A DNA stretch of 64,000 nucleotides from Zootoca vivipara (GCF_963506605.1 NC_083288.1:53692001-53756000), one strand, 5' to 3'; shown: positions 1 to 64,000, numbered from the stretch's first letter. Notes: generated by a model not told the origin, from the letters alone. Made by a program: numbers and translations.

Positions 1-979
1 GCCTGAGACGCTCACAGATGACCTGCTCCAGGGAGACGATCTCCGCCTCCCTCCCCAGGCCCAGCACCTTCTGGGCAAAGGCCACTGTGCTGGAGGCCAC
101 CTCCTCTTGGAACTCCAGATCGGAGCAGAGGGACTGGCAGGCCTTCTGCCGCTCCTCCACATAGTCCTCCAGCTGGGTCAGGACCTCCTCCTGGTGTGCC
201 AGCAGCCGCTGCACCACCCGTGAGCATGCCTGCTCCACTGCATCCCGGATGCTAGCCTCGCGCACCTGCAGCTCCGCAGCCTCCCTCTCCAGGTTGGCCC
301 TCCCCATCCGGATGACCTGCACCGTCTCCTCCACCCCAGACAGGAGCTCCACAATGACCGGCCGGCGGGCCTGGGCCGCCTCGGCCAGGGGCAGGCAAGG
401 GTGCTGGAGGTGGGCCCCCAGGCGGCACTCCCGGCAAAGGACGGCGGCACAAGGCGTGCAGAAGAAGCGCAGCTCCTCGCCAGCGTGCTCCTTGCACCGC
501 AGCGCCTGGCGCTTCCGGATCTCCTCGTCGTGCTCCCCGGAGAGGTAGTCCTCCATGGCCACCACAAGGTGGAGGTGGGTGAGGCGGGAGCAGCGGTGCC
601 CACTGGCGCAGTCCTGGCACATGTCTTCGGCGCAGTCCAGGCAGCGGGAGACAGCCAGCTGGCTGGCCTCCTGACCAGTGAGCGGGCAAAGGCTGCAGGT
701 GGGCTCTGCCTCCCTTGCGGGGCGGACCAGGTCCAGCAGGCCGTTGATGAAGAAGTTGGTCCGGAGAGCGCCCACGCCCCCCTCTGGGAGGGCCACCCCC
801 TCACGGCACTCCGGGCACTGCAGCTCCTTCCGGCCTCCTGCCAACTTCCGCAGGCACTCCTGGCAGTAGCTGTGCAGGCAGGGCAGGATCTTGGGGCGGC
901 GCAGGCGCTCCAGGCAGATGGTGCAGGTCAGGAAGCCGCTGGTGAGGGCTTCGGAGAGGGACGGGGCCTTGGCAGCCAT
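1..979 (-). CDS. TRIM56: E3 ubiquitin ligase TRIM56, N-terminal part (RING, B-box1, B-box2, coiled coil); CDS continues beyond the left edge
   Basis: Manual translation from ATG at 979: MAAKAPSLSEALTSGFLTCTICLERLRRPKILPCLHSYCQECLRKLAGGRKELQCPECRE...LRTNFFINGLLDLV...CSLCPL...CLDCAEDMCQDCASGHRCSRLTH...CKEH...FFCTPC...LCREC...H..H. It matches the TRIM56 pattern and has no stop in the window, so it is absent from the ORF track. A polypyrimidine tract and cag acceptor put the exon start at 1034. It lies next to a MUC3/17-like mucin as in mammals. Confidence 0.9.
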   Translation of the reverse strand, partial: MAAKAPSLSEALTSGFLTCTICLERLRRPKILPCLHSYCQECLRKLAGGRKELQCPECREGVALPEGGVGALRTNFFINGLLDLVRPAREAEPTCSLCPLTGQEASQLAVSRCLDCAEDMCQDCASGHRCSRLTHLHLVVAMEDYLSGEHDEEIRKRQALRCKEHAGEELRFFCTPCAAVLCRECRLGAHLQHPCLPLAEAAQARRPVIVELLSGVEETVQVIRMGRANLEREAAELQVREASIRDAVEQACSRVVQRLLAHQEEVLTQLEDYVEERQKACQSLCSDLEFQEEVASSTVAFAQKVLGLGREAEIVSLEQVICERLR

Positions 980-1069
980 GGTGGGGTGGCCCCCGCTGCT
1001 GGGAGGTTGCTCCTCTCGGTGCCTTGAAAGGAACCTGCAAGGGGGTGGACAAGAGAGAAAGAGAGAGTG

Positions 1070-2110
1070 CTGTGAAAAGGATCCAGGGGTTTTAGTAAAT
1101 CACAAGCTCAAAATGAGTCAACGGTGTGATGCAGCAGCAAAAAAAGACTAATGTGATTCTAGGCCACATCATCAGAAATCCAGAGCAGCACAATTTAAGG
1201 AGGATATGGACAAGCTGGAAGATATGCAGAGATGGGCTTCCAAGATGATCAAGGGTCTGAAAACTACGCCTTATGAAGAGCGGTTGAGGGAGCTGGGTAT
1301 GTTTAGCCTGGAAAAGAGGAGACTGAGAGGAGATATGAGAGCCATCTTCAAACATTGTGGGAATGTTCAGGGATGCAGGAGAGGATATATTGTTTGATTA
1401 TATCTTATTCCAACTTGTGTTAACAAGTTCCACAATTTAGCAGAGTAACATTCCCCTTTTAAACTCCCACAGCAGATGTGTTGCTCAGGCTCGCTATAGC
1501 CTCTATAATAACTGTCCTGGTATTTCCCCCTACATTCCCTCATAAGACACGACACAGTCTTCTATAAAAGTATAAAAAGAGTTTACTCACACATTCTGTT
1601 CACAATTGCATCCCAGAAGGCAGACTTAGCTTGGAAAAGTAATATACCTGGAAACTATCCCATAAGGAGACAGCTCCTTTGTCCTCTCTTGGCTGGAAGC
1701 CAAGAGGGCATCTTAGGCTAAGTAGATATTGCTTCTTTGACGAATGTGGTCAGAGAGAGAGAGATATGGCGGTCAGTCCTATGCTTTTGTTACCTGCACA
1801 GGTGAGGCCACGCCCACCTCTAGTCACATGCAGAGGAAGCCTGTCCCAGTCCAGGAGAAACAGGAAGTTCTGACTGGCTGTCCAGACATCCCCTTCTATG
1901 TCCACTCTAGGGATGTTGTACTTGACTGCTCTTGTGTTTCACATCCCACAAACATCTCAAGGGCTGTCACATTGAAGATGAAGCAAGCTTGTTTTCTGCT
2001 GCTCCAAGGGGAGGACCTGAATTAATGGATTCAAGTTACAAGAAAGGAAATTCCAGCGTAAACATCAAGAAGAACATTCTGATAGTAAGAGCAGTTTGAC
2101 AGTGGAGCGG
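1070..2110 (+). mobile_element. CR1 LINE 3' fragment, interrupted by a solo LTR
   Basis: Translates as DKLEDMQRWASKMIKGLKTTPYEERLRELGMFSLEKRRLRGDMRAIFKH, and continues after 1955 as LKGCHIED..SLFSAAP, a typical CR1 ORF2 C-terminus. Confidence 0.85.
1356..1950. mobile_element. Solo LTR (595 bp) inserted in CR1
   Basis: TGTGGGA...TCCCACA inverted termini; 5-bp TSD aacat at 1351-1355 and 1951-1955; the CR1 frame resumes exactly after removal. Confidence 0.8.
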
Positions 2111-3224
2111 ATCACCAACCACTGAGGCACAGCAGAGTCCCACTCCTGTTCTCCGCGATTCCAAGTTAGACTGGCTCTGTCCATGGAGGCTCCATTTAGG
2201 AACCATAATCAACGAAGCTCCTTCCCTCCGCAGTCCCTACCAACCACTGAGGCACAGCAGAGTCTCAATTGTGGCTAGGAGCCAAGGATACCCTCCCCCA
2301 TCCCTGACCCTGACTTTGTCCAGTCTTCTTGGGACAAAAGTACTGCAAACACCAGATATGGCTGGACTTTTGAACTCCCTGCAAGGTCAGCGCTCAGGGA
2401 GGGAGTTGGAGTCGAGCAACATCTGGAGAGCTCTGCCTTAGCCTGGGGCTTCAATTGGGGGGGGGGTGTTTCCTTCAGCCTTACCTGGAGAGGCCCAGGC
2501 AGCTGCCCTGTTGGGGCTCCCCCCTTTTCTCCTGCTAGGAGCCTGGGGTGAGAGGGTGCTCTCCGATCGGTGTGTGCCCAGGAGGCAGGAGAGGGAGCCC
2601 TTGCGCCTGATGTAAGGAAATCAAGGCTCTGTACAATGTCCATAAGTGCACTAGGGCACGAACAGGAGCGCGTTAAACGCACAGCCTCAAACACGGGGAA
2701 ACCCGCAGACGGGGTTGAAAGCGCCACACTCTGTGGGTTGAGCTGCACAGCTGACCCCCGGTTTTTACAACACGTCCAAGGAAGATGGGTGTGAGCCAGA
2801 AGTGCGGGGCGGCTCTTTCCATCAGGAGTGGGGGTTATGGGGTTCCCAGGAGACTCCTGGGGCTGGCCGGGGCACCCTTGGACAGCTCTCATGGACAGCT
2901 CTCATGGAGGCCCTTGCGATCAGCATGACCTCCCCTTCCACGGGATCCAGGGAGAGAAGGACCGCCCACCGACCCACCCCGGAGGCCCTTAACCCTCTGA
3001 AGGTCTCTGTGCCAAAGGCCGCTGCCCGAACCCCATATCTCGGGGCGATTCCCGACTGGCTGGCAGCTTGCCTGCCCAACAACTTCAACCCACAAAAAGG
3101 TTTAACAACATTGGGGTAAAATCGTTAAAAAAGAAGCAGCAGCTTTGGTTGGCCCTCACGCATGTTCACTTCATCAAATCTGGCTCTCTTTGAAATAAGT
3201 TTGGGCACCCCTACACAACGAGCA

Positions 3225-3581
3225 GGGACATGGGTGGTGCTGTTGTCTAAACCACAGAGCCTAGGACTTGCTGATCAGAAGGTCGGCGGTTCAAATCCTC
3301 GCAACGGGGTGAGCTCCCATTATTCGGTCCCTGCTCCTGCCAACCTAGCAGTTCGAAAGCATGTCAAAGTGCAAGTAGATAAATAGGAACCGCTCCGGCG
3401 GGAAGGTAAACAGCGTTTCTGTGCACTACTCTGGTTCACCGGAAGTGGCTTTGTCATGCTGGCCACATGACCTGGAAGCTGTACGCCGGCTCCCTCGGCC
3501 AATAAAGCGAGATGAGCGCCACAACCCCAGAGTCGTCCGCGACTGGGCCTAATGGTCAGGGGTCCCTTTACCCTTTACCTT
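3225..3581 (+). mobile_element. Sauria SINE
   Basis: tRNA-like head (ggtggtgctg...ggttcaaatcc), Sauria body, ACCTTT-type tail; similar to the copy at 8528. Confidence 0.85.
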
Positions 3582-3589
3582 ACGCAAGG

Positions 3590-3900
3590 CGCACCGGGGC
3601 TCAGAGGTTGCGACAAGGGGGTCGCGGGAGGGCTCGGGGCTGGTTCCGCTGGGGCGCAACGAAGGGCCAGAGAGGGGGCGTCTGGCTCACCCGCTCCCCT
3701 TGGCTCTCCTCGCTCCCTTTGAGCCTCGCAGCCTGTCTCCTCTTGGGGCATCCAGGCTGGACCCCCCCCCCCCAGGAGGTATCGCAAGCAGGGTCTTGGC
3801 AATGTGTGTTGTCATGAGGCTGCTTCCCGACCCCCTCCCCGACCCCGTCAGAGAGCACCCTGTTTCCTACGTGGATGCAAGAACTGAGGAAAGCAGCTGG
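3590..3900 (-). promoter_or_regulatory. CpG/GC-rich segment, candidate TRIM56 5' non-coding exon or promoter
   Basis: GC-rich with several CpGs; minus-strand donor-like GG|GTGAGC at 3690; the TRIM56 coding exon has an acceptor, so an upstream exon is required. Confidence 0.35.
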
Positions 3901-5413
3901 GTCAGGCCAAAAGAGGGCCCCGTCCAGCTGTGATTCCTGCATCGCAGGGGTTGGACTAGATGACCCTCGGGTTCCCTTTTGACTCTCCTAAGGTCCCCTA
4001 GTCCTTTACTCACCAGCTCCGAAGAACATCACCCAAGAATCAAAGGCAAAGTTTTATTTCTTGCTGGAGCAGGAAAGGTTACAGCAAGCGACCAAGAAAG
4101 CAGTCGGAGGCTGAACCCTGGTCTTCCTTACACACCGTTTTTATAGTCATCGTATCGGTTAGCCACACCAGCTAACCACCCCCACCACCAGCTTTAACCG
4201 CAAAGGTAGATGTTTATTGCACGCTTCAGCTAACCTGGGCATTTCCCTCTTTCTTCCCTTTTGTGTATTCTGTGCCCTTGCATGCTCACAAAACCTCCCT
4301 TTACACACCCATTTGTGGTTTGGTCTTTCTCTGCCCAAGACTGACTGCTCAAGGTGGTTTACCGTATGGGGAGGCAGTTACCTTTAAAAAAAAAAAGGTG
4401 CATCAACAGTCTTATCTGCCCCGTGTGTATATAAATAGATATGCGCAAAGCTGCTTAAATAAAAAGGCATTTTAGCCGCAATATTTTTTGGAGTGGGGGA
4501 GTGGGAATGACGACGTAAGGGGAACTCAGAGAGAAGAAATGCTGTGGTCCATCTGCAGCAGCGTAAATGGCTGCCTTCATCTGCCCCTGGTGCACTAAAA
4601 ACTCGTCTCAGATTTTAAGTTGTATTTAAGTTGCATTTTTAAAAAATATGCAAAAGTTACATATTAAGATTAGAATTAGGCTGAAATTAAACTGTGGAAA
4701 TGATGGACACGTTATGTGAAAGGTGTAAAACAAGATTATAGAAGGCGATTAAATTGATATAGAAAATGCTAAAATGGTGTATGTTAATGAACCACAGTGG
4801 ATGGGAGCCCGAGGGGGTCCCTACATAAAATGTGAGAGGAAAATAGGAATAAGTAAATTTTTTGTTATGTGTTTATTTTTCTTTTAAGTGTTTTCATTGT
4901 AGTGTTTTTCATTGTCTGTGTTTTTCTTTGTATTCCGGAAAAAACGCAATAAAAATTATTATAAAAAATAAAAATAAAAACTCGTCTCAGGTATCTGTGT
5001 CTTCAGCCCCAGCAGATGCTGCAACCTTCCAACAGTTTGGCTTCACCCCCGAAGGCGCACTCCTCCATTGTCTCCCAAGACAGATGGGTGCCCAAAATCA
5101 GCTTCCCACCTCTGCAAAAGCAGGCACGAAATAAAATGGGGGGGGGGAGAGATAAATCACAGGTGTGTGATTGTGCGGAAAGTAGCGACTGGAACTATGC
5201 ATAGCATAGACATACCGTAATGATTAAACAAGACATGGTTACAAGGCAAGGTAGCCTTTTATACCAAGGGAATGTCAATAAATGTACCCAAATGCCCAAA
5301 CCAGATTTGTTTCTAGGTTGTGTTCCTTCTAGCTTATAAATGAAAAGAAATAAGACCAAACAGGTATTAAATCATCCCCTTTGGCGTTTTGGCCCCTAAG
5401 GACTCTCAGCTGA

Positions 5414-6750
5414 TTAGTTCGTTCCCCCTTTCTGTGCTTTAGCTTTTCTGACTTTGTCTCTACACGTGCTGGCTATATGTTTGAATTCTTCTCTGGTGGT
5501 TTTCCCCTTTTTCCATTTTGTGTACATATCCCTTTTAAATCTTAACTCAGTTAAAAGTTCTGGCTTCTTTTGGCACCTTCCATGTTTCTGTCTCATTGGT
5601 ATTGCCTGAAGTTGTGATTTTAATATCTCCCTTTTAACAAACTCCCAACCGTCATGAACTCCTTTCCCTTTTAGTATTTCTGTCCATGGGATCTCACCCA
5701 GCATTTCCCTAAGTTTTCTGAATTCGGCTTTCTTAAAGTCTAGGATTTGAGTCTTAGTATGCTTGGTTGCTTCTTTCCACTGTATAATAATAAACTCCAG
5801 AAGAGCATGGTCACTCCCACCTAATGATCCTGCCACTTCTAGCCCACTAACCAGGTCATCACTATTGGTTAGGACCAGATCTAAAATGGCTCATCCTCTT
5901 GTTGCTTCTCCCACTTTCTGGACAATGAAGTTGTCTGCAAGGCCAGTGAGGAATCTGTTCGACCTTATGCTCTTGGCTGAGTTTGACATCCAACAAATAT
6001 CAGGATAGTTGAAATCCCCCATTACTACTATCTCACTTCCTTTTGAATGCTTGGTCATCTGTTCCAGGAAGGCATCATCTGTGTCCTCAGTTTGGCTTGG
6101 GGATCTATAGTAAACTCCCACAATGAGATCACTGTTGTTTTTCTCTCCCTTCATTTTGACATAACATGTTTGTTTTTGCAGAAGGCGGTTTCGTGGCCCA
6201 TTATCATCACGTGTGAGATAGTGCAGCAGTGACAAGAGAGGCTCCCGGCGTTCACCCCTCGGGATCGGGACCCTCCAGCCGCACTTGAAAATGCAAGGAT
6301 CACCCACAGGCTTCTCCTCCCTTGCCACACGCCCAGGCAGTGCACACAGCCCGGCCGGCAGAGCTGGAAATGCGCACACCCAAACATTGAGACCAACAAT
6401 CCTGCCTTGCAAGAGAGCTTTCGCCTTCAAAGGCGGAAGTGAAACCCAGAGAAGGGACCTGGAAGCCTCAAAGCACACCAAGCATGCCACACTGGGCAAG
6501 GCTGAGGGAAAGGCATTCAAGGTATGCTCAGAGGCATTCTCTGCTGCTGCATCACATGCCCCAAGGCTGAACTCTGGAGCTGAACTTAGCACAGCCTGGA
6601 GGAGAGCATATTCCTGGTGTGCTGTGTGGGCTCAGAGGTGCCTCGTTCTTCACCACACGGCCGCAAGCTCCACATAGCTGAGTGCAGGTGCTTGGGCTCA
6701 GCCACGGTTTTTAACTCTTCTCCCTGTTTAAACTCTCTTATCAATTCTAT
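5414..6750 (-). mobile_element. Degenerate CR1 LINE fragment (endonuclease and linker of ORF2, probable ORF1 remnants)
   Basis: [10 protein letters not shown]...[13 protein letters not shown]...LGGSDH...LDFKKAEF motifs, with frameshifts and stops. Confidence 0.85.
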
Positions 6751-6753
6751 TTA

Positions 6754-7233
6754 CAGTGCTACCTTGGTTCTCAAACGCCTTGGTACTCAAACAACTTGGA
6801 ACCCAAACACTGCAATCCCGGAAGTACCGGTAAGTGTTCCGGTTTGTGAACTTTTTCTGGAAGCCGAACATGCTCCATTTTGAGTGCCAGCCTTCTGTTT
6901 TGAGTGTTATGCTGAGGTTTGTCTGTTTTTGTGGCTCTTTTGTGTTTTTGTGGCTCTTATTTTTTTGTTTTTATGACTATGTGGAACCCAGTTCAGATAC
7001 TGATTGTGTGACTGCAGTACATTGTTTAGTGCTTTCATTTTATGGATCAATGGTCTCGTCAGATAGTAAAACTCATGTTAAATTTCTGTTTTAGGGCTTG
7101 TTTTTAAAAGTCTGGAACGGATTAATCCATACTGTATTGCATTACATTCTATGGGAAAGCGCGCCTTGGTTTTGGAATGCTTTGGTTTTGGAACGGACTT
7201 CCGGAACGGATTAAGTTTGAGAACCAAGGTGCC
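6754..7233. mobile_element. Tc1/mariner (Tigger/pogo-like) non-autonomous element
   Basis: Starts TA|CAGTGCTACCTTGGTTCTCAAAC and ends GTTTGAGAACCAAGGTG (inverted repeat); the right tip is degenerate. Confidence 0.7.
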
Positions 7234-7389
7234 CCTACCTTTAGTAAGCTAATTCCCTCCTGATACAATAAACTCACTGGGTGACCTTGGGGGCTGATCA
7301 CTGCCTCTCAGCCTACCCTCACAGGGTCCTTGTGGGGGTTAATTGAGGAGAGGGGGGGGGAGAACCATCCATTATCTTATTAGTTCGCA

Positions 7390-7880
7390 CTCCTGTCTCA
7401 GCAACATCCATGCTGGCTTGGTCCACATCCACAGAATGGAAGATGGCAGGATCTCCAAGGATGTGCTCCATGGTGAGCTGGCTCCCGGCACCAGGCATCA
7501 CTGGAAGGCCAACTCTGCATTACAAAGATGTCTGCAAACGTGACAAGAAGACCGGCGACATCAACCCTGCCGTGTGGGAATCCCTTTCAGAAGATCTCAG
7601 TGCCTGGAGATGGGCAGCCAAGTCCATAGCAAAGAATAGAGAAGAAATGACCGCCGGGAGGAGAGCAGAGAGAAGAAATGGCATGGTGCATCTGCAGCAG
7701 CTCAGCAGGACGCCTTCCTCTTCCCCAGCTGCAATAAAACATGTCTCTCCCGTATCGGTCTCTGCAGCCACAGATATAGGTGCTGCAACCTTCCAGCAGT
7801 TTGACTTCACCCCTTGAAGGCAGAGGAGCCAACTCCCAGGGGTGCTCTCCTCCTCACAAGACGGACAGATGCCAACCAAT
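7390..7880 (+). mobile_element. RTE-clade LINE 3' fragment
   Basis: HIHRMEDGRISKDVLHGEL...GRPTLHYKDVCKRD resembles an RTE C-terminus; related pieces at about 4525-4565 and 4990-5085. Confidence 0.75.
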
Positions 7881-8145
7881 TATTATATGTGGGCCACCTT
7901 GAGCTCCTGGGGGAGGGGGCTGGAAGGTGGGCTACGTATGGGAAAAGTAAAATACATTGTAAACACAGATCACTTTTCAAGGCCACCTGGATAAAGGTAG
8001 GCTAAGGTTGAGGTCTGAGCCATGGTCTTCCTGTCAGGAAAGCCTGTGCCAAGAGCTTCGTTGAAAAAGAAAGACAGGAAGACATAATCACATAATCACA
8101 AAGGCAAGTAAGTTGCTCAATGGCATCACCTGGTGGTTCTTTGCT

Positions 8146-8236
8146 CATAGCTGTCAAGTTCTCCCTTTTTTTGAAGGGAAATTCCCTTATGCTGAATAGG
8201 CTTCCTCGTGAGAAAAGGGAAAACTTGACAGCTATG
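8146..8236. mobile_element. About 90-bp hAT-type MITE, copy 1
   Basis: TIR catagctgtcaagtt/aacttgacagctatg; 8-bp TSD tctttgct. Confidence 0.85.
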
Positions 8237-8527
8237 TCTTTGCTCTCCCTAGAAAGTCACACAATTTTTAATGGGTTTTTTAAATTACTGTTCCCCTCCC
8301 CTTGAGTTCTTTTTTGCCAATTTTTAAAAATTGATTTTCCATAATTTTAAACAATTTTTCACCAAATCAATACAAATCGATTGTCAGAGGGCCTTTTCGG
8401 TAGTGGCACCCTTACCTTCCATCAGATGTGAAGGAGAGGAGCAATTATATAACATTTAGGAAACATCTGAAAGCAGCCTTGTGTAGGGAAGCTTTTTAAG
8501 GTTTAATGATTTACTATATGTTTATAT

Positions 8528-8885
8528 GGGGACCCAGGTGGCGCTGTGGTTAAACCACTGAGCCTAGGGCTTGCTGATCAGAAGGTTGGCGGTTCGAATC
8601 CCTGTGACGGGGTGAGCTCCCGTTGCTTGGTCCCAGCTCCTGCCAACCTAGCAGTTCGAAAGCACCTCAAGATGCAAGTAGATAAATAGGAACCGCTACA
8701 GCGGGAAGGTAAACGGCGTTTCCATGTGCTGCTCTGGTTTGCCGGAAGTGGCTTTGTCATGCTGCCCACATGACCTGGAAGCTGTACGCCGGCTCCCTTG
8801 GCCAATAATGCGAGATGAGCACCACAACCCCAGAGTCACCCACGACTAGACCTAATGGTCAGGGGTCCCTTTACCTTTACCTTTA
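8528..8885 (+). mobile_element. Sauria SINE inserted in an L2-type 3' end (about 8380-8980)
   Basis: Same head, body and (ACCTTT)n tail as 3225; imperfect TSD tatatgtttatat/tatgtgtttatat; the flanks match the L2 3' end at about 59940-60200. Confidence 0.85.
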
Positions 8886-10081
8886 TGTGTTTATATATGC
8901 TGGAAGCTGCCCGGAGTGGTTGGGGCAACCCAGTCAGGTGGTCGGGCTACAAATTATTAAGATTAAGATTATTATTATTCAAATTTAGTACTGATTTAAA
9001 AGCTGACTTCCCACCCCTCAAACGTTCCCTCTATTTTCCTTCCTCCGTCGCTGCTCTCAGTACAATAAATTTCCCAACTTTGGTTTCGAAATTCCCTCAT
9101 CCTTTCTCCCTGTACAATTACCAATTTATGCTATGACTTTTGTACATTATTATAACCCGTCCTCAAACAATTGAGTAAGAGTAAATCAAAGGAGCACCAG
9201 GACTGAAAGTTGAGAAAATCTTAATCTATTTCAGCATTTCAACTTTTGTATGTTTCGAAGGACACCTGTGAATCTCTCTCAGATTTACTGCTTTCTCCTT
9301 TGTAAACTGCTTTGAGGGTTCTTGTTCTTTTGCAATCAAGCAGCGTATACTGTAGTTATAAATAAATGAAATAAATGGGTTGTTTCTGAGGAGATGCTTT
9401 TCCTCCTCAGAAATGAGACACTTTCCTCAGAAAGGGGGCCCTTTTTCTCCTCAGAAGAGGCTGAGATATGAAGGCCTCCCGCCGCCTGAGGCGTTTTCCC
9501 GCCTTTTTCTTCCCCTTAGAAAGTGCTAGAAGAGCTGCCCCTCCCCCTCTCTCCTCAGGCAATGGAGGGGACCATCGCCCGCTCCCTCAGGAGGCTTTTC
9601 TTTCTTTAATGAGGATTCAAAAGGTTCTTTCTTATCCTCTTCCTCAGGGGCAACTTATTTACAGTATTTCATAACATTTATATGCTCTTGATTGTGAAGT
9701 GGGGGGGGAGCAGTTTGGGGAAAAGAAGGCAAGGCCCTCATATCCGGAGGCCTCCCAAACAGCCACAATTTGAAATCCATTAATTCATGTCATTCCCTCA
9801 GGTGCCCATGAGGAGTTTTTAGGGGGTCCCTGGCCAGAGGATGCCTTGGGGTTCCCCTCCGGCCTCAAACAGAAGGATCAGGGTCTTGTTCCAGTTTTCT
9901 TGGTCTCGCGAGGCTTCTCCCTCGGCTTGGAAAATGTCACATTTGCCTCTCTGTTCCCTCAGTTTCCCAATTCATTGGCCGAAGGAGCCCCTGAAATACA
10001 CTCAGCAGTTTAATTCTCTGTCCAATCTCATGTAACCAGAGTCGGAAGGGACCCCCGAGGGTCATCCAGCCCAACCCCCTG

Positions 10082-10171
10082 CATAGCTGCCAAGTTATCC
10101 CTTTTTTAAAGGGATTTTCCCTTATGCTGAATAGGCTTCCTCGCGAGAAAAGGGAAAACTTGGCAGCTATG
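10082..10171. mobile_element. About 90-bp hAT-type MITE, copy 2, inside a CR1-tail fragment
   Basis: TIR catagctgccaagtt/aacttggcagctatg; 8-bp TSD accccctg. Confidence 0.85.
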
Positions 10172-11303
10172 ACCCCCTGCAATGCAGGAATCTCAAATAA
10201 AGCAGCCATGACAGGTGGCCATCCATATGTGTTACTTGGCTGTGGCTTGTAGGTGAGGGGAGATACGACCTCAGGTGCCGGTCTGCTTTTTCCCGCCTAC
10301 ATCTTGACAGTTTGCTGTTAAATAAATGTAGCTTTAAATGTACAGTATAATAAAAATTTCTTCCTTATGTTCTTTGGCAGAGAGCTGCACTGGAAAGTTT
10401 TGAAGACGACTTTAATAGGATGGAGGACATATTGCCCAATTAAGAGGAACAGCAGCCCTCCACACCCTGAGCTTTCTGGTAGTCCACTATAATTTATTTC
10501 ATTTCGTAAAATCCACACATTGCTTGACGGTAAAGCAGAACAAAACCCTCAAAGGCCAGCTTGCAAAGAGAATAAAACAATGGAGCAGGCGAGGGGAGAG
10601 CTGCTCTTATGCTCGGATCCTGCTTGTGGGTTTCTCATCCTGTTGGCCACTGTGAGAAGGGGATGCTGGGCCAGATGGACCCCCTTTGGTCCTTCTTATG
10701 TTCTTATGGAACCTCCAGGTCCAGGGGCAGTCTATCTAGATTGCTAAGTTATTTGGGGTATTTGGCCACTTTGAGAGCAGGAGGCTCTCAAATGATAGCA
10801 TTCGAGTAAGTTGGAAGGAACATATTTTTGAATTTGCAGAAATCGGGATGTTTAAAGCAATATGAGTGTGAAACGACAGATAAAAATAGAGATAGCATTG
10901 ATTGTGTATACACTCGACAATAAAAGGGAAAAAAGGTATGCTGATGGAGATAACAGGAAGCCAAAAGCTAATTTTTTTAAAAAAATTGGTTGTTATTTTT
11001 TTTTAAATTCTTTTTTCTTCTTCCTTGCTGATGTTTATGTGCCTTTTGTAACTGGGTGAATTATTGTATGGAAAATGTAAAAATTGTATATGTTTGGTGA
11101 AGAAAATAAATAAATATTATTCTCAAAAGAGAGCAGGAGGCTGGGCTGCCCCAATCCAGCAGGCTCTTCTTATGTGGGGTGGAGGGAGACCATTCTCCAG
11201 GGGGAACAACTCTCTCTCCCCCCCCCCCCCCGGCCAGCCTCTCTTCTCCGAGCACCATTGATTGACACCATAAAAGAAGGAGGAGGAGGATTTTCTCAGT
11301 TGC

Positions 11304-11309
11304 TTTATT
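11304..11309 (-). terminator. Candidate mucin polyadenylation signal AATAAA
   Basis: tttatt on the plus strand, about 1 kb downstream of the predicted stop. Confidence 0.35.
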
Positions 11310-11711
11310 TTCTCTCCCCTCCCCAATGAATCATTCACAATGTTGACCTCATCATCATCATCATCATCATCATCCTATATCATTTCTCTGGCAACCGACC
11401 GGTCGCTGTGCTTCCTTCCATATTGCACTGAAAATTTGATCAAGTAAACGCCTGGATGTGAGGGGGGGGGGGGATGCGAGTGACAAAAGAGTTTCCCATG
11501 GGCAGACCATGGCGGTGGGGCCAGAGAGACCCAGGGGAAGAACAAATGGCAGGCAGCTTCCTGTAGCTTGTGCCCAGCTTGTGCATTGCTGTGGGTATAG
11601 ATGCATGGCATCGTGGGGAATCAGTGGTGCTACAGGCATATCTGGGACTGACCTGGAAGGGACGGGGCAGGGGGGGAGCACAGCCAGTCTGTAGAGAGGG
11701 GAAGGGCAAGC

Positions 11712-11845
11712 AGAATCATAGAGTTGGACGGGACCGCCAGGGTTATCTAGTCAAACCCTCTGCAATGCACGAATCTTTCGCTCAATGTGGGGCTCAAACC
11801 CCTTGCCCTGAGATTAAGAGTCTCATGCTCTACCGATTGAGCTAG
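11712..11845 (-). mobile_element. SINE with tRNA-derived head and CR1-like tail
   Basis: Reverse strand tagctcaatcggtagagcatgagactcttaatctcaggg...ggtttgagcccc (tRNA-Lys-like) followed by a CR1 3' hairpin and tail. Confidence 0.7.
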
Positions 11846-12329
11846 AGATCAGATTGTGGGCTGGTGCAGAAAGGGAGAAAGCGATTTCTCCAAAAGTGCT
11901 AGCCGTGGTCCCCGACCTGCAGAGACGACGCGAGACCCTTGCAAGGCGGCCTCCTCTTGCACCAGATGGCTGTGGCATCCAGGCAGTGGTCAAAGGCGCC
12001 TCGCTGAGGGATGTGCTCCTCCAAGTTCAGCCTCTGTGGGCAATGCAAGTCCTCGGAGGCAGAAGCCCAAATACCCCCCTGGGGCCCTGTTCCTTTTCCT
12101 CCACATCCTCCTTCCAACGTCACCAAGGACGCTGGTATTCAAGGGGGTGGCAGCACCCCAGTCCTAAAGTGCGAGAGTAAGCAAGAAGAAGGCAGCTCTC
12201 TAGCCCCCCCCCCCGTCACTGCAGCTCCACTGCCTCTTCCTGGATCTGGGCCCCTGGGGACACATCCTGCGCAAATCCAGCGTGCGGCCAGACCCAGCGT
12301 CCTTCCTGTGGCCCCGTTGCCAGGCTTCT

Positions 12330-12365
12330 TCATGGCCGCTTCAACTGGGGCCGAGCAATCCGTCT
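12330..12365 (-). CDS. Mucin last coding exon (RRIARPQLKRP*)
   Basis: Long pyrimidine tract and ctgcag acceptor, phase 0; resembles the xxIxRP C-terminal exon of MUC3/17; TGA at 12330-12332. Confidence 0.75.
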   Translation of the reverse strand, partial: RRIARPQLKRP

Positions 12366-12626
12366 CTGCAGCCGCAGTACACAGGGAGAGAATGAGAAAG
12401 CAGAAGAGTGAGGCAGAGTCAGTGGAAATGACACTCCATTTCCCCATGCCACCTAGAAACCTATCCTGTGCTTGCCGGCATCCCCCGCCCGTTGCTTCTC
12501 CCCCTAATCTGAAAGGCACACAATCTTCTTGTGTGTCCTCGTTTGGAATGGGCCTTGCAGCCTCCAGATCGGTTGTGCTTTCTTGCAAAACTGTGCCCCC
12601 ACCCCAAGCACCATCTTTTCTTGTAC

Positions 12627-12724
12627 CGGCAGGGACGTGTCCACTTTGTCCAGGCGGGGTTGGAAGGAGCCCTTGTCTGTGGTGGAGCTGTCTTGCTCGC
12701 TGCTCATGCTGCTGTAAGGGTCTT
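12627..12724 (-). CDS. Mucin cytoplasmic exon (EDPYSSMSSEQDSSTTDKGSFQPRLDKVDTSLP)
   Basis: cacag acceptor, GT donor, phase 1->0; FxxxLxxVDT motif of MUC3-family tails. Confidence 0.8.
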
Positions 12725-13412
12725 CTGTGCAAAGGGCGAAGGAGGGAGAGGGAGCATATCAGTCATTTTTAAAGATTTGTTGGCCTCTTTCAAAAGGGCT
12801 TCCTCTTGCCCCAGCCCAGCCTCTCCACTTGCCCACCCAGACCTCTTCCAAGAAGGGAGGGAGCCACAGAGCCAGCTAGAACCTGCTTTATTTTTACAAA
12901 CTGCATCTTCAAAGCTCTGGCAAGCAAAGTGGTCTTCCCTGTTGTGATAATGCAGCCCGTAATCAGGGCTGACGCTCATCCTCCCGCTCAGGTGCCTAGC
13001 GCTCCCTCCCAGAGCACAGAGTACATGAGAACCCCCACATATTATTTATTCATTTATATTTCCCCCCTCCTCCTCCTGGATCAGGGCGGGTTGGGGTGGC
13101 AGAGCATGTAAAGCCCTTCTGTCTGATTGCAGTTTGGGGACGTGGCTGTGTTTGACCTCCCCTGTTGCTCTTCACTTCCCTTTCTTATTTCCTTATTTCT
13201 GCCCGTGGGGTGAAATGTTTCTGTGCAACTTGACCCCTTCTGCAACCCCAGACCACCTGTAATCCAATTAACCTGCTGCTTCCTTCCAGGGCAAGGCAAG
13301 GAACATCCTCTGGGATGGAGGCTGGCAGCTGCCGTGGAAACCCGGGCTTACCACCACCACCACCACCACTCGCAAGACCTCCCCTTCCTGACCTAGGCCT
13401 TGTGTCACATAC

Positions 13413-13534
13413 CACCTGCTGCAGAGCTGCTGCTTTCCATTGCTGGGGCACTTGGATCAGGGCCTTCAGGACGAGCCACCCAGTCGGGCTCGTTTTCATA
13501 CCACCTCTCTTCATCGGGAGGCAAATGCATCAGC
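13413..13534 (-). CDS. Mucin cytoplasmic exon (LMHLPPDEERWYENEPDW...)
   Basis: ttccag acceptor, GTATGT donor, phase 2->1. Confidence 0.8.
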
Positions 13535-13672
13535 CTGGAAGTGGGAGACCAAGAGAGGCCATCAGGGCAAAGGTCTCTCCTTTGGCCCATTTCGAGGGCA
13601 GCTTCCAGTTAAAACAGCAGAGACTGACCGAGTTGACAAGACTTTGAGTGTGGGCTCAAAGTCTCCTCCTAC

Positions 13673-13846
13673 CTGTGTCCTTTCTCCTTCCGGCAACAGC
13701 GCCTCCAGCAGAGAAGCACGGCCAAGACCAGGATGATCAGCAGCAGCGCCGCCAGGCCCAGGGCCACCCCCACGGCCACCCCCACCTTGCTGATGCCTTG
13801 CTCACAGCGGTGGCCCACGAACCAGTAGGACTCTGACTGCTCACAG
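13673..13846 (-). CDS. Mucin exon: end of EGF2, transmembrane helix and basic stop-transfer
   Basis: CEQSESYWFVGHRCEQGISKVGVAVGVALGLAALLLIILVLAVLLCWRRCCRKEKGH; AG/GT boundaries, phase 2->2. Confidence 0.92.
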
Positions 13847-14112
13847 CTGTGGGAGGAAAGGCAGCATCAAAAACCTGCAAGGAGGCAGGTAATGGGGCCC
13901 AGGATGCCTGGGTTTTTTACGGGGTGGGGAGCAGGGGGTGTTTCTGATGCTGCGTTACGGGGGGGGGGGGCTGAGTGGCATCCAGGGCCCTAATCCAAGG
14001 TAGGAGTGGTGGTGACTGGTGCCCATGGGGAATTGCACCAATTTTCGTTCCCCTGTGCCACAGCCCCAGATCCTTTGCCACCACCCACTTCACCCCCTGG
14101 CTTGCTACTCAC

Positions 14113-14290
14113 TAGCAACTGGGCCCCCCAGGGGTGACATAGCAGTTTCCGTTCACACAGCTGAAGGGGTCGGGGTGCCAAACACTGCAGTTAGAGACAC
14201 ACTGGAGGTCGCCACTGACGTTTCGTGCCATGTAAAATTGCTGGATGTTTTGTGCCACCACAGAGGAGTTCTTGCACACACTTGACAGAT
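14113..14290 (-). CDS. Mucin module B Cys-rich/EGF2 exon
   Basis: DLSSVCKNSS...LQCVSNCSVWHPDPFSCVNGNCYVTPGGPSC; 178 nt; GTGAGT donor. Confidence 0.9.
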
Positions 14291-14626
14291 CTGGAAAGGG
14301 AAAGGAAGGACACATTGGGGGCCCTGAATACCTCCCTTGTTCTTCCTCATCCTGCTTTCTTCCCCACCAACTATGATGGCGACTGATGGCCCTAGGATTA
14401 GCCTCTGTGCATCTCATATGTGACTGCACATGCAGAATCCTGGCAACATCTGTACCATCCAGCGGTGCCACAAGGTGTACGGGGGTTCATTGCATTTGTT
14501 TGCATGTGGTGGCCATGTTTTCTTGCTCATACGGCTCCACCGCCTCCATCCAGACAGCCCACTGCAGCTCTTCAACATTAGGAATGTGTTAAGCCCCACA
14601 CCGACCCCTCCCACCCCAGTCCTCAC

Positions 14627-14683
14627 CTTCAGGGCTCAGGGGCACTGCAGTCACATTACGCTCTCCAGTAAACCAAAGTGAAT
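14627..14683 (-). CDS. Mucin module B post-SEA linker exon (DSLWFTGERNVTAVPLSPE)
   Basis: 57 nt, phase 1->1, paralogous to 21382-21441. Confidence 0.85.
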
Positions 14684-15599
14684 CTGAAGGAGAGGGGGAA
14701 AGTAAAGGTGAGGGACATCCAAGGGGAGGGGGAGCACCCAAGGGGAAGGACCTCTTCCCCCACCCACCAGCCATGCCTCCCTGCCACCAGAGTTGAAGGA
14801 AACACACTTCCTCTGCTCGGCCATATGTCCAACCAGCAACCTGACACTCATCTCTGTGTGGGCAAGGGTGAAGCAGTTGGGGTTGGTTGATGTTACAGGG
14901 GCAGCTGCTGGTAACAGAGAGATGGGTCTGAACCCTCACCCCACAGCATGGATAACACCAGGATAACACCAGGTTGCGTCAGATTAGGCATAGATGAAAC
15001 TTGTTCCATATGGCAGTGAAATTGGAAGACTAGGGAGACTTTGATTGGCACCTTTTTGGACAATGTTCCTCTGTTCCTCACCATACAGGACAAACCCAGT
15101 ACCGGTAGGTAGCCTCAGATATGACGTAGATGAAGTACATTCTATTCTTAATGCCTGTTTTTCTCCGGGTGATTTCTAAGGGATAGCTCTGTCCCTAGCA
15201 AAACAGCGTATGGTAATTGCTTGGTTCAGGAGAGTGGGGATGGGCTTGGACTCAGTGGAGCTGCTCAGCTTCTGCAGAGAACTGGTACATCGGCCATCTC
15301 ACAGCCTGTTTTGGGGTTACCACATTGGGAGCCCCATCCGGTGCATGTTGATTCAGGGGTACACACAGTTGTGATGCTGGTGCAATTTACTCCCAAATAA
15401 GGAGGGACAGAATCACAGCCCTTGGATGACTTCTGCTTCCTCATGACAGCTGATCTGAAGACGCTTAATAAGAAGCCTTTCCTTCTGCTCCATTAGATGG
15501 ATGGAATGTAGTGTAAACGTTTGCAACATTCATGCCATATTTGGGCTCCTTCAGCTGCCAGCCAGACCTTCCCACAAGAAGTGGCAGGTGCCTCCTCAC

Positions 15600-15730
15600 C
15601 GTTGCCATTGGAAGTGTAATTCTTTTTCAGGGTCTGTTTGAGGTCCTTCATGGATTCATCGTAGGAAGCATTGAAGTCTGAGAAGTGAAGCTGCAGGAGC
15701 ACCTCATGGTCCACGATAACACTACCATTG
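15600..15730 (-). CDS. Mucin module B SEA exon 3 (NG|SVIV cleavage motif)
   Basis: SNGSVIVDHEVLLQLHFSDFNASYDESMKDLKQTLKKNYTSNGN; 131 nt. Confidence 0.92.
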
Positions 15731-15905
15731 CTGAGAAGAGGCAGCAGGAAGGAAGAGGGAGAAATCACTTAGCCACAACTGCAAAGGTGCCCTCAGCTAG
15801 CCTGATGTGAGGTGAATTATGCTAGTGGGCCAGGGGATTGCGTGGCACCAAGCAGCACCCTCCCTCCCATACTTGGTCCCCAGCTGTATCACTTCGGTGA
15901 CTCAC

Positions 15906-15964
15906 CTCAGCCGAATCACCTTTACTCCCATGTAGCCAGGAACGTCCACATAGAAGATGTTCAT
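15906..15964 (-). CDS. Mucin module B SEA exon 2
   Basis: MNIFYVDVPGYMGVKVIRL; 59 nt, phase 0->2. Confidence 0.9.
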
Positions 15965-16497
15965 CTGCAAGGAGAGAGGGGTCTCATCTCAGCTGCATAG
16001 ACAGCAACAGTCGGACGCACCAACCAAAAGCAGGGTCTGCACATTGGCAGCAGAGCAGCTGCTGTCTGCAAGCATCACCAGCCCTCTGTATCTACTCAGA
16101 CAGAGCGTGGCTTTGAGGTGTGTGTGAGCAGTCCTAGAATCATAGAACCATAGAGTTGGAAGGGACCTGAGGGTCATTTGGTCCAATCCCTGTCATACTG
16201 GCATTTTCACAGCAGCAGAAACAAGAAAACGTCTATGTAGGGTATGAACCATCAAATCTAAGCTACATACAGTATTGTAGAAGAAACAGCTTTCTATACT
16301 CATCTGATAGCTACATTTCCACATCTGGATATCTAGGTGTTCCTGATTGTGTTTCCAGATGTGCTAAGCGGACAAATCTCTGTTAATGAAGGAATGGCAC
16401 GTTAACGGGACCCAGACTCAAAAGTAACAATAGGTCTGCCTGGAAGTGATCACTTTCCTGAGAGGGCGTCCTCTATGCACACCCAACCACCCCTCAC

Positions 16498-16616
16498 CTG
16501 TTCCACAAAGATCTTCACAAATGTCTTGAAGGCAGAGGAGCTGGGATTCACCATCTCTGGGCTGAACTTCCAATTCTTCACTGTTACAGAGACATTGATT
16601 GTGGCCTCAACAGTCA
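16498..16616 (-). CDS. Mucin module B SEA exon 1
   Basis: VTVEATINVSVTVKNWKFSPEMVNPSSSAFKTFVKIFVEQ; 119 nt, phase 1->0. Confidence 0.9.
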
Positions 16617-17268
16617 CTGTGATCAGAAAGCACAAGTCATTAAACATGAAGGTACAGCCACAGTTTCAGAGTCCATTTGTGAGGATGAGCACTTCAGGTG
16701 TTCATTGAGTCACAGGAGAATTGCAGTGATCATGGAAACAACATGAACCACCTATGGATCCACCCCAAAGGGTGCAGAGAAAGGGCGCTGGTACAGGGTG
16801 TGAAATACACTGGAATGTGCGTGTATCAGCTCAGTGTAGTCTACTTTAGCTGACACAAACTCTCCAAGTCCTGAGGCAGGTGACATTCTTGTCCATCTGC
16901 TGCTGTGCTGCTGCTGCTGCTGCTGCTATCAGAAGCTATTAGTAAGCACAGGTGAAGAGGAAAACCCCACAGACCCAGGCTTTCTAGGCATGTGGACAAG
17001 CCTGAGTAGATTGTATCTACTAAGATACAACCAGTTTTATACACGGTTGGTATGTAAGTCATCTGCATCCAGAAAAGGTAAAGTTCTATATCAAACCATC
17101 CATGCGTGGCTGAAATTTTCAAATCAGGCATTTTTCACCCGAAGGGATAACCACAACTACACAACCTCCCAGTTGCATGGTGAAGGGAGCACAATGCTGC
17201 CATGCCCTTTATCTCTCCCCTGCCCCCATCATGGTCTTGTTGAAAGGGGTTGCAGCACTTAGGTAGCC

Positions 17269-17572
17269 CAGGCATGTCCAACAGGTAGATCGTGATCTAC
17301 CAGTAGATCACTGGACGTCTGCGGTAGATCACTGGTAGATCATTGGCTCCCCCCAAAGAAGCTGAACAACTGTGGCTCCCCTTAAAAAAGCTGAACATTT
17401 TACCTCCTCCCGGAAAAAAACTCAACAACTTTGACCCCCCCCCCAAATGGGCCTTACTCCTTCCTAAAAAAAGCTCAACAGTTCAACAACTTTGACCCGA
17501 ACCTCAAAAAGCGGGTAGATCACTGCCAACTCTATGAGTAGATCGCAGTCTTTTGGGAGTTGGCCACCCCTG
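17269..17572. mobile_element. hAT (Charlie-like) non-autonomous element
   Basis: Termini caggcatgtccaac / gttggccacccctg; repeated subterminal gtagatc motifs; imperfect flanking ggtagccc/agtagccc duplication. Confidence 0.65.
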
Positions 17573-19723
17573 AGTAGCCCATCAAGAAACCATCCACAAG
17601 GGTATTGCTTTGTTCTCCCCAGCCCTGCAGGCTGGATGCTTCTCCCTGTTAAGTTTGCACAGGCTTGCCACCTCAGGTAGCACTTGGGAAGCGTCTTCCC
17701 ATTGACAACTCCTGTCTCTTTGGGGTGAAAAGACACCTTGTGAGGATGAACCTGTCAGATGTCTGCACAGTTGCAGGATAATTTGCAGTGATAATGGGAA
17801 CAACATGGATTGCCTTTGGATCCACATCAAAGAGTTCAGAGAATGAGTGCGAATACAGGTGTGAAATGCACTGGAACCTGCCCATCTCAACTCGATGTAG
17901 TCTCCTCTGAGTGGCAATTGCCGTACTCTCCAGGGCCTGAAGCAGACAAGGCTCTTGCTTACTGTGCGCTGCTTGTTGGCATCTGTTTGTCTCCAGAGAC
18001 ATTATGGCAAGCATCTCTGGGGTGAAGTCTAACCGTGCATTAGCAGCCCCAAAGGAAGCCTGGGCAGTGTGTATGGAGGCTCTGGGTTGGCCAGACGGCA
18101 AATCGCCCCCCACCCCACCCCAGCCTCACTGGTGCAGTCCAAAGGAAAGCAGAGGAATACGCTTGGCACCAGCTTGGCTGCAGGAGTTGGCAGAAGGAGG
18201 CGTACAAGGCACCATCCAACCGTCTTAAGGACTCCACTCTGGGTTTGTGTATGGTTTACTCCTCAGCCTTTCCTTCTTCCAAAGATCTCCCACAAGACAG
18301 CAGAGGTTTGGCACCAGAGTTTTCCTTCTCCTAGATTAGCTACCTTCCCAGGTTGTTTAGCTCCATGTGCTCCTCATTTCCCTCTACATCACATGCAGAA
18401 ACTGCCTTCATGACCATTGGACCCCACTATTGGTCTTGTCTGGTCAATCTGCTGGAGCCTGTCCTTGCATGCAGGGGAAGTCCCTAACTCCCTGAGGGTC
18501 TGAGACCCACTGGCCATCCTAATTTGGTTTAGCCGGCCAGGTGGTTGCTGTCCCATGCTAACAGCTTCCAGGAGCCACAGTTGAGAGCTGAGTGCAGGGT
18601 GGAGACCAAAGTGGACAAACTACCCCAGAGGGAGCATGACGTGTCTCTCACTGGAGTTACTACCCCTCCCCTAACACCCCAGACACCCCCACCTGCTGCT
18701 ACTGGAAGCTTTTTAAACTGTAGGCAACAGGGAGGTGCCATAGAACAAAAACACCATTTTGGATTAGCAAGCTAGGTCACCTTTCCTTGCAAACTTGACT
18801 AAATAAACTATATACCTTATACAGCTTCCAATGTGCCACCAGTTTCACACACTGTTGATATGCAAGCCATCAGCATCCAGAAAAGCTGCCATTCTATCTC
18901 AACTCACATCCATGGGGGCTGCAAACCTTTCCCTTCTTTCTAAGTATTGAAAGAAACTTTAAATCTCACCATGGACAGAATTCCCTTTGCAAAATGAGAG
19001 TGCAGGCAAGGGAAGGTCAGAGTGGACCCCCAACCTGTGGCCTCCAGATGTTGGGCCAGAACTACTCATCCTCCCCGGCCATTGGCCATGTTTGCTGGGG
19101 CAGAGGGGAGCCGGGAGCCCAAGAGAACAACATCTGGAGGACACCAGGCTATGGAAGGCTGTCCTGGCCCTAGGCTTCCATGGAAAAAATGGTCAGCATG
19201 GCAGAGAAGCAAGATCACTCCCAAGAGTGGCAGGTGGTCATTGGACTAAGGGGACTAGCCTAGTCCCCTAAATGGTCCCCTGGAGCCTCCTTGGCAAAGC
19301 CTGGGAAGCTTCTGCCTGGCTTAGGGAGGGAGGTGAGAGGCTCCGATGGGTCCAAGATCTGTCCTGTCATCTTCCCAGAGCCCATCTGGCTTTTGGAAGG
19401 AGGCAAGTGGCTCCAGCATCCTGTCAGGGCCCTGTCACCTCCTTTGCAAAGGAGGGAAGATTCTACCTGGCTCAGGGAGGGAAGCGTGATGCTCATGTGT
19501 GCAGTGTCAGGATGTCGCTTGCATGACATTGATCTCCCACACCCCTCACAAGCTAGAGCCTCTGGCCCTAACTGTTCCCCTATGAAAAATTTCACCGCAC
19601 AACACTGAGTGGCCCAACAACACAAAACAAAGTCTAGAGCCTCAGAGCCATAGATTCAGCCCACTCTTTTCAAATGGAAAACTTGTGAGCAGGGAGTCTT
19701 GTCCGAATAATGCTCAGACTTAC

Positions 19724-19849
19724 CCACTTGGACTTCATTTTCTGCCTCTTCACAACGTCGCCCAGTATAGGGAGGTGGGCACTGACAACGACCCCCGACT
19801 AACACTCCTCCATTAAGGCACGTAAGAGGGACAGCTGTGGTGGAAGGAG
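19724..19849 (-). CDS. Mucin module B EGF1 exon
   Basis: PSTTAVPLTCLNGGVLVGGRCQCPPPYTGRRCEEAENEVQV; 126 nt; GTAAGT donor. Confidence 0.9.
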
Positions 19850-20373
19850 CTGAGCAAGAGGAAGAGAACAGAGCATAGCCAAAATTTAAGAACATATTTA
19901 CCAAGGAGCCCTCATATATGACAATGATGTTGATGATCCAACAATTTATATGCTGTACTGCTTAATGGTATTATTTCTAAGAAGTGTCCAGTGAGGGTTC
20001 AAGAGCGATTCAAGTGATCAATTAGATTTCATCAGAAAATCAAAAAGTGTTGCTTAAACTGCTTGCTGAAACCAGCAAAGCCTCTATAGGTGCCTGAAGT
20101 TCAGTCAACAAGAGGTCTCAGCCAAGAGATAGTTCCACAATTCTAAACACACAGCTCACGCGGGATGTGAGCTGTGTGCCTGAGTCATGGAGGACCACTT
20201 AGAGCCTCTCCCACAAAGACGGGAGTGATCTAACAACGCACTAAGCAGTATTGAAGAAATCCTGGATCAGGTTAAGGCACCGAAACATATGCACAGCACG
20301 TGTAAACTGTTGAGCCCTGTAATACTGTGCTGGCAGATAAACATCATTTCCATATGAATATATAGATACATAC

Positions 20374-20558
20374 CAGCGGAACTTGTAGGCTGTGAACTAG
20401 TAGATGTGCGTCCACGAGTAGTAGTGGAAGGGGAAGATTCCTTTATGGTGGATATTTTTGTAGAAGTATAAGCAGAAGGTGTTGTGGTTCCATACACAGA
20501 AGGTGTTGTTTTCAAATTTGTAGAAATGGATGTTTCACTTGTTGTGCTTGGTGTCCCC
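20374..20558 (-). CDS. Mucin short PTS linker exon between modules A and B
   Basis: cccttctag acceptor (phase 2), GTATGT donor (phase 1); GTPSTTSETSIST...SSPSTTTRGRTSTSSQPTSSA; its 3' half is paralogous to the end of the giant exon. Confidence 0.75.
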
Positions 20559-20689
20559 CTAGAAGGGATAGGCAACAAATTGTATTGGACTATTTTTTTT
20601 TAATGCACGTAACTATTCACCACTGATAGTGCTTATTGGACCAGCCTAGAGGGACCCGCCTAGAGGGACCTCATTTTCCGGGCAGAATG

Positions 20690-20990
20690 ATGGGGGTGAA
20701 GATGCTCCTTCAGGTATACTGGACCGAGGCCGTTTAGGGCTTTAAAGGTCAGCACCAACACTTTGAACTGTGCTCGGAAACGTACTGGGAGCCAATGTAG
20801 GTCTTTCAAGACCGGTGTTATGTGGTCTCGGCAGCCGCTCCCATCACCAGTCTAGCTGCCGCATTATGGATTAGTTGTAGTTTCCGGGTCACCTTCAAAG
20901 GTAGCCCCATGTAGAGCGTATTGCAGTGGTCCAAGCGAGAGATAACTAGAGCATGCACCACTCTGGTGAGACAGTCGGTGGGCAGGTACC
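20690..20990 (-). mobile_element. L2-type LINE fragment
   Basis: VVHALVISRLDHCNTLYMGLPLKVTRKLQLIHNAAARLV; same family as 59410-60200. Confidence 0.8.
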
Positions 20991-21030
20991 ACGTCTCCAC
21001 TCCCTCCTTCATCCCCGGCATGCTACTCAC

Positions 21031-21208
21031 TGGCATTGAGGCCCCTCAGAGGTGATGTGGCACTTTCCATTCACACAGTGGAATGGGTGGGGGTTCCAAG
21101 CGCTGCAGTTAGAGACACACTGAAGTGTGTTGTTGATGACCTGCGCCACATAATATGGCTGGAGGTTGTGTGCCACCACTGAGACATTCTTGCATTCGTC
21201 TGACAGAT
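21031..21208 (-). CDS. Mucin module A Cys-rich/partial EGF2 exon
   Basis: DLSDECKNVS...LQCVSNCSAWNPHPFHCVNGKCHITSEGPQC; 178 nt; GTGAGT donor, phase 2. Confidence 0.88.
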
Positions 21209-21381
21209 CTGGGAATGGAAAAGGAGGGAGAAGGGTCACCAAGGAAGAATGCAAATGCCTCACAATGCCCCATGCATGGGACCAAGAGAACAAAAGAGGA
21301 GCCTGCTTGGCTGCTGGATCATCATCATCAATATATACTTATACCCCACACACCAACCCCATCGCACACCTCAGTCCTCAC

Positions 21382-21441
21382 CTTCGGGGCTCAGGGGCAC
21401 TGCGGTCACACGAGATGCTCCTTCAGTAAAGCAGAGCTGAT
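21382..21441 (-). CDS. Mucin module A post-SEA linker exon (DQLCFTEGASRVTAVPLSPE)
   Basis: 60 nt, phase 1->1. Confidence 0.85.
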
Positions 21442-21924
21442 CTAAAGGAGACGGGGAAAGCAAAGGTGAGGCTTCTGAAAGGAAGAAATCACTGGGGGTG
21501 GGGGGTGGGGCATCGATGGGGAGGGACCTCTTCTTCTGCTCCTGCCCCCACCAGTTATGATTCCCTGCCACCAAGGTTGAAGGAAGCACACCTCTTCCGA
21601 CAGGAAGCAACCTAACATCCATCTCTATGTGGGCATGGGAAAATCAGCTGTGGTGGGTTGATGTTTCAGCACAGCTGCTGGGGTAACAGAGAAGGGTTTC
21701 CACCCGGACTGCTCAGCCTGGATGGATGACACTAGGTGGCCTCAGATATGGCATAACTGAGGCGCATTCTATTCTATTATAGATGGATGGAATATAGTAC
21801 AAGAGTTGCCTTGCAACATTCTCTGTTTAGGGAAGTTTTTAATGGTTGTTGTTTTATTCTGTTTTTAATCTGTTGGGAGCCACCCAGAATGGCTGGGGAA
21901 ACCCAGCCGGATGGGTGGGTATAA

Positions 21925-21956
<32 letters not shown>

Positions 21957-22029
21957 CGCCAAGGATATCCTTGGGCTCCTTCAGCTGCCAGCCAGACCTT
22001 CCCACAATATGCGGCAGGTGCCTCCTCAC

Positions 22030-22160
22030 CTCTGTCATTGGAAGTGCAATTATTTTGCAAGGTCTGTGTGAGGTTCTTCATGGAAGCATTGTAAGAAGCA
22101 TTGAAGTCTGAGAAGTGAAGCTGCAGGAGCACCTCGTGGTCCACGATAACACTGCCATTG
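22030..22160 (-). CDS. Mucin module A SEA exon 3 (NG|SVIV cleavage motif)
   Basis: SNGSVIVDHEVLLQLHFSDFNASYNASMKNLTQTLQNNCTSNDR; 131 nt. Confidence 0.92.
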
Positions 22161-22375
22161 CTGAGAAGAGGCAGCAGGAAGGAAGAGGGAGAAATCACTT
22201 AGCCACAACCGAAAAGGTGCCCTCTGCCAGCCTGATGTCAGGTGAATGATGCTAGTGGGGAGTGTCAATTAAAGGGTCATGGCCTCTCACAGCAGGGGGC
22301 CAGGAGATTGCGTGGCACCAAGCAGCACCCTCCCTCCCATACTTGGTCCCCAGCTGTTTCTATTCTGTGACTCAC

Positions 22376-22434
22376 CTCAGCCGAATCACCTTTACACCCG
22401 TGTAACCAGGAATGTCCGCATATAAGATGTTCAT
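22376..22434 (-). CDS. Mucin module A SEA exon 2
   Basis: MNILYADIPGYTGVKVIRL; 59 nt. Confidence 0.9.
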
Positions 22435-23268
22435 CTGCAAAGAGAGAGAGGTCTCATCTCAGCTGCATAGACAGCAACAGATGGAAGCCACCAATCAACA
22501 GTAGTGTCTGCACATTGGCAGCAGAGCAGCTGCTGTCTACAAGCATCACCACCCCCTCCCCAACATATCAGACAGATTATGTCTTTGAGGTGCATGTCAG
22601 CAGTCCTAGAATCATACAATTGTAGAGTTGGAAGGGTCCTAAGGGTTACTGGGTCCAATCCCTGCAATGCAGGAATATCCACAGCAGCAGAAACAACAAA
22701 AAACTCTACATTTATAAGATACTGGTTTGTTGATCTGAGAAATACCAAACCCCCAATCCCAGCAGATTCTTGGTCGCTCCTGTGTGCTGAGCAGGGCATC
22801 TCTATCCTGCTCTGCTCCTGTAACTCCTCCATCCTTCCAAGACACCTTTGGGGTATCTCCTGGTCTGGGCATGGCTAGTCTGTGGCCCTCCCTCAGCTGT
22901 TGTTGGACTCCAGTTCCCAGCAGGCAGCCTGGCCAAAGGTATGGGATGATTATAAAGGCTGGAAGATGACCTTTGTCACTTTAACACTGGTCTTTCAAAA
23001 GTGACAATTAGGAAGACAGTTCCTGATGTGTGTATTAGGGTATGAACCATCCATTCTGAGGCACATATTACAGAAACAGCTTTCTATACTCATCTGATAG
23101 CTCCATTTCCAGGCATTCCAAATGAGGGAAACCTGACTGTGAATGAGCTTCACCACTGGGAAATGGAGCATGAATGAGGTCTGGACTCAGAAGTGACCAT
23201 AGGGTTTGGGTTCGGGTGTGAGAATTTTCGGGGGTATCACCTCTCTGTGCACCCCCAGCCCCCCTCAC

Positions 23269-23387
23269 CTGTTCCTCAAAGATCTTCACAAATGTCTTGA
23301 AGGCAGAGGAGCTGGAATTCACCATCTCTGGGCTGAACATCCGATTCTTCACTGTTACAGAGACATTGATTGTGGCCTCAACAGTCA
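23269..23387 (-). CDS. Mucin module A SEA exon 1
   Basis: VTVEATINVSVTVKNRMFSPEMVNSSSSAFKTFVKIFEEQ; 119 nt. Confidence 0.9.
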
Positions 23388-24703
23388 CTGTGATCAGAAA
23401 GCACAAGAGTCATCCATATATATATAAATGTAGGCATTGTGCAACCAGATGAAACAGCCTTTCTCCATAACCACTGAACCCAATTGAAACAAATTTGGCC
23501 ACAACTACCTTGCCTACCAGTGAGGGATCTGGCATAAAAATTATCAAAAAACCACACCTTTCACACCTAAAACAATGATTAAAGACAAAAAAAGTGGCGC
23601 ACAGATTATACATCAGCAGCAGAAAGCTCTGAAGACTCCAGCAGCATCCAATAGAAAGGCAGATCGCAGGCTGCTGCCTCCAAAGCCGCGCCACCAGATG
23701 ACATCACAAAATTCCACAGCAACCAACTGAAAACAGGCCTGAAGCAAGGCCCAACATTTCCCAGCAGAATGAATAGGCCGCAGCAGACCAGGCAGCTTTC
23801 CAGACTAGGCCAAGTGGAGGTAGGGGCCTGCCTGGGTGGGGGATGGGGGCCCCAAATAGGGGGCAGGGATAGGTAATGGGTCAGAACAGGGTGGGGGGAG
23901 ACACAGGGATGCACCTATGTAAACATAACACATGAAAAACAGGGGAACTCTGAAGGTGAGGGGAGTCTGAAGGGGGACTCTGAGGCTCCAATTAACAAAC
24001 TGAGCCACCGCAGGTTTTTTATGGGACTGAACAGCTCGGGCGTTTCGGAATGCGCCTTCTGTTTAATAAACACCTGGCAGCATTAGGGATTCGTTCATCA
24101 TTTCCCCTAACAAGCACTTGGGGGCATGGCGAGGGGTTTTTGCTTTTTAATTTAGCGGGCGTTGTGTCACATGCGGGGCTCCGGCGGCCATTTTAAGTAA
24201 GGGCAGTCGTGCACCTCTTAACCTAGGCTTCAGCCCCCCCCCCCGCCCTCGATTTACAATCCCCTACCTTCCCCTTGCCACTTCCTGGGTTTTTTATGGA
24301 ACCGAAGAGCTCGAGCGCTTCGGAACACGCCTTCTGTTGCTACGGGGCTGTGGGGCTTCGCTATTTGACTCCCCCCCATCGGGTTTATTACCACAATTAC
24401 AAATCCTCCCTGGCCATTGGCCACGCTCACTGAGGCAGATGGGAGGATAGCCATGTCTGGAGAGCACAAGGTTAGGGGAGGCTGGCTTGGGCACTCCTGT
24501 CTCAAGACTTCAACAGAGAAACATCCAAGTAATCAAAGAAGCAAGATCACTCCCAGCAATGTAAAACAGGAGGTTTTAAGCCGCAGGACCACAAATATTG
24601 TCCAGCTAGAAAATTACGACACGTACCTGGACATTCCTGAGCTTTTGTTTTCAAAGGAAGAGCCAAAGGGTGGGAGGCTTGTACTAATAATGCTCAGACT
24701 TAC

Positions 24704-24829
24704 CCACTTGGACTTCATTCTTTGCCTCTTCGCAACGCTGCCCAATATAGGGAGAAGGACAGTGACAACGACCCTCGACAAGCACTCCTCCATTAAGGCA
24801 CCCGAGAGGGGCAACTGTGGTGGAAGAAG
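24704..24829 (-). CDS. Mucin module A EGF1 exon
   Basis: SSTTVAPLGCLNGGVLVEGRCHCPSPYIGQRCEEAKNEVQV; 126 nt. Confidence 0.9.
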
Positions 24830-25378
24830 CTGGATAAGAGGAAGAAAACAGAACATTAACAACATTTTTTTAAAAAGCCAACAAAAGAGCCCTCATATCA
24901 GGATCCAACAATTTATATGCTCTACCACTGAAAGTGATTATTTCTAAGAATGTCCAGTGAAGGTGCAAGAGCAATAAAAATGATAAATTCAATTAGAATT
25001 TATCAGAAAATAAAAAAGTGTTGCCTAAAGTGCTTGCTGAAAGCAACAAAGCCTCTACAGGTGTCTGACGTTCAGTAAAGAAGAGGTCTCAGCCAAGAGA
25101 TAGTTCCACAGAACTGGGCCATAATTCTGAACACAGACCTCATGCGGGATGCCTAACGCATGGGGAACCACTTAGAGCCACTCCCACAAAGACGGGAGTG
25201 ATCTATCAGGGATATAACGCATCAAACGGTATTGAAGATTTTTTAAAGGCCTTACAAATTAATACAATAACTTTGTAGTTGGCCCAGTAGCATATGGGCT
25301 GCATGTGTAAACTGTTAAGCACTGGAATTATGTGCTGGGAGATAAACATCATTTCCATATGATTACACAGATACTTAC

Positions 25379-28300
25379 CAGATGAAGTTCTAAGCTGTGA
25401 ATTAGTTGATGTGCGTCCACGAGTAGTGGTGGAAGGTGAAGATGCCTTGGCGGTGGATATTTTGGTAGTAGTATAAGCAAAAGGCGTTAATGTAGTGGGC
25501 AACAATGTTGGGGTCATTTCTGATATGCTAGTAGTAGAGTGTGTGGTTATGGTCTCAGTGATGGATGCAGATGATAATGTTGTATTGGAAGTGATTTGTG
25601 CAACAACAGTGGTAAAAGTCTCTGTACTTCTTTCAAGGGATGTTGATAAATGAGATGTTCCACTAGGAGCAATTTCAGTGCTAGCAGATCCATGATAGGT
25701 TGTGGAAGTTGTAAGCAGTGAGGAGCTCCCTTCTGGTGTACGGGAGTAATCAATTGTGGTGTTGGTGCTAGCAGATATCATGGCTGCAGTTGTCTCAGAT
25801 TGCTCAGAACTGGAAGTAAAAGGGGTGATGGATGAAATAGGTGTTGTGGTCTCACTAGTTGTGGTTGTAGTTTCAGAAGTCAGCACACTGGAGGAGGCAG
25901 ACATTGTTGACCGAGAAGAGAGCTGTTTTGTGGAGGGTTGCTCAGTGGTGGAAGAAATAGACATCACTGTGTACTCAGATGAGGTTTCTTGTTGTGTAGT
26001 CTGCTTCACGTGCTCAGTGGGTGTGTTTGTGCTTGAAGTCAGTGTGGGTGCAGTCGTCTCAGAAGGCTCAGAACTGGAAGTAAAAGGAGTCACGGATGGA
26101 GTGGGTGTCGTACTCTCAGTAGTAGTGCTTGTACTTTCAGAGGTCAACTCACTGGAGGATATGGACAATGTTGACTGAGAAGACACCTCTGTTGTGGATG
26201 ATTGTTCAGTGGTGGAAGAACTAGACATCATTGTGTACTCAGATGAGGTTCCTTGTGGTGTAGTCTGCTTGAAGTGCTCAGTGGGTGTGTTTGTTCTTGA
26301 AGTTAGTGTGGGTGCAGTAGTCTCAGAAGGCTCAGAACTGGAAGTAAAAGGAGTAATGGATGGAGTAGGTGTTGGACTCTCAGTAGTAGTGTGTGTAGTT
26401 TCAGAGGTCAACTCGATGGAGGAGGCAGACATTGTTGACTGAGAAGACAGCTGTTTTGTGGAGGGTTGCTCAGTGGGGGAAGAAATAGACATAACTGTGT
26501 ACTCAGATGAGGTTCCTTGTGGTGTAGTGTGCTTGAAGTGCTCAGTGGGTGTGTTGGTGCTTAAAGATAGGAAGGGTGCAGTCGTCTCAGAAGGCTCAGA
26601 ACTGGAAGTAAAAGGAGTAATGGATGGAGTAGGTGTCGTACTCTCAGTAGTAGTGCTTGTACTTTCAGAGGTCAACTCACTGGAGGATATGGACAATGTT
26701 GACTGAGAAGACACCTCTGTTGTGGATGATTGTTCAGGGGTGGAAGAACTAGACATCACTGTGTACTCAGATGAGGTTCCTTGTGGTGTAGTCTGCTTGA
26801 AGTGCTCAGTGGGTGTGTTTGTGCTTGAAGTTAGTGTGGGTGCAGTTGTCTCAGAAGGCTCAGAACTGGAAGTAAAAGGAGTAATGGATGGAGTAGGTTT
26901 CGTACTCACAGTAGTAGTGTTTGTAGTTTCAGAGGTCATCTCGATGGAGGAGGCAGACATTGTTGACTGAGAAGACAGCTCTTTTGTGGAGGGTTGCTCA
27001 GTGGTGGAAGAAATAGACATAACTGTGTACTCAGATGAGGTTTCTTGTGGTGTAGTGTGCTTGAAGTGCTCAGTGGGTGTGTTGGTGCTTAAAGATAGGA
27101 AGGGTGCAGTCGTCTCAGAAGGCTCAGAACTGGAAGTAAAAGGAGTCATGGATGGAGTGGGTGTTGTACTCTCAGTAGTAGTGCTTGTAGTTTCAGAGGT
27201 CACCTCACTGGAGGATGTGGACAATGTTGACTGAGAAGACACCTCTGTTGTGGAGGGTTGCTCAGTGGTGGAAGAACTAGACATCACTGTGTACTCAGAT
27301 GAGGTTCCTTGTGGTGTAGTTTGCTTCACGTGCTCAGTGGGTGTGTTTGTGTTAGAAGTTAGTGTAGGTGCAGTTGTCTCAGAAGGCTGAGAACTGGAAG
27401 TAAAAGGAGTCACGGATGGAGTGGGTGTTGTACTCTCAGTAGTAGTGCTTGTACTTTCAGAGATCAACTCACTGGAGGATATGGACAATGTTGACTGAGA
27501 AGACACCTCTGTTGTGGAGGGTTGCTCAGTGGTGGAAGAACTAGACATCACTGTGTACTCAGATGAGGTTCCTTGTGGTGTAGTCTGCTTGAAGTGCTCA
27601 GTGGGTGTTTTGGTGCTTGAAGTTAGTGTGGGTGCAGTTGTCTCAGAAGGCTTGGAACTCGAAGTAAAAGGAGTCACGGATGGAGTGGGTGTTGTTCTCT
27701 CAGTAGTAGTGCTTGTACTTTCAGAGATCAACTTACTGGAGGATATGGACAATGTTGACTGAGAAGACACCTCTGTTGTAGAGGGTTGCTCAGTGGTGGA
27801 AGAACTAGACATCTCTGTGTACTCAGATGAGGTTCCTTGTGGTGTCGTCTGCTTCACGTGCTCAGTGGGTGTGTTTGTGCTTGAAGTTAGTGTGGGTGCG
27901 GTTGTCTCAGAAGGCTCAGAACTGGAAGTAAAAGGAGTAATGGATGGAGTAGGTGTCGTACGCTCAGTAGTAGTGTTTATTGTTTCAGAGGTCAACTCGA
28001 TGGAGGAGGCAGACATTGTTGACTGAGAAAACAGCTCTTTTGTGGAGGGTTGCTCAGTGGTGGAAGAAATAGACATAACTGTGTACTCAGATGAGGTTTC
28101 TTGTGGTGTAGTCTGCCTGAAGTGCTCAGTGGGTGTGTTTGTGCTTGAAGTTAGTGTGGGTGCAGTTGTCTCAGAAGGCTTGGAACTCGAAGTAAAAGGA
28201 GTCACGGATGGAGTGGGTGTTGTACTCTCAGTAGTAGTGCTTGTACTTTCAGAGATCAACTCACTGGAGGATATGGACAATGTTGACTGAGAAGACACCT

Positions 28301-31300
28301 CTGTTGTGGAGGGTTGCTCAGTGGTGGAAGAACTAGACATCACTGTGTACTCAGATGAGGTTCCTTGTGGTGTAGTCTGCTTCACTTGCTCAGTGGGTGT
28401 GTTTGTGCTTGAGGCTAGTGTGGGTGCAGTTGTCTCAGAAGGCTCAGAACTGGAAGTAAAAGGAGTAATGGATGGAGTAGGGGTCGTACTCTCAGCAGTA
28501 GTGTTTGTAGTTTCAGAGGTCAACTCGATGGAGGAGGCAGACATTGTTGACTGAGAAGACAGCTGTTTAGTGGAGGGTTGCTCAGTGGTGGAAGAACTAG
28601 ACATAACTGTGTACTCAGATGAGGTTCCTTGTGGTGTAGTCTGCTTCACTTGCTCAGTGGGTGTGTTGGTGCTTAAAGATAGGAAGGGTGCAGTCGTCTC
28701 AGAAGGCTCAGAACTGGAAGTAAAAGGAGTAATGGATGGAGTAGGTGTCGTGCTCACAGTAGTAGTGTTTGTAGTTTCAGAGGTCAACTCGATGGAGGAG
28801 GCAGACAATGTTGACTGAGAAGACAGCTGTTTTGTGGAGGGTTGCTCAGTGGTGGAAGAAATAGACATAACTGTGTACTCAGATGAGGTTTCTTGTGGTG
28901 TAGTCTGCTTCACGTGCTCAGTGGGTGCATTTGTGCTTAAAGATAGGAAGGGTGCAGTCGTCTCAGAAGGCTCAGAACTGGAAGTAAAAGGAGTCATAGA
29001 TGGAGTGGGTGTTGTACTCTCAGTAGTAGTGCTTGTAGTTTCAGAGGTCACCTCACTGGAGGATGTGGACAATGTTGACTGAGAAGACACCTCTGTTGTG
29101 GATGATTGTTCAGGGGTGGAAGAACTAGACATCACTGTGTACTCAGATGAGGTTCCTTGTGGTGTAGTCTGCTTCACGTGCTCAGTGGGTGTGTTTGTGT
29201 TAGAAGTTAGTGTGGGTGCAGTTGTCTCAGAAGGCTGAGAACTGGAAGTAAAAGGAGTCACGGATGGAGTGGGTGTTGTACTCTCAGTAGTAGTGCTTGT
29301 ACTTTCAGAGATCAACTCACTGGAGGATATGGACAATGTTGACTGAGAAGACACCTCTGTTGTGGAGGGTTGCTCAGTGGTGGAAGAACTATACATCACT
29401 GTGTACTCAGATGAGGTTCCTTGTGGTGTAGTCTGCTTGAAGTGCTCAGTGGGTGTTTTGGTGCTTGAAGTTAGTGTGGGTGCAGTTGTCTCAGAAGGCT
29501 TGGAACTCGAAGTAAAAGGAGTCACGGATGGAGTGGGTGTTGTACTCTCAGTAGTAGTGCTTGTACTTTCAGAGATCAACTTACTGGAGGATATGGACAA
29601 TGTTGACTGAGAAGACACCTCTGTTGTAGAGGGTTGCTCAGTGGTGGAAGAACTAGACATCTCTGTGTACTCAGATGAGGTTCCTTGTGGTGTCGTCTGC
29701 TTCACGTGCTCAGTGGGTGTGTTTGTGCTTGAAGTTAGTGTGGGTGCAGTTGTCTCAGAAGGCTTGGAACTCAAAGTAAAAGGAGTCACGGATGGAGTGG
29801 GTGTTGTACTCTCAGTAGTAGTGCTTGTACTTTCAGAGGTCAACTCGATGGAGGAGGCAGACATTGTTGACTGAGAAGACAGCTGTTTAGTGGAGGGTTG
29901 CTCAGTGGTGGAAGAACTAGACATAACTGTGTACTCAGATGAGGTTCCTTGTGGTGTAGTCTGCTTCACGTGCTCAGTGGGTGCATTTGTGCTTAAAGAT
30001 AGGAAGGGTGCAGTCGTCTCAGAAGGCTCAGAACTGGAAGTAAAAGGAGTCATAGATGGAGTAGGTGTCGTACTCACAGTAGTAGTGTTTGTAGTTTCAG
30101 AGGTCATCTCGATGGAGGAGGCAGACATTGTTGACTGAGAAGACAGCTGTTTTGTGGAGGGTTGCTCAGTAGTCGAAGAAATAGACATAACTGTGTACTC
30201 AGATGAGGTTTCTTGTGGTGTAGTCTGCTTCACGTGCTCAGTGGGTGCATTTGTGCTTAAAGATAGGAAGGGTGCAGTCGTCTCAAAAGGCTCAGAACTG
30301 GAAGTAAAAGGAGTCATGGATGGAGTGGGTGTTGTACTCTCAGTAGTAGTGCTTGTAGTTTCAGAGGTCAACTCACTGGAGGATATGGAAAATGTTGACT
30401 GAGAAGACACCTCTGTTGTGGAGGGTTGTTCAGGGGTGGAAGAACTAGGCATCACTGTGTACTCAGATGAGGTTCCTTGTGGTGTAGTCTGCTTGAAGTG
30501 CTCAGTGGGTGTGTTTATGCTTGAAGTTAGTGTGGGTGCAGTTGTCTCAGAAGGCTCAGAACTGGAAGTAAAAGGAGTCATGGATGGAGTAGGGGTCGTA
30601 CTCTCAGTGGTAGTGTTTGTAGTTTCAGAGGTCATCTCGATGGAGGAGGCAGACATTGTTGACTGAGAAGACAGCTCTTTTGTGGATGATTGTTCAGCGG
30701 TGGAAGAACTAGACATCACTGTGTACTCAGATGCGGTTCCTTGTGGTGTAGTGTTCTTGAAGTGCTCAGTGGGTGTGTTGGTGCTTAAAGATAGGAAGGG
30801 TGCAGTCGTCTCAGAAGGCTCAGAACTGGAAGTAAAAGGAGTAATGGATGGAGTAGGTGTCGTGCTCACAGTAGTAGTGTTTGTAGTTTCAGAGGTCAAC
30901 TCGATGGAGGAGGCAGACATTGTTGACTGAGAAAACAGCTCTTTTGTGGAGGGTTGCTCAGTGGTGGAAGAAATAGACATAACTGTGTACTCAGATGAGG
31001 TTTCTTGTGGTGTAGTCTGCTTCACGTGCTCAGTGGGTGCATTTGTGCTTAAAGATAGGAAGGGTGCAGTCGTCTCAGAAGGCTCAGAACTGGAAGTAAA
31101 AGGAGTCATAGATGGAGTGGGTGTTGTACTCTCAGTAGTAGTGCTTGTAGTTTCAGAGGTCACCTCACTGGAGGATGTGGACAATGTTGACTGAGAAGAC
31201 ACCTCTGTTGTGGATGATTGTTCAGGGGTGGAAGAACTAGACATCACTGTGTACTCAGATGAGGTTCCTTGTGGTGTAGTCTGCTTCACGTGCTCAGTGG

Positions 31301-34300
31301 GTGTGTTTGTGTTAGAAGTTAGTGTGGGTGCAGTTGTCTCAGAAGGCTGAGAACTGGAAGTAAAAGGAGTCATGGATGGAGTAGGGGTCGTACTCTCAGT
31401 GGTAGTGTTTGTAGTTTCAGAGGTCATCTCGATGGAGGAGGCAGACATTGTTGACTGAGAAGACAGCTCTTTTGTGGATGATTGTTCAGCGGTGGAAGAA
31501 CTAGACATCACTGTGTACTCAGATGCGGTTCCTTGTGGTGTAGTGTTCTTGAAGTGCTCAGTGGGTGTGTTGGTGCTTAAAGATAGGAAGGGTGCAGTCG
31601 TCTCAGAAGGCTCAGAACTGGAAGTAAAAGGAGTAATGGATGGAGTAGGTGTCGTGCTCACAGTAGTAGTGTTTGTAGTTTCAGAGGTCAACTCGATGGA
31701 GGAGGCAGACATTGTTGACTGAGAAAACAGCTCTTTTGTGGAGGGTTGCTCAGTGGTGGAAGAAATAGACATAACTGTGTACTCAGATGAGGTTTCTTGT
31801 GGTGTAGTCTGCTTCACGTGCTCAGTGGGTGCATTTGTGCTTAAAGATAGGAAGGGTGCAGTCGTCTCAGAAGGCTCAGAACTGGAAGTAAAAGGAGTCA
31901 TAGATGGAGTGGGTGTTGTACTCTCAGTAGTAGTGCTTGTAGTTTCAGAGGTCACCTCACTGGAGGATGTGGACAATGTTGACTGAGAAGACACCTCTGT
32001 TGTGGATGATTGTTCAGGGGTGGAAGAACTAGACATCACTGTGTACTCAGATGAGGTTCCTTGTGGTGTAGTCTGCTTCACGTGCTCAGTGGGTGTGTTT
32101 GTGTTAGAAGTTAGTGTGGGTGCAGTTGTCTCAGAAGGCTGAGAACTGGAAGTAAAAGGAGTCACGGATGGAGTGGGTGTTGTACTCTCAGTAGTAGTGC
32201 TTGTACTTTCAGAGATCAACTCACTGGAGGATATGGACAATGTTGACTGAGAAGACACCTCTGTTGTGGAGGGTTGCTCAGTGGTGGAAGAACTATACAT
32301 CACTGTGTACTCAGATGAGGTTCCTTGTGGTGTAGTCTGCTTGAAGTGCTCAGTGGGTGTTTTGGTGCTTGAAGTTAGTGTGGGTGCAGTTGTCTCAGAA
32401 GGCTTGGAACTCGAAGTAAAAGGAGTCACGGATGGAGTGGGTGTTGTACTCTCAGTAGTAGTGCTTGTACTTTCAGAGATCAACTTACTGGAGGATATGG
32501 ACAATGTTGACTGAGAAGACACCTCTGTTGTAGAGGGTTGCTCAGTGGTGGAAGAACTAGACATCTCTGTGTACTCAGATGAGGTTCCTTGTGGTGTCGT
32601 CTGCTTCACGTGCTCAGTGGGTGTGTTTGTGCTTGAAGTTAGTGTGGGTGCAGTTGTCTCAGAAGGCTTGGAACTCAAAGTAAAAGGAGTCACGGATGGA
32701 GTGGGTGTTGTACTCTCAGTAGTAGTGCTTGTACTTTCAGAGGTCAACTCGATGGAGGAGGCAGACATTGTTGACTGAGAAGACAGCTGTTTAGTGGAGG
32801 GTTGCTCAGTGGTGGAAGAACTAGACATAACTGTGTACTCAGATGAGGTTCCTTGTGGTGTAGTCTGCTTCACGTGCTCAGTGGGTGCATTTGTGCTTAA
32901 AGATAGGAAGGGTGCAGTCGTCTCAGAAGGCTCAGAACTGGAAGTAAAAGGAGTCATAGATGGAGTAGGTGTCGTACTCACAGTAGTAGTGTTTGTAGTT
33001 TCAGAGGTCAACTCACTGGAGGATATGGAAAATGTTGACTGAGAAGACACCTCTGTTGTGGAGGGTTGTTCAGGGGTGGAAGAACTAGGCATCACTGTGT
33101 ACTCAGATGAGGTTCCTTGTGGTGTAGTCTGCTTGAAGTGCTCAGTGGGTGTGTTTATGCTTGAAGTTAGTGTGGGTGCAGTTGTCTCAGAAGGCTCAGA
33201 ACTGGAAGTAAAAGGAGTCATGGATGGAGTAGGGGTCGTACTCTCAGTGGTAGTGTTTGTAGTTTCAGAGGTCAACTCGATGGAGGAGGCAGACATTGTT
33301 GACTGAGAAGACACCTCTGTTGTGGATGATTCTTCAGGGGTGGAAGAACTAGACATCTCTGTGTACTCAGATGAGGTTCCTTGTGGTGTCGTCAGCTTCA
33401 CGTGCTCAGTGGGTGTGTTTGTGCTTGAAGTTAGTGTTGGTGCAGTTGTCTCAGAAGGCTTGGAACTCGAAGTAAAAGGAGTCACGGATGGAGTGGGTGT
33501 TGTACTCTCAGTAGTAGTGCTTGTAGTTTCAGAGGTCAACTCACTGGAGGATATGGACAATGTTGACTGAGAAGACACCTCTGTTGTGAATGATTGTTCA
33601 GGGGTGGAAGAACTAGACATCACTGTGTACTCAGATGAGGTTCCTTGTGGTGTAGTCTGCTTGAAGTGCTCAGTGGGTGTGTTTATGCTTGAAGTTAGTG
33701 TGGGTGCAGTTGTCTCAGAAGGCTCAGAACTGGAAGTAAAAGGAGTCATGGATGGAGTAGGGGTCGTACTCTCAGTAGTAGTGTTTGTAGTTTCAGAGGT
33801 CAACTCGATGGAGGAGGCAGACATTGTTGACTGAGAAGACACCTCTTTTGTGGATGATTGTTCAGGGGTGGAAGAACTAGACATCACTGTGTACTCAGAT
33901 GAGGTTCCTTGTGGTGTAGTCTGCTTCACGTGCTCAGGGGGTGTGTTTGTGTTAGAAGTTAGTGTGGGTGCTGTTGTCTCAGAAGGCTGAGAACTGGAAG
34001 TAAAAGGAGTCACGGATGGAGTGGGTGTTGTACTCTCAGTAGTAGTACTTGTACTTTCAGAGATCAACTCACTGGAGGATATGGACAATGTTGACTGAGA
34101 AGACACCTCTGTTGTGGAGGGTTGCTCAGTGGTGGAAGAACTAGACATCACTGTGTACTCAGATGAGGTTCCTTGTGGTGTAGTCTGCTTGAAGTGCTCA
34201 GTGGGTGTGTTGGTGTTAGAAGTTAGTGTGGGTGCAGTTGTCTCAGAAGGCTTGGAACTCGAAGTAAAAGGAGTCACGGATGGAGTGGGTGTTGTACTCT

Positions 34301-37300
34301 CAGTAGTAGTGCTTGTACTTTCAGAGATCAACTTACTGGAGGATATGGACAATGTTGACTGAGAAGACACCTCTGTTGTAGAGGGTTGCTCAGTGGTGGA
34401 AGAACTAGACATCTCTGTGTACTCAGATGAGGTTCCTTGTGGTGTCGTCTGCTTCACGTGCTCAGTGGGTGTGTTTGTGCTTGAAGTTAGTGTGGGTGCG
34501 GTTTTCTCAGAAGGCTCAGAACTGGAAGTAAAAGGAGTAATGGATGGAGTAGGTGTCGTACGCTCAGTAGTAGTGTTTATTGTTTCAGAGGTCAACTCGA
34601 TGGAGGAGGCAGACATTGTTGACTGAGAAAACAGCTCTTTTGTGGAGGGTTGCTCAGTGGTGGAAGAAATAGACATAACTGTGTACTCAGATGAGGTTTC
34701 TTGTGGTGTAGTCTGCTTCACGTGCTCAGTGGGTGCATTTGTGCTTAAAGATAGGAAGGGTGCAGTCGTCTCAGAAGGCTCAGAACTGGAAGTAAAAGGA
34801 GTCATAGATGGAGTGGGTGTTGTACTCTCAGTAGTAGTGCTTGTAGTTTCAGAGGTCACCTCACTGGAGGATGTGGACAATGTTGACTGAGAAGACACCT
34901 CTGTTGTGGATGATTGTTCAGGGGTGGAAGAACTAGACATCACTGTGTACTCAGATGAGGTTCCTTGTGGTGTAGTCTGCCTGAAGTGCTCAGTGGGTGT
35001 GTTTGTGCTTGAAGTTAGTGTGGGTGCAGTTGTCTCAGAAGGCTTGGAACTCGAAGTAAAAGGAGTCACGGATGGAGTGGGTGTTGTACTCTCAGTAGTA
35101 GTGCTTGTACTTTCAGAGATCAACTCACTGGAGGATATGGACAATGTTGACTGAGAAGACACCTCTGTTGTGGAGGGTTGCTCAGTGGTGGAAGAACTAG
35201 ACATCACTGTGTACTCAGATGAGGTTCCTTGTGGTGTAGTCTGCTTCACTTGCTCATTGGGTGTGTTTGTGCTTGAGGTTAGTGTGGGTGCAGTTGTCTC
35301 AGAAGGCTCAGAACTGGAAGTAAAAGGAGTAATGGATGGAGTAGGGGTCGTACTCTCAGCAGTAGTGTTTGTAGTTTCAGAGGTCAACTCGATGGAGGAG
35401 GCAGACATTGTTGACTGAGAAGACAGCTGTTTAGTGGAGGGTTGCTCAGTGGTGGAAGAACTAGACATAACTGTGTACTCAGATGAGGTTTCTTGTGGTG
35501 TAGTCTGCTTCACGTGCTCAGTGGGTGCATTTGTGCTTAAAGATAGGAAGGGTGCAGTCGTCTCAGAAGGCTCAGAACTGGAAGTAAAAGGAGTCATGGA
35601 TGGAGTGGGTGTTGTACTCTCAGTAGTAGTGCTTGTAGTTTCAGAGGTCAACTCACTGGAGGATATGGACAATGTTGACTGAGAAGACACCTCTGTTGTG
35701 GATGATTGTTCAGGGGTGGAAGAACTAGACATCACTGTGTACTCAGATGAGGTTCCTTGTGGTGTAGTCTGCTTGAAGTGCTCAGTGGGTGTGTTTGTGC
35801 TTGAAGTTAGTGTGGGTGCAGTTGTCTCAGAAGGCTCAGAACTGGAAGTAAAAGGAGTAATGGATGGAGTAGGTGTCGTACTCACAGTAGTAGTGTTTGT
35901 AGTTTCAGAGGTCAACTCGATGGAGGAGGCAGACATTGTTGACTGAGAAGACACCTCTTTTGTGGATGATTGTTCAGGGGTGGAAGAACTAGACATCACT
36001 GTGTACTCAGATGAGGTTCCTTGTGGTGTAGTCTGCTTCACGTGCTCAGGGGGTGTGTTTGTGTTAGAAGTTAGTGTGGGTGCAGTTGTCTCAGAAGGCT
36101 GAGAACTGGAAGTAAAAGGAGTCACGGATGGAGTGGGTGTTGTACTCTCAGTAGTAGTACTTGTACTTTCAGAGATCAACTCACTGGAGGATATGGACAA
36201 TGTTGACTGAGAAGACACCTCTGTTGTGGAGGGTTGCTCAGTGGTGGAAGAACTAGACATCACTGTGTACTCAGATGAGGTTCCTTGTGGTGTAGTCTGC
36301 TTGAAGTGCTCAGTGGGTGTGTTGGTGTTAGAAGTTAGTGTGGGTGCAGTTGTCTCAGAAGGCTTGGAACTCGAAGTAAAAGGAGTCACGGATGGAGTGG
36401 GTGTTGTACTCTCAGTAGTAGTACTTGTACTTTCAGAGATCAACTCACTGGAGGATATGGACAATGTTGACTGAGAAGACACCTCTGTTGTGGAGGGTTG
36501 CTCAGTGGTGGAAGAACTAGACATCACTGTGTACTCAGATGAGGTTCCTTGTGGTGTAGTCTGCTTGAAGTGCTCAGTGGGTTTGTTGGTGTTAGAAGTT
36601 AGTGTGGGTGCAGTTGTCTCAGAAGGCTTGGAACTCGAAGTAAAAGGAGTCACGGATGGAGTGGGTGTTGTTCTCTCAGTAGTAGTGCTTGTACTTTCAG
36701 AGATCAACTTACTGGAGGATATGGACAATGTTGACTGAGAAGACACCTCTGTTGTAGAGGGTTGCTCAGTGGTGGAAGAACTAGACATCTCTGTGTACTC
36801 AGATGAGGTTCCTTGTGGTGTCGTCTGCTTCACGTGCTCAGTGGGTGTGTTTGTGCTTGAAGTTAGTGTGGGTGCGGTTGTCTCAGAAGGCTCAGAACTG
36901 GAAGTAAAAGGAGTAATGGATGGAGTAGGTGTCGTACGCTCAGTAGTAGTGTTTATTGTTTCAGAGGTCAACTCGATGGAGGAGGCAGACATTGTTGACT
37001 GAGAAAACAGCTCTTTTGTGGAGGGTTGCTCAGTGGTGGAAGAAATAGACATAACTGTGTACTCAGATGAGGTTTCTTGTGGTGTAGTCTGCCTGAAGTG
37101 CTCAGTGGGTGTGTTTGTGCTTGAAGTTAGTGTGGGTGCAGTTGTCTCAGAAGGCTTGGAACTCGAAGTAAAAGGAGTCACGGATGGAGTGGGTGTTGTA
37201 CTCTCAGTAGTAGTGCTTGTACTTTCAGAGATCAACTCACTGGAGGATATGGACAATGTTGACTGAGAAGACACCTCTGTTGTGGAGGGTTGCTCAGTGG

Positions 37301-40300
37301 TGGAAGAACTAGACATCACTGTGTACTCAGATGAGGTTCCTTGTGGTGTAGTCTGCTTCACTTGCTCAGTGGGTGTGTTTGTGCTTGAGGTTAGTGTGGG
37401 TGCAGTTGTCTCAGAAGGCTCAGAACTGGAAGTAAAAGGAGTAATGGATGGAGTAGGGGTCGTACTCTCAGCAGTAGTGTTTGTAGTTTCAGAGGTCAAC
37501 TCGATGGAGGAGGCAGACATTGTTGACTGAGAAGACAGCTGTTTAGTGGAGGGTTGCTCAGTGGTGGAAGAACTAGACATCACTGTGTACTCAGATGAGG
37601 TTTCTTGTGGTGTAGTCTGCTTCACGTGCTCAGTGGGTGCATTTGTGCTTAAAGATAGGAAGGGTGCAGTCGTCTCAGAAGGCTCAGAACTGGAAGTAAA
37701 AGGAGTCATGGATGGAGTGGGTGTTGTACTCTCAGTAGTAGTGCTTGTAGTTTCAGAGGTCAACTCACTGGAGGATATGGACAATGTTGACTGAGAAGAC
37801 AGCTGTTTTGTGGAGGGTTGCTCAGTGGTGGAAGAACTAGACATCACTGTGTACTCAGATGAGGTTCCTTGTGGTGTAGTCTGCTTGAAGTGCTCAGTGG
37901 GTGTGTTTGTGCTTGAAGTTAGTGTGGGTGCAGTTGTCTCAGAAGGCTCAGAACTGGAAGTAAAAGGAGTAATGGATGGAGTAGGTGTCGTACTCACAGT
38001 AGTAGTGTTTGTAGTTTCAGAGGTCATCTCGATGGAGGAGGCAGACATTGTTGACTGAGAAAACAGCTCTTTTGTGGAGGGTTGCTCAGGGGTGGAAGAA
38101 ATAGACATAACTGTGTACTCAGATGAGGTTTCTTGTGGTGTAGTCTGCTTGAAGTGCTCAGTGGGTGTGTTTGTGCTTGAAGTTAGTGTGGGTGCAGTTG
38201 TCTCAGAAGGCTTGGAACTCGAAGTAAAAGGAGTCACGGATGGAGTGGGTGTTGTACTCTCAGTAGTAGTGCTTGTACTTTCAGAGATCAACTCACTGGA
38301 GGATATGGACAATGTTGACTGAGAAGACACCTCTGTTGTGGAGGGTTGCTCAGTGGTGGAAGAACTAGACATCACTGTGTACTCAGATGAGGTTCCTTGT
38401 GGTGTAGTCTGCTTCACGTGCTCAGTGGGTGTGTTTGTTCTTGAAGTTAGTGTGGGTGCAGTCGTCTCAGAAGGCTCAGAACTGGAAGTAAAAGGAGTCA
38501 TGGATGGAGTGGGTGTTGTACTCTCAGTAGTAGTGCTTGTAGTTTCAGAGGTCAACTCACTGGGGGATATGGACAATGTTGACTGAGAAGACAGCTGTTT
38601 TGTGGAGGGTTGCTCAGTGGTGGAAGAAAAAGACATCACTGTGTACTCAGATGAGGTTCCTTGTGGTGTAGTCTGCTTCACTTGCTCAGTGGGTGTGTTT
38701 GTGCTTGAAGTTAGTGTGGGTGCAGTTGTCTCAGAAGGCTCAGAACTGGAAGTAAAAGGAGTAATGGATGGAGTAGGTGTCGTACTCGCAGTAGTAGTGT
38801 TTGTAGTTTCAGAGGTCATCTCGATGGAGGAGGCAGACATTGTTGACTGAGAAAACAGCTCTTTTGTGGAGGGTTGCTCATGGGTGGAAGAACTAGACAT
38901 CACTGTGTACTCAGATGAGGTTTCTTGTGGTGTAGTGTGCTTGAAGTGCTCAGTGGGTGTGTTGGTGCTTAAAGATAGGAAGGGTGCAGTCGTCTCAGAA
39001 GGCTCAGAACTGGAAGTAAAAGGAGTCATGGATGGAGTGGGTGTTGTACTCTCAGTAGTAGTGCTTGTAGTTTCAGAGGTCAACTCACTGGAGGATATGG
39101 ACAATGTTGACTGAGAAGACACCTCTGTTGTGGATGATTGTTCAGGGGTGGAAGAACTAGACATCACTGTGTACTCAGATGAGGTTCCTTGTGGTGTAGT
39201 CTGCTTGAAGTGCTCAGTGGGTGTGTTTGTGCTTGAAGTTAGTGTGGGTGCAGTTGTCTCAGAAGGCTCAGAACTGGAAGTAAAAGGAGTAATGGATGGA
39301 GTAGGTGTCGTACTCACAGTAGTAGTGTTTGTAGTTTCAGAGGTCAACTCGATGGAGGAGGCAGACATTGTTGACTGAGAAGACACCTCTGTTGTGGATG
39401 ATTGTTCAGGGGTGGAAGAACTAGACATCACTGTGTACTCAGATGAGGTTCCTTGTGGTGTAGTCTGCTTCACGTTCTCAGTGGGTGTGTTTGTGTTAGA
39501 AGTTAGTGTGGGTGCAGTTGTCTCAGAAGGCTGAGAACTGGAAGTAAAAGGAGTCACGGATGGAGTGGGTGTTGTACTCTCAGTAGTAGTGCTTGTACTT
39601 TCAGAGATCAACTCACTGGAGGATATGGACAATGTTGACTGAGAAGACACCTCTGTTGTGGAGGGTTGCTCAGTGGTGGAAGAACTAGACATCACTGTGT
39701 ACTCAGATGAGGTTCCTTGTGCTGTAGTCTGCTTGAAGTGCTCAGTGGGTGTGTTGGTGCTTGAAGTTAGTGTGGGTGCAGTTGTCTCAGAAGGCTTGGA
39801 ACTCGAAGTAAAAGGAGTCACGGATGGAGTGGGTGTTGTACTCTCAGTAGTAGTGCTTGTACTTTCAGAGATCAACTTACTGGAGGATATGTACAATGTT
39901 GACTGAGAAGACACCTCTGTTGTAGAGGGTTGCTCAGTGGTGGAAGAACTAGACATCTCTGTGTACTCAGATGAGGTTCCTTGTGGTGTCGTCTGCTTCA
40001 CGTGCTCAGTGGGTGTGTTTGTGCTTGAAGTTAGTGTGGGTGCGGTTGTCTCAGAAGGCTGAGAACTGGAAGTAAAAGGAGTAATGGATGGAGTAGGTGT
40101 CGTACGCTCAGTAGTAGTGTTTGTTGTTTCAGAGGTCAACTCGATGGAGGAGGCAGACATTGTTGACTGAGAAAACAGCTCTTTTGTGGAGGGTTGCTCA
40201 GTGGTGGAAGAAATAGACATAACTGTGTACTCAGATGAGGTTTCTTGTGGTGTAGTCTGCTTGAAGTGCTCAGTGGGTGTGTTTGTGCTTGAAGTTAGTG

Positions 40301-43300
40301 TGGGTGCAGTTGTCTCAGAAGGCTTGGAACTCGAAGTAAAAGGAGTCACGGATGGAGTGGGTGTTGTACTCTCAGTAGTAGTGCTTGTACTTTCAGAGAT
40401 CAACTCACTGGAGGATATGGACAATGTTGACTGAGAAGACACCTCTGTTGTGGAGGGTTGCTCAGTGGTGGAAGAACTAGACATCACTGTGTACTCAGAT
40501 GAGGTTCCTTGTGGTGTAGTCTGCTTCACTTGCTCAGTGGGTGTGTTTGTGCTTGAGGTTAGTGTGGGTGCAGTTGTCTCAGAAGGCTCAGAACTGGAAG
40601 TAAAAGGAGTAATGGATGGAGTAGGGGTCGTACTCTCAGCAGTAGTGTTTGTAGTTTCAGAGGTCAACTCGATGGAGGAGGCAGGCATTGTTGACTGAGA
40701 AGACAGCTGTTTAGTGGAGGGTTGCTCAGTGGTGGAAGAACTAGACATAACTGTGTACTCAGATGAGGTTTCTTGTGGTGTAGTCTGCTTCACGTGCTCA
40801 GTGGGTGCATTTGTGCTTAAAGATAGGAAGGGTGCAGTCGTCTCAGAAGGCTCAGAACTGGAAGTAAAAGGAGTCATGGATGGAGTGGGTTTTGTACTCT
40901 CAGTAGTAGTGCTTGTAGTTTCAGAGGTCAACTCACTGGAGGATATGGACAATGTTGACTGAGAAGACACCTCTGTTGTGGATGATTGTTCAGGGGTGGA
41001 AGAACTAGACATCACTGTGTACTCAGATGAGGTTCCTTGTGGTGAAGTCTGCTTCACGTGCTCAGTGGGTGTGCTTGTGCTTAAGGTTAGTGTGGGTGCA
41101 GTTGTCTCAGAAGGCTCAGAACTGGAAGTAAAAGGAGTCATGGATGGAGTAGATGTCATAGACTCAGTAGAAGGGCTTGTAGTTTCAGAGGTCAACTCAC
41201 TGGAGGAGGCAGAGAATGTTGACTGAGAAAACACCTCTGATGTAGATGGTTGCTCAGTGGTGGAAGAACTAGACATCACTTTGTACTCCGATGAGGATCC
41301 TTGTGGTGAAGTCTGCTTCACGTGCTCAGTGGATGTGCTTGTGCTTGAAGCTAGTGTGGATGTAATTGTCTCAGACAGCTGAGAACTGGAAGTAAAAGGA
41401 GTCATGGATGGAGTAGGTGTTGTACTCTCAGTAGTAGTTCTTGTAGTTTCAGAGGTCAACTCACTGGAGGAGGCAGACAATGTTGACGGGGAAAACACTT
41501 CTGTTGTGGGTGGTTGCTCAGTGGTGGAAGAACTAGACATCACTGTGTACTCAGATGAGGTTCCTTGTGGTGTAGTCTGCTTGAAGTGCTCAATGGGTGA
41601 GCTTGTGCTTGAAGCTAGTGTGGATGGAGTTGTCTCAGACGGCTCAGAACTGGAAGTAAAAGGAGTCATGGATGGAGTAGGTGTTGTACTCTCAGTAGTA
41701 GTGCTTGTAGTTTTAGACGTCAACTCACTGGAGGACGCAGACAATGTTGACGGAGAAAACACCTCTGTTGTGGGTGGTTGCTCAGTGGTGGAAGAACTGG
41801 ACATCACTGTGTACTCAGATGAAGTTCGTTCTGGTGAAGTCTGCTTCACATGCTCAGTGGGTGTGCTTGTGCTTGAAGCTACTGTGGATGTAGTTGTCTC
41901 AGACGGCTCATAACTGGAAGTAAAAGGAGTTCTGGATGAAGTAGGTGTTGTACTCTCAGTAGTAGTCATTTGAGTTTCAGCGGTCAACTCACTGGAGGAG
42001 GCAGAAAATGTTGACTGAGATAATACCTCTGAAGTGGATGATTGTTCAGTGGTGGAAGAACTGGACATCACTGTGTACTTAGATGAGGTTCCTTGTGGTG
42101 AAGTGGGCTTCACGTGCTCACTGGGTGTGCTTGTGCTTGAAGCTACTGTGGATGTAGTTGTCTCAGACAGCTCAGAACTGGAAGTAAAAGGAGTCATGGA
42201 TGGAGTAGGTGTCGTACGCTCAGTAGTAGTGATTTGAGTTTCAGAGGTCAACTCACTGGAGGAGGCAGACAATGCTGACGGAGAAAACACCTCTGTTGTG
42301 GGTGGTTGCTCAGTGGTGGAAGAACTAGACATCACTGTGTACTCAGATGAGGTTCCTTGTGGTGTAGTCTGCTTGAAGTGCTCAATGGGTGAGCTTGTGC
42401 TTGAAGCTACTGTGGATGGAGTTGTCTCAGACGGCTCAGAACTGGAAGTAAAAGGAGTTCTGGATGAAGTAGGTGTTGTACTCTCAGTAGTAGTGATTTG
42501 AGTTTCAGAGGTAAACTCACTGGAGGAGGGAGACAATGAGGATCCTTGTGGTGAAGTCTGCTTCACAAACTCAGTGGGTGTGTTTGTGCTTGAAGTTAGT
42601 GTGGGTGCAGTCGTCTCAGAAGGCTCAGAACTGGAAGTAAAAGGAGTAATGGATGGAGTAGGTGTCGTACTCTCAGTAGTAATGTTCGCAGTTTCAGAGG
42701 TCAACTCACTGGAGGAGGCAGACATTGTTGACTGAGAAGACGCCTCTGTTGTGGATGATTGTTCAGTGGTGGAAGAACTTAACATCACTGTGTACTCAGA
42801 TGAGGTTCCTTGTGGTGAAGTCTGCTTGAAGTGCTCAATGGGTGTGCTTGTGCTTGAAGCTAGTGTGGATGTAGTTGTCTCAGACAGCTCAGAACTGGAA
42901 GTAAAAGGAGTCATGGATGGAGTATATGTTGTACTCTCAGTAGTAGTGCTTGTAGTTTTAGACGTCAACTCACTGGAGGACGCAGACAATGTTGACGGAG
43001 AAAACACCTCTGTTGCGGGTGGTTGCTCAGTGGTGGAAGAACTGGACATCACTGTGTACTCAGATGAAGTTCGTTCTGGTGAAGTCTGCTTCACATGCTC
43101 AGTGGGTGTGCTTGTGCTTGAAGCTACTGTGGATGTAGTTGTCTCAGACGGCTCATAACTGGAAGTAAAAGGAGTTCTGGATGAAGTAGGTGTTGTACTC
43201 TCAGTAGTAGTCATTTGAGTTTCAGCGGTCAACTCACTGGAGGAGGCAGAAAATGTTGACTGAGATAATACCTCTGAGGTGGATGATTGTTCAGTGGTGG

Positions 43301-46300
43301 AAGAACTGGACATCACTGTGTACTTAGATGAGGTTCCTTGTGGTGAAGTGGGCTTCACGTGCTCACTGGGTGTGCTTGTGCTTGAAGCTACTGTGGATGT
43401 AGTTGTCTCAGACAGCTCAGAACTGGAAGTAAAAGGAGTCATGGATGGAGTAGGTGTCGTACGCTCAGTAGTAGTGATTTGAGTTTCAGAGGTCAACTCA
43501 CTGGAGGAGGCAGACAATGCTGACGGAGAAAACACCTCTGTTGTGGGTGGTTGCTCAGTGGTGGAAGAACTAGACATCACTGTGTACTCAGATGAGGTTC
43601 CTTGTGGTGTAGTCTGCTTGAAGTGCTCAATGGGTGAGCTTGTGCTTGAAGCTACTGTGGATGGAGTTGTCTCAGACGGCTCAGAACTGGAAGTAAAAGG
43701 AGTTCTGGATGAAGTAGGTGTTGTACTCTCAGTAGTAGTCATTTGAGTTTCAGCGGTCAACTCACTGGAGGAGGCAGAAAATGTTGACTGAGATAATACC
43801 TCTGAGGTGGATGATTGTTCAGTGGTGGAAGAACTGGACATCACTGTGTACTTAGATGAGGTTCCTTGTGGTGAAGTGGGCTTCACGTGCTCACTGGGTG
43901 TGCTTGTGCTTGAAGCTACTGTGGATGTAGTTGTCTCAGACAGCTCAGAACTGGAAGTAAAAGGAGTCATGGATGGAGTAGGTGTCGTACGCTCAGTAGT
44001 AGTGCTTGTAGTTTTAGACGTCAACTCACTGGAGGAGGCAGACAATGTTGACGGAGAAAACACCTCTGTTGCGGGTGGTTGCTCAGTGGTGGAAGAACTA
44101 GACATCACTGTGTACTCAGATGAGGTTCCTTGTGGTGTAGTCTGCTTGAAGTGCTCAGTGGGTGTGCTTGTGCTTGAAGCTACGGTGGATGTAGTTGTCT
44201 CAGACGGCTCAGAACTGGAAGTAAAAGGAGTTCTGGATGAAGTAGGTGTTGTACTCTCAGTAGTAGTGATTTGAGTTTCAGCGGTCAACTCACTGGAGGA
44301 GTCAGAAAATGTTGACTGAGATAATACCTCTGATGTGGATGATTGCTCAGTGGTGGAAGAACTGAACATCACTGTATACTCAGATGAGGTTTCTTGTTGT
44401 GTAGTCTGCTTCACGTGCTCAGTGGGTGTGCTTGTGCTTGAAGCTAGTGTGGATGTAATTGTCTCAGACAGCTGAGAACTGGAAGTAAAAGGAGTCATGG
44501 ATAGAGTAGGTGTTGTACTCTCAGTAGTAGTACTTGTAGTTTCAGAGGTCAACTCACTGGAGGAGTCAGAAAATGTTGACTGAGATAATACCTCTGATGT
44601 TGATGATTGCTCAGTGGTGGAAGAACTGAACATCACTGTGTACTCAGATGAGGTTTCTTGTGGTGTAGTCTGCTTCACGTGCTCAGTGGGTGTGCTTGTG
44701 CTTGAAGCAAGTGTGGATGTAATTGTCTCAGACAGCTGAGAACTGGAAGTAAAAGGAGTCATGGATAGAGTAGGTGTTGTACTCTCAGTAGTAGTACTTG
44801 TAGTTTCAGAGGTCAACTCACTGGAGGAGGCAGCGAATGTTGACTGAGAAGACACCTCTGAAGTGGATGATTGTTCAGTGGTGGAAGAACTGGACATCAC
44901 TGTGTACTCAGATGAAGTTCCTTGTGGTGAAGTCTGTTTCATGTGCTCAGTGAGTGTGCTTGTGCTTGAAGCTAGTGTGGATGTAATTGTCTCAGAAGGC
45001 TCAGAACTGGAAGTAAAAGGAGTCATGGATGGAGTATATGTTGTACTCTCAGTAGTAGTGCTTGTAGTTTTAGACGTCAACTCACTGGAGGACGCAGACA
45101 ATGTTGACGGAGAAAACACCTCTGTTGTGGGTGGTTGCTCAGTGGTGGAAGAACTGGACATCACTGTGTACTCAGATGAGGTTCGTTGTGGTGTAGTCTG
45201 CTTCACGTTCTCAGTGGGTGTGCTTGTGCTTGAAGCTACTGTGGATGTAGTTGTCTCAGACAGCTCAGAACTGGAAGTAAAAGGAGTTCTGGATGAAGTA
45301 GGTGTTGTACTCTCAGTAGTAGTGATTTGAGTTTCAGCGGTCAACTCACTGGAGGAGTCAGAAAATGTTGACTGAGATAATACCTCTGATGTTGATGATT
45401 GCTCATTGGTGGAAGAACTGAACATCACTGTGTACTCAGATGAGGTTTCTTGTTGTGTAGTCTGCTTCACGTGCTCAGTGGGTGTGCTTGTGCTTGAAGC
45501 TAGTGTGGATGTAATTGTCTCAGACAGCTGAGAACTGGAAGTAAAAGGAGTCATGGATAGAGTAGGTGTTGTACTCTCAGTAGTAGTACTTGTAGTTTCA
45601 GAGGTCAACTCACTGGAGGAGGCAGCGAATGTTGACTGAGAAGACACCTCTGAAGTGGATGATTGTTCAGTGGTGGAAGAACTAGACATCACTGTGTACT
45701 CAGATGAGGTTCCTTGTGGTGTAGTCTGCTTGAAGTGCTCAATGGGTGTGCTTGTGCTTGAAGCTAGTGTGGATGTTGTTGTCTCAGACAGCTCAGAACT
45801 GGAAGTAAAAGGAGTCATGGATGGAGTAGGTGTTGTACTCTCAGTAGTAGTACTTGTAGTTTCAGAGGTCAACTCACTGGAGGAGGCAGAGAGTGTTGAC
45901 TGAGAAGACACCTCTGTTGTGGATGATTGCTCAGTGGTGGAAGAACTAGACATCATTCTGTACTCAGATGAGGTCCCATGTGGTGTACTCTGCTTCAAGT
46001 GCTCAGTGGGTGGGTGGGTGCTTGAAGATAGGACCGGTGCAATTGTCTCAGAACGCTCAGGACTGGAGGTAGAAGGGGTCTTGGATGGAGTAGGTGTTGT
46101 AGTCTCACTAGTTGTAACTGTAGTTTGAGTTTTCAGATCACTGGATGAGGTAGAGAATACTGATTGAGAAGAAAGGTGTTTTGTGGATGGTTGCTCAGTG
46201 GTGGAAGAACTAGACATCCCTGTGTACTCCGATGACGTTCCATGTGGGTGGGTGTTTGAAGATCGGTCGGGTGCAGTGGTCTCAGATGGTTGAGGACTAT

Positions 46301-46396
46301 CGGTAGAACTGGTATTTGATGGAGTAGGTGTTGTAGTCTCACTAGGTGTGGTTGGAGAAGTCACCTCACTGGACCCGGATGCAGTTGTTGCGGTCT
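25379..46396 (-). CDS. Giant PTS (Ser/Thr/Pro-rich) exon of a MUC3/MUC12/MUC17-family transmembrane mucin, about 21.0 kb / about 7,006 codons
   Basis: Uninterrupted 7052-aa ORF; GTAAGT donor at 25378 (phase 1). The best phase-1 acceptor ccacag gives a start at 46396; the 5' boundary is less certain, and an in-frame stop lies at 46416-46418. Confidence 0.9.
25860..46320 (-). repeat. Coding tandem array, 264-bp / 88-aa unit, about 77 copies
   Basis: Antisense shadow ORFs recur every 264 bp; consensus close to QTTPQGTSSEYTVMSSSSTTEQPSTTEVSSQSTLSISSSELTSETTSTTTESTTPTPSMTPFTSSSEPSETTAPTLTSSTNTPTEHVK. Confidence 0.97.
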
Positions 46397-46559
46397 CTGT
46401 GGATGATAAATTGTTCTACAGATTACCTTTCTTTGTAGTGTAATTAATGAATGAATTGTGTAAATCAGTATATTCATCATGCAGGCCAAAACACACTCCC
46501 CAGGAAGAGAGAGCCCCCACACAGAATCATGCAGCTGAGTGGCCCCTCCCCCCCAATTG

Positions 46560-47595
46560 GTCAGCATATCCCTGTGACTGTTTTGATCCCCCTTCCTGTA
46601 CCCTCCTCCTCCCCCCACCCCTCAGGTCATCCCTGTGACTCCTCCCACCCCCACCCTGTATCCTCCCGGTTCATCCCTGTGACTCCTGGTGGGGTCCAGT
46701 CTACCTCTGATGGGGGTGCTGGGGTTTCGGTGCGGTCCGGTCTGTTTGGTTGTAGTGGAGGAGGCGGGTATCCTGGCCTCCGTTGTGTAGGTGGTGGCGT
46801 CGGGGTCTGGTCTGTGGCCTGACCTGGCCCCCGGGAGCTCCAGGGGGTGGGGGGGTTCTGGAGCGGGGTTTTTTGGGGAGGGCTGGAGGCTGTCGTCAGG
46901 AGATCTGTGGGGTGGGGTGGTCTCGGGGTGGGTTCGTGGTGGCGGCGGCATGATCTCCGGGGAGTCTGGGGTGGTCTGGTCTCAGGGCGGCGTGGTCCCT
47001 GGCGGCGGCAGCAGAAGCATCTCTGGGGTGCACGTGAGTCCGCCTCGGCCTGGTCTCGTGGTGGACTGTTCTGTGGTGTCGGCAGGATCTTCGGGGTGGG
47101 CGGGGAATGGGGATCAGCCTGGTCTTGGGGCGGCCTGCTCCGTGGCGTTGGCGTGATCTCCGGGGGGTTGGGGAGGTGGGTGGCCTTGGGTTGGCCTGGT
47201 CCTTTGTGGGGACGCGATCTCCAGTACGGGGGAGGGCTTTACAGCGGCCTATTCCGTGGGCGGTCTGGGATGGGGATCGGCCTGGTCTCGGGGTGGGTGT
47301 GGTCTATGGGATGGGTTGTGTGTCGGGGTGGTGGGGGTCGATGGGGAGTGGGTGGGATTGTGGAAGTATTTTTGTCATGTTTGAGTTAGATGTCCACTGG
47401 AGGGCGCATATTTAATACAAAAATCCAGGTTTTTTTTACCTGTCCTAGGTGAGTTCTATCCAATGTAAGTGTATGGAAACACTCCTGTAGGGGAATGTGA
47501 GGTTGTGGCCAAATTTGAGAACAATCGGGTAAGCGGTTTTGGAGAACATTGTGCTTTAACAAACATGGACCTTCTACATTTATATATATATAGAT
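46560..47595 (+). mobile_element. G/CpG-rich low-complexity insert ending in a Helitron/Helentron-like non-autonomous terminus
   Basis: Right end ...gccaaatttgagaacaatcgg...cggttttggag...aacaaaca...catttatatatatatagat resembles such termini; the left boundary is unresolved. Confidence 0.45.
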
Positions 47596-47692
47596 TAAGT
47601 AGCCCAGACCATCTCACCGGCTGCTCACTGGTGGAAGAACTAGATGTCTCTGTGGGCTCATTTGAGGTCTCTTCTTGTATACTATGCCTCGA

Positions 47693-48352
47693 GGGAGGGA
47701 GGCTGAGGGAGGGGTGTTTGCAAGGGCATTTAGCAGGGGAGTTTAAGGGGGAAGCCCAGAGTTCTGTCTCTTGGTGTACACAGGACCAGAGACATGGAGG
47801 ATGAGGGAGCTGCTGCAGTGACGTGCAACACCTGTGCCATGTTTGTCATTCTACCAGAGAACAAGAAACAGTAAACTTGTAGCCAAGTGCAAGCTGGTTG
47901 TCTTGCTGGAAGAGAAGTTGCAGCAACTTGAGGCCTGCCTAGCCACACTTCAAGCAACAGGACAACATGCAGAGTTACTTGATAGAGCTGAGTTGACTGA
48001 GATTGAGCACCAAGAGAGATGGGGTGTCCCCAAGTGGAGAAAGATTGTCCATTGCAAGAGTCTAACCCCTGGAGGAATGTGACGCACAGAAGTAGGACAG
48101 TCACAAATCACACTTGGTCATTAGAGTTGCAAAATCGCTTCCATGCTCTCACCTTGAACACCAATTATGGGCCAGAGGAGCTAAGACAGCAGCTGCCAAC
48201 CTCAGAAGACACGAAGGTGGCTGTGAAAGCTACAGTGCACAGAACGATCAATACGAGACAAGAGGAGATGGATTTTCCCATTCTTAATCTAACCCCATCA
48301 GATCCAATGCTACTATGGATGAGTCCGCTAACGCACTTGCTACCTTCTGCGG
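47693..48352 (+). mobile_element. CR1 5'UTR/ORF1 fragment (host of the BovB insertion)
   Basis: MEDEGAAAVTCNTCAMFVILPE...KCKLVVLLEEKLQQLEACLATL...LELQNRF, a CR1 ORF1 zinc-finger/coiled-coil pattern, frameshifted. Confidence 0.75.
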
Positions 48353-48362
48353 AGACGACATT

Positions 48363-51300
48363 GTTGTTGTTGTTGTTTAGTTGTTTAGTCGTGTCCGACT
48401 CTTCGTGACCCCATGGACCATAGCACGCCAGGCACTCCTGTCTTGCACTGCCTCCCGCAGTTTGGTCAAACTCATGTTCGTAGCTTCGAGAACACTGTCC
48501 AACCATTTCGTCCTCTGTCGTCCCCTTCTCCTAGTGCCCTCCATCTTTCCCAACATCAGGGTCTTTTCCAGGGAGTCTTCTCTTCTCATGAGGCGGCAAA
48601 AGTATTGGAGCCTCAGCTTCAGGATCTGTCCTTCCAGTGAGCACTCAGGGCTGATTTCCTTCAGAATGGATAGATTTGATCTTCTTGCAGTCCATGGGAC
48701 TCTCAAGAGTCTCCTCCAGCACCATAATTCAAAAGCATCAATTCTTCGGCGATCAGCCTTCTTGATGGTCCAGCTCTCACTTCCATACATCACTACTGGG
48801 GAAACCATAGCTTTAACTATACGGACCTTTGTCGGCAAGGTGATGTTTCTGTTTTTTAAGATGCTGTCTAGGTTTGTCATTGCTTTTCTTCCAAGAAGCA
48901 GGCGTCTTTTAATTTCGTGACTGCTGTCACCATCTGCAGTGATCAAGGAGCCCAAGAAAGTAAAATCTCTCACTGCCTCCATTTCTTCCCCTTCTATTTG
49001 CCAGGAGGTGATGGGACCAGTGGCTATGATCTTGGTTTTTTTGATGTTGAGCTTCAGACCATATTTTGCACTCTCCTCTTTCACCCTCATTAAAAGGTTC
49101 TTTAATTCCTCCTCACTTTCTGCCATCAAGGTTGTGTCATCTGCATATCTGAGGTTGTTGATATTTCTTCTGGCAATCTTAATTCTGGCTTGGGATTCAT
49201 CTAGTCCAGCCTTTCGCATGATGAATTCTGCATATAAGTTAAATAAGCAGGGAGACAATATACAACCTTGTCGTACTCCTTTCCCAATTTTGAACCAATC
49301 AGTTGTTCCATATCCAGTTCTAACTGTAGCTTCTTGTCCCCCATAGAGATTTCTCAGGAGACAGATGAGGTGATCAGGCACTCCCATTTCTTTAAGAACT
49401 TGCCATAGTTTGCTGTGGTCGACACAGTCAAAGGCTTTTGCATAGTCAATGAAGCAGAAGTAGACGTTTTTCTGGAACTCTCTAGCTTTCTCCATAATCC
49501 AGCACATGTTTGCTATTTGGTCTCTGGTTCCTCTGCCCCTTCGAAATCCAGCTTGCACTTCTGGGAGTTCTCGGTCCACATACTGCCTAAGCCTGCCTTG
49601 TAGAATTTTAAGCATAACCTTGCTAGCGTGTGAAATGAGCGCAATTGTGCGGTAGTTGGAGCATTCTTTGGCACTGCCCTTCTTTGGAATTGGGATGTAG
49701 ACTGATCTTCTCCAATCCTCTGGCCATTGCTGAGTTTTCCAAACTTGCTGGCATATTGGGTGTAGCACCTTAACAGCATCATCTTTTAAAATTTTAAATA
49801 GTTCAGCTGGAATATCATCACTTCCACTGGCCTTGTTATTAGCAGTGCTTTCTAAGGCCCATTTGACTTCACTCTCCAAGATGTCTGGCTCAAGGTCAGC
49901 AACCACACTACCTGAGGTGTACGAGACCTCCATATCTTTCTGGTATAAAATTCCTCTGTGTATTCTTGCCACCTCTTCTTGATGTCTTCTGCTTTGTTAG
50001 GTCCTTACCACTTTTGTCCTTTATTATGGTAATCTTTGTACGAAATGTTCTTTTCATATCTCCAATTTTCTTGAACAGATCTCTGGTTTTCCCCATTCTA
50101 TTGTTTTCCTCTATTTCTTTCCATTGCTCGTTTAAGAAGGCCCTCTTGTCTCTCCTTGCTATTTTTTTGAAATCTGCATTCAGTTTCCTGTATCTTTCCC
50201 TATCTCCCTTGCATTTTGCTTGCCTCCTCTCCCCCGCTATTTGTAAGGCCTCGTTGGACAGCCATTTTGCTTTCTTGCATTTCCTTTTCCTTGGGATGGT
50301 TTTCGTTGCTGCCTGCTGTATAATGTTACGAGCCTCCCTCCATAGTTCTTCAGGCACTCTGTCCACCAAATCTACCGTAAATCCTTAAACCTGTTCCTCA
50401 CTTCCACTGTGTATTCATAAGGGATTTGATTTAGATTGTATCTTACTGGCCCAGTGGTTTTTCCTACTTTCTTCAGTTTAAGCTGGAATTTTGCTATAAG
50501 AAGCTGATGATCTGAGTTACAGTCAGCTCCAGGTCTTGTTTTTGCTGACTGTATAGAGCGGGGGTCCCCAAACTACGGCCCCCGGGCCGGATGCGGCCCA
50601 ATCGGCCTTCCAATCCGGCCCGCGACGACCCCCGGCGCCCGCTGCCGCCGCCCGCTCTCACGGCGCACGGCGCAGCGACGATCTAAAAAATCGGCAAAAA
50701 ATCGCCAAAAATCCTTTGTGCGCATGCGTATGGGCCTCTCCCGACCCGGAAGAGGTCATTTCTGGTGCACTTCCGGGTCGGGGGAGGCCCATACGCATGC
50801 GCACAAGCGATTTTCGGCGATTTTTTTCCCGCCCGTGTGCGTGTGCGCATGCGCACGGGCGCGCACTCCCCCACCCTCCGGCCCGCTGCACGCGCACTCC
50901 CCTGCCGTCCGGCCCGCCGCACGGTAAGTCTGGGGACCCCTGGTATAGAGCTTCTCCATCTTTGGCTGCAGAGAATATAATCAATCTGATTTCGATGCTG
51001 CCCATTTGGTGATATCCATGTGTAGAGTCGTCTCTTGTGTTGTTGGAAGAGAGTGTTTGTGATGACCAGCTTGTTCTCTTGACAGAACTCTATTAGCCTT
51101 TGTCCTGCTTCATTTTGAACTCCAAGGCCAAACTTGCCAGTTGATCCTTTTATCTCTTGATTCCCTACTTTAGCATTCCAATCCCCTGTAATGAGAAGAA
51201 CATCCTTCTTTGGTGTCATTTCTAGAAGGTCTTGTAAGTCTTCATAGAATTGGTCAATTTCACTTTCTTCAGCACCGGTAGTTGGTGCATAAACTTGGAT

Positions 51301-51989
51301 TACTGTGATGTAAAAAGGTCTGCCTTGGATTCGTATCAAGATCATTCTATCATTCTTGAGATTGCATCCCAGTACAGCTTTTGCCACTCTTTTGTTGACT
51401 ATGAGGGCCACTCCATTTCTTCTACGGGATTCTTGCCCACAGAAGTAGATATGATAGTCATCCGAACTGAATTCGCCCATTCCCTTCCATTTTAGTTCAC
51501 TGATGCCCAGGATGTCAATATTTATTCTTGCCATCTCATTTTTGACCACATCCAGCTTACCATTATCCATGGTTCTTACATTCCAGGTTCCTATGCAATA
51601 TTTTTCTTTACAGCATCGGACTTTCCTTTTGCTTCCAGGCATATCCGCAACTGAGCGACCTTTCGGCTTTGGCCCAGCCGCTTCATCAGCTCTGAATCTA
51701 CTTGTACTTGTCCTCCGCTCTTCCTCAGTAGCATGTTGGACGCCTTCCGACCTGAGGGGCTCATCTTCCAGCGTCATAACTTTTATATGCCTGTTGTCTT
51801 TGTCCATGGAGTTTTCTTGGCAGGGATACTGGAGTGGCTTGCCAGTTCCTTCTCCAGGTGGATCATGTTTAGTCAAAACTCTCCACTATGACCTGTCCAT
51901 CTGGGGTGGCCCTGCATGGCATAGCTCATAGCTTCTCTGAGTTATTCAACTCCTTTGCCACGACAAGGCATTGATCCATGAAGGGGGGA
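48363..51989 (-). mobile_element. Full-length BovB (RTE) LINE with endonuclease and reverse transcriptase, disrupted
   Basis: IGTWNVRTM...GISELKW...QVYAPT...GDWNAKVG...QIDYIL (APE) and FIDYAKAFD...GVRQGCILSP...LRYADD (RT); (CAA)n tail; 10-bp TSD agacgacatt at 48353-48362 and 51990-51999; about 3.2 kb after removing the MITE. Confidence 0.95.
50559..50942. mobile_element. hAT-Charlie-type MITE (384 bp) inside BovB
   Basis: TIR c(g/a)ggggtcccca(a/g)act; perfect 8-bp TSD gtatagag (50551-50558, 50943-50950); CpG-rich with an internal palindrome. Confidence 0.92.
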
Positions 51990-52224
51990 AGACGACATTA
52001 GAGAAAGGGAATTTCAGCCTAGGGATGACAAGCCGGGAGGAAGGAGTAGGAAGTACTCAAACCATAAGTTTCCGGCCTTTGTAACTTATCCCAGCAATAT
52101 CAAAATGAGCTCCAATAAACAAGAGGGGAATACTTGAGAACAACAGAAGCAGACCCCAGAACACTCCAAGCAGCCTTTGGAAGGCACAGCCCATAGAATG
52201 ATTCCTGCTATTCCCTACAGAAGG

Positions 52225-53350
52225 AGGAGACAAGTTGTGTATGTTTAGTCTGGAAAAGAGGAGATTGGGAGCAGATATGCTAGCCGTCATCAAATACCTA
52301 AAGCTTGTTTTCTGCTGCTGAGGGAAGGACCCAAATCAAGGGATTAACATTACAAAAAAGGAGATTCCAATCCAACATTGGGAAGAACTATCTGTTGGTA
52401 AGAGCTTGTCAACTGTGTAATGGACCCCATTGGGAGGCGTGGACTCCACTTCTTTAGAGGCTTTTAAGCAGAGGTTGGATGGCCATCTGTCATGGATGCT
52501 TTAGTTGTGATTCCTGCCTTGCAGAGGGTTGGACTAATTGAGTCCTGGGGTCCCATCCAATTCTCCAATTCTTTTATTATTTGACCCCTTTTGGACTACT
52601 GTGTACGGTTCTTATCACCTCAAATACAATATGGTAGATTTGGAAAAGGTTCAGACAAAGGCAACTAAAACATCAAAGGGATGGAGTGAAAAGTCCCTAT
52701 GAAGAAAGGGACTTTTTAGTTTAGAAAAGGTGAGTAAGAGGCAATATAATAGAAGTCTGTAAGAATCATGCATGGCATGGAGAAAGTGGATAGAGGAAAG
52801 TTATTCTCTATCTCTCTTAATACTTGAACCTGTGGACATCCAAAGAAGCTGAATGTTGGAAAATTTAGGACAGGTAGTATTTTTTTTAAAAAAAACACAG
52901 CACAGAGTTAAACTGTGGAACTCCCTCCCACAGGAGGCTGGGATGGCCACCAACTTGGATGGCTTTAAAAGAGGACAGGACAAATTGATGAGGGAGACAG
53001 TTATCAAAGGCTACTGGCCAAGATGCCTTGGCTCTGCCTCCACATACTGAAGCAGTAACGCTTCTGAATCAAGGAATCAAGTATGGGATGGAGGGTAGAC
53101 CTGGCTTGGCAGCAGGACATGTGAAAGGGATCTAGGCGTCTCATTGGTTTCTCATAAGCTAACTCTAAGCCAGCAATGTGAAGCAGCTGCGTATAAAGCT
53201 AACACAATCTAAGGTGACGTAAGCAGGCACACACAATATCATAACAAGTCCAGACCACAAGAAGCAATAGATCCACTCTGTTCTATGCTTGTTAGGCTGT
53301 GTCTGGTTCTGGGTGCCACATTTAAGAAGGACAAAGTTGAAGGTGACCAG
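52225..53350 (+). mobile_element. Cluster of degenerate CR1 3' fragments
   Basis: tttagtctggaaaagaggaga, aaactgtggaactccctcccaca and gagggttggact motifs. Confidence 0.7.
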
Positions 53351-53362
53351 GATGGAAACAAA

Positions 53363-53605
53363 GACCGTGGCTCAGTCGGTAGAGCATGAGACGCTTCATC
53401 TCAGGGTTATAGGTTCGAGCCCCATGTTGGGCAAAAGATTCCTGCATCGCAAGGGGTGGACTGGATGACCCTCAGGATCATAGCTGTCAAGTTTTCCCTT
53501 TTCTCACGAGGAAGCCTATTCAGCATAAGGGAATTTCCCTTTAAAAAGGGGAGAACTTGACAGCTATGCTCAGGATCCCTTCCACCCTATGAATTTATGA
53601 TTCTA
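53363..53605 (+). mobile_element. tRNA-head/CR1-tail SINE containing copy 3 of the 90-bp hAT MITE (53479-53568)
   Basis: gtggctcagtcggtagagcatgagac...ggttcgagcccc head; MITE with 8-bp TSD ctcaggat. Confidence 0.8.
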
Positions 53606-54054
53606 CAAGGATTGACTGAAAGAACTGGGTTGGCCCCTGGCAAAAGGAAGGTGAAAGGGACTCATAGTGACGGCAGTCTCCTAATGCTTACAGGGCTGCC
53701 ATAGAAAAGATGGCACAGACTCGTGTATTCTGCCATTCCAGAAGGCAGGACTAGCAACAGCGGGTGAAATCGGCAGGGAAATGGCAGATTCTGGCTGAGC
53801 AAGAGGAGGACCTTCCCAATGGTATGAGCTGCTTGGCAGGGGAAATTTAAGTGCCTCAGGTGGTGATGGTGGGCTCCCAGTCACTGGAGGGATGTTAAGC
53901 AAAGAATGGGCTTCCCGCCACCTGTCAGGGACAAGCAACAGCTGCAGGACTCATGCATGGCAGGTCTCCCGCTGGTAGGGTTTCACTAGATGACCTCGTA
54001 GATCTCTTCCAATCCTAAAAATTGATCATTCCAATTGCCAAGCTAAAATAAGCT

Positions 54055-54260
54055 TTGTTGTTGTTGTTTAGTCGTTTAGTTGTGTCCGACTCTTCGTGAC
54101 CCCATGGACCGGAGCACGCCAGGCACTCCTGTCTTCCACTGCCTCCCGCATTTTGGTCAAACTCATGTTCGTAGCTTCAAGAACACTGTCCAAGGCAGAC
54201 CTTTTAACATCACAGTAATCCAAGTTTATGCACCAACTACCGGTGCTGAAGAAAGTGAAA
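54055..54260. mobile_element. Short BovB insertion with an inverted 5' piece
   Basis: Minus-strand BovB 3' end (54055 to about 54192) fused to a plus-strand endonuclease fragment QGRPFNITVIQVYAPTTGAEESEI; 11-bp TSD taaaataagct. Confidence 0.85.
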
Positions 54261-57250
54261 TAAAATAAGCTATGGGCATTTTAATATCCGGTACAATCAG
54301 TGAGAGAACAGAAGTAAAAGTTCATAGGAAAGCTGATGAAGAAAAGATGTGCCGGACACCTGCTACTGTTTAAAGTGTGTGAGGGGAAAACTGAACACTC
54401 TGGTCATATCCTGTGGAGACCAAATGTGGAAATCCGTGGCCTTGTCTGACTGTTTCTAAGAATGTGTCTCCAGGCGCAACCGGCTCCTGCTTGAGCTCTC
54501 GCTCTGCTTGAGCTCTGTCTCTTGCCACCCTGGCCTCTTTCCAGAGGAAGTGCCAGGTACAAATCCAATAATTAAAGACCTCGTTAAGAACAAGCACAGG
54601 CCCCACTCCTTTCCCAGAGAAAACCCACTCTTTAGCTCTAAATCGGAACAGGCAGCAATCTGTGAAAAACCTGAATTTATACCTTGCGGGCACCCCAGGC
54701 TGACAGGAGCCTCACTGGCTTCTGATCCCAATCCTGGATGTCTCGTTTTGGCTCCCGCTCTCTAGCTACACCAAGGAACACTTATCTTGACCCACATGTC
54801 GCCACTCGAGGCATATTTGTGGCGCTGGTGGAGGAGGCTTTGCAGGCCGGCACGGCTTCTTCCAAGACAGAGGAGGAGGAGACCCGTGGCAAAGGCACAG
54901 GAGGGGGAGCAGGTAGGAAGCAGTAAGTGAGTGACCAGGCGAGGGAGGGAGGGGTGGGCAGCAGCCAATTTCCATTTTATTCTTGCATTTGTACCCTGTC
55001 TTTCCTCCAAGGAGCTCAAGGTGATGTCCCCACGTCTCCCTCCTTTCCATTTGGCCTTACAGCCACACTCTGACGTAGGTTAGGCTGTGAGGGAATGTGA
55101 CTGGCCCAAGATCGCCCAGTGGGCTACAAGGCTGAATGGGGATTTGAACCCTGGTCTCTCCCAGGCCCTAGCCCAGCTTCCTGACCACCACCACCACCAC
55201 TGCTGGCTGAGAGGTCCTGGGCCTTCAGCCTCCTGAAGCCATTCTTTCTGCCTCAATGTCAAATACGTGGAGGATAAAACTAGGTGTGACTTGTGACAAC
55301 ACCCAATCTGGGTCCTGTCAGTTGCCTATAAAGGCAGGGGAGGGAGGCACAGAAGGTGCAATGTGAGTCCCCTTGCCACCCGTGTCTTTTATCACCTGAA
55401 ACCACCTTTAAATAAACAAACGAAGCTCTTGTTCTTTCCTGTGGTTACTCCAGGACTTGGAAGGCCCACCAGGTGAAAATTGGCATGTACGGAACCAAAG
55501 GACGGTGGCTGTGGGTGGGTGGACTCAGGTAGGGAGAAACTTAGTTTCAGGGCTGTCTCAAGCAGGTCGGGCGCCCTGGTGCTGAGGCGCAGATATCGCT
55601 CCAGCGCCCTCGCAGCACGCAGCATGGCTTCCGCACGGCTTTGCCGCTCAGCACCCCCCTGCCGGCCCGGCGCCCTGGCGCCCTGTGCCACCAGGACTAC
55701 ACCTAGAGCTTGGCCTGCTTAGTTTCCACCCACCCACTCTCATTGCACTGCCCACAAATTTGGCCCACAAAGACCCCCCCCACACACAATTTCTGCCAGG
55801 ATTCAGGGCTTGCCCACACTTGTCCCATGACTACAAAGCACGGGTCCGAGAGGTTTTCTGCTTGTTTCATGTTTTCTAGGAACAAGTCCTAGCAGTTTTC
55901 CATTTCCTTCTCCTTACTGCTGAATTGGTGCAAACGTCCATCTGAGGAAAACCCGATGGACGTTTTTTTCCAACTGAGCGGTAAAGAGCAAGTTGTCCCG
56001 GGGGTGGGGTGGGGTGGGGAGTGGTGGGAAACGCGGAAGTGTGGACGATCCCTCAGCCGTGCACCAGCAAATCAAGTTTGCGCATTTACAGTTCATCCTG
56101 TGCAGAAAACCCTCTTCCCTCTTCCCCAGCAGATGGGAATCTTTGCAATAAGGAAAGTGGCAGGGAACAAATTAGAGATCAAAGTGACAAAACATTATCT
56201 GAGGATTGGAAACCTTTTGTAGAATATCTAAAGAACTATTATAAATTGCATGGAAACACGGGCAGGATTTGAAATATGAGCAACAGTGGAAATACATTAA
56301 GGCTAATAATTTGGGATGTATAAATGGTTATAAGTTAAAATATGCAGCATTAAAGGATAAACATTGAACATCATGGAGGGGGGGTGGGAAGTCAACTGAT
56401 AAATTAAACGTATTGTTGATGGTAAACTTTTGAAAACTAAATAAACATTTATTTATTTTTTAGAAAAAGGAAAAAGAAAGTGGCAGGTAAATGCCCTGGA
56501 AAGTGTGGGGTGATAACGCTTGTTTTATAATCGTTAGAAAGCCAAACTCTTCTAATCTCCCTGCAAACAATTCAGGGGAAATGCTACATAATAAACCCAT
56601 TGGCAGAAAGCTGCCTGGAACCCAAACGGAGCCATCAAATGAAGCTGAGAAGCGAGAGAGAGAGAGAAAAGAAAGTCCTTCTCCACACAGCACATAGTTA
56701 AACCATGGGACTCCTTCCCACAAGAGGTAGTGACAGCCACCAAGGATTGGACAATATCATGGCTTTCCTTCGCTAATAGTCATAATGGTCGTGTATGAGG
56801 ATCAGAGGGGGTCTGCCGCAGGAGACTCACATCAGGAGAGGGCTGCTGCCCTGGCTTGTGGGCTTCTCACTGGGGCATCTAGTCAGCCACTGTGGGGAAT
56901 GGACTAGAGAGAACTCTGGTCTGATCCAAGAGCAATCTGGATCCCCTGATGTTCCTTGTCTGACGGAGGTTAAGTTTCTCTGTGAGGAGGGAATGGGGCT
57001 CTGCACATGCTCTGGGAAAGTCTCTTTAATAAAAATAATTTAGGTATTTTGTGGATGAGCAACAGCTTCTGGGCTTGGGCTGCAAGGAGCCTTGGCATGC
57101 GTTGAGCCCTGGCAAGGGGGCTGGCGACTCTCCTGTGGCTCCACCCCTTCCCCAAACGCCCCCACCACACAGCTGGTTGCCCAAGCAGCAGAGTTCCCAC
57201 CCCACCCCACCCACCGCGTCCAGAAGGCTCCTGGGTTCCCAAATACTTAC

Positions 57251-57311
57251 CCTCTGTGGAGGCCATAATGAGCCCCGTCCAGAGGCAGAGAGCAAAGAGG
57301 CTCACCCCCAT
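57251..57311 (-). CDS. Mucin exon 1: signal peptide MGVSLFALCLWTGLIMASTE (alternative in-frame ATG at 57332)
   Basis: Hydrophobic signal-like peptide followed by G|GTAAGT, phase 1, compatible with the PTS exon. Confidence 0.75.
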
Positions 57312-58096
57312 CCTCCAGTCATTGGGTCTCATGGGTTGAGGCACCAGTGGCCACTGGCAAAGGTGAGGGGGGCAGCAGGTGCCAGAGGGTTTCCCAGGCA
57401 GAGGTCAAGGAGTGCACCTTCCTCCGATCAGCACCAAAGCTGGATTGAAGCTCAAGACTCCAGAGAGAGATTTCTAGCGGGGAGGGGAGGAGGAGGAGGA
57501 GAAAGAGGAAGAGGAGGAGGAGGCTGGCCACACCATCCTTCAAGATTCTTCTGATAAGGTCAGGGATGTGTCGCCTTCAGGGAGAGGCATCCAGCAGGAG
57601 GTGTCTCATGGAGGAACCACTCTGGGAAGTGGTGGGTGAGTTGGGCATGGGTGGGATTTGACCCACTGGCAGGGAAAGGGCCCTGGTAAGGAGGGAGGGC
57701 AGTCCTTCTTGGCAGGTATGTTCCGAGTGTGGTGCTCAGCCCGCCCAGTGTAAATAGCGACTTTGACAAAGGACCTTGGGCAAATATTTGCAGGGGGAAA
57801 GCTGTGAGCCAGGCCGGGCCCCTCCCTAGAGCCGGTAAGGAAGGGATTGAATGAGGGAAAGGCAAAAAGAGCACTGCGGAGGGAGAGGGGAGTTGATAGA
57901 GCCATAGAACTATAGATCTAGTGCAACACACAAATCTCAGCTGAAGCATCCCTGCTGAATGGCCATCCAACCTCTGCTTAAAAGCCTCCAGGGAAGGAGA
58001 GTCTGCCACATTCCAGGGGAGTCCATTCCACTGTCAAACAGCATGGAATCATAGGTTGGAAGGAATCCCAAGGGAGTCATCTAGTCAACCCCCCCT

Positions 58097-58625
58097 TGAA
58101 ATATACTCAGATTCCTGTAGTGACTTCATGCTCTTTACTGCAGCTTATAAAACAGTGAATGAAATGCCCCCCATACCTCAGGCTTTTATATACATTATTT
58201 ACACAATGAGTCCCGTCTGATTGGCTGATTCTGCTTCCCTCTTGGAGCCTGATTGGTCTTCTCCTGCAAGCCAATCAGTTGTTGCATTCTAGGATCCTAC
58301 TTGCCTATTGTTCTAGGATCCAAGCCTAGTACAGTGGTGCCTCGCAAGACGAATTTAATTCGTTCCGCGAGCCAATTCGTTTTGCGAAAAATTCGTATTG
58401 CAAATCGCGGTTTCCCATAGGAATGCATTGAAATTTCTTTTTTTGCCCACAGGAACACATTAATTAAAATTCAATGCATTCCTATGGGAAACCGCAATTT
58501 GCAAGATGAATTTTTCGCAAGACGAATTCGTCTTGCGAGTCAGCATCAGATCGCAAGACACATTCGTCTTGCGAAAAATTCGTCTTGCAGGGCATTCGTC
58601 TTGCGAGCTACCACGGTACATAACA
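58097..58625. mobile_element. Solo LTR-like element inserted in a CR1-tail sequence
   Basis: TG...CA termini (tgaaatatact...agtacataaca after MITE removal); 5-bp TSD cccct. Confidence 0.65.
58332..58616. mobile_element. Tigger/pogo-like MITE nested in the LTR
   Basis: TA TSDs; TIR cagtggtgcctcgcaagacgaat / attcgtcttgcgagctaccacgg. Confidence 0.85.
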
Positions 58626-59108
58626 CCCCTGCAATGCAGGAATCACAGCTCAACACCCAGGGTGGTATTTCCATCCCCCACCCCAATATGCTGTAATGTG
58701 GAATGCATGAAATTCTTCATAATACCTCCCCAGTATTTTTTATACTTTTGATCAATTTTGATAACTCTCAGTGCCTTTTTCAGGGGTACTGAAGGGTACG
58801 CACCTCTTTTTGTTAAAAAGTGTGGCACTTATTGTAACAACTTCATGCTGAGTACCAGCACCCATTTTTCCAGAAAAAAAAGCACTGATCACCTTGATAA
58901 TCTTTTTAACAAGTCTGATGAATTTTGAGAACTTTTAAACACCTTTTAATGTACTAATGCTGTACCAGGGCCAAAGAAGGAGGGGTAGTTTGGTGGGAGA
59001 GTTTTGAGATCACATTTAGATTTTATGATAATCCTAACCGCTGTAAACTTTACTGCTAAGGGTTTAAAATTCAAATTGCCCAAGGTGGCAAATATTACAG
59101 CAAAAAAA

Positions 59109-59119
59109 GTGTGTGTGTA

Positions 59120-59180
<61 letters not shown>
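59109..59180. repeat. Compound (TG)n(AG)n microsatellite
   Basis: Directly visible. Confidence 0.95.
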
Positions 59181-59186
<6 letters not shown>

Positions 59187-59409
59187 AGAGGACATATTCT
59201 AGAAGCAAAATGAAAATGACAGAGGAAAGGTGGTTCTGAGTTGTGCTGATGCAATGGACAGAAAAATCGAGCAATGAATTTTGGGTGAGCCACTTTGGCC
59301 TCCCTGGCTTCAGGAGGTTGAGGATACCTGGCCTTCCATCTCAGACCAGTCTGATCCTTGCTGCAGCTCTAATGCTCCTTTGGTTTTGGGGGGACAGGGG
59401 GCGGGTGTG

Positions 59410-60158
59410 TGGGTGGGGGCATTCCCTGGTCCTGAATGGGGTAACTGTGCCCCTGAAGGACCAGGTGTGTAAACTGGGAGTAATTTTGGACTCACCGCTG
59501 TCCATGGAGGTGCAGGTTAATTCTGTGTCCAAGGCTGCTGTCTACCAGCTCCATCTGGTATGCAAGTGGGACCATCCCTGCCCGCGGACTGTCTCGGCTC
59601 TGGTTATCCCCTGCTTGGACTACTGCAATGCGCTCTACGTGGAGCTACCTTTGAAGGTGACCTGCAAACTGCAATTAATCCAGCATGCGGCAGCTAGACT
59701 GGTGACTGGGAGCAGCCACCAAGACCACATAACACCGGTCCTGAGAGATCTGCATTGGCTCCCAGTAGGTTTCCAAGCACAATTCAAAGTGTTGGTGCTG
59801 ACCTTGAAAGCCCTAAACGGCCTGGTCCTGTATACCTGAAGGAGCGTCTCCACCCCCATCGTTCAGCCCGGACACTGAGGTCCAGCACCGAGGGCCTTCT
59901 GGCAGTTCCCTCATTGCAAGAAGTGAAGTTACAGGGAACCAGACAGAGGGTCTTCTTAATAGTGGCGCCCGCCCCAGGGAACGCCCTCCCATCAGATGTC
60001 AAGGAAATAAGCAGCTATCCTATTTTTAAAAGACATCTGAAGGCAGCCCTGTTTCGGGAAGTTTTTAATATCTAATGCTGTATTGTTTTTAACACTCGAT
60101 TGGGAGCTGCCCAGAGTGGCTGGGGAAACTCAGCCAGATGGGCGGGATATAAATAATA

Positions 60159-60203
<45 letters not shown>
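59410..60203 (+). mobile_element. L2-type LINE 3' end with (ATT)n tail
   Basis: LGVILDSPLSM...LDYCNALY...LQLIQHAAARLVTG...HITPVLRDLHWLP...FKRHLKAALF; aataaa-like motif and ATT microsatellite. Confidence 0.85.
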
Positions 60204-60204
<1 letters not shown>

Positions 60205-63200
60205 TGGTCTGCAAGACCTCCTGGAGGCCTTTCTTCACTGTGGCCTCCGTGTTCACCTTCCACAATCACCGTGCAAGTGATGCTTCAGTATCTGCACACA
60301 ACTGGACTTGTGAGCCTGAGCAGGTTCCAGTGAGAGACTTTGCTGCTGAGTGCAGATCCATTGTTACTGCGGTTTGTCATCCTGCAAGGCGCCTAGCAAA
60401 GTTTCCCTAGGAAAGTTGCCCCATGGAAAGCTTGGCCCTTGAAGGGTGTGTCTCTGGGCGAGAGAGAGGCTGAAAGAGAGACAGAGAGACTGCCTATCTC
60501 TGTACATGTTCTGTGAGAATGCTGTGGGTGGGTGAAACATGGTTTCATGGGCTCACATCTTCCTCTCTCTCCCCTCCTCGGGTTGTTCAGTGGTGTGAAT
60601 GTAGTTGCGTGAAGCATGAAATTAATGGTGAAGCATGAAATTAATGGTTGCCTGCATCTCAGCAGCGTCACAATCCTATCTGATTACATTTCTGTAGTCC
60701 TGGGAAAAGAAAAGAAAACAAGGCTGTGTATGAGTCCAGACGTCGTTGTTGCAAATATATCTCTAGTGCCCTGTTAACGATGGAGGGAAAACAAGACTTG
60801 TGTGGGTACAAAGCTTTGGGGCACGACCCCGGGTGTTGGTTTGCCTTTGCGCCAGGAGCAAGCTTGTGTTTATCTCTGCTGTATCGCTTTCTGATAAATC
60901 CAGATTGACGTCAGGCAGTGCCCATTTGGGCTCATTTGCCTACCTTGAAGTGGGACGTGTTACCTGCCCAGGTGAAAGGGCTCCGAGCACCAACCATACC
61001 CAAGAAGCTGTTTATCTAATAGGAGCAGCCACAGAACGAGGGCTATAAATAGCTTTCCTTGGGTTCTTGCCTCGTCACTTGATTGCCTCTTAGTAATGCC
61101 CCAAACAGACACCTCCTGACCAAGACTCCACCTCCTAGGCCGTCTCTCTTCCTCCTCCATCAATCAGAGCAGCTCCACAACCTTTGCCCAACTTGGAGTT
61201 GGGGGGCGGGGGGCTCCAAAGCTGTAGTCTTGAAAGTACAGAAACTGGAAGGGGGAACAGATCAGTGGTGCTGGGAGGATGCCAGGACTTGGGGGCTGCT
61301 GCAGTGGGGGGACATTTGGGGGACAAGGACCTCCTTCCTCTTCAATTGCAATGGATCCTGTTGAATCATTATATTGCGGTAGCATTGTGATTTTACTAAG
61401 GCATATTTGTGTCACTTACAATTTTTGTAATCGTTATTGTAGCTTACAATGAAAAAACGACCAGTCTGCCCCGAGTCTCCTTTGCCATCCAGCTTCATAA
61501 GATGATCTCAGATGGCTTCTGAGATTATGAGAGAGGAAAGCTTCTCTCTGTCCCTATCTCGATGCCTTGCATAATTTTGCGCACCTCTGTCGCATCTCCC
61601 CTTACCCATCATTTTTTCCCTAAGCAAAAGAAACCCCACCATGTTGTAGCCTGCCTTCTTAGGAGTCTTGTTCAAGCCCCTTCATCATTCTGGATACCTT
61701 TTCTGAACCTGTCCCAGCTCTAAAACACTCCTTTCAGAGGCCTGGCAACCAGAACTGTACACAGTAATTCAAGTGTGGTTACACAACAGATTTGCATATT
61801 GGCAGTTTCCCTTCCCTAGTGATCCCTAGTGATCTTCGTGGCCATTCTCCACACACTGGTCTCATTTACATGTAATGCTCAGGCAAACTATGAATTAGTG
61901 AGAATGAGCAAGTGTGTTTGGGTGCACAGTGAGAAATATGTGGCTGCTTTATTATCAATTAATTAATCAGTTTATATCCTGCCTTTTCCCCTTATGGGAC
62001 TCAAGACAATTTTGCTCTGCCCCGGCTCTTGCTGTGCAATCGGGAGTTAAGCCACAGTTTGGCTTAGTGTCACATGATCTGAACACCCAGCGCACTGAGT
62101 CGCAGAGAAGATCCAGCGGGTTACTCCTGATTTATAAGCTGGTGCTTCCGTGGAGCTTAGCCCATAAACGGGTGATTGGGGTTGGCTTGTTTATTTCTCC
62201 ACCAAATACATAAAAGGTTGAGATCCCTCTTTTACTATTTCTGCCACTTAGGAGGATGCAGAGGGCAGTTGGAAATCTGAACACAGCACTATTGCGCAGT
62301 TCCTTCCTCCCCCAAGATAAGACTCTGAACAGGTTTTACTGGACGCCTAATTGTTTATTTAAGGCTATCTTGAGCAGTCATGGTCAGTTGCATGGAGTGG
62401 GGGGGGGGGCCTCTTTGCAAGGCCCAACCATGGAAACACCAGCCAGGGGGGGGGCGCACTGGAGGCCTGAAATGGCTTTGCACCAGTCCAATCCGAGGGC
62501 CTTTTGTGCCAAGTAGGAATGCCAGAATACCTGAGATTGCAGGGAGGGAGACGGGAAAGCCCCTCCCCACCTCCACCTCCCTCTGTGCATGAGCAGAGAC
62601 ACCTCGTCCTGCCATGCTCACGCTCTTCTGCAGGAGCCACTTTTCTACCAGAGGAACAACCCAGCTGTTGCTCCTGTTATTGTTGTTATTACTGACAAGA
62701 GTTTAGTATCAACATTTAGAAAGAGAGTTAATGTTTACAACAATCCCATATGGTAGGCTGGTGGAATTATCCCCACTCTGCAGACAGGGCGACTGAGGTT
62801 GAGAGGGAGTGTGGGGTGTCTCAGAACCCCTACTAAGTTTCTGGTGGGAGTAGGATTTGACCTGAAGGCTTCCAGACTCACCACGGCTCATGACCCACTG
62901 AGGACCCAGGGGCTCCATCACAGGCTGGCAACACAGACCACCCCCCCAGCAGAAGTTGCCATCGCAACATGCACCCCCCCTCCCCTGCCTTGCAACACAG
63001 AACCCAACTGAAGCTTCTGCCCAGGGGGATCTAGCACCCCACCAAAGACCCTTACATTTTGTGGGACAGGCAGGCTGCCAAGCACTGCAGATCCTACCCA
63101 GCCACAGGAGGTGGCTGGCATTCATTACTTCCCATCCTTGAGGCCACGGGACCAATAAGGAATTGTGCTGAATAAATAAAGGAGGGTTGGGTGCCACAGC

Positions 63201-64000
63201 TGGGCAGGGAAAGGGTGGGGGGGCCACAAACTATCTGTATGCCAATCCAGTCTCCTGAGGGTTCCTGAGCTCCCCGTCTTCTTTTTGCCCCCCATGCGAA
63301 GGGGTTCTGCAACACCGCTGCCCTCTGTGTGTGCCAGTTGCTAGGTGCTCAGAGGGAAAGGGCCAGATCCGGAGGTCACAGGATGACTCAGCCGCACGAT
63401 TAGGAAGCCACGGTGTTGACGTCGCTCACTTCAGTGCCGCTCCCTGCCCAGGGGAAGACTGACTGCTGGCCTGACCCTCCCCCTCTGTAAGCCACCCTGC
63501 CCCACCAAATTCCTTGAGAACCCAGGAGTCCTGGCTGGCACCCTGCCTTGTGAAGCCGAGGCCCACTGCCAAGTTTACCCTGGCCACCCACATGACTAAA
63601 TCACTTCCCAGGAGCCCTTGGGGGACGCAGGAGTCCTGTCTCCTTTTCCTGCTCCTTGCCCCAAATGTGTCCTCCTATGGTATCCAAAAAGGGATCTCAA
63701 GCTTCCTGTGATTGGTCTGGGCAGAAGCCTTCCCCTCTCTGTCCTCCTTCGTTGTTAATAACCCCCCCCCCCCACTGGGTCTTTTGTCAAATATTGGCCG
63801 AATTTGCCCCATGGCACCCAACCAATTTCCCCTGCATGTAGCCTTCTGCTCCACACCCAGTCTTTGTTCCTGCCACACCCTGAGCTGTGCTCAGCTCAGA
63901 AAGGGAAAGGTTCAGAAAACAGCAGGCAGCGTCCTACCGTGTCCAGTTCTGGGGACCCCAGTTTAAGAAGGATGCTGCTGGCAAGCCTGAAATGGTGCTG

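What the first reader, a model, noticed from the sequence alone, without database searches (positions are those of the whole stretch)
13673..25480. Transmembrane mucin with two tandem EGF-SEA-Cys modules in one reading frame (double autocleavage 'two-fuse' ectodomain)
Seen: the six-exon cassette EGF1(126)-SEA(119,59,131)-linker(60/57)-Cys-rich(178) occurs twice (module A 21031-24829, module B 14113-19849). All splice sites and frames are intact in both, but there is only one signal exon, one giant PTS exon and one TM/tail. A 185-nt PTS exon bridges A to B in phase. Both SEA domains keep LSNG|SVIV. Known: human MUC3/12/17 have one EGF-SEA-EGF unit that autocleaves at G|S and stays non-covalently associated. 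Inference: the precursor could be cut into three associated chains, giving two serial mechanical release points and staged shedding (the giant brush first, leaving a short glycosylated stalk).
Basis: partly seen in the sequence, partly recalled or inferred. Interest (0 to 1): 0.9.

Follow-up and report, generated by a model that had tools for sequence, protein, structure and literature searches.

The report
Lizard membrane mucin with two SEA modules
A gut-type membrane mucin gene of the common lizard carries an old in-frame duplication, so one messenger RNA encodes two self-cleaving SEA "breakaway" modules in series instead of the single one known from human MUC3/12/17; how the two work together is untested.

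Summary
On the minus strand, a six-exon EGF1–SEA(3 exons)–linker–Cys cassette occurs twice (A 24829–21031, B 19849–14113). Every exon has AG/GT sites, and the frame runs unbroken from the 21-kb PTS exon through A, a 185-nt PTS bridge exon (20558–20374) and B into the TM exon.

RNA confirms the key prediction. One 658-nt transcript contig with no mismatches runs A-SEA3–linker–A-Cys–bridge–B-EGF1. Raw stranded reads from two further samples cross both new junctions. No read skipping A or B was seen, but depth is low.

The spliced product is already in NCBI nr as the Gnomon model XP_034993052.1, "mucin-3B-like [Zootoca vivipara]". It is 100% identical to the window over most exons and has two Pfam SEA hits. 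A cordylid lizard model (XP_053116802.1) has the same double architecture, and a tortoise model has an internal module followed by more PTS.

Both SEA domains keep G|SVIV and are predicted to fold confidently as SEA. A three-chain, doubly cleaved protein is likely but inferred. "Staged shedding" is speculative, because two junctions in series bear the same load. I found no paper describing this. Verdict: a new variant of a known kind.

The parts
25379..46364 (-). Giant PTS (mucin-domain) exon. The open frame covers at least 6995 codons. The donor lies after 25379 and the exon leaves in phase 1.
   Evidence: ORF 25206-46364; RNA joint 25379->24829 in an X1 contig; frame check.
24704..24829 (-). 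Module A, EGF1 exon (126 nt).
   Evidence: AG/GT sites and open frame; Pfam EGF families, E 5e-6; 100% identical to XP_034993052.1 residues 196-237.
23269..23387 (-). Module A, SEA exon 1 (119 nt).
   Evidence: Pfam SEA PF01390 partial hit, E 8.5e-4; raw reads in X9 and X10 match the A letters.
22376..22434 (-). Module A, SEA exon 2 (59 nt). It ends ...VIRL plus 2 bases of the Ser codon.
   Evidence: RNA joints 22434/23269 and 22160/22376.
22030..22160 (-). Module A, SEA exon 3 (131 nt). It starts (S)NG|SVIVDH, the predicted autoproteolysis site, and carries the conserved Cys (NNCTS).
   Evidence: covered by the X1 658-nt contig from 22124.
21382..21441 (-). Module A, linker exon (60 nt) with the partner Cys (QLCF).
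   Evidence: RNA joints 21441/22030 and 21208/21382.
21031..21208 (-). Module A, Cys-rich exon (178 nt, 6 Cys). It ends after C4 of EGF2 (..GPQC) and leaves in phase 2.
   Evidence: RNA joint to the bridge exon.
20665..21030 (.). Intron between A-Cys and the bridge exon, mostly a transposable-element fragment. A second copy lies at about 59243-60075.
   Evidence: TE-like ORFs; very high RNA depth from other loci, with many variants; match at 59851-59909.
20374..20558 (-). Bridge PTS exon (185 nt, 61 codons). Its 3' part (20374-20483) is a copy of the 3' end of the giant PTS exon. The acceptor at 20558 is new.
   Evidence: 84% identity of 20286-20483 to 25291-25488. Splice sites and phase. RNA joints 21030/20557: X1 contig, 6 reads in X9, 1 read in X10. 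RNA joints 20374/19849: X1 contig, 5 reads in X9, 3 reads in X10.
19724..19849 (-). Module B, EGF1 exon (126 nt).
16498..16616 (-). Module B, SEA exon 1 (119 nt).
   Evidence: An X1 contig laid on A-SEA1 with 3 mismatches carries exactly the B letters, so the B exon is transcribed.
15906..15964 (-). Module B, SEA exon 2 (59 nt).
15600..15730 (-). Module B, SEA exon 3 (131 nt) with (S)NG|SVIVDH. The conserved Cys is replaced by Tyr (KNYTS).
14627..14683 (-). Module B, linker exon (57 nt). The partner Cys is replaced by Trp (SLWF).
14113..14290 (-). Module B, Cys-rich exon (178 nt).
13673..13846 (-). Exon holding the end of EGF2 (C5, C6: Y-CEQSESYWFVGHRCEQ), the transmembrane helix and the start of the tail.
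   Evidence: (identical to XP_034993052.1 residues 706-757); helix 725-757 in the model.
12333..13536 (-). Cytoplasmic-tail exons, about 13536-13414, 12725-12627 and 12365-12333. The C-terminus reads ..RIARPQLKRP.
   Evidence: Exact 6-mer mapping of XP_034993052.1 residues 763-847.

Best explanation
This is the MUC3/12/17-type transmembrane mucin gene of Zootoca vivipara, or a very close relative.

An old tandem duplication of about 5-6 kb copied the last ~110 nt of the PTS exon plus the six exons EGF1, SEA (3 exons), linker and Cys-rich. In the copy, a new acceptor inside the PTS remnant makes a 185-nt exon that joins module A's Cys exon (phase 2) to module B's EGF1 exon (phase 1).

Shown:
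- Both modules are spliced into one in-frame mRNA.
- The encoded protein reads giant PTS, then EGF1-SEA-truncated EGF2 (cut after C4), then 61 aa of PTS, then EGF1-SEA-complete EGF2, then TM and tail.

Inferred:
- Both SEA domains fold and self-cleave at LSNG|SVIV in the ER.
- The mature molecule is then three non-covalently linked chains: the brush (alpha), a middle piece of about 286 aa, and a membrane stub of about 262 aa.
- Under tension the two junctions act as breakaway links in series. Either may open first, so the design should raise the chance of release at a given load and give two possible release products. It does not guarantee an ordered two-step release.
For: - Sequence: the duplication is seen by self-BLAST. 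All exons have AG/GT sites, and the frame was checked codon by codon from PTS to TM.
- RNA: one 658-nt X1 contig with 0 mismatches spans A-SEA3, linker, A-Cys, bridge and B-EGF1, then runs into the first letters of a SEA1 exon. Junction 19849/20374 has 5 reads in X9 and 3 in X10. Junction 20557/21030 has 6 reads in X9 and 1 in X10. The first mate lies on the + strand, which fits a minus-strand RNA. No joint skipping A or B is listed. B-SEA1 is transcribed too.
- Independent annotation: XP_034993052.1, mucin-3B-like [Zootoca vivipara], 847 aa, is 100% identical to the window over the PTS end and most exons of A and B. It has two Pfam SEA stretches, 77 bits.
- Other species: Hemicordylus capensis XP_053116802.1 has the same double architecture with two SEA hits. 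Chelonoidis XP_032632398.1 has an internal module ending ..GPQC followed by PTS.
- Fold: in the AlphaFold2 model of XP_034993052.1, module A has pLDDT 75-93 and module B at least 90. G299|S300 and G585|S586 each lie in the turn between two long strands. The best Foldseek hits are the SEA domains of TMPRSS6 and MUC16.
- Cleavage site alignment: in the PDB, ADGRF1 SEA chain 8hc0_B ends at the Gly that aligns with G299.
- Motif: GSVIV fits 'GSxxV, x = V or I' (PMC9478142) and is close to G|S[V/I]VV (PMC13643018).
- Retention: the copies differ at dS about 0.25 and dN/dS about 0.59, with every Cys of EGF1 and of the Cys exon kept.
Against: - No protein data: cleavage at either site is untested, and a motif plus a predicted fold do not prove it.
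- RNA depth is low (1-6 junction reads per sample, tissue unknown), so minor A-only or B-only isoforms, which are also in phase, cannot be excluded.
- dN/dS of 0.59 is only moderate constraint. Module A is the more derived copy: at 52 sites where A and B differ, B matches outgroups at 27 and A at 15.
- Module B has lost a Cys pair that is conserved from frog to lizard.
- Hemicordylus has GSVNV, a poorer fit to the motif.
- The series-fuse function is reasoning, not evidence.
Confidence: 0.72

Rival explanations
1. Both modules are in the mRNA, but only one SEA works as a cleaved breakaway link. The other is an uncleaved structural spacer or a passenger left by the duplication. This would resemble SEA-1 of IMPG1/2 or most MUC16 SEA domains.
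For: - Known multi-SEA proteins have at most one canonical autocleaving SEA (PMC9478142, PMC4456727).
- dN/dS between the copies is 0.59.
- Module A is the more derived copy.
- A's EGF2 is cut after C4.
- B has lost a conserved Cys pair.
Against: - Both copies keep LSNG|SVIVDH exactly and all structural Cys of EGF1 and the Cys exon.
- Both fold confidently as SEA in the model.
- The SEA exons are the best conserved part of the unit, at 89-97% nucleotide identity.
Confidence: 0.2
2. The cassettes are used as alternatives. The main products would be PTS-A-TM or PTS-B-TM, and the A+bridge+B form would be a minor or aberrant transcript.
For: Exon phases allow A-only and B-only forms: both Cys exons leave in phase 2 and both EGF1 exons enter in phase 1. 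Read depth is low.
Against: - Every junction seen belongs to the A+bridge+B form, in three runs from at least two studies.
- No joint 25379->19849 is listed, and no loose end at 21030 is among the listed ones.
- Gnomon built the same form from its own evidence.
- Hemicordylus has the same joined form.
Confidence: 0.05
3. The two modules are an assembly artefact: a collapsed or duplicated haplotype, or two paralogous genes joined by mistake.
For: Mucin loci are often misassembled.
Against: - The copies differ by 5-27% and have different TE content.
- An RNA contig joins A-specific to B-specific sequence without a mismatch.
- An earlier NCBI model from another assembly or individual, with a few amino-acid differences in the bridge and TM exon, has the same order.
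- The window contains no N.
Confidence: 0.01

Closest known systems
Human/mouse MUC3A, MUC3B, MUC12, MUC17 (SEA-type intestinal membrane mucins, 7q22 cluster)
   Same: - A giant single-exon PTS domain.
- A juxtamembrane EGF-SEA-EGF unit.
- A cleavage motif of the G|S[V/I]VV type.
- A single TM and a short tail with the conserved ...F.P.LDKVDTS...IARP... sequence.
- NCBI names the product mucin-3B-like (PMC13643018, PMC9578598).
   Different: - There are two EGF-SEA-Cys units in series, separated by 61 aa of PTS. The literature describes these mucins as having a single SEA (PMC4456727, PMC1552070).
- The distal unit's EGF2 is cut after its fourth Cys.
- The C-terminus is ..QLKRP, not a class I PDZ motif.
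- Synteny with ACHE and TRIM56 was not tested.
MUC16 (CA125)
   Same: A membrane mucin with many SEA domains in tandem. Its SEA domains are the closest solved mucin structures to the model by fold (7sa9 and 1ivz).
   Different: - MUC16 repeats have no flanking EGF modules.
- They lack the G|SVVV motif (the penultimate domain has DSVLV).
- No cleavage was found in the last two SEA domains; cleavage is juxtamembrane (PMC4456727).
- Here both SEA domains carry the canonical motif.
IMPG1 / IMPG2 (interphotoreceptor matrix proteoglycans)
   Same: Each has two SEA domains in one mucin-like proteoglycan. IMPG2 also has EGF domains and a TM, and it is cleaved in a SEA domain into an extracellular piece and a membrane piece (PMC9478142).
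   Different: - Only SEA-2 has the GSxxV motif; SEA-1 is non-proteolytic.
- The two SEA domains are not recent duplicates of one cassette.
- No sequence relationship was tested here.
XP_053116802.1 mucin-3B-like [Hemicordylus capensis]; XP_032632398.1 mucin-3B-like [Chelonoidis abingdonii]
   Same: - Hemicordylus has the same order: PTS, EGF1-SEA-Cys (cut after C4), PTS bridge, EGF1-SEA-EGF2, TM. It shows the same mosaic: EGF1-SEA-linker 95% identical between copies, Cys exon 52%.
- The tortoise has an internal module cut at the same point and followed by PTS.
   Different: - The Hemicordylus bridge is about 100 aa and its motif is GSVNV.
- Whether its duplication is the same event is unresolved.
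- The tortoise model is incomplete at both ends.

Membership tests
SEA-type transmembrane mucins of the MUC3/MUC12/MUC17 group | [quoted passage not shown] | tested here: met
   One open frame of 7052 codons, S/T/P-rich and repetitive, at 25206-46364 on the minus strand. It is spliced to the EGF1 exon.
SEA-type transmembrane mucins of the MUC3/MUC12/MUC17 group | SEA domain (PF01390) next to the membrane, flanked by EGF-like domains | tested here: met
   - Pfam SEA on the SEA1 exons, E about 8e-4.
- Pfam SEA on the public product XP_034993052.1: 2 stretches, 77 bits, cut-off 26.4.
- EGF families on the EGF1 exons.
- The C4-x-C5...C6 end of EGF2 lies in the TM exon.
- SEA fold by Foldseek.
SEA-type transmembrane mucins of the MUC3/MUC12/MUC17 group | Autoproteolysis motif G|S[V/I]VV (or GSxxV with x = V/I) in the turn between strands 2 and 3 | tested here: met
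   Both copies read LSNG|SVIVDH. They fit GSxxV (PMC9478142). Against the stricter G|S[V/I]VV (PMC13643018), the third residue is I instead of V. In the model both G|S pairs lie between two long strands.
SEA-type transmembrane mucins of the MUC3/MUC12/MUC17 group | Actual self-cleavage, with the two chains staying associated | not testable with these tools
   This needs protein expression and N-terminal sequencing.
SEA-type transmembrane mucins of the MUC3/MUC12/MUC17 group | One SEA domain per protein, as described for MUC1, MUC3, MUC12, MUC13 and MUC17 | tested here: not met
   There are two SEA domains in one mRNA. This is the point of difference. PMC4456727 and PMC1552070 state that only MUC16 has several.
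SEA-type transmembrane mucins of the MUC3/MUC12/MUC17 group | Single TM helix and a cytoplasmic tail ending in a class I PDZ-binding motif | tested here: inconclusive
   The TM and a conserved tail are present. The C-terminus is ..QLKRP in the window and in XP_034993052.1. It is ..T-x-L/I in gecko, snake, Rhineura, Pogona and Caretta models. An alternative last exon was not excluded.
SEA-type transmembrane mucins of the MUC3/MUC12/MUC17 group | Position in the conserved cluster between ACHE and TRIM56 | not tested
   Long ORFs in the flanks gave no Pfam hit. No reference proteins for the neighbouring genes were in hand.
MUC16-type multi-SEA mucins | Tandem array of SEA repeat units without EGF modules; SEA domains lack the G|SVVV motif | tested here: not met
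   Each SEA here is flanked by EGF1 and a Cys/EGF2 exon and has G|SVIV. The similarity to MUC16 SEA is at fold level only, 16-22% identity.

The most novel reading that the evidence does not exclude
The double cassette is an old, selectively kept design of sauropsid gut mucins. It would be shared by lacertids and cordylids, and perhaps reflected in the tortoise's internal module. In this reading the two self-cleaving SEA domains have different mechanical stabilities. Module B has lost a conserved disulfide and module A has lost the C5-C6 end of EGF2. Load would then first release the 7000-residue brush at A and leave a short glycosylated stalk that still carries an intact second fuse. That would be a genuinely two-stage mechanical release or sensing device on the enterocyte surface.
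Probability: 0.2. Interest if true: 0.75.

Novelty: new variant of a known kind. Interest (0 to 1): 0.6.

Why it matters
The SEA domain of membrane mucins is thought to be a mechanical breakaway link that protects the cell membrane. Its biological role is still called elusive (PMC9578598, PMC13643018).

All well-studied cases have one cleaving SEA. The known multi-SEA proteins, MUC16 and IMPG1/2, have at most one canonical cleaving domain. A natural, expressed mucin with two canonical G|S SEA domains in series is therefore a ready-made test object:
- Does each domain cleave on its own?
- Do three chains stay together?
- Which junction opens first under force?

It also shows how an intragenic tandem duplication with a newly recruited acceptor can add a folded module inside a mucin without breaking the frame. 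Finally, it points to an unnoticed diversity of membrane mucin architecture in reptiles that so far sits only in automatic annotations.

Tried and rejected
- Exons were searched one by one by reference. The two 19-aa exons (SEA2, linker) were too short for Pfam. For whole-protein analyses I used the public protein XP_034993052.1 (P0053) that a search returned.
I therefore could not fetch genomic DNA of other squamates to look for an upstream module A in species whose models are N-terminally truncated. Absence of the duplication in Pogona, Anolis, Candoia, Rhineura, geckos and Lerista is thus not shown.
- A search for long (3.8-10 k aa) models sharing the unique end of the PTS exon found nothing. 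The two word-indexed searches scored only the 8000 candidates sharing most words and are not exhaustive.
- Dating the duplication: the Cys-exon tree (58 columns) is unresolved.
  - With fewer rows, Zootoca-A and Hemicordylus-A are sisters at weak support, 70/59.
  - Holding Zootoca A+B together is marginally rejected (p-AU 0.046). Holding Hemicordylus A+B together is not (p 0.32).
  - Pairwise identities do not show the pattern expected for orthologous B copies.
  - One event versus two is therefore left open.
- Assembly artefact and mutually exclusive splicing were considered and rejected as main explanations (see rivals).
- Pfam on flanking ORFs, intended for synteny, gave nothing. Word searches of the scan's earlier findings for 'mucin SEA' gave nothing.
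- Two multi-stretch hits of the representative search are unrelated repeat proteins: P0002 and P0016. Shark P0018 is two complete tandem genes fused in one model, each with its own TM.
- Complex prediction was not used. Association of SEA halves is within one domain and is standard knowledge.

Full report
**What is in the sequence**

The gene lies on the minus strand. A single open frame of 7052 codons (25206-46364) encodes a repetitive Ser/Thr/Pro-rich mucin domain.

Self-comparison of 13-26.5 kb shows a tandem duplication: 14088-20483 (unit B) matches 21007-25488 (unit A) in colinear blocks of 76-95% identity. The unit begins inside the 3' end of the PTS exon (20286-20483 matches 25291-25488 at 84%). 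It ends about 24 nt after the Cys-rich exon.

A codon-by-codon check of every junction shows the frame running from the PTS exon (donor after 25379) through A, the 185-nt exon 20558-20374 and B into the exon 13846-13673. That last exon supplies the final two cysteines of EGF2 and the transmembrane helix.

The Ser of LSNG|SVIV is a split AGC codon in both copies. Module A's second EGF is therefore cut after its fourth Cys (..GPQC-Q-PTS). Module B's is complete (..GPSC-Y-C...RC).

**How the searches were done**

Exons were searched singly by reference.

- The EGF1 exons hit EGF families.
- The SEA1 exons hit the first third of Pfam SEA (E about 8e-4).
- The other exons gave no informative hit, and two exons were under 20 aa and were not searched.

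Whole-protein analyses used a public protein returned by a search (see "Identity and public annotation").

One sequencing-run search and one lay of reads were allowed. I laid four runs of the same species on 19700-25480 at 97% likeness, so that B reads would not settle on A.

- A 658-nt transcript contig (X1) with no mismatch covers A-SEA3 (22124-22030), the A linker, A-Cys (21208-21030), the bridge (20557-20374) and B-EGF1 (19849-19724). It then continues with 14 letters that are the start of a SEA1 exon.
- In raw stranded RNA-seq, junction 19849/20374 is crossed by 5 reads in X9 and 3 in X10.
- Junction 20557/21030 is crossed by 6 reads in X9 and 1 in X10.
- The other A junctions and PTS->A-EGF1 (25379->24829) are seen as well.
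- The first mates lie on the + strand, as expected for a minus-strand RNA in a dUTP-type library.
- A short X1 contig that lay on A-SEA1 with three mismatches carries exactly the three B letters, so B-SEA1 is transcribed too.
- No joint that skips A or B is listed.

Depth is only a few reads, the tissues are not known to me, and contigs drop rare forms. Minor isoforms therefore remain possible.

**Identity and public annotation**

A profile of the two Cys exons, searched against 1.8 billion representative proteins, found a 1090-aa protein with two matches as its best hit. This is XP_053116802.1, mucin-3B-like of the cordylid Hemicordylus capensis.

Searching with it found XP_034993052.1, mucin-3B-like [Zootoca vivipara], 847 aa.

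- tBLASTn against the window gives 100% identity over 195 residues of the fast-evolving PTS end and over most exons of A and B. There are a few differences in the bridge and the TM exon.
- The window is therefore Zootoca vivipara or something extremely close.
- NCBI's Gnomon pipeline had already predicted PTS-A-bridge-B-TM.
- Pfam finds two SEA stretches in both the lizard proteins.
- No longer, full-length model was found.

**Structure**

I made an AlphaFold2 model of XP_034993052.1 with a 23-row alignment.

- Module A (202-423) has pLDDT 75-93. Module B through the TM helix (485-760) is mostly 90 or higher.
- The PTS, the 61-aa bridge and the tail are disordered.
- G299|S300 and G585|S586 each sit in the turn between two long strands, the position of the SEA cleavage site.
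- The best Foldseek matches are SEA domains of TMPRSS6, MUC16 (7sa9, 1ivz) and a mouse transmembrane protease (2e7v).
- By sequence, the nearest solved chain is the ADGRF1 SEA. Its separately deposited N-terminal fragment (8hc0_B) ends at the Gly aligned with G299.

The motif GSVIV fits the published rule GSxxV with x = V/I (PMC9478142). It is one conservative change from G|S[V/I]VV (PMC13643018).

**Evolution of the two copies**

Summed over five exons, dS is about 0.25 and dN/dS about 0.59.

Divergence is a mosaic:

| Part | Nucleotide identity between copies |
|---|---|
| SEA1 exon | 96.6% |
| SEA2 exon | 89.8% |
| SEA3 exon | 88.5% |
| EGF1 exon | 84.9% |
| Neighbouring introns | 79-87% |
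| Cys exon | 73% (pS 0.40) |

The flanks of the Cys exon no longer align.

Hemicordylus shows the same mosaic more strongly. PTS end plus EGF1-SEA-linker are 93-95% identical between its copies, and the Cys exon is 52% identical.

The simplest reading is an old duplication whose 5' two-thirds has since been homogenised by gene conversion. This is an inference.

Whether the Zootoca and Hemicordylus duplications are one event is unresolved. If one event, it would date to the common ancestor of Unidentata.

- The 58-column tree is weak. The two A copies are sisters at 70/59.
- Holding Zootoca A+B together is rejected only at p 0.046. Holding Hemicordylus A+B together is not rejected.
- Pairwise identities do not fit simple orthology.

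A tortoise model (XP_032632398.1) has an internal module cut at the same exon boundary and followed by at least 115 aa of PTS. Such internal modules are therefore not confined to lizards.

Other squamate models are single-module but N-terminally truncated.

At 52 sites where A and B differ, B matches outgroups at 27 and A at 15. A keeps a Cys pair conserved from frog to lizard that B has lost on two different exons.

**How it most likely works**

Shown: one mRNA, two complete EGF-SEA-Cys modules in frame, and canonical motifs.

Inferred: each SEA cleaves itself during folding. This would give three chains:
- the brush with EGF1-A and the first half of SEA-A;
- a middle chain of about 286 aa, made of the second half of SEA-A, the truncated EGF2, 61 aa of PTS, EGF1-B and the first half of SEA-B;
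- a membrane chain of about 262 aa.

No cysteine lies N-terminal of G|S within either SEA, so no disulfide would staple a cleaved junction.

Two non-covalent junctions in series carry the same tension. The molecule should therefore release more readily than a single-SEA mucin, and it can release at either point. Ordered "brush first" shedding needs A to be mechanically weaker than B, and nothing here shows that. I give the three-chain product about 0.6-0.7 and ordered two-stage shedding about 0.2.

**Comparison with what is known**

By architecture, sequence and NCBI naming this is a MUC3/12/17-type mucin. It departs from the family in two ways:
- it has two SEA modules;
- its C-terminus (..QLKRP) is not a class I PDZ motif.

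Synteny was not tested.

The papers I could search say that MUC16 is the only mucin with multiple SEA domains and that MUC1, 12, 13 and 17 have one (PMC1552070, PMC4456727). MUC16's last SEA domains are not cleaved at a G|S site (PMC4456727). IMPG1/2 have two SEA domains, of which only SEA-2 carries the motif (PMC9478142). I found no paper describing a MUC3-type mucin with two modules. The library does not hold subscription journals.

**Verdict**

The structure already exists as unremarked automatic annotations in two lizards. I class it as a new variant of a known kind, of moderate to good interest as a natural test object for the SEA breakaway-link idea. The functional story is untested.

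Noticed in passing
window 15600-15730 and 14627-14683 (module B) versus 22030-22160 and 21382-21441 (module A): A Cys pair (..C-T-S... and ..L-C-F..) is conserved in frog, alligator, turtles, most other squamate models examined and both Hemicordylus modules. Module A keeps it. In module B it is replaced on both sides (Cys->Tyr and Cys->Trp), on two different exons. Both residues lie C-terminal of the G|S site.
   Followed up: partly
window 12333-12365 (last coding exon, minus strand): The protein ends ..RIARPQLKRP. Gecko, snake, Rhineura, Pogona and sea-turtle homologues end ..T-x-L/I, a class I PDZ motif. Hemicordylus, the other species with two modules, ends ..LTHQ. Both double-module proteins thus lack the canonical PDZ ending. 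This may be chance or an alternative last exon.
   Followed up: partly
window 14088-25488: Divergence between the duplicated units is a mosaic. The SEA exons and nearby introns are 82-97% identical, while the Cys exon is 73% and its flanks cannot be aligned. The same pattern is stronger in Hemicordylus (95% versus 52% at protein level). This suggests gene conversion over the 5' part of the unit.
   Followed up: partly
window 20665-21050 and about 59243-60075: A transposable-element fragment (ORF ..LHWLPVRFRAQFKVLVLTFKALNGLGPVYLKEHL..) fills the new intron between A-Cys and the bridge exon. It draws very high RNA depth (word depth above 5000 in X1) with many variant letters, so the reads come from many copies elsewhere. 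A second copy lies near 59.2-60.1 kb on the other strand.
   Followed up: no
window 48377-51876 (minus strand): Two long ORFs of a LINE (a reverse-transcriptase-like ORF of 531 aa and an endonuclease-like ORF of 397 aa) lie upstream of the PTS exon, presumably in the first intron or upstream region of the mucin gene.
   Followed up: no
window 23560-23810: Reads in X8-X10 pile up here inside an A intron on both strands (up to 56 deep in X10). They have loose ends on both sides and an odd joint 23740->23809 with 24 foreign letters. This is most likely another dispersed repeat transcribed elsewhere.
   Followed up: no
P0014 = XP_032632398.1 (Chelonoidis abingdonii): The tortoise 'mucin-3B-like' model has PTS, then EGF1-SEA-Cys (ending ..GPQC), then PTS again. 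The repeat motif is the same before and after the module. So an internal SEA module embedded in the mucin domain also exists in a turtle.
   Followed up: partly
P0018 = XP_041034677.1 (Carcharodon carcharias): This shark model of 1501 aa contains two nearly identical complete units (PTS-EGF-SEA-EGF-TM-tail). It looks like two tandem genes fused by the annotation, not a double-module protein.
   Followed up: no
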